Below are positions 1 through 43,442 of a stretch of DNA of 43,442 nucleotides, piece after piece. Source of the stretch: a virus (Duplodnaviria; Caudoviricetes); IMG/VR virus record IMGVR_UViG_3300042988_000536, positions 1-43,442 of that record; one strand, given 5' to 3'. The position numbers were made by a program, and so were the translations under genes. The notes beneath the pieces are model-generated. The model did no database searches and was not told the DNA's origin. It was given only the letters and a program-made list of their open reading frames with translations. How positions within the stretch are numbered: position 1 is the first letter of the stretch; the number at the start of each line of letters is the position of its first letter.

Positions 1-52
1 GCGCTGATGAGTGCCGTGACGCAATCCTCGCCCTTATCGACGGAGAGAAGCC

Positions 53-481
53 ATGACGACGCCGGAACTGTTCCGCGTAGAGGTGACGGTAGACAAGCCG
101 ACAAGCGGTATGTGGCATTGCGGCCCTAACCCGTCGTGGGTGACGGTCACGCATATTCCGACCATGACGCAGGCCCGCGCGTATCACCGCAGCCAGCACA
201 AGGCGCGCGAGGCTGCTATGGCCTGCGTCCAGATGATGCTGGCCGATCTTCTCTGCGAAAACGATCAGTGCAGCTTTCCAGAAGCACTCGACACCCGCGC
301 GCCCCTGTCCCCCGCCGTGCTGGCCGAATTGCCGGAGGTGCGGGCGCTGGTGGCCGCAGAGACGGAGCGGTGTGCAAAGATCGCAGACCCGCCGCTGATG
401 CACCGCAAGGGCAAGCCGGGGCTGTGGCGCACACGTCGCGCTGCCATCGCCGCCGCCATCAGGGAGGCCCGCAATGGGTGA
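53..481 (+). CDS. Hypothetical protein with N-terminal release-factor (RF-1/peptidyl-tRNA hydrolase)-like domain lacking GGQ
   Basis: VTVTHIPT...RSQHKAREAAM resembles the RF domain-3 pattern VRITHLPT...RSQHKNK; GMWH sits where GGQH is expected; GGAGAG RBS upstream. Confidence 0.6.
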   Translation: MTTPELFRVEVTVDKPTSGMWHCGPNPSWVTVTHIPTMTQARAYHRSQHKAREAAMACVQMMLADLLCENDQCSFPEALDTRAPLSPAVLAELPEVRALVAAETERCAKIADPPLMHRKGKPGLWRTRRAAIAAAIREARNG

Positions 482-659
482 CGTGCGGAAGCTGATAGAG
501 GCGGATCAACCGATAAGCATGAAAGCCATCCGAAAACTGATATTGTCTCTGCAAAACGCAAAGGCGCATCCGCTCACTGGAAACATCACACTGACACTAC
601 TGAATGATGATATTTGCACAATGCGCGCCATCCTCCGCGCGATGGAGGGGCGGGGATGA
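474..659 (+). CDS. Hypothetical protein
   Basis: GGAGG RBS; overlaps both neighbours; lower-GC codons. Confidence 0.6.
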   Translation: MGDVRKLIEADQPISMKAIRKLILSLQNAKAHPLTGNITLTLLNDDICTMRAILRAMEGRG

Positions 660-877
660 CGCCGGAGCAGATCGTAATCCGCGTCCTGCTGGACATCCTC
701 GCAGCGCGCGGCGGGATCGACCCGCAGGACCGCGATAGGCTCGTCAGCATCATGAATGCGCAGGTTGTTCCCGCAACGCATCCATGGGTTGGAGTTAGAA
801 AGGAAGATCAGGATGAACCAAACAGAGATGAAGCACTGGGTCCAAGAGACCCGCGACCTCCTGAACATCATCGATGA
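656..877 (+). CDS. Hypothetical protein
   Basis: ATGA overlap with upstream stop; GGAGGGG RBS. Confidence 0.55.
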   Translation: MTPEQIVIRVLLDILAARGGIDPQDRDRLVSIMNAQVVPATHPWVGVRKEDQDEPNRDEALGPRDPRPPEHHR

Positions 878-974
878 GATGTCGAGGGTCATGGTGGAGA
901 GAGACCTGCGGTTTGCCAAGGCGACCGTCGACAAAGGCATCTCCGTCAAGATCGCTGTCGAGATGAGGCGCTGA
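813..974 (+). CDS. Hypothetical protein (MNQTEMKHW...)
   Basis: AAGGA RBS; typical codon usage; TGATG coupling to next ORF. Confidence 0.6.
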   Translation: MNQTEMKHWVQETRDLLNIIDEMSRVMVERDLRFAKATVDKGISVKIAVEMRR

Positions 975-1186
975 TGTCGAACGGTTCTGAGCTTAAAGGA
1001 CCGTCGGCACAGGCTCTGCGCGCGGCAGGATACAAACCCTGCCCGCGCTGGTGGTTAACGAGTGAGCAGCTTGACCTTGTTGAGTACATGGCCCGGCAGA
1101 ACGCCGATCATGTGAATGAAATCCGCAGGCGCGCCATTGAGGTAGAGCGCGCTTGGCAATCCATAACTTCGGAGCGAACGAAATGA
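974..1186 (+). CDS. Hypothetical protein
   Basis: Coupled start/stop overlaps on both sides. Confidence 0.6.
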   Translation: MSNGSELKGPSAQALRAAGYKPCPRWWLTSEQLDLVEYMARQNADHVNEIRRRAIEVERAWQSITSERTK

Positions 1187-1725
1187 ACTCTTTCTTCACC
1201 CCCAACGACATCGTCCAGATGACCTGCACGGTGGCGAACCTGACCAACGGAGGATCGGCCTTTGCCGTGAACGAAGACGGCGATCAGGTCTTCATCTCGC
1301 CAAAGATCATCTCCGCCACCGGCGCTGATGTCGGCGATATGCTTCTGGCTCACTGCATCGACAACCACAAGCTCGCGCCGGACAAGGACTTCGCGGCCCG
1401 CTGGCGCGCGATCCGCATCAGCATCTCCCAGAAGCTCGATCCTGCGCCCTACGCGCCCTCTGCGCTCGCTCAGGGCCACAGCAGGCCGAAGAGCGTCCTG
1501 ACCCTGCTGGAGACGCGCGACAGGGCTTGGACGACGGCACAGATGGCCAGAGAGCTTGGCGTCAGCATCCCCGATGCGCAATCCGCCCTGTTCGAGCAGC
1601 ACGCCGCAGGCAAGATCGCCCGGATCGACGCGACCTGTGGCGGCAAGAAGCAGGTCTGGTACGCCCGGTCCCTGAAGCTCGTCGAGGAGCTCATCGATGA
1701 AGTCGAACTGGAAGATCAGCAGTGA
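1183..1725 (+). CDS. Putative nucleic-acid-binding protein (OB/cold-shock-like N-terminus, winged-HTH C-terminus)
   Basis: SAFAVNEDGDQVFISP (OB-like) and WTTAQMARELGVSIPDAQSALFEQHAAGKI (wHTH-like). Confidence 0.6.
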   Translation: MNSFFTPNDIVQMTCTVANLTNGGSAFAVNEDGDQVFISPKIISATGADVGDMLLAHCIDNHKLAPDKDFAARWRAIRISISQKLDPAPYAPSALAQGHSRPKSVLTLLETRDRAWTTAQMARELGVSIPDAQSALFEQHAAGKIARIDATCGGKKQVWYARSLKLVEELIDEVELEDQQ

Positions 1726-1766
1726 GGGACGGAGATCGATCATCATCGAGAAGATGAGCCAATAGG

Positions 1767-1790
1767 AAGGGGGGCGTCAGCCCCCCTTTT
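1767..1790. terminator. Intrinsic terminator between convergent genes
   Basis: AAGGGGGGC-GTCA-GCCCCCCTT stem followed by T-run. Confidence 0.75.
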
Positions 1791-2079
1791 CTCTCACCCT
1801 CAGGACATATGTGTCCGGCCTGATCCTGATCGGGTCGAAAGCGTTCGAGCCCACCTCCAGATCGAGCCTGCGCTTGATCTCCTCAGGGAGGTAGCAGGCC
1901 TTCCTGCTGATCGCGCATCCCTCCGCCCCGATCTGGATGATCAGGTGGCCATCCTCCAGCTGCACGCTTGCGCTCGTGGCGTCCTCAGCGATCAGACTGG
2001 CCGGGATGGACAGGCGCGCCTGAACCGACGGCCTGTAGTACCAGATCGCGAACTGGGTCTTCCGTCGCCGGACCCTCAT
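1777..2079 (-). CDS. Hypothetical protein (MRVRRRKTQF...)
   Basis: ATG overlaps the stop of 2076..2438; ends in the terminator. Confidence 0.6.
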   Translation of the reverse strand: MRVRRRKTQFAIWYYRPSVQARLSIPASLIAEDATSASVQLEDGHLIIQIGAEGCAISRKACYLPEEIKRRLDLEVGSNAFDPIRIRPDTYVLRVREKGG

Positions 2080-2438
2080 TTGAATTGGTCGTATCTGACC
2101 AGATACCCCCCATGGAAATCTTCGACCTCGATGCTCGTGGCCTTCTCGGACGCGAACCGGCACAGCGCATAGGGAGCCTGCGCGATCATGATCCCGGTCA
2201 GGCCGTTCTGCACGCGCACCTTGTAGTCGCCCCTCTCGGCGATCTTGAACGCCATGCCCTCCGGCACCTCAACGTACCGCACGCAAAGCCCGACCTTCAC
2301 CTTCAGCCGCTCCGGAATGAACAGCGTGCCGTTCATGCCCTTCAGCTTCGGCGGGGAAATGCCGAACTTCGTCACGTCGCGCCGCTTACGGAAGTTCCGC
2401 GCGCGGATGCTTTCATGTTCCTGATCCCAAAAATCCAT
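2076..2438 (-). CDS. Hypothetical protein
   Basis: GAGGGA RBS and upstream promoter. Confidence 0.7.
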   Translation of the reverse strand: MDFWDQEHESIRARNFRKRRDVTKFGISPPKLKGMNGTLFIPERLKVKVGLCVRYVEVPEGMAFKIAERGDYKVRVQNGLTGIMIAQAPYALCRFASEKATSIEVEDFHGGYLVRYDQFK

Positions 2439-2473
2439 AGTTCCCTCTACTGGATAGTTTGTTTCAACTTACG

Positions 2474-2502
2474 AGATTAAGCGCCTACCGGAGAAGCGTC
2501 AA
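2474..2502 (-). promoter_or_regulatory. sigma70-type promoter
   Basis: TTGACG-17 nt-TAATCT on the minus strand ahead of the 2438 start. Confidence 0.65.
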
Positions 2503-2518
2503 CATTGGAAAAGTGGTC

Positions 2519-2840
2519 GGGGTGCTTAGTGCAGGATATTCAACATAGGAAATGTCATACTAAGGACATTTTGAATGTTAAGACATTGATCTATAAGGGT
2601 AAAGAGCTATCTATTATAGTACTTAGACAAGATATGATAGAGTACCCCTTTTGTCTCTTACTTTATATTCTTTAGGTAATTAATGTCTTTTAGGGGTATA
2701 TATGTGTCTGGGTGTATATCTCTCTCTGGTGCAACTAAATACTAAACAGACTAAGTACTAGCGGTATTTCTCAATGAAATCATGTGCTTGAGTGCATAGT
2801 AGAGAGCTCTACTATGCACCCATGTTTTACTAAGCACCCC
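2519..2840. other. AT-rich origin-like region bounded by a 12-bp inverted repeat
   Basis: GGGGTGCTTAGT (2519-2530) / ACTAAGCACCCC (2829-2840); many ACTAA/TTAG repeats; 13-bp palindrome arms at 2792-2819; ORF-free. Confidence 0.55.
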
Positions 2841-2895
2841 CCCCTTCAGTCGAACTGGGAGGCCTCGATGGCGAAGGCGGCGGCCCAGCGCTCGA

Positions 2896-3180
2896 TCACG
2901 CCTCGATCCCCTTCGCTTTGACGGTGATGCGGTGCATGAGCACGGGCTTCTTGCAGGCCTCGATCTGGTCGTCGGTGAGGAACTGCTTCAGCGCCTTGTT
3001 GTCGATGCGGCGCTGCTCGGCGAGATCGAGCGTCAGGTCGCAGGTGATGCCGTGCAGGGTGGGCAGGCCGAGCTCCTTGATCTCGTCCTTCAGAGCCTCA
3101 AGGGCGGCGACGGCGGCGTCGGCTGCGGCCTTGGCGGCGGCGTAGCGGTCAGCGAGCGGGATGGCGGTCATCATCGACAT
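2896..3180 (-). CDS. Hypothetical protein (coiled-coil N-terminus)
   Basis: GGAGA RBS; own promoter; good codon usage. Confidence 0.7.
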   Translation of the reverse strand: MSMMTAIPLADRYAAAKAAADAAVAALEALKDEIKELGLPTLHGITCDLTLDLAEQRRIDNKALKQFLTDDQIEACKKPVLMHRITVKAKGIEA

Positions 3181-3224
3181 GTCAGGTTCTCCAAGAAACA
3201 GCCAGCATCAGCACTGGTAGGAGT

Positions 3225-3253
3225 GTTCTACTCCGTACGAAACACAATGTCAA
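3225..3253 (-). promoter_or_regulatory. sigma70-type promoter (leftward)
   Basis: TTGACA-17-TAGAAC on the minus strand. Confidence 0.65.
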
Positions 3254-3267
3254 CAAAAAAAATGTTG

Positions 3268-3296
3268 TTGACCCTACAAAAGTGATGTGACATCCT
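3268..3296 (+). promoter_or_regulatory. sigma70-type promoter (rightward, back-to-back with the leftward one)
   Basis: TTGACC-17-CATCCT with an A-tract upstream. Confidence 0.55.
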
Positions 3297-3325
3297 GAGG
3301 GGCAGTGAAAGAGAGGGAGACCCCT

Positions 3326-3529
3326 ATGAAGTTGAACCGCAGGAACATCGAAATCCCGGCCGGGACCGTCACGCAGTACATGACGGACAGCGGTCGCATC
3401 GTGGCTGAGTTCCACACGCACACTGCGCACGCGATCTTTTGCGCCGGGATCACGACCCAGAAGAACCTGACCATCTATGACGTGGACCAGAAGATCGTGG
3501 TCTACGGAATGCTTTCGGAGGTGCTGTGA
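3326..3529 (+). CDS. Hypothetical protein
   Basis: GAGGGAG RBS. Confidence 0.65.
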   Translation: MKLNRRNIEIPAGTVTQYMTDSGRIVAEFHTHTAHAIFCAGITTQKNLTIYDVDQKIVVYGMLSEVL

Positions 3530-3768
3530 TGCGCGCCCAGATCAACCTGAACGGGGACGACAAGGACACCCTGATGACCGAGCTCGCCGAGGTGGTGCGC
3601 GCCGCCGACACGCTGCGTGACAAGCTCGCCGATCTGACTGTCCATGGCCGCAACTATCCGCAGGGCGGCGAAGACTTCGACCTCGACCGCGAGGATCGCA
3701 AGCGCTTCGTGCTGCAGTGCGAGGAGGTGCGCCGCTGGGCGTTCGACGCCATGGTGAGGATGTCGTGA
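3529..3768 (+). CDS. Hypothetical protein
   Basis: GGAGG RBS; TGATG coupling. Confidence 0.7.
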   Translation: MRAQINLNGDDKDTLMTELAEVVRAADTLRDKLADLTVHGRNYPQGGEDFDLDREDRKRFVLQCEEVRRWAFDAMVRMS

Positions 3769-3878
3769 TGGACCTGCATGAGATCAGGGATCGCGCGCTT
3801 CTGCGCGGGGATTTGGAGACCGTCCGCTGGGTCGATCAGCAGTGGGCAATCATGGCCATGAGGAGGGCTGCGAAGTGA
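3768..3878 (+). CDS. Small hypothetical protein (36 aa, MDLHEIRDRALL...)
   Basis: Below ORF-track cutoff; GAGGA RBS; overlaps on both sides. Confidence 0.55.
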   Translation: MDLHEIRDRALLRGDLETVRWVDQQWAIMAMRRAAK

Positions 3879-4132
3879 CTGACCTGACAGAGATCGAGAA
3901 GCCTCTGGGGCTTCTGTCCAACGCGGAAAGGCAGATGCTCACCTCCCTGCCTTGGAGGGATATTGAGGTCTATGGCATGTCTGGCTGGCAGACGCTCATG
4001 GGTCCGCCGATCTGGGTGGAGACCGTCACCTACCGGGCGAAGCGCATGCCGCGCCGGTACTGGCTGGTCGGGGATCGTGTGGCCTATGAGCCTGTCGAGG
4101 GCGCAATCGAGGTGATCGAGGTGACGAAATGA
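3875..4132 (+). CDS. Hypothetical protein
   Basis: GAGGAGG RBS; GTG start; C-terminus similar to next ORF. Confidence 0.65.
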   Translation: MTDLTEIEKPLGLLSNAERQMLTSLPWRDIEVYGMSGWQTLMGPPIWVETVTYRAKRMPRRYWLVGDRVAYEPVEGAIEVIEVTK

Positions 4133-4626
4133 GGATCGAAGAGGGGAGGTTCTACCGGACGAGGACCGGGAAGATTGTGGGGCCGATGAAGAGGTTCGGG
4201 TCGCCCACAAAGTACTGCTGGAACGAAGCCGGGCATCCCGATGGCCGCTGGTCTGACGATGGCGAAGATGGATACGCGTCGAGGGCTGGGGCGACCGAGA
4301 TGGACCTGATCGAGGAGTGGTCTCTTAGCCTGACGCAGATCGAAACCGCCTACGGCATCCTACTGGAAAAGCAGCCGGAGATCGCCAAGGCGCTGCGGGA
4401 GTGCGGCGGGCCGTGGGAAAGGTACACGAACAATGGCGATTGGGCCAAAATCCCCACCCCGGCATGGGAACCTTCCGGTGTTTACCGCCTCAAGCCGCAG
4501 CCGCCCAAGCCGAGGGAGTTCTGGCTGGTGCGGGAACACGCGGACAGGGCGTGGCAGGTGATGCACCGGGAGCCCAAGGCTACGATCTGGGCGGATGTCA
4601 TTCCGGTGCGGGAGGTGCTGGAATGA
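4129..4626 (+). CDS. Hypothetical protein
   Basis: ATGA coupling; GAGG RBS. Confidence 0.7.
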   Translation: MRIEEGRFYRTRTGKIVGPMKRFGSPTKYCWNEAGHPDGRWSDDGEDGYASRAGATEMDLIEEWSLSLTQIETAYGILLEKQPEIAKALRECGGPWERYTNNGDWAKIPTPAWEPSGVYRLKPQPPKPREFWLVREHADRAWQVMHREPKATIWADVIPVREVLE

Positions 4627-4817
4627 TCGATCTGTCGAAGATGAAGGACAGGCACATCGAGGCGCTGGTCAGGGTGGCGAAGACAAGGGGGCGGGCGTTC
4701 TTCGCCCACCCCAAGGCGATGATGATTTTGCGCGCCGAGCATGAAAAGAGGGCTTGCAAAGGCAACATTCATAATGTAGGGTCTAGGAATGTTGATTGGC
4801 AAGGAGGCCTGAAATGA
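4623..4817 (+). CDS. Hypothetical protein
   Basis: GGAGG RBS; ATGA coupling. Confidence 0.55.
   Translation: MIDLSKMKDRHIEALVRVAKTRGRAFFAHPKAMMILRAEHEKRACKGNIHNVGSRNVDWQGGLK
4754..4782 (+). promoter_or_regulatory. Putative promoter
   Basis: TTGCAA-17-TAGGGT; same -10 hexamer as the 5865 promoter. Confidence 0.5.
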
Positions 4818-5167
4818 AACTGAACCTGACCCTCTACACGAACATGTTCCAGTCCAGTGAGTTCGGCGGAACGATCAGCGCGGCAATCGTGGTCTGGGAG
4901 GGTGACACCCTGATCTCGATGCATGCGGCGGGCGAGCACTATCCTACCGATCGGTCCTTCCGCTGCGCGCTGGCCATGCACACCGTGGCGCGCGATGTGC
5001 GCGGCCTGCTGGAGAAGCTCGGCCACGAGGTGACCGCCGATGCGTACCTCGACGCCAACTCCACCCTCACGCTGGGTGATGAACTGCAGCGCCGCGTCGA
5101 CATGTACGAGAAGAGCCTGCCTGTCGCCGCGCTGGTCGACGTGGCCGATCTGGAGGATGCGGAATGA
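4814..5167 (+). CDS. Hypothetical protein
   Basis: AAGGAGG RBS. Confidence 0.7.
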   Translation: MKLNLTLYTNMFQSSEFGGTISAAIVVWEGDTLISMHAAGEHYPTDRSFRCALAMHTVARDVRGLLEKLGHEVTADAYLDANSTLTLGDELQRRVDMYEKSLPVAALVDVADLEDAE

Positions 5168-5397
5168 TCCGGACCTCCGATGAACTTATGGGCCGCATCA
5201 GTGCGGCCCTCAAGAATATGCCCGAAGGATCGCACGAGGAGCGACTGGCTTGGGCAGCTGAGAACGAGGAGGTCATGCGCCTGCGCGGCCTCATGGATGT
5301 CTACCTTGACGCCTACCAGAACCCGCCGGAGGGCGTGATCGGGGTCGGCGCGATCACCTATGCAGAGCACAAGATGCAGGAGGCGCAGCGTGTCTGA
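5164..5397 (+). CDS. Hypothetical protein
   Basis: GGAGG RBS; coupling. Confidence 0.65.
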   Translation: MIRTSDELMGRISAALKNMPEGSHEERLAWAAENEEVMRLRGLMDVYLDAYQNPPEGVIGVGAITYAEHKMQEAQRV

Positions 5398-5584
5398 GTT
5401 TACCCTTCCGGTGCCTCACATCTACCCCGACGGGTCTGTGAGCGAGTTCGAGATCAAGAAGCGGGAAGGCTTTGACTGGCTCTCCTTCGGCGACGGCGGC
5501 GAGAGCGTCGTTATCGCGAACGCCGACCACGCGCGGCGGATCGCGCAGGCGCTGCTGGTCGCCGCATCCCTGTTGGAGAAGTGA
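5390..5584 (+). CDS. Hypothetical protein
   Basis: AGGAGG RBS; GTG start. Confidence 0.6.
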   Translation: MSEFTLPVPHIYPDGSVSEFEIKKREGFDWLSFGDGGESVVIANADHARRIAQALLVAASLLEK

Positions 5585-5585
5585 C

Positions 5586-5861
5586 ATGAAGTACGTGATC
5601 CGCAGCATGTCGACGACCGACGCGCCGAACTGCGTCCCCTACCACTGCTTCCTCGCGTGGCCGGAGCACCGCAACTGGGCGTGGTGGACCGCGTCCGAGG
5701 CCAGCGCGATGCGGTTTGGCAGCATCGAGGAGGCCGAGGAGGAGTGGGATCGCCTGAACCTCAGCAGCCGCGAGGGCAGCAGGAGCGACATCGCGCCCCT
5801 GCATCACCCCACGCCTGTCTGGAAGGAAACCTTCCATCGGCCGAAAGTATCTACATCCTGA
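5586..5861 (+). CDS. Hypothetical protein
   Basis: GGAG RBS. Confidence 0.6.
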   Translation: MKYVIRSMSTTDAPNCVPYHCFLAWPEHRNWAWWTASEASAMRFGSIEEAEEEWDRLNLSSREGSRSDIAPLHHPTPVWKETFHRPKVSTS

Positions 5862-5864
5862 ATG

Positions 5865-5895
5865 TTGACACCCTGCATCGTACGATGTAGGGTGT
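5865..5895 (+). promoter_or_regulatory. Promoter overlapped by a 28-bp near-perfect palindrome (operator-like)
   Basis: TTGACA-17-TAGGGT; ACACCCTGCATCGT|ACGATGTAGGGTGT at 5868-5895 with one mismatch. Confidence 0.65.
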
Positions 5896-5922
5896 TTTCA
5901 CGATGATCCTTAGGAGATGACC

Positions 5923-6567
5923 ATGAACGACATGACCAACTGGCAGACCCCGACCACCGAGACCTACATGGGTCTGGAGCGGGCCTTCAACCACTTCAAC
6001 GCCAAGCTGTTCGATGACCGCCTGCCGCCCGTGGTGTTCACGCTGCGCGCCGGGCGCAAGGCGCATGGCTACTTCTGGGCCGAGCAGTTCACGCACCGGC
6101 AGGATGGTGACCCGACGCACGAGATCGCGATGAACCCCGCGACCATGTCGCGCGAGCTCGTCGATGTCCTGTCGACGCTGGTGCATGAGATGACGCACCT
6201 TGAGCAGCAGGAGTACGGCAAGCCGGGCAAGAACGGCAATCACAACAAGGAGTGGGTCGGCCTGATGGAGCGGATCGGCCTGATCCCCTCGAACACCGGG
6301 CAGCCGGGCGGCAAGAAGACCGGGCGTCAGATGACCCATTACATCGACCCGAACGGGGACTTCCTGACGGCGGCGTCTGAGCTCGTCGACACCGGGTTCG
6401 ATCTGCCGTTCTTCACCAAGCCCCGCGAGGGCGCGAAGGCGAAGAAGAAAGACCTGTCCAAGGTCAAGCGCACCTGCCCGTGCTGCGATGCGAATGCATG
6501 GGCGAAGCAGGGCTCCCGGCTCATCTGTGGCGACTGCGATGAGCTCATGATCGAGGAGGAGGTGTGA
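5923..6567 (+). CDS. SprT-like zinc metallopeptidase with C-terminal zinc ribbon
   Basis: FNHFNAKLF, TLVHEMTHLEQ (HExxH), HNKEW, CPCC...CGDC. Confidence 0.85.
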   Translation: MNDMTNWQTPTTETYMGLERAFNHFNAKLFDDRLPPVVFTLRAGRKAHGYFWAEQFTHRQDGDPTHEIAMNPATMSRELVDVLSTLVHEMTHLEQQEYGKPGKNGNHNKEWVGLMERIGLIPSNTGQPGGKKTGRQMTHYIDPNGDFLTAASELVDTGFDLPFFTKPREGAKAKKKDLSKVKRTCPCCDANAWAKQGSRLICGDCDELMIEEEV

Positions 6568-6743
6568 TGAAGAAGATCATCGAGGTGGAGGTCGACAGGG
6601 AGAAGGTCGAGGTCAGTGAGGACGGCGAGAACATCACCATCTGGCAGGGCGCAGACCTCGTCATGATCTACAACGAGGAGCAGGCCAAGCTCTTCGTGGG
6701 TGCGATCAAGGCGTGCGCGTCAGAGCTTGGGTGGGAGGTATGA
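6567..6743 (+). CDS. Hypothetical protein (58 aa)
   Basis: GAGGAGG RBS; TGATG coupling. Confidence 0.65.
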   Translation: MKKIIEVEVDREKVEVSEDGENITIWQGADLVMIYNEEQAKLFVGAIKACASELGWEV

Positions 6744-6868
6744 CCCTCCCGGCGCATATCGAGGAAGAACTCCGCAGGCTGGGGGTGGTGGTCACGCTGC
6801 CACCCCCGCCGCCACCGCCGGTGCAGTTCAAGGGATATTGGTATCCCAGCGGTGACATTCCGTTCTGA
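6740..6868 (+). CDS. 42-aa protein with polyproline tract and C-terminal GDIPF
   Basis: GGGAGG RBS; ATGA coupling; MTLPAHIEEELRRLGVVVTLPPPPPPPVQFKGYWYPSGDIPF. Confidence 0.55.
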   Translation: MTLPAHIEEELRRLGVVVTLPPPPPPPVQFKGYWYPSGDIPF

Positions 6869-6906
6869 AGGGGCTATCTTTCAGGCATCAACATGAGAGG
6901 CTTGCC

Positions 6907-7416
6907 ATGGCTGGACGCCCGACACTCCGAACTGAAGAACTGGAAGACGAAATCCTCGGCCGGATCATCTCAGGCGAAAGCCTGAACATGATCTGCAAGG
7001 AAGAAAGCAAGCCCAACATCACCACAGTGTTGAGGTGGTTGGCGAAGGACGACGACTTTGCCGCAAGGTACGCGCGCGCACGCGAGATGCAGGCCGAAAA
7101 CCTTGCGGATCAGATGCTTGAGATCGCCGACGACGGCACGAACGACTGGATGGCGAAGAAGGATCGCGAAGGAAACAACGTCGGCTGGCAGCTGAACGGA
7201 GAGGCCGTCGCGCGGTCGAAGCTCCGGTTGGAGCAGCGCCGCTGGTACGCAGAGAAACTGAGGCCCAAGGTGTACGGGTCGAAAGTTGCCGTGGGCGGGG
7301 CATCGGACCTGCCGCCCATCAAGACCACGACGCAGCTGGACGTCTCCAACCTCACGCTTGAGGAACTGGACGTTCTGGCTGCTGCGTTGCAGAAAGCAAT
7401 CACCAAGGATGAATGA
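6907..7416 (+). CDS. terS: Terminase small subunit (Sf6/P22-type)
   Basis: GRPT, GESLNMICK...PNITTVLRWL...FAARYARARE, RWYAEKLRPKVYG; upstream of terL. Confidence 0.88.
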   Translation: MAGRPTLRTEELEDEILGRIISGESLNMICKEESKPNITTVLRWLAKDDDFAARYARAREMQAENLADQMLEIADDGTNDWMAKKDREGNNVGWQLNGEAVARSKLRLEQRRWYAEKLRPKVYGSKVAVGGASDLPPIKTTTQLDVSNLTLEELDVLAAALQKAITKDE

Positions 7417-8090
7417 TCATGACCATGACCTACGTTTTCCCAGACCTGCACGGCAGGCTGGATCACCTCGTCGCCGCACTGAGCGCGTGCGGGCAGGACG
7501 GTATCGGTGACGACGACACCATCGTGTTCCTCGGCGACTACATCGACCGGGGGCCGGACAGCGCGCAGCTGGTGAAGCACCTGCGTGAGTTCGCGGACGG
7601 CCGCGACCGCGTGATCTGCCTGTCGGGCAACCACGAGTACATGATGCTCTGGGCGATAGTCGACGGCGATGCCGCCATGCAGGGCTGGCTGGTGAACGGC
7701 GGCGTGCAAACCGTGCAAAGCTACACCGACGGCCTCGGAGAGATCGATGAAGCCGCGATGCGCAGCGACATCGAGTGGTTCGCGAGCCTGCCGATCACTC
7801 ACGTCGACAACCATCGCGTCTACGTCCATGCAGGACTGGAGGGCGATGCGCCCCTCGATGAGCAGGCGCTGAAGTACACCCACTGGAAGCGCTACGAGAC
7901 GCTGGACGGCTCAAGCTGGAGCGGTCACCACGTCGTTCACGGACACAGCCCGGATCGCGATGGTCCGAAGACCGTCGGCAACCGCACGGCGATGGATGTG
8001 GGCGCGGTCTGGTCTGGACGCTACGTCGTGGGCGTGTTCGATGACGACGTCGCCGGCGGCCCGGTTCGGGTGATCGAGGTCCATGGGTAA
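7413..8090 (+). CDS. Calcineurin-like metallophosphoesterase (NinI-like Ser/Thr phosphatase family)
   Basis: DLHG, GDYIDRG, GNHE, HAG, HGH motifs. Confidence 0.9.
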   Translation: MIMTMTYVFPDLHGRLDHLVAALSACGQDGIGDDDTIVFLGDYIDRGPDSAQLVKHLREFADGRDRVICLSGNHEYMMLWAIVDGDAAMQGWLVNGGVQTVQSYTDGLGEIDEAAMRSDIEWFASLPITHVDNHRVYVHAGLEGDAPLDEQALKYTHWKRYETLDGSSWSGHHVVHGHSPDRDGPKTVGNRTAMDVGAVWSGRYVVGVFDDDVAGGPVRVIEVHG

Positions 8091-9723
8091 GATCGACCTC
8101 CCCATCGCGGTTGACCCTGACGTCCTGCTGAGGGTCATCGAGAAGAGGAAGTGCGAGCTCTCTCTGGCCGAGTTCGTGCGCCATGCGTGGCGCGTCATCG
8201 AGCCCGGCCAGCCCTACGTCCATGGCTGGCACATCGACTTCATCTGCGCGCACCTTGAAGCGATCACCGACGAGGTGGTGCTCGAAAACGACGAGCTCTA
8301 CAACCGCCTGCTGGTCAACGTGCCGCCCGGCACGATGAAGTCGCTCCTGATCGGGGTGTTCTGGCCCGCATGGGAGTGGGGGCCGCGCAACATGCCCCAT
8401 ATGCGCTATGTCTGCGCCGCCCACAGCCAAGACCTCGCGATCCGCGACGGCCTGCGCATGCGCCGCCTCGTCACCTCGGACTGGTATCAGGCGCACTGGG
8501 GCGACCGGGTGAAGCTCACCGGGGACCAGAACCAGAAGACCAAGTTCGAGAACACGGCGACCGGCTTCAGGCAGGCCACGGCCGCCGGGTCGATCACCGG
8601 CGCGCGGGGCGACCGCGTGATCATCGACGACCCCCACAGCGTCGACGGCGCGAACAGCGATCAGCAGCGCCAGTCGACGCTGACGTGGTTCCTTGAAGCC
8701 GTCCCGACCCGCGTCAACAACCCGGATCGATCCGCCATCGTGGTGGTGATGCAGCGCCTGCACGAGGAGGACGTCTCCGGCGTCATCCTGTCGCGCGGTC
8801 TGGGCTACGACCACATCATGCTGCCCATGCGGTATGATCCGACGCGCGCCTACGCCACCAAGCTGGGGTACGCCGACCCGCGCGAGGAGGAAGGCGAGCT
8901 CCTGTTCCCCGACCGCTTCCCACTGTCCGTCGTCGAGCGGGACGAGAAGGCTATGGGGCCATATGCGACCGCCGGGCAGTTCCAGCAGCAGCCGGAGCCT
9001 CGCGGGGGCGGGATCATCAAGGATTACTGGTGGCAACTCTGGGACAGGCGCGAGTACCCGCCGCTTGAGTTCATCGTCGCCAGCCTCGATACCGCTTACA
9101 CGCAGAAGGCGGAAAACGACTTCAGTGCCATGACGGTCTGGGGCATCTTCTCCGGATCGAGCGACGGCGAGGCGACCCGCAGCGTCGACCGGTACGGGCG
9201 CACGATAGAGTTCAGGACCAGCTACCAGTCAGAAAGCCTCGGCCCGGTGCCGAAGGTCATGCTGATGTACGCATGGCAGGCCAAGATGGAGCTCCACGAG
9301 CTCGCCGAGAAGGTCGCGTCCACCTGCAGCCGCATGCGGGTCGACCGCCTGCTGATCGAGAACAAGGCAGCGGGTCACAGCGTGGCGCAGGAGATCAGGC
9401 GTCTTTTCGGGGGCTCGGACTTTGCCGTCCAGATGTACGACCCGAAGACGCTGGACAAGACCGCGCGCCTCTACTCCGTGCAACACATCTTCGCCGAAGG
9501 CATGGTGCATGCGCCGGACAAGGACTGGGCCGAGCAGGTGATCCGCCAGTGCTCCGTCTTCCCGAAGGGAAAGAACGATGATCTTGTGGATACAGTGTCA
9601 ATGTCCTTGAACCACCTTCGTCAATGTGGCATGCTCACTCGTGCGTCGGAGCGTCTTCTGGAGCTCGAACAGGCCCAGCGCTTTGAGGGAAATGGCGGCG
9701 ATGTGCCGCTGTACAACGCATGA
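8083..9723 (+). CDS. terL: Terminase large subunit
   Basis: Variant Walker A NVPPGTMKS, Walker B IIDDPH, MQRLHEED, nuclease SLDTAY...NDDLVD. Confidence 0.95.
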   Translation: MGKIDLPIAVDPDVLLRVIEKRKCELSLAEFVRHAWRVIEPGQPYVHGWHIDFICAHLEAITDEVVLENDELYNRLLVNVPPGTMKSLLIGVFWPAWEWGPRNMPHMRYVCAAHSQDLAIRDGLRMRRLVTSDWYQAHWGDRVKLTGDQNQKTKFENTATGFRQATAAGSITGARGDRVIIDDPHSVDGANSDQQRQSTLTWFLEAVPTRVNNPDRSAIVVVMQRLHEEDVSGVILSRGLGYDHIMLPMRYDPTRAYATKLGYADPREEEGELLFPDRFPLSVVERDEKAMGPYATAGQFQQQPEPRGGGIIKDYWWQLWDRREYPPLEFIVASLDTAYTQKAENDFSAMTVWGIFSGSSDGEATRSVDRYGRTIEFRTSYQSESLGPVPKVMLMYAWQAKMELHELAEKVASTCSRMRVDRLLIENKAAGHSVAQEIRRLFGGSDFAVQMYDPKTLDKTARLYSVQHIFAEGMVHAPDKDWAEQVIRQCSVFPKGKNDDLVDTVSMSLNHLRQCGMLTRASERLLELEQAQRFEGNGGDVPLYNA

Positions 9724-9730
9724 GGGAACG

Positions 9731-9916
9731 ATGAAGAGGGTGCTTTGCGATGCGGTCGTCGACCGGCTGGACATCGGTGGCTTTCAGGTCACCGTCGAAG
9801 GCCGTGGCGATCACGCCGGGACGGTCAGGGTCTACACGATCAAGACCATCACGGAGGACGCCGCCGCGCGCGATGGCATTCGTCGTTTCGTCGATGAAAT
9901 GGAGGGTGAACTATGA
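9731..9916 (+). CDS. Hypothetical protein
   Basis: GAGGG RBS. Confidence 0.65.
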   Translation: MKRVLCDAVVDRLDIGGFQVTVEGRGDHAGTVRVYTIKTITEDAAARDGIRRFVDEMEGEL

Positions 9917-10209
9917 CCAAAGACGTCTGGATGCTTGAGGTGGTCTTGAACGGACTGAAAATCGGCAGCGCTCAGCGGCTTGTCTTCACGTCGCAGCGCC
10001 GCATGAATGCCGCGTATCGCAAGGTCGTGAAGGCCATGGCCGACTACGAGGCGCGCGCGAACGACCGTCCCGATCTGATCGAGATCAAGTCCGATGACGA
10101 CGGCGTGCTGACCTGCAAGCCGCGCGACATCATATCCTGCCGGAGCGTGAACGTGGCCAAGTTCGAGGCCATGAACGAAACGTCCCCCAAGGCGGAGGCG
10201 GCAAAATGA
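9913..10209 (+). CDS. Hypothetical protein
   Basis: GGAGG RBS; coupling. Confidence 0.65.
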   Translation: MTKDVWMLEVVLNGLKIGSAQRLVFTSQRRMNAAYRKVVKAMADYEARANDRPDLIEIKSDDDGVLTCKPRDIISCRSVNVAKFEAMNETSPKAEAAK

Positions 10210-10535
10210 CCACCTTCATCATTGGATCGAGCAAGCTGGCATTCACCGCCGGTATCTGCGCATGCGATGAGGCCGGGGAGGGCATGCCGTTCATGGCCTT
10301 CGCGCCGACGGACGTCGTCGAGCGTGAGCTCAAGCCGTCCGAGAGCGTCATGAGCCTCAAGGGCGAAGAGGATGTCATGAAGCTGCGCGACATCTTCGAC
10401 AAGCACGGCACCGTGATCTTCTTCGACAACTACCTGTCGTTCGACAACATGATGACCATGCTGGCATCATGCGTCGAAAGGGCCGCCATGAGCGAGTGGA
10501 TCAATCGCATGCCGAAGAGGGAGGCCGTCCAGTGA
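10206..10535 (+). CDS. Hypothetical protein
   Basis: GGAGG RBS; coupling. Confidence 0.65.
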   Translation: MTTFIIGSSKLAFTAGICACDEAGEGMPFMAFAPTDVVERELKPSESVMSLKGEEDVMKLRDIFDKHGTVIFFDNYLSFDNMMTMLASCVERAAMSEWINRMPKREAVQ

Positions 10536-11029
10536 TCGTCAACGGGGAGTTGCTTCTAGCAAAGGCACCAATCGTTGGCATGCTGCGCGAGAAGGTGCGG
10601 CACAATGGCGTCAGTCACGGCCTGACTGAGGCCGGTTACGACATCCGGATCAAGCAGGCCGTCGACTTTCGTGTCAGCCAAGACCCGATGATCGGGAGCA
10701 GGGTGACCGTCGACGGAAGTCACGTCGGCCAGCGGTTTTGCATCGCGTCGACCGTCGAAGAGTTCATCATGCCGCACGATCTGGTCGGCGTGGTGCATGA
10801 CAAGTCGACGTGGGCGCGGCGCGGCCTGTCGGTGTTCAACACCGTGATCGAGCCCGGCTGGAGAGGGTTCCTGACCCTCGAACTGGTCTACCATGGCCAT
10901 CGGCCCCTTTACATCCCTGCGGGAACCGGGATCGCGCAGGTGCTTTTCCACCGGACGGAGCTTTATGCTTCGTACGATGGGAAGTACCAGTACCAGCCCG
11001 ACATGCCGGTGGAGGCGAAAGATGGCTGA
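10532..11029 (+). CDS. dcd: dCTP deaminase (trimeric dUTPase superfamily)
   Basis: AGYDIR, KSTWARRG, VIEPGWRGFLTLEL, IAQVLF, YDGKYQ; GTG start coupled to upstream stop. Confidence 0.88.
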   Translation: MIVNGELLLAKAPIVGMLREKVRHNGVSHGLTEAGYDIRIKQAVDFRVSQDPMIGSRVTVDGSHVGQRFCIASTVEEFIMPHDLVGVVHDKSTWARRGLSVFNTVIEPGWRGFLTLELVYHGHRPLYIPAGTGIAQVLFHRTELYASYDGKYQYQPDMPVEAKDG

Positions 11030-11213
11030 CAAGCCCGAAGGGCCGATCTGGATCGACATGGCGCAGGATATGTTCGACAACCTGACCATGCGGGAGCTTC
11101 TGCACGTCGCCAACCTTGCGCTGAACCGCCTGACCTTTCGCGACATCGGTGAAATCTTTGGCGAGATCGGCAAGACGCCGCGCCTTGAAATGAAGGAGAA
11201 AGACGATGGTTGA
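11022..11213 (+). CDS. Hypothetical protein
   Basis: GGAGG RBS. Confidence 0.6.
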   Translation: MADKPEGPIWIDMAQDMFDNLTMRELLHVANLALNRLTFRDIGEIFGEIGKTPRLEMKEKDDG

Positions 11214-11262
11214 GGTGATCTCCGCGATCCTGATCATCTGCGTGATATGGTGGCTGAATTGA
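11206..11262 (+). CDS. 18-aa hydrophobic peptide (MVEVISAILIICVIWWLN)
   Basis: AAGGAG RBS; stop overlaps TTG of next ORF. Confidence 0.4.
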   Translation: MVEVISAILIICVIWWLN

Positions 11263-11579
11263 GCATTTTTGGCTATCAGGAGGAGAGCGCGGTTGTTGAC
11301 CACTATGCGCAACTGCGCCGCGTTCTCGAACAGGCGCTGGATCAGGCGAGAAGCGGCAAGGGCGCGGAGAGGCACGCGCGCGGGCAACCGTTCGAGCGTC
11401 AACCGATGATGGAGATCAGCCGGATGATCGGTGGCCCGGCTGGTTGCCTGTACCAAGTCATGAAGAAGACGCAGGAGGCCAGCCGCATGGATACCGATGC
11501 GGCAAAGCGCGAAATCTTGGGGGCCATCAACTACCTCGCTGGGGCTTACCTGCTGCTGGAAGAGCGGGAGCAGAACTGA
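11259..11579 (+). CDS. All-helical phage protein (possibly MazG-like NTP pyrophosphohydrolase fold)
   Basis: GKGAERHA...KKTQEA...REILGAINY; start uncertain. Confidence 0.6.
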   Translation: MSIFGYQEESAVVDHYAQLRRVLEQALDQARSGKGAERHARGQPFERQPMMEISRMIGGPAGCLYQVMKKTQEASRMDTDAAKREILGAINYLAGAYLLLEEREQN

Positions 11580-11617
11580 TAGGATCGCTCCCAGCTTGAC
11601 CCACAAGGGAATGACCG

Positions 11618-13948
11618 ATGCCCCTCGTACCCGGCCTGAACCCCGCCGTCCGACTTGAGGATGATCCTGAAAACGCCGCCATCAGCCCGCTGGACGTGAC
11701 GGTCGAAGACGCCGGTGATGAGCCTGACATCCCTGAGTTCGATCAGGACGGCGCGGTGCTCCGCATCGACCATGGGGATGGGTCCATCACCGTCAGCCTA
11801 GACGGAAAGCCGATCTCGGAAGCCGAAGAGGAGGGCGATAAGGGCTGGTTCGCCAACCTCGTCGACGAGATCGATGACGATGAGCTTGGCCGGATCGCGG
11901 ATGATCTCCTCCGTGGCGTCGACGATGACCTGATGTCGCGCAAGGAGTGGATCGAGGACCGTGCGCAGGGCGTGAAACTTCTGGGCCTGAAGATCGAAGC
12001 CCCCGGCCTGACCGGATCGGCCGACGGCGCGCCCGTGGAGGGGATGTCCAAGGTTCGCCACCCTCTGCTTCAGGAGGCGGTCCTGCGCTTCCAAGCGAAC
12101 GCCCGGTCGGAAATGCTGCCGACAGACGGGCCGGTCAAGATCAGGGACGACGGCTTCGGCGCGACGTTCGACAAGGATCAGCTTGCGGATGGGTTCGAGA
12201 AGGACTTCAACCACTATCTGACCTCGACCGCGACGGAGTACTACCCCGACACTGACCGCATGTTCCTGATGCTCGGTTTCGGTGGATCGGCCTTCAAGAA
12301 GGTCTACTTCTGCCCCCTGCGGAACCGGCCGGTGTCCGAGAGCGTCGATGCCGAAGACCTGATCGTCAACAACTCCGCGACCGATCTGCGGAACGCCAAG
12401 CGCGTCACGCATCGTGTCTACATGAAGCCGTCGACCGTGAAGCGCCTGCAAATCCTCGGCGTCTATCGCGACGTCGAACTGGCAACTCCGCACGCTCCGT
12501 CACCGGACAGCGTGCAGGAGGCCAAGGCCGCCCAGCAGGGCGTTTCGACCCAGTCCATGAACCCCGATGATCGGGATCGCGAGCTCTACGAGGTCTACTG
12601 CGAACTGGACGTGAAGGGGTTCGAGCACAAGCACAAGGGCAAGCCGTCCGGCCTCGAAATCCCCTACCGGGTCACCATCGACGTCTCGTCCCGCGAAATC
12701 TTGAGCATCGTACGGAACTACGACGAGGAGACGAAGGAGCTTCCGGAGGCGCGCACGACCTTCGTCAAGTACACCTTCGTGCCGGGCTTCGGCTTCTACG
12801 ACATCGGCCTGCTGCACATCCTCGGCAACACCACGAACGCCGTCACGGCCGCGTGGCGGGAGCTTCTGGACGCGGGGATGTACGCCAACTTCCCCGGCTT
12901 CCTGATCAGCGACAGCGGGTCGCGGCAGAACACCAACGTGTTCCGCATCCCGCCCGGCGGCGCGTCTCAGGTGAAGACCGGAGGCTTGCCGATCAATCAG
13001 GCGGTCATGCCGCTTCCCTACAAGGAGCCGTCGCAGGCTCTCATGGCGCTGACCGAGAACATCGCGGCCACGGGCATGCGCGTGGGCGGTACGTCCGAGC
13101 TTCAGGTGGGCGAGGGCAGGCCCGACGCGCCGGTCGGCACCACACTGGCCATGATCGAGCAGGCCACGAAAATCCTGAACAGCGTCCACAAGCGGATGCA
13201 CGCGGCGCAGGCCGAGGAGTTCCGGCTGCTGCGCGAGTGCTTCAAGGAGCACCCGGAGAGCTTCTGGGAGCGGAACCGTCGCCCGACGGTGCAGTGGAAC
13301 CCCGATCTGCTGATGCGCGCGCTGGAGGATGTCGAGCTCGTCCCGCAGGCCGACCCGAACACGTCCAGCCACGCGCAGCGCGTGATGAAGATCATGGCCC
13401 TGAAACAGCTGCAGGCTGCAAACCCCGGACTGTACGATGAGGTCGCCATCGACACGGCGGCGCTGCGCGCCATCGGCTGGTCCAACCCGGAGCAGTTCTT
13501 CAAGCCGGAGGCCGCGCGCAACCAGCCGCCGCCGGAGATGCTGAAGGGCATCGAGGAGATCAAGATCGCCCATCAGGAGGCTGATGCGAAGACCATGACG
13601 GCGCAGGCCGCCATGCTCAAGGCGCAGCAGCCGAACGCCCCGGCCGCCGGGCCGCAGGGTCCGCAAGGTCCGCACCCCGTCGAACTGCAGGCCAAGCTGC
13701 TGTCCGAGCAGAACAAGGCCAAGCAGCTGGACATGTCCTTCCAGCGGGACCAGATGAACGACCAGAACCGCGATCTGGACCGGGAGAAAGACCTCCGACT
13801 GGAGCAGATGCGGATGGATCGGGACCAGATGAACGACGCGGTCAGGATGCAGCATGAGATGGACATGCAGGATCGTGACCATCATTCTGACATCGTGAAG
13901 CTGGCCATGCAGGTTCAGGCTCAGAAGAAGCGTGAAGGGGCGAAGTGA
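11618..13948 (+). CDS. Portal protein (P22-like, long C-terminal coiled coil)
   Basis: 776 aa downstream of terL; HPLLQEAVLRFQA, GSAFKKVYF, PGFGFYDIGL, TTLAMIEQ; Q/M-rich barrel-like tail. Confidence 0.9.
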   Translation: MPLVPGLNPAVRLEDDPENAAISPLDVTVEDAGDEPDIPEFDQDGAVLRIDHGDGSITVSLDGKPISEAEEEGDKGWFANLVDEIDDDELGRIADDLLRGVDDDLMSRKEWIEDRAQGVKLLGLKIEAPGLTGSADGAPVEGMSKVRHPLLQEAVLRFQANARSEMLPTDGPVKIRDDGFGATFDKDQLADGFEKDFNHYLTSTATEYYPDTDRMFLMLGFGGSAFKKVYFCPLRNRPVSESVDAEDLIVNNSATDLRNAKRVTHRVYMKPSTVKRLQILGVYRDVELATPHAPSPDSVQEAKAAQQGVSTQSMNPDDRDRELYEVYCELDVKGFEHKHKGKPSGLEIPYRVTIDVSSREILSIVRNYDEETKELPEARTTFVKYTFVPGFGFYDIGLLHILGNTTNAVTAAWRELLDAGMYANFPGFLISDSGSRQNTNVFRIPPGGASQVKTGGLPINQAVMPLPYKEPSQALMALTENIAATGMRVGGTSELQVGEGRPDAPVGTTLAMIEQATKILNSVHKRMHAAQAEEFRLLRECFKEHPESFWERNRRPTVQWNPDLLMRALEDVELVPQADPNTSSHAQRVMKIMALKQLQAANPGLYDEVAIDTAALRAIGWSNPEQFFKPEAARNQPPPEMLKGIEEIKIAHQEADAKTMTAQAAMLKAQQPNAPAAGPQGPQGPHPVELQAKLLSEQNKAKQLDMSFQRDQMNDQNRDLDREKDLRLEQMRMDRDQMNDAVRMQHEMDMQDRDHHSDIVKLAMQVQAQKKREGAK

Positions 13949-16900
13949 TGGACGAAAAAGCGATCCGGGCCGCGAAGCTCACGCTGGGCGGAATGCTCGA
14001 AAAGCGGCGAGCCTCTGAGGCCAAGGATCGCGCGGGCGGCCAGATCGCCCCGTCCAAGTACCTGCCCAACGTCCCCCGTCAGGCGCATGCCTACGGCGGC
14101 TACGTCCCGCAGGCTGGCCTGCCGACCCCACGACTGGCGGTGGCTCAGCCCCTCTCGGCACCGTCCGCTCCCAGCGCCGCCCAGACGCTCGCGGCAATCG
14201 CGTCACTGGGCGAGACCGCCCAAGGTCTCTTCGGCGATAAGGAGGCCAAGCCTGCAGCCGATCCGAGCGCGGGTCACCACGCTGGCGACGGTCACGATCA
14301 CGGATCGCCCAGCGCCGACCGTGGCGGCATGTCCGAGGCGGCGCTCTCCGCGTGGGGGAGGCTGACCGACGCCTATGGCCAGCCCCTGACGGTCACCTCG
14401 GCCTACCGCGATCCCAAGCGGAACGAGCAGGTCGGCGGCGCGAACAACAGCCAGCACATGCACGGCAACGCTTACGACGTCGACGTGTCGCATTTGTCTT
14501 ATGAGGACCGCATCGCCCTCGCCGATCAGGCTTGGGCGGCGGGCTTCCGTGGCATCGGCTTCTACGACAATTCCATGCACTTCGACGTCGCCGACCCGCG
14601 CGCGTGGGGGCCGTCGTACAGCAGTGACAGCATCCCTGACTGGGCCGCCGACTGGACGGCTCAGCGCTATGGGTACGCCGACGGCGGCGAGGTGACCGAT
14701 CTGGGGCAGGTCCGGCAACAGAAACAGCTGGAGGGCTTTCACGGCAGCCTGATGGGTGACATCGAGCAGCGTGTGAGCCACGCCATGGAGGCGCACCAGA
14801 AGGCCGTCGATGCTGGCGTGTTCGATGGGTATGAGCTTGGCGACGTCCTGCAGGGCAGTGCGCACCCCATGCGGATCACCGGCAGGTTCATGCGACTGTG
14901 GAAGCCCACGCCCATGACCCTGCAGGGCTTCGACCGGATGGGTGCCAAGCCCACCATCATCGAGCACGAGGGCAAGCAATACATTCCGATGCTGAGATAC
15001 GAGACCGGCGTCGAAGATCAGGACGGCTTTCAGCGCGGCGATGCGTACCTCGATGGCATCAAGGCCGCTGGCTACCAGAAGATGGGTGGCCTGCGCGCCG
15101 TGAAGGCTGACGGCGGATCGGTGGGGATCGGCGGCATCGAGGCGTACCACGGCAGCCCCCATGACTTCGACCGGTTCGACATCGGCAGGATCGGCACCGG
15201 AGAGGGCGCGGCCGCTTTCGGTCACGGCCTGTACTTCGCTGGCGACGAGAACATCGCGCGGTACTATCGAGACCGGATCAACCTGAACCAGAACAAGTTC
15301 GACATCGTGGATCGCCAGACCGGCAAGCCGATCCCTGAGGACGCGCCCGGATACCCCAAGGTCAAGGACTTCATGAACGCATATGCCTACGACCTGAAGG
15401 CGGGCGACATCGCCCACAAGAAGGGGTGGTGGGCTGCGCAAATTCCGCACACTGAGCGCCAGATGAAGGAGTATCAGGACTACGCCGCCTCGACCGGAAA
15501 TCCTGACATGTTCAAGGACGAGATCGAGCAGATGAGGGCCGACCTTGCCCATTATAAGGCCGCGCCCGCTCTGGTGGACCGCGTCAAGGCGGTCCCGCGT
15601 GGCCACATGTACAAGGTCAATCTGGGCGTCGGTGAGCACGAACTGCTGGACTGGGACAAGAAGCTGGGAGAACAGCACCCAGAGGTTCAGAGGAAGCTGC
15701 GCGACGTCCTGAAGCCGACCGACGATGCAGACTGGGCGAACTGGCTGAACTCCGGTGTCCCGCGCACCTATCGCGTCATGGGCTGGCCTGATGCGGCATC
15801 CAAGGAACTGTACGAGGCTGGCATCAAGGGTATCCGCTACCTCGATGCAAATTCTCGCGGCTCCGGAAGAAACAGCTATAACTACGTCATGTTCCACCAC
15901 GATCCGGTGTCGGTTGTGAAGAAATACGCCTACGGCGGATCGGTCGATGGCGGCGCTGTCCCGCAGAAGACCGTGAAGGCTTACAAGCTGTTCCGCACCA
16001 AGGGTGACGGCAATCTGTACCCGCTGTTCGTCAACGCCGACAAACCTGTCCCCATTGGAGAGTGGCTTGAGGCCGAAGAGGGGCCGCAAGGCAAGGCGCA
16101 GGGCAAGGTCAAGTCCAAGCTCGGCGATCTCGCATACCGCCCCGGCTGGCACGCTGGCGATTTGCCCGTCGCAACCCATATCGGTGGCAAGTCCGACCCC
16201 AGCCTGAAGAAGCCCGACTACCGGCCGGACAACCACGTCTGGGCCGAGGTCGAGATGGCGGCTGACAAGGACTGGCAGTCGGTGGCTGACAGACGTGGCA
16301 AAGGCGCAAAGGCCCACATCACCGACCAAGTGCCGCTGGGTGGGTTCTATCGGTACAAGACCAACCCGAACATGACCGGGAACTGGCTGATTGGGGGCAA
16401 CATGAAGGTCAACCGCGTGCTGTCCGACGATGAGGTCAAAGCCATCAACGACGCCGCCGGCACGGCCGACCTGCCGCGCCTGCCGCGCGGCGCGTTTGCA
16501 GCTGGCGGCGCGGCCATGTTCGAGGGCATCCACGAAGACCTGCAGGACGAACAGGGCAACCCACTGGAACTCTGGCACGGCACGCCGGAGCCGCATGAGT
16601 TCGAGGCGTTCGACGACAAGAAGCTGGGCTCAGCGCGAGATTACGGCTTCTACGGGCGCGGCCACTACCTGACGCCGGACGCCGAAGCCGCATCGGAGTA
16701 CGCTGGCTCCCACTCGGAAGAGGGTACCTTGATGGGTCCGCTGCATGCCGCCCTGAAGAACCCGTACATCTGGGACACGTCCAGCGAAAACGCTGCGCAC
16801 CGCACCCTCAGAGACCTGCAATCCATGGGGGTCATGAAGGGCCAGTCGAAGCTGGAAAGCTGGGACAACCTGCAGCGCCACCATATCGATCCGTTCATGC

Positions 16901-17118
16901 AGGAGATGCGTCGGCGCGGTCACGACGGTGTCGTCGTTCGTACGCAGGACTATGGCGGCGACCGACCGCACCGCGTGTCCGAGGTGGTGGTGTTCAAGCC
17001 CACGGCGATCAAGCACGCCGAGGCGGAGGTCTTCGACCCGACAGACCCGCGCATCCGCCGGTCGACGGGTGGTGCGGCGTACGATGCGGCTATGGCGGCG
17101 ATCCGGAGGAACAAATGA
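13945..17118 (+). CDS. Multi-module virion-cargo/polyvalent protein A: peptidase M15, unknown, ART-like, unknown, ART-like
   Basis: SAYR...SQHMHGNAYDV...MHFD (M15); AYHGSPHDFDRF...GHGLYFA and LWHGTP...GRGHYLT...HDGVV...EVVVF (ART-PolyVal-like); modules separated by xAxGG motifs. Confidence 0.8.
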   Translation: MMDEKAIRAAKLTLGGMLEKRRASEAKDRAGGQIAPSKYLPNVPRQAHAYGGYVPQAGLPTPRLAVAQPLSAPSAPSAAQTLAAIASLGETAQGLFGDKEAKPAADPSAGHHAGDGHDHGSPSADRGGMSEAALSAWGRLTDAYGQPLTVTSAYRDPKRNEQVGGANNSQHMHGNAYDVDVSHLSYEDRIALADQAWAAGFRGIGFYDNSMHFDVADPRAWGPSYSSDSIPDWAADWTAQRYGYADGGEVTDLGQVRQQKQLEGFHGSLMGDIEQRVSHAMEAHQKAVDAGVFDGYELGDVLQGSAHPMRITGRFMRLWKPTPMTLQGFDRMGAKPTIIEHEGKQYIPMLRYETGVEDQDGFQRGDAYLDGIKAAGYQKMGGLRAVKADGGSVGIGGIEAYHGSPHDFDRFDIGRIGTGEGAAAFGHGLYFAGDENIARYYRDRINLNQNKFDIVDRQTGKPIPEDAPGYPKVKDFMNAYAYDLKAGDIAHKKGWWAAQIPHTERQMKEYQDYAASTGNPDMFKDEIEQMRADLAHYKAAPALVDRVKAVPRGHMYKVNLGVGEHELLDWDKKLGEQHPEVQRKLRDVLKPTDDADWANWLNSGVPRTYRVMGWPDAASKELYEAGIKGIRYLDANSRGSGRNSYNYVMFHHDPVSVVKKYAYGGSVDGGAVPQKTVKAYKLFRTKGDGNLYPLFVNADKPVPIGEWLEAEEGPQGKAQGKVKSKLGDLAYRPGWHAGDLPVATHIGGKSDPSLKKPDYRPDNHVWAEVEMAADKDWQSVADRRGKGAKAHITDQVPLGGFYRYKTNPNMTGNWLIGGNMKVNRVLSDDEVKAINDAAGTADLPRLPRGAFAAGGAAMFEGIHEDLQDEQGNPLELWHGTPEPHEFEAFDDKKLGSARDYGFYGRGHYLTPDAEAASEYAGSHSEEGTLMGPLHAALKNPYIWDTSSENAAHRTLRDLQSMGVMKGQSKLESWDNLQRHHIDPFMQEMRRRGHDGVVVRTQDYGGDRPHRVSEVVVFKPTAIKHAEAEVFDPTDPRIRRSTGGAAYDAAMAAIRRNK

Positions 17119-19922
17119 ACCCGAAGACTGGTCTCTATTCCAAGGCGGCCGAGATCATCCGGTCCCTGCCGCAGGAGCGCGGCACTGCCGAGCAGATGAT
17201 CGCGGCAGCGAGAAAGATGGGCGTCAAGGACACCGAGCTCCAGAACGCCGGAGTTCTGCCGACCGGGAAGACCACGAGGGAGGAGCTTGCAGCGTTCTTT
17301 GACAGCAAGGTTCCGAAGGTCAGGGTTGACCAGTACGGCGAGAACCCAAGCTACCTGTCGCGAGACGAGAGCCAACGTCGCATCGCCCTGCAGAACCGGG
17401 TCTACAAAAACGACCCCCTATCCGATGAGGAGAAGGGCGACCTGAAGCGGCTGACGTATCGGTCCACATCCAGCCCCAGCGTCATCGAGGATGCTGAATA
17501 TGAGGCTCCGGCCGCGACCCGGTTTGAGAACTACCAGACGCGCGGCGGTGACAATTACCGCGAGCGCCTGCTGAAGTACGAGCGGCCTCCCCACCCGGCG
17601 CTGGCGGTCGACAGGCAGATCAAGTCCCTGATGCGCCAGATCGACTATGAGAGCCCGATCTACGGCAACGACCCGTCTCACCCAAAAATGCAGGAGCACT
17701 ACCAGAAGCTGTCCGACCTGCAGAACCAGATGGACAAGATCGTCGAGCAGCACGGGCCGCCCGCCGGATCGGGTCGCAGGTACCAGTCCTCTCACTGGGA
17801 CGAGCACCCGGATGTCCTCGCCCACATCCGCCTGAAGGATCGCGTTGTTGGACCGGCGAGCAGCTGGGAAAGCGCGAAGGAATGGGTTGTGCCGGTGGTC
17901 CAGAAGATCGCCGAACACATGGGTGCAGCCTCGGCCGAGCTTGGCTCCGGTGCTGCATCGTACGCTGTCAAGAACGGCCTGATCAGCCCAGAAGAGGCCG
18001 CTACGCTCAGCAAGATCAAGGGCTGGCGAAACGAGTACAGCGACAAGCCCGGCCTCGAAAAGCGCCTCCTGCACGTCGAGGAGGTCCAGTCCGACTGGGC
18101 GCAGGAGGGCCGCGACAAGGGGTTCAACACGGGCCAGAAGACACAGGAGTACCGCGACTACATCCAAGGGCTGAAACAGCGGTACCGGCAGAAGCTCAGC
18201 TGGATGGGTGACGACGCCGCTATCGACAAGCGCATGGACGACACCCTTTTGTCGGAAATGGCAATCTCGCTCGGAGAGAACGAGAAGCGACTGGAGCTCT
18301 CCCGCGCGCAGAACAACGAGATGACCGCGCCGCCGACCGGCCCGTACGTCCAGAACACGCAGCACTGGACCGATCTGGCCCTGAAGAACGTCCTGCGCGA
18401 GGCAGCGCTGGGCAACTATGACGGGATCGTCTTCACCCCCGGTCAGGCGCAGGCTGACCGGTATGGCCTGGAGAAGCAGGTGGATAGCATCTCGTACCAC
18501 CCAGCGTCACGCAAGCTCACAGCCTTCAAGGACAACAAGCCAATCATCGCCAAGCCGGACGTCAGCCCGGAGGATGTTCGCGGCCTGATCGGGAAAGACC
18601 TGTCCGAACGCCTTCTGCACCCGGACAACGCCACCGATCTGGGCGGCGGCGACATGTTCCACAGCCTGACAGGTGACGACCTGAAGATGGGCGGCGAGGG
18701 CATGAAGGGCTATTACGACAACATTCTGCCCAAAAGCGTCATGCGACTGGCGCAGCAGCACGATCCCAGCGTCAAGCCGGGCGAGCCCGTCGACATTGGT
18801 GAGGGGTATCAGGGCTTCCACCTGCCGATGACGGACCAACTGAAGCAAAGCATCACCGACAAGGGCTTTCCCGCCTTCAAGCGGGGCGGTCGTGTCGGCT
18901 ATGCACAAGGAGGAACCCCAGATGACCAAAATGCCGGAGCATATCTTGCAGCACCAGCCGCGCAGGGAGCAATTCCAGACGCAGGACGAGTACGAGGAGG
19001 CTCTGGCCTTCTTCAAACACAGGACGAGGCACCTCTTGAAGGTCTCCCAGCGTCCGCCCGCATCCCGCTCACAGGGCAAGTGATCCAAGCTGGTCCTGAC
19101 CCACGCATCCGCGCTGTGGCCCGGTCCTACATGGCCAGCGCAGGCATGCCTTACAATCCGCCGACCAAGTACGCAAAGGTCGATCCGGCGCGGGCAAAGC
19201 GCATTGCTGCAGCCTACGACGAGATGGAGGATAACCCTGAACACCCGCTGACGCGCGCCTCGTATGCCGAAATGATCAAGGAGACGTTGGCGCAATACGA
19301 GGCGGCAAAAGCGGCTGGCTTCAAGGCGGAGTTCTGGCACCCCCGGAAGCAAAAAGACCCGTACGAAGCATCTCCTAGACTTGCTGTAGAAGATGTTCGC
19401 AACAATAACCATATGTGGGTCTATCCTACCTATGCGGGATATGGCAGCGGCGACCCAATCTCGGAAGAAGATGCCCGGCGCAATCCGATGCTGCAGCTGA
19501 CGGGAGAGAATTGGAACGGCATCCCGGTGACCGTTAACGACATATTCCGTGCTGTTCACGACTATTTCGGGCATGCAAAGGAGGGTGTCGGCTTCCGCCA
19601 CGATGGAGAGGAAAACGCATGGCGGTCACACGCCTCCATGTACTCCCCGCTGGCCCGGATGGCCATGACCAGCGAGACCCGTGGCCAAAACAGCTGGCTT
19701 AATTTCGGCCCGCATGGTGAGAAAAACCGCACCGCCCGCACCGAAGACACGGAGTTTGCCCCTCAAAAGGTCGGCATCCTGCCCCACTGGGTCCACCATG
19801 AGGGTGCGGAAGACTTCATGCTGCCAAACGACATTTCCGGCATGCTGGATGCTAGAGCCAAGCACAGTGTCGACATCGACAAAGCGCTGTCTCTTACGCG
19901 CCGCTTCACCGGCGGCTGGTGA
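17115..19922 (+). CDS. Multi-module virion-cargo protein B: EEVQSDW-type module plus HDxxGH zincin-like module
   Basis: GLYS..., SHW...LAHIR, LHVEEVQSDW, GMKGYYD; then FKRGG/YAQGG; then RAVHDYFGH...GEENAW. Confidence 0.8.
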   Translation: MNPKTGLYSKAAEIIRSLPQERGTAEQMIAAARKMGVKDTELQNAGVLPTGKTTREELAAFFDSKVPKVRVDQYGENPSYLSRDESQRRIALQNRVYKNDPLSDEEKGDLKRLTYRSTSSPSVIEDAEYEAPAATRFENYQTRGGDNYRERLLKYERPPHPALAVDRQIKSLMRQIDYESPIYGNDPSHPKMQEHYQKLSDLQNQMDKIVEQHGPPAGSGRRYQSSHWDEHPDVLAHIRLKDRVVGPASSWESAKEWVVPVVQKIAEHMGAASAELGSGAASYAVKNGLISPEEAATLSKIKGWRNEYSDKPGLEKRLLHVEEVQSDWAQEGRDKGFNTGQKTQEYRDYIQGLKQRYRQKLSWMGDDAAIDKRMDDTLLSEMAISLGENEKRLELSRAQNNEMTAPPTGPYVQNTQHWTDLALKNVLREAALGNYDGIVFTPGQAQADRYGLEKQVDSISYHPASRKLTAFKDNKPIIAKPDVSPEDVRGLIGKDLSERLLHPDNATDLGGGDMFHSLTGDDLKMGGEGMKGYYDNILPKSVMRLAQQHDPSVKPGEPVDIGEGYQGFHLPMTDQLKQSITDKGFPAFKRGGRVGYAQGGTPDDQNAGAYLAAPAAQGAIPDAGRVRGGSGLLQTQDEAPLEGLPASARIPLTGQVIQAGPDPRIRAVARSYMASAGMPYNPPTKYAKVDPARAKRIAAAYDEMEDNPEHPLTRASYAEMIKETLAQYEAAKAAGFKAEFWHPRKQKDPYEASPRLAVEDVRNNNHMWVYPTYAGYGSGDPISEEDARRNPMLQLTGENWNGIPVTVNDIFRAVHDYFGHAKEGVGFRHDGEENAWRSHASMYSPLARMAMTSETRGQNSWLNFGPHGEKNRTARTEDTEFAPQKVGILPHWVHHEGAEDFMLPNDISGMLDARAKHSVDIDKALSLTRRFTGGW
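18922..19083 (+). CDS. Nested out-of-frame 53-aa protein inside cargo protein B
   Basis: AAGGAGG at 18907-18913, 8 nt before ATG; +1 frame; helical-looking PRREQFQTQDEYEEALAFFKHR while the host frame reads as linker. Confidence 0.55.
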   Translation: MTKMPEHILQHQPRREQFQTQDEYEEALAFFKHRTRHLLKVSQRPPASRSQGK

Positions 19923-19961
19923 CCTGATATGCTCCGCCGCACCGAGTGAAAGGGGATAGGC

Positions 19962-22673
19962 ATGGCCGACACCGTCAAGAAGGCTCTCGATCTGGTTTCG
20001 GGATACCAAGACCCGGCCCACCCGAAGATGAAGGGGTGGGACTGGCGTCCCCTCGATCAGGTGCGGGATGACCTCGGCGGCCTTCCGGAAATCCCCAGTC
20101 ACGTCGAAAAGTTCGGCTCGTTCATGGATGAGACCGCGCGCCGGGCTGCAACCACCGGCCTGACGCCGCGCGACCTGATCAAGGCATATGTGATCACGCG
20201 CGCGTCCATTCAGCGCCGGGCGCAGACCGCCGACAGGGTGCGATCCGCTGGACTGCAGCTTCCTCCGGGCGCGCAGGGCATGATCCGGCCGGAAGGCGCG
20301 ATGGGAGAGTGGCTCCACAGCCCGATGGGGCAGCGATACCTCGATCAGGCGGAGCGCGGGAAGGTCGACGAGGAGGCTGTGGCGCACGCGCAGAGCGTGA
20401 TGAAGCCGTTCGGCCTGAACGCAGAGACCGACGCGCTGCCGTGGGCGGTCATGCACCTCGGCCCGCGACACAAAGAGGTCTCCGACATGGTCGGAAGAGC
20501 CCTGACCGGACGCTCCAGCCCGGAAGAGTGGCGAAATTTTGCGAAAGACCTGCGCGGGATCGGCACCGCGAAGGCCGGTTTTGTCGCATCCATGCTCGGC
20601 CGGGGCGATCAGCCCACTCTGGACGCCCGTCAGGTGATCCTTCAGACTGGAAGGCCGACCGCAGACGCCAAAAGTCCGATGAAAAGGGCCGGTTTTGCCG
20701 CCGTGGACCGTCTTGCGGCCCGTCAGGCGGCCCTGAACCCCAAAATGGACCCCGATCTGGAGCCCTTCCGGCAGCACCTGACCCACCACGCGATCTGGGA
20801 CAAGGCCGGGGACGAGGTTACGACCCATGACGACGTGGTCAGTGCCATGCGGCATGCCAAGGACGGCGGCCGGATCGGCTATGCGGACGGCGGATCGGTC
20901 GGCGAGCACCCTCTGGCCCGTCTTCTCTCACAGTTGGGCCTGCCGAACGCCGACATCGAGCATCCTGAGGTGCAGAAGGCGGTGGAGCGCATCAACTCTC
21001 CCCTTTCCGACGACCCTGAGAGGGTCCAGAAGGCGCTGAAGATCGCTTCGTCCCTCAAGACCAAGGTCGCGGGCGAGACCGGAACCGGAAGCTACTACAA
21101 CGTGAAGCAGCCTGTGGCCCCGGTCGACGTGAAATCCCAAATTGAGGACATCCCCGGCGTCAAGCCGCTTGAGCGCAACCCGATGGACTGGGAGCAGGTC
21201 TACCAGAAGATCAAGGGTGGCACCTTGATCAACGTCGGCGGGGACCGGTCCAACCTTGGACGCTTGACCCACGTCAATGGGAAGAAGCTGAACTGGCCGG
21301 TCGACCTGCACGCTGGTCCCAAGTACATGCTGGAGCCGAACCCCGGCGCGGTATGGGCGAACAGCGCGGCGCACACGACAGCCTTCAACAAGAAGATCAA
21401 GGAAGCCGCCAAGAAAGGCCCGGTCTACGGCATCTACAGCCCCATGGGGCCGCAGGCCGTGGATAGCTCGCACAACATGTTCGACGCGGTCATGGCACAG
21501 ATCGACAAGGGGTCAATCTCGAAAGAGGATGCCCGCGACTTCGATGACGCCCTGCGCACCGGCCTGCACATGGAGAAGAAGGATCGCGCGAACGGCGCGG
21601 TCGCCATGGAGAAGTGGCCGGGCATCCTGAACCCAAAGGAGGCTTCCGAGTTCGCCAAGAGCCTGCCGGGCAAGCACCGCGCGGGCGTCGTCAACATGAT
21701 GGACAAGAGCTACTGGCGCGACCGTGGTTTCCCGCATGTCGGCATGACCCGCGTGGCGATCACCGATCCGGACGTCCGAGATGTTCCGGGCAACATGCTG
21801 GGTCACCGCATCGTTGAGTTCGACCCTGACGCACACCGGGCAGAGGAGAGAGCATTCAGGCACTCCACCTACACCGACGCCTCCGCCGGAAAGTACGTTG
21901 CTGACGTGCCTCTCCTGCAGCGTCAGTACGTCATGCCTGACGTGACGGCGAGGCTGCTGCAGAAGCCCACGAAGGCCAGAGAGGTCGTTCACCCCTATTC
22001 CGAGGACGCCCTCGGCCGGTCAACTGCGCGCAAGATGTTCGAGGAGCAAAAGCAGGCACAGCCGGTCGACGAGCGCTGGATCGAGAGCGTCGGTCGCGGC
22101 GCTGAGCGCCAGAAGCGCTATGGCTTCATGGATGGCGGCGCGGTCGTCGCGCAACCCACCGATGCCCAGAAGAAGGCTGGCAACTACCGCAAGCACCATG
22201 TGAGCTTTCAGGGTCTCCCGGTGACCATCGAGACCGCGAAGGGGCAGACCCGATCTGGCGTGGACGACAAGGGCCAGAAATGGTCGGTCAGGCTGCCGTA
22301 CGACTATGGCTACATCAAGCGCACAGAGGGCGCGGACGGAGACCACGTCGACGTCTGCATCGGGCCGGATCACGAGAGCGACCACGTCTTCATCATCGAC
22401 CAGCACGATCATCGTACGGGACAGTTCGACGAGCACAAAGTCATGCTGGGATACCGCACCCGCGAGGATGCCACCCGCGCCTATCAGTCCGGCTTCTCGG
22501 ACGGCAAAGGTCCGGATCGGCAGCGCGCGGTGGCCCGCATGTCGATGAAGGAGTTCAAGCACTGGTTGAAGACGTGTGACACCACGAAGCCCGTACGCGG
22601 GCAGGGTCACATCGACCGTGCAATGGCCCTGACTTCGCGCTATAGTGCCAACCACGACCGGGACGCCGGGTAA
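19962..22673 (+). CDS. Multi-module virion-cargo protein C: HhH glycosylase-like, unknown, inorganic pyrophosphatase-like
   Basis: LRGIGTAKAGF...PTLDARQV (HhH plus Asp); PTDAQKKAGNYRK...YGYIKRTEGADGDHVDV...FDEHKVMLG (polyvalent-protein InPase). Confidence 0.8.
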   Translation: MADTVKKALDLVSGYQDPAHPKMKGWDWRPLDQVRDDLGGLPEIPSHVEKFGSFMDETARRAATTGLTPRDLIKAYVITRASIQRRAQTADRVRSAGLQLPPGAQGMIRPEGAMGEWLHSPMGQRYLDQAERGKVDEEAVAHAQSVMKPFGLNAETDALPWAVMHLGPRHKEVSDMVGRALTGRSSPEEWRNFAKDLRGIGTAKAGFVASMLGRGDQPTLDARQVILQTGRPTADAKSPMKRAGFAAVDRLAARQAALNPKMDPDLEPFRQHLTHHAIWDKAGDEVTTHDDVVSAMRHAKDGGRIGYADGGSVGEHPLARLLSQLGLPNADIEHPEVQKAVERINSPLSDDPERVQKALKIASSLKTKVAGETGTGSYYNVKQPVAPVDVKSQIEDIPGVKPLERNPMDWEQVYQKIKGGTLINVGGDRSNLGRLTHVNGKKLNWPVDLHAGPKYMLEPNPGAVWANSAAHTTAFNKKIKEAAKKGPVYGIYSPMGPQAVDSSHNMFDAVMAQIDKGSISKEDARDFDDALRTGLHMEKKDRANGAVAMEKWPGILNPKEASEFAKSLPGKHRAGVVNMMDKSYWRDRGFPHVGMTRVAITDPDVRDVPGNMLGHRIVEFDPDAHRAEERAFRHSTYTDASAGKYVADVPLLQRQYVMPDVTARLLQKPTKAREVVHPYSEDALGRSTARKMFEEQKQAQPVDERWIESVGRGAERQKRYGFMDGGAVVAQPTDAQKKAGNYRKHHVSFQGLPVTIETAKGQTRSGVDDKGQKWSVRLPYDYGYIKRTEGADGDHVDVCIGPDHESDHVFIIDQHDHRTGQFDEHKVMLGYRTREDATRAYQSGFSDGKGPDRQRAVARMSMKEFKHWLKTCDTTKPVRGQGHIDRAMALTSRYSANHDRDAG

Positions 22674-22691
22674 CCCTCCGAGGAGATCGAA

Positions 22692-23810
22692 ATGGACGCC
22701 AAAAGCCTGCGCGAGGCCATGAAGAGCAAGGCAAAGCGCCTTGCTGGTGCCTCGTCCGAGAAAGTCGACAGCTCTGACTTCACCCCCGCCGAGAGCTTGA
22801 ACACCGAGGTCAAGACCGGCATGCGCCCGATCTCGCGCCGGGCATTCAAGACTGGCGGCAAGGTCGAGGGCGAGGACAATGCGCCGCGCGCCGACCGCAA
22901 GCCCCGCATGAATGGCGGCAAGATCGGGCTGGCCAACACGGACCAGAAGGCGGCGAACGAAGAGCGCGACGGAAAGAAGCACGTCGGCGGCTTCAAAAAG
23001 GGCGGCGTCCCCCACAAGGCTGCTGGCGGCATGACCTCGTCTCCGCGCCCGATGAAGCGCCCGGACGATCTGATGGCGCAGGAAAAGCTGGACAGCGCCG
23101 CGCGCACCACCGAGAGCCCGTCGTCTCAGGTCCGCAGGCCGCTTTCCCGGCCCTCCGATGAGGAGATGAAGGCCCAGCAGATGCTGAACAGCGCGGCGCG
23201 CTCCGGCGATGGTTACAAGAAGGGTGGCCGCACCGCCAAGAAGGTCGGTGGCGCGACCGGCGGCTCCGACAGCGCGCCCGTCTCCACCGCCGGAAACGAC
23301 ACGGGCGGCCGCGAGGCCAAGAAGCGTGGCGGCGAGGTCGAGAAGCACGAGAAGGGCTGCGTCTGCAAGGCATGCGGCGGCGGCGTCAGTGACCGCATGG
23401 CGCGCAAGAGCGGTGGCCGCACCGGGAAGGGCAAGACCAACATCAACATCATCATCTCGCCCCACCACGATGGCGACATGGGCAACATGGGCAAGATGGG
23501 CGGCGGCCAGCCGCCGGCACCGCCCGCGATGATGCCGAAGCCCCCGATGCCTGCGCCCGCCGCGCCTGCACCGATGCCGCACCCCGGTGCGCTACCGCCC
23601 GGCCTCGGCGCGGCACTGGCTGGCGCGGCCGGGGCTCCGATGCCCGGACCCGGCCCGATGCCTCCGCATCCCGGCGGCGCGCCCATGCCCCCCATGCCCA
23701 TGGCGCGCAAGAGCGGCGGCAAGGTCTACCCGAAGATGCATTTTGGTGCGGGATCGGGTGAAGGACGCCTTGAAAAGAAAGAGAAGTACGGCAAGAATGC
23801 AGAGGCCTGA
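22692..23810 (+). CDS. Basic, low-complexity protein with about 10 xKxGG motifs (putative internal head protein)
   Basis: FKTGG, RMNGG, FKKGG, KAAGG, YKKGG, KKVGG, KKRGG, KACGG, RKSGG x2; Pro/Met-rich tail; GAGGAG RBS. Confidence 0.75.
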   Translation: MDAKSLREAMKSKAKRLAGASSEKVDSSDFTPAESLNTEVKTGMRPISRRAFKTGGKVEGEDNAPRADRKPRMNGGKIGLANTDQKAANEERDGKKHVGGFKKGGVPHKAAGGMTSSPRPMKRPDDLMAQEKLDSAARTTESPSSQVRRPLSRPSDEEMKAQQMLNSAARSGDGYKKGGRTAKKVGGATGGSDSAPVSTAGNDTGGREAKKRGGEVEKHEKGCVCKACGGGVSDRMARKSGGRTGKGKTNINIIISPHHDGDMGNMGKMGGGQPPAPPAMMPKPPMPAPAAPAPMPHPGALPPGLGAALAGAAGAPMPGPGPMPPHPGGAPMPPMPMARKSGGKVYPKMHFGAGSGEGRLEKKEKYGKNAEA

Positions 23811-23870
23811 CGTACCTCCCTCGTAATCAGGCAAGCGGCCCCCGGAAACCCTCCCTCATCCGGGGGCCGC
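23805..23870 (+). ncRNA. Tandem hairpins with CCUCCCU loops (cuckoo-sRNA-like)
   Basis: GCCTGA..TCAGGC stem with TACCTCCCT loop; 12-bp GCGGCCCCCGGA/TCCGGGGGCCGC stem with AACCCTCCCTCA loop. Confidence 0.45.
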
Positions 23871-23904
23871 ACCCAAAGATGATGATGATCGATCAGGATG
23901 ACAC

Positions 23905-24105
23905 ATGTTCACAACGAACGACGCCTTTCGCGTTGAGCTCACGAAGCTCATCAACGAGAGGAGAAAAACTCTCATCGAAAATGTTGTCTCCGGACTTGCG
24001 ATCCAGTCCCACGATCAATACCGTGAGCACGTCGGCCGCATTTCAGCCCTGAACGAGGTTCTTGAGCTCATGGATGAGGCCGAAACCAACATGATGAAGA
24101 GGTGA
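23905..24105 (+). CDS. Hypothetical head-region protein
   Basis: AGGA RBS; YREHVGRISAL. Confidence 0.75.
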   Translation: MFTTNDAFRVELTKLINERRKTLIENVVSGLAIQSHDQYREHVGRISALNEVLELMDEAETNMMKR

Positions 24106-24112
24106 TGAAGCT

Positions 24113-24502
24113 ATGCCACACATGATGATGTCGCACGAGGAAGACCCCCGGAAGAAGCTGCTTGACGAGTTGGGGGACATCACCGGCGTTGAGCTCTTCC
24201 ACAATCAGGTGCTGCTGGCGGTCTACATCCGCCCCCAGAAGACGCGTTCCGGCCTCTACCTGACCGACAAGCACACCGACGAGGACCGCTTCCAGTCCAA
24301 GGTCGGCCTGATGGTCGCCAAGGGTCCGCAGGCTTTCGAGCAGGACGGCAACTGGTTTGACGGCCTGTCCTTCAAAGAGGGCGACTGGCTGGTCTTCCGC
24401 CCGTCGGACGGCTGGTCCATCACCGTCAACGGCGTGCTGTGCCGCATTTTCGACGACATCAACATCAAGGGTCGGGTGCCTCATCCCGACGCAGTCTGGT
24501 GA
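24113..24502 (+). CDS. GroES-like co-chaperonin
   Basis: NQVLL...KTRSGLYL...GLMVAKGPQAF...FKEGDWLVF...RIFDD. Confidence 0.8.
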   Translation: MPHMMMSHEEDPRKKLLDELGDITGVELFHNQVLLAVYIRPQKTRSGLYLTDKHTDEDRFQSKVGLMVAKGPQAFEQDGNWFDGLSFKEGDWLVFRPSDGWSITVNGVLCRIFDDINIKGRVPHPDAVW

Positions 24503-24513
24503 GGAGCGCAGAC

Positions 24514-25389
24514 ATGAGCGACGAAAACGACATCGAAGACAAGGAAAGCGAAATCATCGTCGAGGTCGACGGTGAGGAAGCCTCCGCAGGCGGTGCCGGC
24601 GAGCCGCGCGTCCCGTCGGTCGACGAGGCGATGAAGGAACTGAAGGTCCAGCTGGATCAAGAGCGCGCGCGCCGCGAGGAGCTTGAGCGGCAGAACCGGG
24701 AGCTTGCCCAGCGCGAGCACATCGCTCGATCCGAAAAGGACGACAGCGACATCCAGCTGGTCTCGAATGCCATCGACACCCTGTCCCGCGAGACCGAAAT
24801 CCTGAAGGCTGGCTATGCGCAGGCCATGCAGTCCGGCGACTTCCGCCGCGCCGCAGAAATTCAGGAGGAGATGGGCGGCAACGCGGCCAAGCTCCTGCAG
24901 CTGACCAACGGGCTTGAGGCCATGAAGGCCAAGCCCAAGACGCCCCCGCCGCAGCCGGTTCCCTCCGACCCGGTCGAGGCCTTTGCGCGCACCCTCTCGC
25001 CCCGATCCGCCGAGTGGGTTCGCGCCCATCCGGAGTTTGTTCGGGATGCGAACAAGAACCGCAAGATGATCGCCGCGCACGAACTGGCGGTCGCCGACGG
25101 CCATGCCCCCGACACCGACAGCTACTTCGCTGCGGTCGAGGAGACCCTGAAGATCAAGGCGCAACCCAAGGCCGCAGTCGCCGAAGAGGACGCGACCGGG
25201 GGCGCGGCGAAGGTCGTCCAGCGGAGGGATGCAGCACCTGCGGCCGCGCCCGTCAGCCGTGGGCAGCCGTCGCGGAACGTCGTGCGCCTGACGGCAGCAG
25301 AGCGCGAGATGGCTGAGATGATGAACATGAAACCCGAAGAGTACGCCAAGCACAAGGTGGCGCTCCAGAAGGAAGGGAAACTGCAATGA
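24514..25389 (+). CDS. Putative scaffolding protein
   Basis: Acidic N-terminus, coiled coil, C-terminal VRLTAAEREMAEMMNMKPEEYAK; position before capsid genes. Confidence 0.65.
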   Translation: MSDENDIEDKESEIIVEVDGEEASAGGAGEPRVPSVDEAMKELKVQLDQERARREELERQNRELAQREHIARSEKDDSDIQLVSNAIDTLSRETEILKAGYAQAMQSGDFRRAAEIQEEMGGNAAKLLQLTNGLEAMKAKPKTPPPQPVPSDPVEAFARTLSPRSAEWVRAHPEFVRDANKNRKMIAAHELAVADGHAPDTDSYFAAVEETLKIKAQPKAAVAEEDATGGAAKVVQRRDAAPAAAPVSRGQPSRNVVRLTAAEREMAEMMNMKPEEYAKHKVALQKEGKLQ

Positions 25390-25916
25390 GCGACGAGTTC
25401 AAGAAGGTGCGGCCCGCCATGCGGCCTGAGGGTGGACCGGTCGAGGAGAGCCCGCGCGAGCGAGCGGCGCGCAAGGCCGCTGAGCTTCGCGCGCACCGGA
25501 ACGGCGAGCTCGATGATGGCACCGACGAGTTCTTCGTTGAGCCCGGCATCATCCCCGACGGCTGGACCTACGAATGGAAGACCAAGACGGTTCTGGGTGC
25601 TGAAGACCCGGCCCATCAGGTCAAGCTGGCCCGCGACGGCTGGGAGCCGGTTCCCGCGTCTCGCCACCCCGACATGATGCCGGCCGGGTACAAGGGCATC
25701 GAGATCACCCGCAAGGGCATGGTTCTCATGGAGCGTCCGTCCGAGATCACCGACGAGGTTCGGCAGGCCGAGCTCCGCCGCGCCCGGCTTCAGGTCCGCG
25801 CCAAGGAAGAACAGCTGTCGGCAGCCCCCTCTGGTCACTTCGAACGCTCGAACAAGGGCAACGAACTGGCCAAGGTCAAGAAGGGCTACGAGGCAATGCC
25901 GATCCCCGAAGAATGA
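25386..25916 (+). CDS. Head-assembly-region protein
   Basis: PDGWTYEWK...GWEPV...GMVLMERP; coupled to the scaffold-like gene. Confidence 0.7.
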   Translation: MSDEFKKVRPAMRPEGGPVEESPRERAARKAAELRAHRNGELDDGTDEFFVEPGIIPDGWTYEWKTKTVLGAEDPAHQVKLARDGWEPVPASRHPDMMPAGYKGIEITRKGMVLMERPSEITDEVRQAELRRARLQVRAKEEQLSAAPSGHFERSNKGNELAKVKKGYEAMPIPEE

Positions 25917-26131
25917 TCAGGCAAGTTCGGATCATCAACAAGATCGAGCGCCTGAGGAAGGCTATACGGCGGGAGGGAACTCCCGCCGTTCAAGATGCGT
26001 GGGACAGCCTTGAGCCTCATGTCTCGATATTTCTGAGCGCGGGAGGGCGCGATGGAACTGAGCGAGAGAATGCAGAAGACGGCCGAGGGTCAGTTAACGT
26101 GGGCCGACCCGACCCTTGGAAAGACGTGTGA
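25913..26131 (+). CDS. Hypothetical protein
   Basis: ATGA coupling. Confidence 0.5.
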   Translation: MIRQVRIINKIERLRKAIRREGTPAVQDAWDSLEPHVSIFLSAGGRDGTERENAEDGRGSVNVGRPDPWKDV

Positions 26132-26273
26132 CCAGTGCAAGCACTGTGAGCGGCACCCGAAGCCCAGAGAGTTCAAGCCGGACGTCTGCACGCTGGTCAA
26201 GGTCCACACGGGCAAGATCGGCATGCCGTTCATGGCGAGAAAAGCTGTTGCATGCCCTAAGTTTTCAATGTAG
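26052..26273 (+). CDS. Small Cys-rich protein
   Basis: GGGAGGG RBS; CDQCKHC...C...C. Confidence 0.6.
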   Translation: MELSERMQKTAEGQLTWADPTLGKTCDQCKHCERHPKPREFKPDVCTLVKVHTGKIGMPFMARKAVACPKFSM

Positions 26274-26380
26274 GTTTACCCGCATGCTGAAGCCAGTAGG
26301 ATCGCCGTGAGCGACCCGAAGTCGTAGGCATGGCGACGGGCCGTAAAAGCCGTGACGCCCCGGAAAGACGGGGAACCTGT

Positions 26381-26459
26381 AGCGGGGTAGAGAAGTCCGG
26401 TCCATCTCGGATGGTTCATACCCATCAGAACGCGGGTTCAAATCCCGCCCCCGCCACCA
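26381..26459 (+). tRNA. tRNA-Met(CAT), initiator-like
   Basis: Acceptor AGCGGGG/CCCCGCC with 1:72 mismatch; D-stem GAGA/TCTC; anticodon arm GATGG-TTCATAC-CCATC; T-arm GCGGG-TTCAAAT-CCCGC; encoded ACCA. Confidence 0.9.
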
Positions 26460-26586
26460 GTTTCACGAGGTCTTTCTACCGACCTCTTGCCTTCGGGCGA
26501 TAGAAGAAATGTTGATCCTGATGTCGGTTAGGGGTCATGCCGAGGGTGTCGGAACAAGCGGAAGGCGGGAGCCGCAATACACCCAA

Positions 26587-26705
26587 CCCGCAACCGTCTT
26601 CTGGTGGTGTGCTGTCCGGCAGGCCGAACATCGATGGCGTCGAAACCATCGTCAGTAGGGCCGGGCTTTCGACACAGCACACCCCCAGAGGGTGGAAACT
26701 ACGGG
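26587..26705 (+). ncRNA. Long rod-like structured RNA candidate
   Basis: 26600-26615 pairs with 26674-26689 (one mismatch), extended by G-U pairs; inner GGCC-GAAC...AGTA-GGGCC and CGATGG/CCATCG. Confidence 0.45.
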
Positions 26706-26790
26706 CGATGGGTGGGCGGGCTCCCACTTGGCCTCTCGTGACGCTGCAGCGGTAACGGAGGTATCATTGGGTTCGAGGCCCGCATCACCC
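26703..26790 (+). ncRNA. tRNA-like element (non-canonical)
   Basis: GGGCGATG/CATCACCC closing stem; GTGGG/CCCAC arm; long middle arm; GGG-TTCGAGG-CCC T-arm; no CCA. Confidence 0.35.
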
Positions 26791-26794
26791 TGAT

Positions 26795-26823
26795 TTGACA
26801 TGTTGGGTTTGATCTGCCACTAT
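26795..26823 (+). promoter_or_regulatory. Putative promoter for capsid genes
   Basis: TTGACA-17-CACTAT. Confidence 0.45.
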
Positions 26824-26917
26824 GGCAGCATTCTCCCCCCGGTGTGGGAGATCATCCTCCCCCGGTTCTATTTCGCCCCGGCGCGCGACAATGGACCTCC
26901 TGAAAAGGAGAACCGTG

Positions 26918-27499
26918 ATGCCGAACACGAACGCCCCCTTTGGCTTTCGGCAGTACAGCGGCACCGGATCGGCTCCGACCTATGAACAGGTCACCGTCCG
27001 GATCGCCTTCAACGCTTCCGCAATCTTCTACGGCGACCCCGTGATGCCCGACGCCAACGGCTTCGTCGTGGTTGGCGCGCCCGGCACGACCCAGATCGCT
27101 GGCATCTTCCAAGGGTGCAAGTACCTGTCGGTCTCGCAGAAGCGCACCGTCTGGTCGAACTACTGGCCCGGCACCGACGTCGCCTCCGGCCAGACCGTCG
27201 AGGGCTACATCATCAACGACCCGAATGCCAAGTTCCTTGCGCAGACGGGCTCGACTGGTGCGACCAACGCCGACATCAACGCGAACGTCAACTTCGCCAT
27301 CGGCACTGGCAACACCGCGACGGGCGTCTCTGGCGCTTTCGTGGACATGGCGACCGTCAACACGACCAACACGCTGCCCTTCCGCATCGTGTCGCTCGAC
27401 GTCGATCCGCCCGGTGCTCCCGGCACCGATACCGGCGCGTTCAACTACGTTGTCGTCGCCTTCAACAACGTCAGCGGCAAGCAGCTGACGGGCATCTGA
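26918..27499 (+). CDS. Capsid decoration/minor capsid protein
   Basis: AAGGAG RBS; NTNAPFGF...IFYGDPV; Gly/Thr-rich; directly before MCP. Confidence 0.7.
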   Translation: MPNTNAPFGFRQYSGTGSAPTYEQVTVRIAFNASAIFYGDPVMPDANGFVVVGAPGTTQIAGIFQGCKYLSVSQKRTVWSNYWPGTDVASGQTVEGYIINDPNAKFLAQTGSTGATNADINANVNFAIGTGNTATGVSGAFVDMATVNTTNTLPFRIVSLDVDPPGAPGTDTGAFNYVVVAFNNVSGKQLTGI

Positions 27500-27511
27500 G
27501 GAGCATGAACA

Positions 27512-28423
27512 ATGGCTGTTAATCTTTCCGCCATCAAAGACCTTCTGCTCCCCGGCCTCCGTGGCGTTGAAGGCAAGTACGAGATGATCCCGTCTCAGTA
27601 CGACAAAATCTTCACGAAACACACGTCGAAGATGGCACTGGAACGCACCGCTGAGATGCGCTTCCTCGGCTTCGCTCAGCTGAAGACCGAGGGCGGCCAG
27701 ACCGCGTTTGACAACAACGCGGGCGAGCGGTTCGTCTACAACCAAGAGCACGTCGAGATCGGTCTGGGGTATGCGATCACGCGCAAGGCCATCGACGACA
27801 ACCTCTACAAAACGCAGTTCGCCCCGTCGAACCTCGGTCTGATCGAGAGCTTCCAGCAGACCAAGGAAATCTACGGTGCCAACCTGCTGAACACGGCGAC
27901 CGTCTACAACGGCGCAATCGGCGGCGACGGCGTGGCGCTCTGCTCCACCGCCCACCCCATCGACGGCGGCACCGTTGCCAACCGCCCGACCACGGACGTG
28001 GAACTGAACGAGGCCACCCTGCTCAACGGGATGATCTCGATCCGGACCAACTTCCGCGATCAGGCTGGCCTGAAGGTCTTCGCCCGTGGCCGCAAGCTGA
28101 TCGTACCGCCGCAGCTGGAGCCGGTCGCCATCCGCCTGACCAAGACGGAACTGCGCCCCGGCACCGCCGACAACGACGTCAACGCGATCATGTCGACCGC
28201 TGGCGGCCTGCCGGAAGGCTACATGGTGAACGACTTCTTCACCTCGGCCGCCAACTGGTTCCTGCTGACGAACATCGACGGCCTCTCCTACATGGAGCGC
28301 GTCAAGTTCGAGACCGACATGCAGGTCGACTTCGTGACGGACAACCTGCTGGTCAAGGGCTACGAGCGGTACTCCTTCGGGTACTACAACTGGCGCGCGA
28401 TCTGGGGCTCGTTCCCGTCGTAA
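27512..28423 (+). CDS. Major capsid protein
   Basis: LLLPGL, KTEGG, LGYAITRKAIDDNLY, KLIVPPQL, ERYSFGYYNWR; strong codon bias; followed by terminator. Confidence 0.9.
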   Translation: MAVNLSAIKDLLLPGLRGVEGKYEMIPSQYDKIFTKHTSKMALERTAEMRFLGFAQLKTEGGQTAFDNNAGERFVYNQEHVEIGLGYAITRKAIDDNLYKTQFAPSNLGLIESFQQTKEIYGANLLNTATVYNGAIGGDGVALCSTAHPIDGGTVANRPTTDVELNEATLLNGMISIRTNFRDQAGLKVFARGRKLIVPPQLEPVAIRLTKTELRPGTADNDVNAIMSTAGGLPEGYMVNDFFTSAANWFLLTNIDGLSYMERVKFETDMQVDFVTDNLLVKGYERYSFGYYNWRAIWGSFPS

Positions 28424-28435
28424 GGCACCAATCAG

Positions 28436-28460
28436 GGGAGGCCTTCGGGCCTCCCTTTCT
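28436..28460 (+). terminator. Intrinsic terminator after MCP
   Basis: GGGAGGCC-TTCG-GGCCTCCC-TTTCT. Confidence 0.8.
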
Positions 28461-28525
28461 CCTCGCCCTGACCGCAACAGCGGACGCTGCACCGACAGGG
28501 CTCAAACCGTGCAAAGGAGTTCCAG

Positions 28526-28981
28526 ATGGGAACCACGACCTTCTCCGGCCCGATCCGTTCCGGCAACAAGCTCGTCGGCGAGACCGGCGGCTCGAACATC
28601 GGCCTCGCCCGCCTGCAGCAGTTCGGCACCCTGATCCAGTCGGGCGGCGGCCTCACCCAGTCGCTGACGCTGAACATCCCGGTCGGCGCGCGCATCACGG
28701 GCTTCGACATCGACATCCTGACCGCGTTCGACAGCGCCACCTCGGCCACGATCTCCATCGGGACGGCCGCCGGTGGCACCCAGTACGTCTCCGGCGTGAA
28801 CGCCAAGACCGCTGGTCGCGCCTCGATCACCTTCACCGCCGCCCAGCTTGCCGCCATGGCCAACCTGACCACGGCTGGCGCTGCTGCCCCCACCCCGGCC
28901 CCCGTCGTCCTGACGGTGACCTCCGTCGGCGCGCCGACCACCGGTGTCGTGGCGCTGTCCATCAACTACACCCAGCTGTGA
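28526..28981 (+). CDS. Virion structural protein
   Basis: AAGGAG RBS; TTFSGP start; beta-rich. Confidence 0.75.
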   Translation: MGTTTFSGPIRSGNKLVGETGGSNIGLARLQQFGTLIQSGGGLTQSLTLNIPVGARITGFDIDILTAFDSATSATISIGTAAGGTQYVSGVNAKTAGRASITFTAAQLAAMANLTTAGAAAPTPAPVVLTVTSVGAPTTGVVALSINYTQL

Positions 28982-28989
28982 GGTGACAC

Positions 28990-29166
28990 ATGCGCGTTGG
29001 CAACAAAAAGCCTGAGATGGCCGTGAACAAGACGGTCAAGACCGGCAACATCACGAGCGGGAACAACGCCCCTCATCAGGGTGGTGCCAACAAGACCGTC
29101 ACGGGCGGCAAGGGCGTGCATGGCATGCCGCTGATGTCCGCTGCCGCCGCCAAGCAGAAGCACTGA
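28990..29166 (+). CDS. Small basic protein (58 aa)
   Basis: GAGG RBS; MRVGNKKPEM... Confidence 0.55.
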   Translation: MRVGNKKPEMAVNKTVKTGNITSGNNAPHQGGANKTVTGGKGVHGMPLMSAAAAKQKH

Positions 29167-29209
29167 ACGGAGGGGCGATCAGCCCCTCCCAACCTGACGA
29201 GAGGCATAG

Positions 29210-29530
29210 ATGACCCCGATCACCATCAGCAGGACAGGTACGGGCCGCAGTGCCGTCGTCGTCCCCGACAGCTTCCAGAACCCCTTCAACGTCGGCGTCC
29301 AGCTGGTCGTCACCGGCACCGTGACGTTCAGCCTTGAGGTCACCATGGCCGACCCCATGCTGCCGACGTTCAACCCGGCCACCGCAGATTGGACCGCGCC
29401 GACCGGCTTCAGTGGCCTTGCGGCTACGACGGTTTCATCTCTGACTGTCCCGTGCCACGGCATTTCCTTGAACGTGACCGCAGGGACCGGCACCGTGACC
29501 GCGTACATCGTTCAGGCCGGGGTCCGCTGA
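29210..29530 (+). CDS. Virion structural protein
   Basis: GAGG RBS; beta-rich. Confidence 0.7.
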   Translation: MTPITISRTGTGRSAVVVPDSFQNPFNVGVQLVVTGTVTFSLEVTMADPMLPTFNPATADWTAPTGFSGLAATTVSSLTVPCHGISLNVTAGTGTVTAYIVQAGVR

Positions 29531-29545
29531 TAGGAGCTCCCGCCA

Positions 29546-30238
29546 ATGGCAACGACCGGAACCTACAACTTCAATCCCGGCCTCGGCGAGATCACGATCT
29601 ACGCCTACCAGAACATCGGCGTCCGACCGACCGCCCTGCTGCAGGAGCACATGGAGGCCTCCAGAATGGCGGCCAACATGATGCTGTCCCGCTGGTCCAA
29701 CCAAGGCGTGAACCTCTGGGCGGTCGATCTGGTCGAGGTGCCTCTGGTTGCCGGGCAGGCTGAGTACATCGTCGATCCCAGCACGGTGGTGATCCTTGAC
29801 GTTTATGGCCGACACGACGACGGAGTGTCGCCGCCCATCGACCGGCCGATCATGCCGATCTCGCGCACGGAATATGCATCGTACTCGACAAAGACGACGC
29901 GCGGCGCGCCGACGGTCTACTGGTTCGACAGGCTGATCTCGCCGAAGCTGACGCTCTGGCCTGTGCCTGACGGCGACACCGTGCAGGTGCTGCGCTACTA
30001 CCGCGTGCGCCGCATCCAAGACGCCGATACGGCTGGCGCTGCACAGGTCGAGGTGCCGTACCTCTGGCTGGAAGCGTTCGCTGACGGGCTGGCCTACCGA
30101 CTGGCGCGCATCTGGCGTCCTGAAATGGCCGTTGCCCTGAAGGCGCAGGCTGACGAGAGCTACAAGATCGCGGCCGACCAGAACATCGAGACCTCCAACT
30201 TCTACATCTCTCCGATGATCGGGGGGTATTTCCGGTAA
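29546..30238 (+). CDS. Head-tail adaptor-like protein
   Basis: TTGTYNF, WSNQGVNLW, ISRTEY...GAPTVYWF, LWPVPD, GLAYRLA. Confidence 0.7.
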   Translation: MATTGTYNFNPGLGEITIYAYQNIGVRPTALLQEHMEASRMAANMMLSRWSNQGVNLWAVDLVEVPLVAGQAEYIVDPSTVVILDVYGRHDDGVSPPIDRPIMPISRTEYASYSTKTTRGAPTVYWFDRLISPKLTLWPVPDGDTVQVLRYYRVRRIQDADTAGAAQVEVPYLWLEAFADGLAYRLARIWRPEMAVALKAQADESYKIAADQNIETSNFYISPMIGGYFR

Positions 30239-30624
30239 TGTCGTATGCATCGATCTCCGGTCGCGCCAAGACCTCAGCGCGGAACCCGCAGGCTCACGCG
30301 ATCTGCGACCGTTGCGGCATGCGCTACAACCACGTCGACCTGAGCTTTCAGTACGACTGGGCTGGCGCTACGGTGCAGAACAAGCGCCTGCTGGTATGCA
30401 GGCGGTGCCACGATGAGATGCAGAGCCAGCTGCGCTCCATCACGCTGCCGGGCGATCCTCCGCCGATCATCAACCCGCGTCCGGAGACCTACAACCTGCC
30501 GACGACCGACTACCGCGTCACCCAGACCGCCGAGGGCGTCTCGGTGGTTCAGGGCATTGCCGTCCCCGGAAACGAAGACACCCGCATCACGCAGGCAGAC
30601 GACCCGCGCATCACCGGAGGTTGA
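30238..30624 (+). CDS. Zn-binding neck-region protein
   Basis: AICDRCG...LVCRRC...NPRP. Confidence 0.7.
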   Translation: MSYASISGRAKTSARNPQAHAICDRCGMRYNHVDLSFQYDWAGATVQNKRLLVCRRCHDEMQSQLRSITLPGDPPPIINPRPETYNLPTTDYRVTQTAEGVSVVQGIAVPGNEDTRITQADDPRITGG

Positions 30625-30626
30625 CC

Positions 30627-30977
30627 GTGGCCAACGTCAAGATCACTCAGCTTCCGCCCGTCACCGCAGTCACCGGAGGGGACTTTCTGGAGGGCGTTCA
30701 GGGTGGCACCTCCGTTCGCCTGACTGCCCAGCAGATCGCCGACTACGTCCGTGGCGCGGTCTTCGGAACGGTCATCCCCGTCGATCTGGGCGGGACCGGA
30801 TCGCAGAGTTTGACCGGTTACGTTTTCGGGAGCGGCGTCGATGCTCTTCAGGGCAGGCCTTCCATCCCAAACACCGATATTTCTGGCCTTGGGACCGGCT
30901 CGACTGTAAACATCCATGTTGGGACAACCCCTCCTCCAAGCCCCTCCATAGGGGACTTGTGGGTCGACACCAACTGA
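30627..30977 (+). CDS. Short fibre/adaptor-like protein
   Basis: VKITQLP, GGTG, C-terminal GTTPPPSPSIGDLWVDTN. Confidence 0.65.
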   Translation: MANVKITQLPPVTAVTGGDFLEGVQGGTSVRLTAQQIADYVRGAVFGTVIPVDLGGTGSQSLTGYVFGSGVDALQGRPSIPNTDISGLGTGSTVNIHVGTTPPPSPSIGDLWVDTN

Positions 30978-30988
30978 GGATTATCATC

Positions 30989-31282
30989 ATGAGCCTGACG
31001 CAAGCACTCACCATGGAAGCCCCCAAGGTCGATGTCATCACGACCGCTGGTCGCGGGATGACGCCCGAAGAGGTCACCGATCTCGCCCTGAACAAGATCA
31101 TCTCGATCTCCGACACCGCGCCGCCGGAGATCGCCGCACAGGCTCGCGAGTTTCGGGAGCGCCTGCGCATGGTTCTCGTCTACTACATGAAGCAGGCTAT
31201 CGCTTCTGATCGTACGACTGTGTACAATATCGTCAAAGAGGCGGGCCACCCCGACCTCGCTGAAGCTCTCAGGAGGCTGTAA
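30989..31282 (+). CDS. Tail-region protein of unknown function
   Basis: GAGGA RBS; RGMTPEEV...AIASDRTT. Confidence 0.7.
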   Translation: MSLTQALTMEAPKVDVITTAGRGMTPEEVTDLALNKIISISDTAPPEIAAQAREFRERLRMVLVYYMKQAIASDRTTVYNIVKEAGHPDLAEALRRL

Positions 31283-31749
31283 TGGCTACTTTCGGCGGAA
31301 ACTTCATGGTCACCTCGTTCAAGCAGGAGCTCCTGCGCGGGTGCCATGACTTCACACTGACCACCGGCGACACCTTCAAGATCGCGCTCTACACCAGTGC
31401 CGCTGGTGTGACGTTCAACGCCGCCACGACCACCTACACGACCACGACGGAGGTGGCAGCCTCCGGCTCCTATGCGGCTGGCGGCGGCACGCTGACGAAC
31501 ATCAGCCCCACCTCGACCGGCACCACGGCGTTCACCGACTTCGCCGACATCACCTTCACGACCGCGACGATCACTGCGCGCGGTGCGCTACTCTACAACA
31601 CGACGCCGAACACCACCTCTTCGGCCGGCCTGACCAACCCGGTTGTGCTCGTGCTCGATTTCGGCTCCGACCGCACGTCGACGGCAAGCGATTTCACCAT
31701 CGTCTTCCCGACAGCAGACGCCACCAACGCCATCATCCGCATTGCCTGA
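31282..31749 (+). CDS. Virion structural protein (tail region)
   Basis: SFKQELL...FKIALYT...ARGALLYN...VLDFG. Confidence 0.75.
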   Translation: MATFGGNFMVTSFKQELLRGCHDFTLTTGDTFKIALYTSAAGVTFNAATTTYTTTTEVAASGSYAAGGGTLTNISPTSTGTTAFTDFADITFTTATITARGALLYNTTPNTTSSAGLTNPVVLVLDFGSDRTSTASDFTIVFPTADATNAIIRIA

Positions 31750-31758
31750 GGTCTCCTG

Positions 31759-33378
31759 ATGCCGAAGCTCGTCAACCGCGCCAAGATGACCACGGCGACG
31801 ACCGGGACGGGTACGGTCACGCTGGGGGCTGCGACTTCGGGCTTTCAGTCCTTCGCCGCTGCCGGGGTCGCGGACGGCAACGTGGTTCGGTACGTCATCG
31901 AGGATGGCACCGCGTGGGAGATCGGCACGGGTACCTACACTGCTGCCGGAACGACATTGACGCGCACCTTGGGCTCCTCCAGCACCGGCGCGCTCCTGAA
32001 CCTCTCCGGCTCGGCGGTGGTTTACATCACCGCGACGGCCGAGGACTTTTCGACCTTTGATCAGCCGACCGTGATCGAGACCAACTCCGCCTCTACGGCC
32101 CTGCGTATCACGCAGCTTGGAACGGGCGAGGCGCTCCGAGTAGAAGATGCCGCGAACCCGGACGCCACGCCGTTCATCGTTGATGCCAACGGCGATGTAG
32201 CGATTGGTGGCGTGACTGCCTCAGGCGGGGCGGGCTTTCCGACCCTCACAATTCATGGCTCCAGCGGAGGTCTGCTCGACTTCAGATCGGCTGGGACGCT
32301 GAAGGGCAGATTGTATGCACTGAGCAATTCATTCACTGTAGAGGCAAACGGCACTACCACCCCAACACGCTTCATCACGAACGGCGCTGTGCGGTTTACC
32401 ATCGGCGCGTCCGGAGAATGGGGTATCGGAACGACCCCGGACTTCGGCACAGCTGGGCAGGTGTATACGTCCGGAGGCACTGGCGCTCCGCCGACATGGA
32501 CAACGCTCGCGAGCGTTGGGTCGACGATTACCCTGCCCGAACAGGCGTCCGAACCTGCCGCTCCGGCAGCAGGTAACGGCTTGCTCTATGCCCGCAACAT
32601 CGCGGGCAAGACCATGCCGAAGTGGATGGGTCCATCCCCGGATTTCGACTATCCTCTTCAGCCTCATGTCGGCTTCAACAATATCGCAAAATGGATGGGC
32701 GGCGCTACGACCGTCGCCACAACTTTCGCAAGCATCCTTGGAAGTATGCCCTACACCGGGGCATCCCCGACCGCCCCGACGATCCCCGCTCTAGCATCAA
32801 CATCCCTGAGGAACTCCGTATACCGCAGCACCATCAGCACGGGCGCGACGGCGGGCGGCTTGGCTTATATCCGGGGCAACGCCCTGCGCTTCTGGCGCGG
32901 CAACGCGGCAGGACTGGGCGGCTTCTTCCTTGTTCACCGCTTTTCCCTATCCACTCTGCAAGCCGGGATGCGGGTCTTTGCTGGCCTTCAGGACACCGCC
33001 GCAAACCCCACGAACGTGGACCCGACCACCACCACCACCCCCGGCAAGATTGGCCTCGCCATCAACGCCAATACGGGCAACTGGAACCTCGTCCGCAACG
33101 TCACGGGTACAGCGCCCACAATCATTGCCCTCGGCGCGACGTTCCCGGTCAACAACACCGACCTAATGGAACTGATCCTGTTCGCGGCCCCGAACGGCGC
33201 GAACATCGGCTACCGCGTCACGAACTGGTCCACGGGCGCAACCGTGAGCGGAACCCTGACCACGAACATTCCTGCCGCCACGTCTTTCATGATCCCCACC
33301 CTCTGGATCACGAATAACGCCACCGCCGCCGCAGCCACACTGGACTTCATCAGCACCTATCTGGAGATGGATTACTGA
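31759..33378 (+). CDS. Tail fibre / receptor-binding protein
   Basis: [13 protein letters not shown]...WEIGTG anchor-like N-terminus; GTAGQV; beta-sandwich-like C-terminus. Confidence 0.75.
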
Positions 33379-33902
33379 TGCGGAAGGTCATCCTCGACGC
33401 TGAAAACCGGGTCGTCGCCCTGCTGCCGGAGGACGCGGAGGAGGGTTTTCCCGCCCCCCTCACCATCTCGGTGGGCTGCACGCTCGACCCGCAGACGGGA
33501 GATTTCCTGCCGCCTCCGCCTCCGCCCATTCATCCGCCGACCGCTGCTGATGTGAATGCCGAAAGAGACCGCAGACTGGTCCTGCCTTTCGCTTTCAGCG
33601 GAAAGATGTACGACCGCGACCCTCGCTCCTTGGACAGGATCACTGGCGCGGCGACACTGGCGGGTTTCGCGCTGGCGGCCGGGGCCGAGCCACTCGATTT
33701 CCAATGGCACGGCGGGACCGAACCCTTCGCGTGGATCGCCAACGACAACTCGATCACCGTCATGGATGCAGCCACGACCTTCGCCTTTGGTCGAGAGGCT
33801 GCAGCCGTCGAGACCCGGATCGTCTTCGCCGCGCGCGCCCTGAAGGATATGCCTGTCATCCCCGAAGACTACGCCGCCGACCACTGGTGGCCCACCACCT
33901 GA
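33378..33902 (+). CDS. Tail fibre assembly-associated protein (DUF4376-like)
   Basis: VNAERDRR...WIANDN...MDA...ARALKD...DHWWP; follows fibre gene. Confidence 0.7.
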   Translation: MRKVILDAENRVVALLPEDAEEGFPAPLTISVGCTLDPQTGDFLPPPPPPIHPPTAADVNAERDRRLVLPFAFSGKMYDRDPRSLDRITGAATLAGFALAAGAEPLDFQWHGGTEPFAWIANDNSITVMDAATTFAFGREAAAVETRIVFAARALKDMPVIPEDYAADHWWPTT

Positions 33903-33913
33903 GGAGGGCGTAA

Positions 33914-34891
33914 ATGCTGGGCTTCTACGCTCTCGGCTCAGCCCCTCTGGCAGACGACGGTCAGCAGGCTGCAGCGGGAAACGTCACCGTAAACCTCACT
34001 GGGGTAACCGCGACCGGGCAATCCGGATCGGTTGCGGCGAACGGCAAAGCCTCCACCGCGCTGACTGGCGTTTCGGCCGCCGGGCAGGTTGGCTCCGTCG
34101 CAGCGAGCGGCAAAGCGTCAACCACGCTAACGGGCCTGTCCGCGACAGGCCAGTCCGGCAGCGTCACGGCCACAGGCAAGGCGTCCACAACCCTCACCGG
34201 GGTGGCCTCAACGGGCCAGTCCGGTTCTGTCGCGGCTAACGGAAAGGCGTCCACCTCCCTGACTGGCGTCTCCGCCACTGGGCAGGTTGGCATCGTCGAG
34301 GTGACGGGCAAGGCGCTCGTCACGCTGACTGGCGTCTCTGCGACGGGCGAACCCGGCAATGCCTCGGTCCCAATCGCCGTATCCGTCACCCTGACCGGCG
34401 TCTCCGCGACTGGTCAGGTCGGCACTGTCACCGTAAACGTGCCTGTCACTGTAAGCCTGACGGGCGTCTCTGCAACAGGCCAGACCGGCACCGTGGTGGC
34501 GACCGGAAAGGCCAGCGTGACACTGACCGGATCGGCCGCGACTGGCCAGCCGGGCTCGGTGACCGTGACGGGGAAAGCCAGCGTCACCCTGACGGGCGTC
34601 TCGGCGACAGGGCAGTCTGGAGCGGTGACGGCTACCGGAAAGGCGCGGATTACCCTGACCGGGGTAGCCGCAACCGGTCAGGTCGGATCGCTGAACAACG
34701 GCGCAGCTGTCACCGTAAACATCACCGGCGTCTCGGCGACGGGCGAGGTGGGTGTTGTAGAAGTTGGCCTTGTCGGGACTATTTCGGTGTGGACGGGTTT
34801 CTTGTGGCAGAGGTATCCGGTAAAGGTCTGGACGGGATCACAGTGGGTTAGAAAGCCCATTCGCAGCTGGGACGGCACAAATTGGGTATGA
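33914..34891 (+). CDS. Repeat-rich virion/fibre protein
   Basis: 12 copies of about 22-aa LTGVSATGQxGxV repeat; three WxGxxW at C-terminus. Confidence 0.75.
   Translation: MLGFYALGSAPLADDGQQAAAGNVTVNLTGVTATGQSGSVAANGKASTALTGVSAAGQVGSVAASGKASTTLTGLSATGQSGSVTATGKASTTLTGVASTGQSGSVAANGKASTSLTGVSATGQVGIVEVTGKALVTLTGVSATGEPGNASVPIAVSVTLTGVSATGQVGTVTVNVPVTVSLTGVSATGQTGTVVATGKASVTLTGSAATGQPGSVTVTGKASVTLTGVSATGQSGAVTATGKARITLTGVAATGQVGSLNNGAAVTVNITGVSATGEVGVVEVGLVGTISVWTGFLWQRYPVKVWTGSQWVRKPIRSWDGTNWV
33995..34755 (+). repeat. Degenerate tandem repeat with about 66-bp period (12 units)
   Basis: Recurrent CTGAC(C/T/G)GGCGTCTC(C/T/G)GC(G/A)AC(T/G/A)GG(C/G/T)CAG. Confidence 0.8.
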
Positions 34892-34978
34892 CATACGCCA
34901 AACGGCCAGATGACACGCCTATAGCGGTAGTGTATCTTGCAGGAGACTGCTGGAAATCCGAGGATTGGGTCGGGTGCA

Positions 34979-35254
34979 ATGACTGAAGAGCGACTGACCC
35001 GTATCGAGGACAAGCTGGACAAGATGTCGGAAGCGATAACGACCTTGGCCCGAATGGAAGAGCGGATGATCACGCTCTTCAAGCGCATGGACAAGTACGA
35101 CGTTGAGCAGTCAAAGCTCGCGGAACGCATCTCCTCCATTGAGAAGGTGACAATCCAGAGGGGTGTGGTATATCACTTCGTCGACAAAGGCTTCTGGGTG
35201 GCGCTGGGCGGATTGGTTGCTTGGCTCGTGAAATCCACAGGGGGGATAAATTGA
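34979..35254 (+). CDS. Holin/XhlA-like membrane protein
   Basis: Coiled coil plus C-terminal TM segment; directly before endolysin. Confidence 0.55.
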   Translation: MTEERLTRIEDKLDKMSEAITTLARMEERMITLFKRMDKYDVEQSKLAERISSIEKVTIQRGVVYHFVDKGFWVALGGLVAWLVKSTGGIN

Positions 35255-35880
35255 GACATTACCAGAACTGGAAGGACGTCAAGCCGGAAGAGTGGCGCTG
35301 GAAGAACTTCACGCCTCGCGAAATCGCCTGCAAAGGCACCGGTCAGCTGATGGTCGACGAGACCGCTCTCGACAAGCTGCAGGAACTTCGGGACGCACTG
35401 GGCGTTCCTCTGATCATCGTTTCTGCATACCGAAGCCCGGAGCACAACAAGGCCGTCGGCGGCGCGCAGAACAGCTATCACATGAAGGGCTGTGCCTTCG
35501 ACGTGTCCATGGCCAACCAAGACCCCGACGTGTTCGAGATCGCCGCTCGCGAGGTCGGCTTCCGGGGCTTTGGCTACTATGCCAAGCAGGGCTTCCTGCA
35601 CATCGATCTCGGCCCGGCCCGGACGTGGGGGGCGCGCTTCCCCCGTTCGGCGACCCGCGTGGCGGCGGAGCCCCCGAAGCGCGAAAGCGTTTCCCAGTCG
35701 ACGACCGTGCGTGCGACCGCTGTCGACGTGGCTGCAAAGGGCGGCGCGGCCGTGGCGGCCCTGTCTGCGCTTGACGGGAAGGCTCAGATCATCGTGGCCT
35801 GCCTTATCGCGGTGGCGATGCTCGCCTCTGCGGTCATCTTCCGCGAGAGGATCAAAGCATGGGCGGATGGCTGGCGCTGA
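35251..35880 (+). CDS. Endolysin, peptidase M15 family, with C-terminal hydrophobic segments
   Basis: NFTPREIACK, SAYRSPEHN, SYHMKGCAFD, FLHIDLG; TTG start. Confidence 0.85.
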   Translation: MRHYQNWKDVKPEEWRWKNFTPREIACKGTGQLMVDETALDKLQELRDALGVPLIIVSAYRSPEHNKAVGGAQNSYHMKGCAFDVSMANQDPDVFEIAAREVGFRGFGYYAKQGFLHIDLGPARTWGARFPRSATRVAAEPPKRESVSQSTTVRATAVDVAAKGGAAVAALSALDGKAQIIVACLIAVAMLASAVIFRERIKAWADGWR

Positions 35881-36110
35881 TCACCCAGAACTGGGCGACG
35901 GTGACGAAGTTTGTCGCCGTCGTCGTCTTCGGCCTCCTGAGGCTGCTTCTGGGGTGGAAGTCCAGATCGCTTGATCACGCCCGCGACGAGCGGGACGATC
36001 TGGCGTCATACAAGAAAACCAGAGAGGTGATCGACGATGCGACCGCTGGCACTGATCCTGACGATGCTCGCAGCTGGCTGCGGGACCGTGGCAACAAGGA
36101 CGCCCCCTAG
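35859..36110 (+). CDS. Inner-membrane spanin (Rz-like)
   Basis: N-terminal TM; follows endolysin; overlapped by lipoprotein ORF. Confidence 0.6.
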   Translation: MGGWLALITQNWATVTKFVAVVVFGLLRLLLGWKSRSLDHARDERDDLASYKKTREVIDDATAGTDPDDARSWLRDRGNKDAP

Positions 36111-36249
36111 CAGCGAGGCCATATGCCGTGGCACGGCAGATGCGAGGAAGGACCATGCGGCGCGGCTGGCGGAGGATGGCGGTGACGCTTCCGTGGTTTC
36201 GGGCGCGAAGCTGATCTCGCAGATCGACGCGGCCTGCGCTATGATGTAG
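36037..36249 (+). CDS. Outer-membrane spanin lipoprotein (Rz1-like)
   Basis: Signal peptide with lipobox LAAGC; overlapping frame. Confidence 0.65.
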   Translation: MRPLALILTMLAAGCGTVATRTPPSSEAICRGTADARKDHAARLAEDGGDASVVSGAKLISQIDAACAMM

Positions 36250-36277
36250 CATCACCCCCAGACCAAGAGGTGACGCT

Positions 36278-37027
36278 GTGGCGGGATTGACCTATACCAC
36301 CTACCTGACCCAGATCGCCGAGATGGCGGTTGTGGCTCCGGACGACGTGAATTTTCTGGCCATTGTACCGGCCATGATCGACTACGCCGAGCTCCGCATC
36401 TACCGCGATCTCGACCTGATGAACACGTCGACTTCCATCCACGGATCAGCGATCAAGCTCACGGCTGGAAACCGGAACCTGACATTCCCCATGACGCTTC
36501 CGGACGGCTCCGGCTCTATCGTTGTCACCGAGCAGCTGAACCTGATTTCTCCCTCCGGTGAGACAAACCCCGACAGCCCGACCGCCACCCGCATCCCGCT
36601 CTTGCCGACGACCAAGGAGTTCTTGGACGCCGTCTATGGGTCGAACGCTGCGGCCGCGCGCGGTCAGCCCAAGTACTTCTCGATCTTCAACGAAAACTTG
36701 TTCTTTGTCGGCCCGGTACCGGCGACCGATTACTATGTCGAGGTGGTGGGGACGTACCGGCCGAACGCCATGTCTGCCACCAACCAGACCACGTTCATCA
36801 GCCAATACTTTCCTGACATGCTGATCATGGCCTCCATGATCTACATCTCGGCCTACCAGCGGAACTTCGGCCGTCAGTCCGACGATCCGCAGATGGCGCA
36901 GTCCTATGAGGGCCAATACCAGACCCTGCTGAAGTCCGCAGAGGTCGAGGAGAACCGAAAGAAGTTCCAAGGGCCGGCGTGGTCATCTCAGTCGCCGTCG
37001 CCTATCGCCACGCCGACGCGGGGGTAA
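36278..37027 (+). CDS. Tail tubular/adaptor-like structural protein
   Basis: LTYTTY...IDYAELRIYRDL...GQPKYF...VGPVP; GTG start. Confidence 0.7.
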   Translation: MAGLTYTTYLTQIAEMAVVAPDDVNFLAIVPAMIDYAELRIYRDLDLMNTSTSIHGSAIKLTAGNRNLTFPMTLPDGSGSIVVTEQLNLISPSGETNPDSPTATRIPLLPTTKEFLDAVYGSNAAAARGQPKYFSIFNENLFFVGPVPATDYYVEVVGTYRPNAMSATNQTTFISQYFPDMLIMASMIYISAYQRNFGRQSDDPQMAQSYEGQYQTLLKSAEVEENRKKFQGPAWSSQSPSPIATPTRG

Positions 37028-37030
37028 GAG

Positions 37031-39322
37031 ATGCCGCACGCATCACTGAAGCTGATCCCCGGCGTCGACCAAAACCGGACCCCGGCTCTCAATGAGGCGG
37101 CGATCTCCGAGAGCAACCTGATCCGCTTTGTGCCGGATCGGCAAGGCATCGCCCTGCCGCAGAAGATCGGCGGGTGGACCCGCTACCTCAACCAGCCCAT
37201 GACCGCCGTCGTGCGTGCGCTCTGGGCGTGGGCTGACACGAACGACAACCGGTACCTTGCCGTCGGAAGCCAGCGCGGCGTCTTCACTATCGAGGGCGCT
37301 ACCCTTGGGAGCCGCGAGCTCTCCGACCGTTCGCCCCAGTTCTATGACGCAAATCCGGCCATGTCGTTCAACTCGATTTCCGGGCAGAACCGGATCGAGA
37401 TCGACGATACCGGGTCGAACATCTCAAGCTACGACAGCATCTTCCTGTCCACCCACGTCGCCATTGGCGGCGTTGTCCTCTTCGGCTTTTACAGCTGTGA
37501 GGCATCCACCATCGACCGGTATGCCGTCTTCGCGAAGAACGTGATCGGCCTGCCGACCCCGGCAACCTCCACGGTGTCGGCCGGCGGGGCCACCGCCAGC
37601 TTCACGACCGTCAACGGGTCTCCCTCGGTCACCGTCACGCTGCCGAACCATGGGTACACCGTGGGATCGACGTTTCCCCTTCTGGTTCCCGTGACCGTCG
37701 GGGGCGTCACGCTCTTCGGAAACTACATCGTACGAAGCGTTGGCTCCGCTAGTGCCTTCGTCATCTTCTCCGAGAACAGCGCCACGAGCGCCGCAACCGT
37801 CAGCGCCAACGATGGCCGCCCGAAGATCACCTACTACATCGGCCAGAGCGCCCCGCCACCGCCGACCGGCTTCGGTGTCGGCCTGTTCGGCGCTGGTGGT
37901 TTCGGTACGGGCGCAATCGCGGGTGGCGCGAGGACATTCGCGACCACGAATGCGACCACGGTTGGAACGGTCGCGACGGTGTCATTCTCTGGTCGCTATT
38001 CCATCCCGGTCGGATCGGCGATTACGGTCTCCGGCGTCACCCCTTCCGGCTACAACGGATCGTGGATCGTCACGGCCTCGACGGTTGGGGCCACATCCAC
38101 GGTTTCGTTCACTGTCCCGTCCGCACTTGGCGCTCAGACGGTCGCGGGAACGCTTGCGGTCAACTTCTACAGCTTCACGGGGTCAGAAGACTGGACGCTG
38201 GACAACTGGGGTGAATACCTCATCGCGAACTCCAGCGGCGGCCCGATCTTCGCGTGGAGCCCGACGGAAAGCGGATCGTACAGCAACATCATCCCGAACT
38301 CCCCCATCGCCAACGAGGGGTGCTTCGTTGCGATGCCGGAGCGTCAGATCATCGCGTACGGGTCGACCTTCACCGGCATCCCAGACCCCCTCCTTGTCCG
38401 CTGGTGCGACATCGGGAACTTCTCGACGTGGGTCGGCACGGTGTCCAATCAGGCTGGGTCTTTCCGCATCCCAAAGGGGTCTCGGATCGTCGGCGGCATT
38501 CAAGGGCCGCAGCAGGGCTTGCTATGGACAGACGTCGCCCTCTGGTCGATGCAGTACATCAACCAGCCCTATATCTGGTCCTTCAACGAGATCGGCACCG
38601 GCTGCGGCCTGATCGGGAAGCGCGCCGCCGCATCCCTGAATGGCGCGGTCTACTGGATGTCCCAGAGCCAGTTCTTCACGCTGGCCGGCGGCATCCAGAC
38701 CATCCCCTGCCCGGTCTGGGACGTTGCGTTCCAAGACATCGACATGGACTACGTCAGCAACATCCGGTGCGCCACAAATGCGCGCTTCGGCGAGGTGGCG
38801 TGGTTCTTCCCGACCATCGGGTCGGGTGGCGTCCCCAACAGGTACGTCAAGCTCAACACCCAGATCGGGCAGTGGGACTACGGCACCCTGACCCGGACAG
38901 CTTGGATCGATCAGTCGGTTCTTGGAGCACCCATCGGCGCTGGCCCCAGCAACCTGATCTTCCAGCACGAAACCTCGACCGACGGAGACGGGCAGGCGAT
39001 CAACTCCTACATCCAGACAGGCTGGTTTGCCCTTGATGAGGGGGACGTGAAGACCTTCGTCGACCAGTTCTGGCCCGATATGAAGTGGGGCTACTACGAC
39101 GGCGCGCAGAACGCGACCGTCAAGATCACCCTCTACGTTGCGGACTATCCGGGCCAGACGCCGAGGGTCCACGGTCCTTACACGGTGACCAAGGACACGA
39201 CATTTTTCACGCCCCGCCTGAGGGGTCGCCTTGTCTCGATCCGCGTCGAGAGCGATGACGTCGGCAGCTTCTGGAGACTTGGAAACATGCGATACCGCCT
39301 TCAGCCCGATGGGAAGTTCTGA
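37031..39322 (+). CDS. Tail hub/nozzle (P22 gp10-like head-closure) protein
   Basis: 763 aa, beta-propeller-like; LVRWCD, GCGLIG, VYWMS, WRLGNMRY...PDG end. Confidence 0.7.
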   Translation: MPHASLKLIPGVDQNRTPALNEAAISESNLIRFVPDRQGIALPQKIGGWTRYLNQPMTAVVRALWAWADTNDNRYLAVGSQRGVFTIEGATLGSRELSDRSPQFYDANPAMSFNSISGQNRIEIDDTGSNISSYDSIFLSTHVAIGGVVLFGFYSCEASTIDRYAVFAKNVIGLPTPATSTVSAGGATASFTTVNGSPSVTVTLPNHGYTVGSTFPLLVPVTVGGVTLFGNYIVRSVGSASAFVIFSENSATSAATVSANDGRPKITYYIGQSAPPPPTGFGVGLFGAGGFGTGAIAGGARTFATTNATTVGTVATVSFSGRYSIPVGSAITVSGVTPSGYNGSWIVTASTVGATSTVSFTVPSALGAQTVAGTLAVNFYSFTGSEDWTLDNWGEYLIANSSGGPIFAWSPTESGSYSNIIPNSPIANEGCFVAMPERQIIAYGSTFTGIPDPLLVRWCDIGNFSTWVGTVSNQAGSFRIPKGSRIVGGIQGPQQGLLWTDVALWSMQYINQPYIWSFNEIGTGCGLIGKRAAASLNGAVYWMSQSQFFTLAGGIQTIPCPVWDVAFQDIDMDYVSNIRCATNARFGEVAWFFPTIGSGGVPNRYVKLNTQIGQWDYGTLTRTAWIDQSVLGAPIGAGPSNLIFQHETSTDGDGQAINSYIQTGWFALDEGDVKTFVDQFWPDMKWGYYDGAQNATVKITLYVADYPGQTPRVHGPYTVTKDTTFFTPRLRGRLVSIRVESDDVGSFWRLGNMRYRLQPDGKF

Positions 39323-39672
39323 TGTCCTCTCTCTCTGACATCCTGACCGCCGCCAAGAACATCGTGACGGCCGTCAACCAGATCGGCCAGACGTACCTCA
39401 AGGTGCAAGGCACGGCGCGATCCGCCACGATCACATCTGCGACCTTGGTCTCGATGGGTCAGGGCCGACTGGCCTCGATCAGCGTAATCACGTCAAGCGG
39501 CTCCGTGAACGGTATGATCTACGACAGCAACTCGACGTCATCCCTGACTGATGCTCTTGCCGTCATCCAGCACCCGGTCGGGGTTTACCAGATGAACCTG
39601 CCGTACGACAACGGCCTCGTCGTCGTGCCGGGGTCGGGGATGACGGTCGTTGTCACCTATTCGGAGGGCTGA
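39322..39672 (+). CDS. Virion structural protein
   Basis: TGATG coupling; beta-rich. Confidence 0.7.
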   Translation: MSSLSDILTAAKNIVTAVNQIGQTYLKVQGTARSATITSATLVSMGQGRLASISVITSSGSVNGMIYDSNSTSSLTDALAVIQHPVGVYQMNLPYDNGLVVVPGSGMTVVVTYSEG

Positions 39673-39676
39673 CGCC

Positions 39677-40570
39677 ATGGCTGAGGACGTTATCGAGACT
39701 GCTCTGCGCGCGGCGCGGGGCGGCAAGAAGAAGACCAAGACGCACCGGGGGCCGATCCACTCGACCGTCGCCGGTCGCACGGACCACCTGCCGATGCACG
39801 TCGCCTCTGGCTCCTACGTCATCCCCGCAGACATCATCTCCGCGATGGGCGAGGGGAACTCCATGGCTGGCTTCAAGGTCGCGAAGTCAATCTTCTCCAT
39901 CCCCGGACCCTATGGTCAGGGGGACGGCCTGCCGTACGGCGGCGGGGAGATGCCTTACGACCAGCCGTCGCCTAGGAAAAGAGCGAGCGGCGGCAGCACC
40001 CCGTCTGGCGGGAACCCTAAGGCCAGCGCCGCCATAGCCGCTGGAAACCAGCAGGTGGCCGCCAACAGGGCGGCCTCGGCCATGTACGCGCAGCAGGCCA
40101 ATGCGCGCGACGGGAGCCCCATTCCGTCGCACCTGCGCGGGTACGGCGGGGGGCAGGGCGGAGGCTCCGGGCCGTCGGTGCCGAGAGGCGGCACGGGCAG
40201 TTTTGGCCTACCCAATCCGGCTGGTGGCAGCATCTCCAGCGTCTTTGGTGTCCGTGGTCCTGCAGACTTCATCGACGGGGGCGGCCTCGGCGCATCTGGC
40301 GACAAGTTTCACGGCGGCCTGATCTCAGGTGCGATGAACCTTCTGGGAGTGACGCCCTACGCCCGATCCACCGGCGGCCGGGCTGAGGATCATGATGCTG
40401 TCCCTATCGTCGCGGCGGGCGGTGAGTACGTCATAGCGCCGGATGAGGTCGCTCATATTGGTGGCGGATCGCTCGATGACGGCCACAAAATCCTTGATGC
40501 CTTCGTGAAAAAGATGCGAAAAAAGACCATCAGAACCCTGCAATCACTGCCGGGGCCAAAGAAGGATTAG
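39677..40570 (+). CDS. Protein with duplicated D-x-[LV]-P...G-[SE]-YVI domain and xxxGG motifs
   Basis: GRTDHLPMHVASGSYVIPADII and HDAVPIVAAGGEYVIAPDEV; RASGG, RSTGG. Confidence 0.75.
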   Translation: MAEDVIETALRAARGGKKKTKTHRGPIHSTVAGRTDHLPMHVASGSYVIPADIISAMGEGNSMAGFKVAKSIFSIPGPYGQGDGLPYGGGEMPYDQPSPRKRASGGSTPSGGNPKASAAIAAGNQQVAANRAASAMYAQQANARDGSPIPSHLRGYGGGQGGGSGPSVPRGGTGSFGLPNPAGGSISSVFGVRGPADFIDGGGLGASGDKFHGGLISGAMNLLGVTPYARSTGGRAEDHDAVPIVAAGGEYVIAPDEVAHIGGGSLDDGHKILDAFVKKMRKKTIRTLQSLPGPKKD

Positions 40571-40574
40571 ACTG

Positions 40575-41069
40575 ATGGATGACGTGGTTGTTCGCATCGC
40601 TGTGGAGGAAGACTTCAACGGCCTCATGGACTTGTGTCTGTCCGCATGCGGCGAAAACGCCATGACAAAGCCCGACGTCGACAAGCTGGCCGTCGCGGTC
40701 TGGGGTGCTCTGATTAGGAAGACCGGCATCTGTGGCGTCATCGGCCACCTCGGTCAAAAACTGGAGGGAGGGGTGCTTCTGTCCATTGGGGAACTGTGGT
40801 ACAGCAAGGAACTGATCCTTGAGGAGAAGGCGATCTTCGTGGAACCCCAGTACCGCTCAGCGAAAGGTGGCAGGGCTCGCAAGCTGGCCGAGTTCGCGAA
40901 GGCCACTGCTGACAACCTGCAAATCCCGCTTGCTATCGGGGTTCTCTCGACAAATCGTACGGAAGCAAAAATTCGTCTCTATGAGCGTGTATTCGGCGCG
41001 CCAGCTGGTGTATATTTCCTCTACGGTGCAAAAACTGGCCTTTCTGAAGGCGCAGACGGAGGCTCCTGA
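40575..41069 (+). CDS. GNAT-family acetyltransferase-like protein
   Basis: VRIAVEEDF, IFVEPQYRS, RLYERVFG. Confidence 0.7.
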   Translation: MDDVVVRIAVEEDFNGLMDLCLSACGENAMTKPDVDKLAVAVWGALIRKTGICGVIGHLGQKLEGGVLLSIGELWYSKELILEEKAIFVEPQYRSAKGGRARKLAEFAKATADNLQIPLAIGVLSTNRTEAKIRLYERVFGAPAGVYFLYGAKTGLSEGADGGS

Positions 41070-43442
41070 TGGGCGGCAAAACTTCGACGACGACACAGCA
41101 GGTCCAAATCCCCAAGGAGGTGATGGAGCGCTACAATGCTGTGAACAAGCGCGCCGAGGGTGTCGCGACAACGCCGTTCCAGACCTACTCGACTGATCCG
41201 TCGGCGTTCGTCGCGCCGATCACTCAGCAGCAGCAGTCCGGCATCGACGCCATCAATCAGACCGCTGGCGTCTACCAGCCGTACCTTGACAAGGCCGCGC
41301 TGACCTTTGGGGAAGGCCTGAAGAGCGCTCAGCCCGGCGCGCTCAACGTCAATCAGTACATGAACCCCTATCAGCAGCAGGTCGTCGATGCGACCATGCG
41401 GCAGATGATGCAGGCGAACGAGCAGGCGCAGTCCGGCGCTCTCGGCACCGCGATCCAGTCCGGGGCTTTCGGCGGGGACCGCGCTGGCATCGCCGCAGCG
41501 AACCTTGCCAACCAGCAGGGGCTCGCGATGGGCTCCACGCTGGCTGGCCTCAACTCCGAGAACTACCAGCAGGCGATGGCGACCGCCCAGCAGCAGCAGG
41601 GACTGGCGCTGGGGGCAACGCAGGCCGATCTGGAGCGCATGATGTCCGGCGGGCAGTTCTATGCCGGTCTCGGTCAGGCCGCGCAGGGCATGGGCCTGCA
41701 GGGTGCGGAGGCCATGCTCAACGCAGGCACGCTGGGCCAGCAGACCGAGCAGGCCGGAAAGACCGCCCTGTACAACCAGTTCATGCAGCAGCAGGCGTAC
41801 CCGTTCCAAGTCGCCCAGTTCCTCGCGAACATCGCGATGGGTACCGGCGCTCTGTCCGGCTCCACGACAACCACGACCCAGCCCGCGCCGTTCTTCTCGG
41901 ATCGCCGCCTGAAGGAAAACATCCGCAGGATCGGCCAGACGGACGATGGCCTGCCGATCTACAAGTACCAGTACAAGGGCGAAGACCAGACGCATATCGG
42001 CTTCATGGCCGACGAGGTGGAGAAGAAAAAGCCGGAGGCGGTTGGCCTGCACCCGACCGGGTACAAGACTGTCGACTATGACCGCGCGACGAAGGCTGGA
42101 GGCGGCGGCATCGCCGGGCCGTACGGATCGACCGTTGGCTCTCAGCCCGGCCTCTCAAGCTACGTCCCTGAAGCGTACCTCCCTGTGGGCGAACTGATGG
42201 TCGCCGATGGGCAGATGATCGACACCACAAATCAGTCCTTGGCGGGGCAGGCTCAAGCGGCCGCCAGCTTCGGGGACAGCCTCTCCACCCTCTATGATCA
42301 GTATGGATCGGTGAAGAAAAAGGTCGACGAGTGGCGTCAGCGTCAGCGCGATCAAGCCGACGCAACGCCCGGAGCCCCCTCCTATCGCGGCGGCCTGCGC
42401 GGCGGCTATGCGTACGGAGGCGAGATTGAGGACCGTGCAGAATATCTGACGCCGGGCCTCGTCGGGAACCAGAACCCCGTCGATAAGAAGACCTACCTCT
42501 CGGACACGCTGGAGAGCCAAGGGAAGGCCGACAAGCCCCGACTGGAAACCGCCGGAGGCGCTGGAGGTTCCGGTTCCAGCCCGGCGTCCGGACTTGGCAG
42601 CCTCCTGACCGGGGTCTCCTCGATCCTCCCCTTCCTCGGCTTCAAGGATGGAGGCCGGGCGGGTTATGCCGCCGGGGGAGCGCCCGATGAGCGCGAGCTT
42701 GAGGCTGGCCTTCGCGCAGCCCTGATCAACCAGATGGGCGGCGTGTACAAGGCACCCCCTGCGGCGCAAGCCCCGGCACCGTCCTCCGAGATCGCTCCGG
42801 AGGGTGGACTTCGTGGTGCGGCGATCCTTGCGGCGAACGCAGAGCAAAACATGCCTCAAGCATCGCGCGAGGAGTTCAATCGTACGGAGCAGGCCGCCCC
42901 CACCGCGACCCCGCAGCAGGCCCCGACTGGTCTCCCGATGACATCCGGAGCCCCGATTGGTACCGCAGGTCTCGCTGCGGCGATGCCTCCCGTTCCCGAC
43001 AACATGCCGCCGATGGAAACATCCGCTCGCCCGCAGCCCAGACCTGCGGGCCTCGCCGCAGCTGGCGCTCCTACTGCGGTAGACCTTTCGGCCGCCGGTA
43101 TCGGCGTCGACAAGCCTGTCGCCGCATCGGTCAATGCTTCAGGCATGGACCCGCGCGACTTCTACAGGAGCAACATCCTTCGTCAGGAGAGCGGGCATCG
43201 TCAGTTCGATGAGAACGGGAAGCCGCTGACCTCGTCGGCTGGCGCTGTCGGCATCGGTCAGGTCATGGAAGGCACCGGACCTGAGGCGGCCGCACTCGCC
43301 GGACTTGACTGGGACCGCGAGCGCTGGATGTACGACGCCGACTACAACGCGGCCATCGGCGAGGCGTACTTCCTCGAACAGTACCGCCGCTTTGGCAGCC
43401 TCGACAAAGCCGCCGCAGCATACAATGCTGGCCCCGGCGCTC
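41069..43442 (+). CDS. DNA-ejection/internal virion protein with internal S74 chaperone domain and lytic transglycosylase domain (3' truncated)
   Basis: Absent from the ORF track (open to window end). MGGKTSTTTQ..., YMNPYQ, GAFGGDR; FSDRRLKENI...GFMADEVE...VDY (S74); RQESG...GAVGIGQVM...AAYNAGPG (SLT). Confidence 0.85.
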   Translation, partial: MGGKTSTTTQQVQIPKEVMERYNAVNKRAEGVATTPFQTYSTDPSAFVAPITQQQQSGIDAINQTAGVYQPYLDKAALTFGEGLKSAQPGALNVNQYMNPYQQQVVDATMRQMMQANEQAQSGALGTAIQSGAFGGDRAGIAAANLANQQGLAMGSTLAGLNSENYQQAMATAQQQQGLALGATQADLERMMSGGQFYAGLGQAAQGMGLQGAEAMLNAGTLGQQTEQAGKTALYNQFMQQQAYPFQVAQFLANIAMGTGALSGSTTTTTQPAPFFSDRRLKENIRRIGQTDDGLPIYKYQYKGEDQTHIGFMADEVEKKKPEAVGLHPTGYKTVDYDRATKAGGGGIAGPYGSTVGSQPGLSSYVPEAYLPVGELMVADGQMIDTTNQSLAGQAQAAASFGDSLSTLYDQYGSVKKKVDEWRQRQRDQADATPGAPSYRGGLRGGYAYGGEIEDRAEYLTPGLVGNQNPVDKKTYLSDTLESQGKADKPRLETAGGAGGSGSSPASGLGSLLTGVSSILPFLGFKDGGRAGYAAGGAPDERELEAGLRAALINQMGGVYKAPPAAQAPAPSSEIAPEGGLRGAAILAANAEQNMPQASREEFNRTEQAAPTATPQQAPTGLPMTSGAPIGTAGLAAAMPPVPDNMPPMETSARPQPRPAGLAAAGAPTAVDLSAAGIGVDKPVAASVNASGMDPRDFYRSNILRQESGHRQFDENGKPLTSSAGAVGIGQVMEGTGPEAAALAGLDWDRERWMYDADYNAAIGEAYFLEQYRRFGSLDKAAAAYNAGPGA

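Follow-up and report, generated by a model that had tools for sequence, protein, structure and literature searches.

Head proteins of phages T4 and phiKZ are processed by prohead proteases (gp21 and gp175, respectively), enzymes of a kind that cut after Glu, and the proteases of adenovirus, of ASFV and of the ubiquitin-like type cut after Gly-Gly. In SPN3US gp245, the accessible text describes motif-directed cutting of packaged and ejected head proteins (PMC10052503). The tail ruler protein pb2 of T5 undergoes a maturation cut after R1127 that is already present in purified tails (PMC10038345), and lambda gpH loses about 14 kDa on maturation, its cut site and catalyst being unmapped in the accessible text (PMC12617516). 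Phage polyvalent proteins (Iyer et al. 2017, PMC5512222) are large mosaics beside head genes that combine ART-PolyVal, InPase and peptidase domains; the polyprotein analogy was already drawn there and embedded peptidases were invoked, with no junction motif in the accessible text, where the word "glycine" occurs 0 times. A phi24B preprint places a polyvalent protein in virions and describes no such motif in its accessible part. Full-text searching of the literature outside subscription journals yielded no paper describing the motif reported here.

The window, 43,442 nucleotides of a short-tailed freshwater phage, carries a repeated peptide with the consensus [K/R/Y/F]-[A/K]-x-G-G-x-[V/A/T/I]. 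Its main bearers are four ORFs located after the portal gene (11618..13948, + strand), which has no PSSM motif in frame, and before a GroES-like gene with the inferred scaffold (24113..25389, +), where the PSSM found none; the scaffold is suggested by position and composition. Two Logan contigs span 11000-16899 and 16871-23845 with zero differences, their run possibly being the window's own source. No RNA dataset was found among the listed holders of the locus.

ORF A (13945..17118, +; 1057 aa) consists of a conserved N-cap (residues 1-48), an M15 peptidase (49-244), a stretch without family match (245-387), an ART-like part (388-661), a phrog_30118 region (662-851), an ART-PolyVal region (852-1039) and a helical C-cap (1040-1057), with motifs at 14086, 14674, 15103, 15925, 16495 and 17059. 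Pfam detected two ART-PolyVal stretches (98.9 bits against a cut-off of 31.2), so the claim of the first-pass annotation that the modules between sites are unrelated does not hold for this ORF, and M15 at 60 bits. ORF B (17115..19922, +; 935 aa) comprises a composite module (1-588) with neither family match nor internal motif, a motif doublet (18876 and 18900, 8 aa apart), a module that includes a phrog_3170 stretch (597-935) and a C-terminal helix cap. ORF C (19962..22673, +; 903 aa), with a helix cap at each end, is formed by a module (1-299) whose likeness to HhH-GPD/Ogg glycosylases is a lead only, a doublet (20856/20880), a no-family region (308-722), a motif (22125) and an InPase domain (723-903; 167 bits, Pfam). 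ORF D (22692..23810, +; 372 aa) is basic and of low complexity, has 9-11 motif copies and matches no family in Pfam or PHROGs; all 26 of its 26 homologs carry the motif, always in multiple copies. The polyvalent-type cargo expected earlier was thus recovered in ORFs A and C, as ART-PolyVal, InPase and M15 peptidase, and the ORFs are therefore phage polyvalent proteins. Two hallmarks of that class were observed, at least two distinct conflict domains in one polypeptide (ORF A) and mosaic domain shuffling among relatives, which also carry LPD23, GNAT and lysozyme. Unlike the polyvalent proteins of PMC5512222, as far as its accessible text describes them, these have joints with a code as well as helix caps.

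The motif is real in the window. Every pentapeptide listed previously was present at its position, although the copies at 42092 and 18900 lie under the PSSM cut-off, and the roughly 10 copies announced for ORF D correspond to 11 pattern matches among 17 GG, or 9 by the trained PSSM. ORFs A, B, C and D contained 6, 1, 3 and 9 motifs, whereas 1000 shuffles gave on average 0.04-0.11 and never more than 2; as relatives of these ORFs served to train the PSSM, the count is not independent. A six-frame PSSM scan of the window gave 25 matches, 24 of which fall in ORFs A-D, ORF 39677 and ORF 41069, the remaining one being off-frame within the portal gene. The loose pattern also matched 7 times in five other genes; the PSSM rejected these 7.

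Across about 70 related phage loci, the motif marks the points of module swapping. Cultured carriers of the motif include Pelagibacter phage HTVC027P, Caulobacter phage GB2A and Pag-Yong1, besides crAss001. The shuffled modules numbered 309 in 93 clusters (130 proteins, 69 loci). Among 68 dereplicated proteins, 102 of 152 motif sites were at a breakpoint (30.3 expected), whereas other GG were at chance (40/235 vs 41.1 expected), in agreement with the cassette swapping proposed earlier; the relatives used in these motif statistics are not independent samples. A masked BLAST variant gave 194/334 sites at breakpoints against 47.6, but masked BLAST can by itself generate ends at motifs, and the unmasked, GG-controlled tests were therefore relied upon. 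The stronger statement that each change of domain falls at a motif was not sustained: a motif lies within 15 aa of only 150 of 315 breakpoints, and blocks within residues 1-588 of ORF B shuffle without any motif. Doublets 8 aa apart were found in 51 cases, an 8-residue periodicity, and some copies sit 6-7 aa from C-termini.

The motif is restricted to proteins predicted to lie inside the head or to be ejected. Of the 1727 GG in the held-out classes (two ejection proteins and the homologs of ORF 39677), 272 are motifs; the remaining 27 gene classes have 8 among 1918. An enrichment in virion over non-virion genes had been anticipated; it failed as worded and held as a contrast of internal and ejected proteins with shell, tail and non-structural ones. 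No motif was found in the window's own capsid protein (27512..28423, +) and scaffold or in 3 MCP and 14 scaffold homologs, and only 5 of 71 portal homologs have it, 4 of them close to the C-terminus. Position between portal and head genes and a motif shared with ejection proteins suggest that the cassette proteins are packaged and injected. A pure capsid-loading tag, as first proposed, became less likely because tail tape measures have the motif and because it is absent from gp46, gp47, gp49 and gp50, four cargo proteins packaged by crAss001 (PMC10172136). Terminal amphipathic helices are better candidates for that role.

The same peptide stands at the T5 pb2 cut (PMC10038345). The cut separates the first motif residue from the second, the Ala. 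It lies three residues ahead of the second Gly and yields a 92-aa fragment where cutting after GG would give 88. This site was the sole positive of the cassette-trained PSSM in pb2, among 15 T5 late proteins; it is one of 3 [AK]xGG in 1219 aa, and its motif is kept in 4/4 T5 relatives checked. The T5 case, the only mapped cut in a motif copy, comes from a siphovirus unrelated to the window phage and concerns one cut in a tail protein, whereas here there are many sites in predicted head cargo. With the same peptide at a mapped cut, the motif is probably a widely shared cutting signal, and the placement of the cut after Gly-Gly in the first-pass annotation is probably wrong. In lambda gpH, two copies (F733 and Y778) flank a domain with the signature GE[FY]V, which in tape measures begins with the motif. 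A predicted cut at F733 gives 79.8 + 12.5 kDa, although the observed mass loss (PMC12617516) also fits a Gly-rich stretch at 709-721. In the JBD30 paper the domain is named "hook", and its cut at 1066 is, in the accessible text, predicted in silico only (PMC11445458).

The crAss001 protein C1 (gp45, PF25725), a proven virion cargo, is likewise punctuated by the motif: it holds 9 [AK]xGG, and 16 other genes (12,339 aa in total) have 0. The part of its density bound to the portal (425-552) begins with A425, the Ala of one copy and the same motif position as the T5 pb2 cut, a match noticed post hoc that has about a 3% chance of falling within 1 residue. Two other copies enclose the piece found in the tail barrel (214-245), some 420 Å from the portal-bound one. 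The start at 425 could simply be the first ordered strand of the domain, and in the accessible text the authors build gp45 as continuous and report no cleavage (PMC10172136).

The motif stands where shuffled cargo modules meet, and we consider it rather probable that it is a maturation cleavage site, cut between [K/R/Y/F] and [A/K] of [K/R/Y/F]-[A/K]-x-G-G-x-V, which would free separately ejected enzymes. Were it no more than a seam of evolution that nothing reads, serving as flexible linker or as microhomology for in-frame recombination, its location at swap points and the bias of its Gly codons to GGC/GGT would be accounted for. However, GG was kept at 169 of 183 aligned motif sites versus 157 of 309 other GG, and synonymous codons vary while the peptide stays constant. 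The motif is thus under selection at the protein level, which together with its restriction by protein class and its presence in T5, lambda and crAss001, where cassettes are not swapped, renders a seam very improbable. Internal Shine-Dalgarno sites starting separate in-frame proteins were also considered, given that GGAGG translates as Gly-Gly and that the downstream Val could be GTG. This reading, and with it that of a Shine-Dalgarno relic, was discarded with near certainty by the codon counts, since GGA encodes the first Gly at just 11 of the 482 distinct sites, against a background of 15%, and the Val at +3 is GTG in 45 cases versus GTC in 102 and GTT in 71.

Two further explanations accept a protein-level reader. 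The invariant GG would suit a clan CE or JAB-type enzyme that cleaves after Gly-Gly, given that GG-specific viral and ubiquitin-like proteases are established, while cutting by a host protease after injection would agree with a 1973 paper by Zweig and Cummings whose title mentions a part of the host in cleaving the T5 tail protein. Both are improbable, as the T5 cut lies upstream of the shared di-glycine, unlike the adenovirus, ASFV and ubiquitin-style register, and is already there in purified tails, and neither clan CE nor JAB families were found by Pfam among 58 proteins scanned. Somewhat less unlikely is an uncut docking β-hairpin, with its turn at x-Gly, that binds the portal, the core or a GE[FY]V-domain surface, its copies organising cargo by avidity or ordering ejection and the T5 cut being a mere domain edge. 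The 8-residue periodicity, the many copies in ORF D, the copies on some portals and at the very C-terminal end of proteins, the tape-measure domain that starts with the motif and the crAss001 motif-led domain bound to the portal wing (PMC10172136) all speak for docking; the four crAss001 proteins packaged without the motif, its presence in tail-lumen proteins and the exact register match with T5 speak against it.

The 58 proteins of the window and MW202675 were searched for the protease by Pfam, and 28 of them by PHROGs; as previously stated, no canonical prohead protease was found in this set, the window being a partial genome with part of its small genes scanned. The locus differs from prohead-protease systems in its motif-free capsid and scaffold. 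No known protease co-occurs with the motif, and ORFs A-D have no HExxH MPTase by Pfam. A SprT-like zincin (5917-6567) was rejected, being present only in the window and MW202675 and absent from the retrieved genome portions of four further motif-bearing phages. The GroES-like gene and a 176-aa gene are also present in the motif-poor CRP-902 and are therefore not diagnostic partners, and a resemblance to the GroES mobile loop was set aside for lack of the hydrophobic triplet. PDB sequence searches with the MCP, the 176-aa protein and ORF 39650 gave nothing useful. The predicted ejection protein ORF 41069 (41069..43442, +, running past the window end), whose MW202675 homolog is annotated as internal virion protein D, holds a Peptidase_S74 domain, a type known only as self-cleaving, then a weak motif copy (42092), further copies (42407, 42641, 42665) and an SLT domain.

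The leading candidate for reader or protease is the GE[FY]V domain of ORF 39677 (39677..40570, +), which has two domain copies, each led by a motif (39980 and 40364). This domain also occurs in siphovirus tape measures and was found in 6/6 motif-bearing relatives and 0/2 others, while the T5 downstream segment aligns poorly with it. Its model (pLDDT 87) matched no solved structure in fold searches (best Z 3.1, best Foldseek E 0.78); the matches of an earlier model (pLDDT 59) were rejected as helical-hairpin noise. Modelled as a complex, the two-copy domain and a motif doublet scored 0.02, which counts neither way. Profile comparison with crAss001 gp45 425-552 was not significant, and an ESM Atlas link to PF25725 (0.82) is a lead only. 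It is a speculative proposal, which we regard as unlikely, that the domain is a small undescribed protease with a composite Asp/Glu site, cutting between X and A of X-AxGG, in cis in siphovirus tape measures (lambda gpH, T5 pb2) and in trans via ORF 39677 in short-tailed phages.

Under the favoured reading of joints and cleavage sites, the polyproteins would be loaded into the head via their terminal helices and may be cut at every motif copy during assembly, giving enzymes of roughly 15-45 kDa (one of 66 kDa) that would be ejected separately. A P1 that would be unusually broad (K, R, Y, F, H, M) and the roughly half of breakpoints without a motif count against cleavage. Effector release leaves the 8-aa doublets, the near-C-terminal copies and the 9-11 copies in ORF D unaccounted for.

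Short-tailed phages push folded enzymes through a narrow portal, and a joint code would explain how effectors are added, swapped and delivered without redesign of the particle. It predicts a cut in lambda gpH between F733 and A734, perhaps also between Y778 and A779, and would explain the occurrence of crAss001 gp45 pieces in both capsid and tail. The motif also sets module boundaries for the annotation of uncharacterised effector domains. If the GE[FY]V domain is indeed the protease, ORF 39677 alone would process an open-ended, swappable library of injected effectors, and one processing code would extend across lambda, T5, crAssviruses and abundant aquatic podophages.

A mixture model trained on 1089 distinct GG contexts from the cassette proteins of relatives, with the window and MW202675 excluded, resolved the motif as [K/R/Y/F]-[A/K]-x-G-G-x-[V/A/T/I]. 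Relative to GG, position -3 was occupied by K, R, Y or F (23, 22, 17 and 15%), position -2 by A or K (45 and 34%) and position +3 by V, A, T or I (41, 21, 11 and 10%). All the sites listed in the first-pass annotation were found in the window sequence, and a six-frame scan of the window returned 25 matches, 24 of them within the cassette ORFs A to D, ORF 39677 and ORF 41069. The counts in gene classes outside the training set draw the dividing line between internal or ejected proteins and all else. In homologs of ORF 39677 and in two ejection protein classes, 272 of 1727 GG pairs were motifs, carried by 65/65, 51/57 and 31/31 proteins, respectively, versus 8 of 1918 in the other 27 classes (nozzle 1/732, terminase 0/189, portal 5/359; the samples of major capsid protein and scaffold were small, 3 and 14 proteins). 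No published description of the motif was found in a literature search.

Exchange of modules was evaluated in a cassette set of 130 proteins from 69 loci. Window modules reappeared in different orders and in different proteins, with their ends at the motif. Among 68 dereplicated proteins, a BLAST breakpoint lay within 15 aa of 102 of the 152 internal motif sites (30.3 expected) and of 40 of the 235 non-motif GG (41.1 expected). Seen from the breakpoints, the association is weaker, with 150 of 315 near a motif, and the initial statement that each change of domain falls at one does not hold throughout; residues 1-588 of ORF B are shuffled internally without it. The GG pair was retained at 169/183 aligned motif sites versus 157/309 for other GG. 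P-values overstate the certainty of such results, because relatives are not independent samples. Codons varied at motif sites and GGA was depleted at the first Gly, which rules out an internal ribosome-binding relic as the origin of the motif. It is a real, selected and widespread junction code.

Cutting the sequences at motifs gave 309 modules in 93 clusters, with a median internal length of 189 aa. The Pfam families found were ART-PolyVal, M15, InPase, GNAT, LPD23, lysozyme, GP88 and DUF7178, and most of the 78 modules scanned against Pfam had no family. The window carries two separate M15 peptidases, a cargo module (14089-14676) and a probable endolysin (35221-35880). Module B2 of ORF B (18903-19922) has an H-D-x-x-x-H stretch similar to HExxxH, a metallopeptidase variant known from polyvalent proteins. 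Module C1 of ORF C (19962-20858) is, as a lead only, HhH-GPD DNA glycosylase-like (ESM Atlas 0.92, low recognition score), possibly a packaged repair or anti-defence enzyme.

The junction motif is probably a cleavage site. Linares et al. (PMC10038345) combined proteomics with intact-mass data to place the cut in T5 pb2 after R1127. The sequence there is R-A-E-G-G, the sole PSSM-positive site in 15 late proteins; R-A-x-G-G was kept in 4/4 relatives checked, two with a low PSSM score. The register of this cut is therefore X|A-x-G-G, and a cut directly after Gly-Gly, as in the protease analogy drawn initially, fails on the sole mapped case. In crAss001, [AK]xGG occurred 9 times in the cargo protein gp45 and was absent from 16 other genes totalling 12,339 aa. 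The portal-bound density of gp45 covers residues 425-552 (PMC10172136); its first residue is the Ala of one motif copy, and the next copy (560) lies beyond its end. The tail-barrel segment 214-245 sits between copies 207 and 261. The match at the start was noticed post hoc, has a chance probability of about 3% and may reflect no more than the edge of a domain. None of the four peptides given in the main text of that paper spans a motif copy. The authors model an intact chain spanning about 420 Å; cutting would be a simpler account of pieces so far apart. In lambda gpH, with copies at F733 and Y778, a cut at F733 is calculated to give 79.8 + 12.5 kDa. The 2025 Ur-lambda paper (PMC12617516) reports the removal of ~14 kDa and gives site and catalyst as unknown; a Gly-rich stretch (709-721) is also compatible with the reported mass loss.

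A docking hairpin is an unlikely function for the motif; it keeps some weight because docking accounts for the 51 doublets spaced by 8 aa, for copies close to C-termini (by a few residues) and for the many copies in ORF D as well as redundant sites do. If the motif is cleaved, the proposed processing of the cassette proteins would work similarly to the prohead-protease maturation of ejected proteins. Unlike in prohead-protease systems, capsid and scaffold carried no such site, either in the window or in the 3 and 14 homologs sampled. Among 58 proteins of the window and MW202675 scanned against Pfam, none matched a protease of the prohead, clan CE or JAB type, in line with the first-pass annotation, which had seen no canonical prohead protease.

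In the genomes compared, several of them covered in part, the occurrence of the SprT, GroES-like and 176-aa genes does not track the motif. ORF 39677 (39677..40570) contains two copies of a domain with the motif at its start and D...GE[FY]V within; the second matched 1723 representatives at 50% clustering. With several genomes covered in part, the domain was present in all six genomes examined that bear the motif, in two of them at weak E-values, and in neither of the two motif-poor ones (CRP-902 and QDWS535). It was absent from the cassette proteins. The DSL-LC04 copy matched 279 phage records, and 57/60 among the matches listed were annotated tape measures. A profile built with lambda among its sequences also hit the tape measures of lambda, JBD30 and Douge. 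Some mycobacteriophage tape measures (Zaria; Douge, PDB 8zdo) have this GE[FY]V domain twice, in copies ~440 aa apart. A compact homolog had a confident predicted fold (pLDDT 87), to which no solved structure was matched by fold search. The Asp is conserved in copy 1 (99%), where the Glu is replaced, and the Glu in copy 2 (100%), where the Asp is mostly lost; one composite site would be expected to show this pattern. This putative site could be catalytic or bind the new N-terminus; that the domain is a protease is doubtful.

S74 domains are usually found in tail spikes. ORF 41069 (41069-43442), a predicted ejection protein, contains, at residues 277-325, a self-cleaving chaperone domain of the Peptidase_S74 family with a motif copy on its downstream side, and MW202675 shows the same arrangement.

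The window comes from a freshwater metagenome, and its genes for a terminase, an SU10-type portal with adaptors, a major capsid protein, a nozzle-like protein and an SLT-bearing ejection-type protein point to a short-tailed phage. Portal identity is 83% with MW202675 and 29-35% with cultured Pelagibacter HTVC027P/HTVC023P, Roseobacter CRP-901/902, DSL-LC04, Caulobacter GB2A, Pag-Yong1 and Alcaligenes QDWS535. The cassette consists of the four ORFs A (13945), B (17115), C (19962) and D (22692); the portal precedes it, and a GroES-like gene (24113-24502) with the inferred scaffold follows. In 8/8 related phages examined by annotation or phmmer, the GroES-like gene was directly 5' of the inferred scaffold. 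A 176-aa protein (25386-25916), encoded between the scaffold and capsid genes, is conserved in at least five relatives and had no match in Pfam, PHROG, NCBIfam or PDB sequences. The following ~900 bp (25917-26821), ahead of capsid-associated genes, lack a long ORF and could hold tRNA or structured RNA. In cultured relatives, the place of the big polyproteins is taken by series of tiny basic genes close to the portal or capsid (L083:13690-16001, L087:1315-2752 and 7313-7918, L088:36298-37486); many of these genes carry the motif. In the motif-poor CRP-902 (L086:36270-42406), several post-portal genes have almost the same N-terminal beginning, which may be an alternative tag for loading cargo that is not fused.

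A general capsid-loading role of the motif is unlikely, although a loading tag was also suggested initially, because crAss001 gp46/47/49/50 are packaged without it and tape measures are tail proteins. A terminal amphipathic helix is a better candidate loading element. It was found at the N-terminus of 40/83 and at the C-terminus of 39/83 complete cassette proteins (2-3% expected, for a pattern picked after looking) and could also be seen at the ends of an ejection protein, the portal and the homologs of ORF 39677. In ORF A, the motif separates the cargo from both helix caps, which may be removable tags split from the cargo at the motif. By the criteria that can be tested, the cassette proteins are phage polyvalent proteins.

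What the first reader, a model, noticed from the sequence alone, without database searches (positions are those of the whole stretch)
18876..19083. Nested out-of-frame gene whose Shine-Dalgarno site is the GG motif itself
Seen: the YAQGG copy is encoded CAA GGA GGA, whereas the other cassette copies mostly use GGC. This gives AAGGAGG 8 nt before an ATG at 18922 in the +1 frame, opening a 53-aa ORF (MTKMPEHILQHQPRREQFQTQDEYEEALAFFKHRTRHLL...). The main frame here looks like frameshifted linker (PDAGRVRGGSGLLQ). The ORF overlaps the start of the HDxxGH module. Inference: a dual-coded partner (antitoxin, inhibitor or chaperone) that travels with that effector module.
Basis: partly seen in the sequence, partly recalled or inferred. 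Interest (0 to 1): 0.78.

Follow-up and report, generated by a model that had tools for sequence, protein, structure and literature searches.

The report
Hidden inhibitor gene inside phage polyprotein
A conserved 53-codon gene lies one base out of frame inside a giant phage protein gene, directly ahead of one enzyme-like module, and its product is predicted to plug that module's conserved pocket, so it is likely a built-in inhibitor that ordinary gene annotation misses.

Summary
The nested ORF is a real gene by evolutionary tests. AAGGAGG, ATG 18922 and TGA 19083 are as reported. Over the 28-codon core, 21 distinct homologues give pN/pS 0.36 in the nested frame and 1.29 in the host frame. The host frame stays open in 49 of 50 contexts, and 45 of 50 have a Shine-Dalgarno (SD) site. 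The family spans 171 clusters. It travels with the downstream HDxxGH module (47 of 49 distinct peptide-first loci) behind at least 18 kinds of upstream sequence. A complex model scores 0.91 against best control 0.00 (mark reached by 116/157 solved, 2/215 mismatched pairs), with the helix on invariant module residues. One lineage keeps the gene alone, host frame broken. Two corrections: the SD lies in a Gly-Gly in only 17 of 45 contexts, and about half of the modules lack this family. Best reading: cognate inhibitor of a zincin-like module of unknown activity (0.55). Expression, binding and toxicity are untested. The scan noted nested genes in polyvalent-protein linkers on other DNA, but its look-ups showed neither this family nor this module. 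My literature searches found no description.

The parts
17115..19922 (+). Host gene: 935-aa multi-module (polyvalent-type) phage protein, between two polyvalent genes downstream of the portal
   Evidence: neighbours carry ART-PolyVal and Peptidase_M15 (13945-17118) and InPase (19962-22673); portal 11618-13948; this ORF has no Pfam hit, and phrog_3170 over the HDYFGH stretch
18876..18914 (+). GG cassette motif FKRGGRVGYAQGG of the host frame; the last GG is GGA GGA
18907..18913 (+). Shine-Dalgarno site AAGGAGG of the nested gene
   Evidence: SD of 4 nt or more in 45 of 50 distinct contexts
18922..19083 (+). Nested +1-frame gene, 53 aa; short helix 6-9, long helix 21-41, unconserved tail
18958..19023 (+). 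Conserved core P13-R34 (PxRExF...EYEEAxxFFxHR); E25-R44 lie at the predicted interface
18915..19049 (+). Host-frame read-through linker (Gly/Ala/Pro/Arg-rich), drifting in sequence but kept free of stops
19050..19922 (+). HDxxGH module, 290 aa, mostly helical, activity unknown; zincin-like motif layout is inferred
19557..19574 (+). HDYFGH motif (H170, D171, H175), followed by G181-F182-R183 and E187 on the next helix

Best explanation
The DNA carries a conserved small gene nested in the +1 frame of a phage polyvalent-protein gene, and its helical product is predicted to bind the conserved pocket of the adjacent HDxxGH module, where it likely acts as that module's cognate inhibitor. Shown by sequence comparison: independent SD, start and stop; purifying selection on the nested frame; read-through of the host frame; linkage to the module and not to the upstream domain. 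Predicted: binding, through an R183-E26 pair and F182 and E187 contacts. Inferred: the module is a zincin-like metalloenzyme packed into the virion and delivered at infection; the small protein is made from the same late mRNA, silences the module in the producing cell, and is left behind or released at packaging. Because the gene sits in the linker, module and inhibitor would move together as one cassette when modules are shuffled.
For: Selection on the nested frame. 171 clusters of small proteins; 57 of the best 150 carry the +1 shadow of [EQ]G[LF]P, against 27.5 in shuffles (maximum 42 in 1000). All 78 family hits in 137 redundant sequences (136 loci and the window) lie in +1 at the module start, none elsewhere. 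Peptide-first loci: 69 of 73 hits (47 of 49 distinct) have the module directly after. 18 upstream clusters among 43 loci. Complex score 0.91, best of 3 controls 0.00; the mark was reached by 116 of 157 solved and 2 of 215 mismatched pairs (counts hold only roughly with my own alignments); runs agree in at least 76% of contacts; partner pLDDT at least 80. No like structure came up in the PDB searches, so a pass from memory is less likely. Interface residues T127, G130, G132, N163, F166, R167, F182, E187, Q213, T234, A237 and Q239 are at least 95% conserved even in the 47 modules without the peptide, which points to a functional pocket. A stand-alone copy with a broken host frame exists (L155-157).
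Against: 47 of 93 distinct modules with upstream DNA lack the family, including 11 near gene starts, as do Octadecabacter phage BD1, Microcystis phage Mel-JY33 and Bxz1 gp104. So the module is tolerated without this partner, or uses other partners. Enrichment of conserved residues at the interface is modest: 15 of 39 vs 46 of 197 in modules without the peptide, one of the 15 being a gap column; 18 of 39 vs 72 of 197 in modules with it. H170, D171 and H175 are not among the listed contacts. The module's activity and toxicity are unknown, and Asp stands where zincins have the general-base Glu. An activator, cofactor or substrate mimic would bind the same pocket.
Confidence: 0.55

Rival explanations
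1. The small protein binds the module but as an activator, assembly chaperone or packaging adaptor, not as an inhibitor.
For: Same linkage and complex model; a large interface of 112-122 contacts.
Against: About half of the modules lack it. The interface covers residues that are invariant regardless of the peptide. A copy persists with no module in the 0.9-2.5 kb after it, although a module elsewhere in that genome was not excluded.
Confidence: 0.22
2. It is a real but independent small phage gene (for example acting on a host target) that was once the upstream neighbour of the module gene and was engulfed when modules fused; the linkage is historical.
For: A stand-alone copy exists (L155-157). 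Unrelated nested ORFs occupy the same place in other loci (L107 family, L124, L115, L047). Some family members are fused to other small domains.
Against: Linkage persists across a deep module tree (14 label changes, quick tree) and 18 upstream contexts. The complex model is specific against its controls and pairs two highly conserved residues, R183 and E26.
Confidence: 0.17
3. The nested ORF is a translational device: a leader that couples to an internal start, or that frameshifts into the host frame to give a peptide-module fusion.
For: In the window the stop overlaps a host-frame GTG (GTGA at 19080).
Against: Stop positions vary widely among homologues, and an NTG-A overlap is automatic for a +1 TGA. 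Restarting there would cut off the conserved LEGLP start. The best 150 family hits show no peptide at the N-terminus of a module-sized protein. The amino acids, not only the frame, are conserved.
Confidence: 0.04
4. It is a chance ORF: the shadow of a conserved host-frame linker.
For: The +1 frame is usually open by chance in this G+C-rich context (0.91).
Against: The host frame is the less conserved one (pN/pS 1.29 vs 0.36), the reverse of the module control (0.07 vs 3.55, 9 sequences). The SD turns over but persists. The gene survives where the host frame has stops.
Confidence: 0.02

Closest known systems
Embedded spanin genes: lambda Rz1 in the +1 frame of Rz (PMC6139136, passages read)
   Same: A small gene inside a longer phage gene in +1, whose product complexes with the host gene's product; usually missed by gene callers.
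   Different: Not a lipoprotein or lysis gene. It sits in an inter-module linker of a multi-domain protein, is tied to one shuffled module, and is predicted to block a pocket, not to co-assemble.
Phage polyvalent proteins and their zincin-like MPTase domains (Iyer et al. 2017, PMC5512222; abstract, passages, sections 8 and 32 read)
   Same: Large multi-domain genes among virion genes, with ART-PolyVal and InPase neighbours; the paper describes an HEXXXH variant with a Glu on the next helix, like HDYFGH...E187.
   Different: Asp replaces the catalytic Glu; no Pfam MPTase-PolyVal hit for 100 members. The parts read mention no nested genes or cognate inhibitors ('overlap' and 'linker' occur 0 times). 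Its FTP supplementary files were not seen.
Effector-immunity pairs of polymorphic toxins and type II toxin-antitoxin systems (recalled, not looked up)
   Same: A small partner genetically tied to an enzyme-like domain, predicted to occlude its pocket, with variable partner families and orphan copies.
   Different: The partner is encoded inside the effector's own gene, upstream of the domain; toxicity is not shown; many modules lack it.

Membership tests
Embedded out-of-frame gene (Rz1-type architecture) | Own SD, start and stop wholly inside an open host ORF | tested here: met
Embedded out-of-frame gene (Rz1-type architecture) | Selection on the embedded frame's protein | tested here: met
   pN/pS 0.36 vs 1.29 in 21 distinct sequences
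Embedded out-of-frame gene (Rz1-type architecture) | Both proteins are translated | not testable with these tools
   needs Ribo-seq or mass spectrometry
Two-component spanin | Lipoprotein o-spanin inside a membrane-anchored i-spanin in a lysis cassette | tested here: not met
   The 53-aa protein has no Cys and no hydrophobic signal stretch; its context is virion polyvalent genes
Polyvalent protein (host gene) | Several disparate modules in one ORF among virion genes | tested here: met
   longer relatives fuse the module with ART-PolyVal, M15 peptidase, GNAT, zeta or InPase families
Polyvalent protein (host gene) | Packaged in the virion and injected | not testable with these tools
   inferred from gene position and PMC5512222 section 32
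Zincin-like MPTase (module) | HEXXH or HEXXXH with catalytic Glu | tested here: not met
   HDYFGH; D171 is invariant in 100 aligned members
Zincin-like MPTase (module) | Third ligand Glu on the following helix | tested here: met
   E187 is invariant and lies on helix 183-195; metal geometry not inspected
Zincin-like MPTase (module) | Zincin fold | tested here: inconclusive
   best zincin row: 4jiu abylysin, Z 2.6, rmsd 4.6, 93 aligned, rank 9, within noise
Effector-immunity / toxin-antitoxin pair | Genetic linkage of partner and enzyme domain | tested here: met
   47 of 49 distinct peptide-first loci; the reverse linkage is only 46 of 95
Effector-immunity / toxin-antitoxin pair | Direct binding | tested here: inconclusive
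   model only: 0.91 vs best control 0.00; mark reached by 116/157 solved and 2/215 mismatched pairs
Effector-immunity / toxin-antitoxin pair | Toxic activity neutralised by the partner | not testable with these tools
   needs an expression and rescue assay

The most novel reading that the evidence does not exclude
Phage polyvalent proteins are built from cassettes of one enzyme module plus a cognate inhibitor gene hidden out of frame in the adjoining linker. The linkers would then be an unannotated layer of immunity genes, with orphan copies captured by other phages, and each hidden peptide would mark the active site of an uncharacterised module.
Probability: 0.35. Interest if true: 0.88.

Novelty: new variant of a known kind. 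Interest (0 to 1): 0.72.

Why it matters
Polyvalent proteins carry many potentially self-harming enzymes, and the parts of the founding paper that I read do not say how the producing cell is protected. This case gives a concrete, testable answer: a 5-6 kDa partner encoded inside the same gene, with named contact residues. It also supplies a handle on a widespread domain of unknown activity (1446 near-length and 1747 longer proteins; distant kin in 199 Mycobacterium phage records), and a small-protein family of 171 clusters that annotated records such as MW202675 and OL906435 do not list.

Tried and rejected
No Pfam, PHROG or NCBIfam family for the window's peptide; 3 weak PHROG matches among 38 diverse members; no usable ESM Atlas hit. 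No PDB match for the module by sequence or fold (Foldseek none at E<=0.001; VIA best Z 3.5); only uncharacterised viral relatives. No RNA holder was listed, which says nothing about expression. Locus searches with two divergent family members found no contig, so contexts of the W-type subfamily rest on the shadow test and on a few module-first loci (L056, L102, L106, L132). 22 of 39 metagenome loci were short matches that the family profile did not support (one partial hit, 13.9 bits) and were dropped. In one search, L040 was dropped for ambiguous bases and one duplicate merged; P0227 (894 aa, repeats) was left out of the family profile. The careful tree did not finish; the quick tree was used. 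An HD-domain (dGTPase-like) reading of HDxxGH, recalled from memory, found no support in the fold searches. The count of 95 nested SD-ATG ORFs in +1 vs 11 in +2 has no null and is not used as evidence. Literature searches listed nothing on nested genes in polyvalent proteins or on this module; subscription papers are not covered.

Full report
Setting. The window is a tailed-phage record (G000, 72% complete) with terminase, SU10-type portal and three multi-module genes after the portal: 13945-17118 (Peptidase_M15, ART-PolyVal), 17115-19922 and 19962-22673 (InPase). Short GG motifs separate the modules. This fits the phage polyvalent proteins of Iyer et al. 2017 (PMC5512222; abstract, passages and sections 8 and 32 read; its FTP supplements were not seen).

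Observation. AAGGAGG (18907-18913), an 8-nt spacer, ATG 18922 and TGA 19083 give a 53-aa ORF in +1 that overlaps the first 11 codons of the C-terminal module. It is the only GGA-GGA among 26 motif copies. Among 15 long window genes scanned it is the only SD-led nested ORF with a 7-nt SD; three weaker candidates were not followed up.

Is it a gene? Fourteen viral loci found with the peptide all keep both frames open, with the peptide in +1. In module-first searches, which do not select for the peptide, 64 of 123 loci have a family hit (redundant contigs; 4 have no upstream DNA). Over a gap-free 28-codon core in 21 distinct sequences, pN/pS is 0.36 in the nested frame and 1.29 in the host frame; +2 has 9 stops. 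In the module itself the pattern reverses (host 0.07, +1 3.55; 9 sequences). An open +1 frame is expected by chance (0.91), but an open host frame is not (0.41 each, observed 21 of 21; related sequences), so both frames are maintained. A profile search of 1.84 billion representatives found 171 clusters; the best 150 are nearly all small proteins with the motif PxRExF...E.[YF]EEA..[FW]..R. AlphaFold2 gives a short helix and a long helix 21-41 (mean pLDDT 77.5).

The SD claim. In 50 distinct contexts, 45 have an SD of 4 nt or more before a start (41 ATG, 4 GTG or TTG), against 9.5% of background +1 ATGs, uncorrected for several candidate starts. Only 17 of the 45 lie in a host Gly-Gly. The start and SD move among lineages. 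The GG motif is one convenient way to write the SD, not its defining feature.

What does it travel with? All 78 family hits in 137 sequences lie in +1 at the module start (the profile was seeded from these loci's peptides and rebuilt from 149 representatives). Peptide-first searches gave 73 hits, 69 followed directly by the module; the exceptions are one truncated contig and three near-identical contigs. The 150 residues upstream fall into 18 clusters among 43 loci. In the wider family, 57 of 150 carry the +1 shadow of the module's [EQ]G[LF]P start, against 27.5 in shuffles. The reverse link is partial: of 95 distinct modules 46 carry the family, 36 do not, 11 lie near a gene start without it, and 2 lack flank; carriers are spread over the quick tree (14 changes). 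Several non-carriers hold a different SD-led +1 ORF at the same place (L107 family, L124, L115, L047); these were not tested for selection. Among cultured phages Pag-Yong1 carries the family nested and unannotated (MinM2 and Pra-JY27 give the same match statistics but were not opened), while BD1, Mel-JY33 and Bxz1 gp104 do not.

An orphan. In L155-157 the gene stands alone with SD, ATG and stop. The former host frame has two stops inside it, similarity ends just after its stop, and no module follows within 0.9-2.5 kb; its neighbours look like a tail-fibre end and a DUF3293-like gene (labels recalled, not from a call). This shows that the small frame is the unit under selection. It fits an orphan inhibitor, but also an independent gene.

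The module. It is widespread, folds confidently (pLDDT 94.4) and has no named family or solved relative in my searches. Invariant H170-D171-x-x-G-H175 on one helix and E187 on the next recall the HEXXXH variant of polyvalent zincin-like peptidases (PMC5512222 section 8), but with Asp for the catalytic Glu. A weak fold hit, LKA1 gp7 (E 0.26), reads N..FRA.HDLGH...EEE...DTVGQ...FPNDQ, matching the module's invariant residues by eye with HDxxH spacing; hhalign probability is only 3.9%. The activity is therefore open; a zincin-like metalloenzyme is my inference.

Complex model. Module with peptide 1-45 scored 0.91 (median of three runs), best of three controls 0.00; the mark was reached by 116 of 157 solved and 2 of 215 mismatched pairs, counts that hold only roughly with my alignments; runs agree in at least 76% of contacts and partner pLDDT is at least 80. 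The best-placed pairs are F182 with A29, F30, H33 and E26; R183 with E26 and E25; and E187 with H33. E26 is invariant in the peptide alignment. Twelve interface residues are at least 95% conserved even in modules without the peptide, but overall enrichment is modest and H170, D171 and H175 are not listed contacts. This supports binding at a functional pocket; it does not show binding or inhibition.

Mechanism. I commit to a cognate inhibitor (0.55): made from the same late transcript, it would keep the module silent in the producing cell, while the module would act after delivery from the virion. Rivals: activator or chaperone (0.22), engulfed independent gene (0.17), translational device (0.04), chance (0.02). 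The main results against the inhibitor reading are the many modules without the family and the unknown activity.

Novelty. The embedded +1 architecture is known from lambda Rz/Rz1 (PMC6139136, passages read). This scan's earlier AI notes report nested genes in polyvalent-protein linkers on other DNA (18 findings; unchecked here), one of them saying its gene is not tied to the neighbouring domain. Look-ups by this peptide, this module and the inhibitor wording found nothing. Nine literature searches (listings and abstract starts only) showed no description. What this case adds is a specific module-partner tie, a predicted pocket-plugging complex, an orphan copy, and a second family (PLTRE) that in all 10 loci where its motif was found follows one other module. 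Verdict: real, a new variant of a known kind, interest 0.72.

Noticed in passing
L006 ~6462, L008 6339-6587, L050 6666-6854, L051-L055, L065, L148: A second nested +1 small-protein family (PLTRE..L.L.[YF]...P....E.E.ELP) follows one and the same module (AEAY.RAA..RG..PR.MQSITWEA.RGL) in all 10 loci where the motif was found; similar segments are fused in front of our family in P0166, P0210 and P0216.
   Followed up: partly
L155:1370-1522, L156:1613-1765, L157:1625-1777: Stand-alone (orphan) copy of the nested gene with the old host frame broken by two stops and no module after it.
   Followed up: partly
L107:2334-2516 (and L109-111, L116, L117, L121, L135), L124:2807-2980, L115:2834-2950, L047:3912-4091: Unrelated SD-led +1 ORFs at the same position before the HDxxGH module in loci that lack the family; candidate replacement partners.
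   Followed up: no
L050:4746-4910, L129:3761-3922 and 5615-5737, L033:6489-6662, L124:5552-5785, L126:1585-1812, L131:5465-5845: Further protein-like SD-led +1 ORFs in linkers beside other modules.
   Followed up: no
L143:3662-4228 (Pseudomonas phage LKA1 ORF7, phrog_7806): An early gene of a T7-like phage shares the module's motif order with HDxxH spacing; possibly a distant stand-alone relative.
   Followed up: partly
L140:2530-3786 (Bxz1 gp104): Cluster C mycobacteriophages carry a distant stand-alone module relative (199 Mycobacterium phage records) with no nested family hit.
   Followed up: partly
window 14086-23720 and 39700-42680: At least 26 short GG motifs (YADGG, FKRGG, RKSGG types) mark module borders across six genes; their role (recombination, cleavage or packaging signal) was not tested.
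   Followed up: no
window 20827-21039: Another +1 ORF (70 aa) with a GAGGT SD at a GG-motif border in the next polyvalent gene; no homologue among the nested ORFs of the fetched loci and a Ser/Arg-rich shadow-like sequence, so probably chance.
   Followed up: partly
L032 ~4022-4024: The one context of 50 where the host frame has a stop just after the nested gene, splitting off the module, while the nested ORF stays intact.
   Followed up: no
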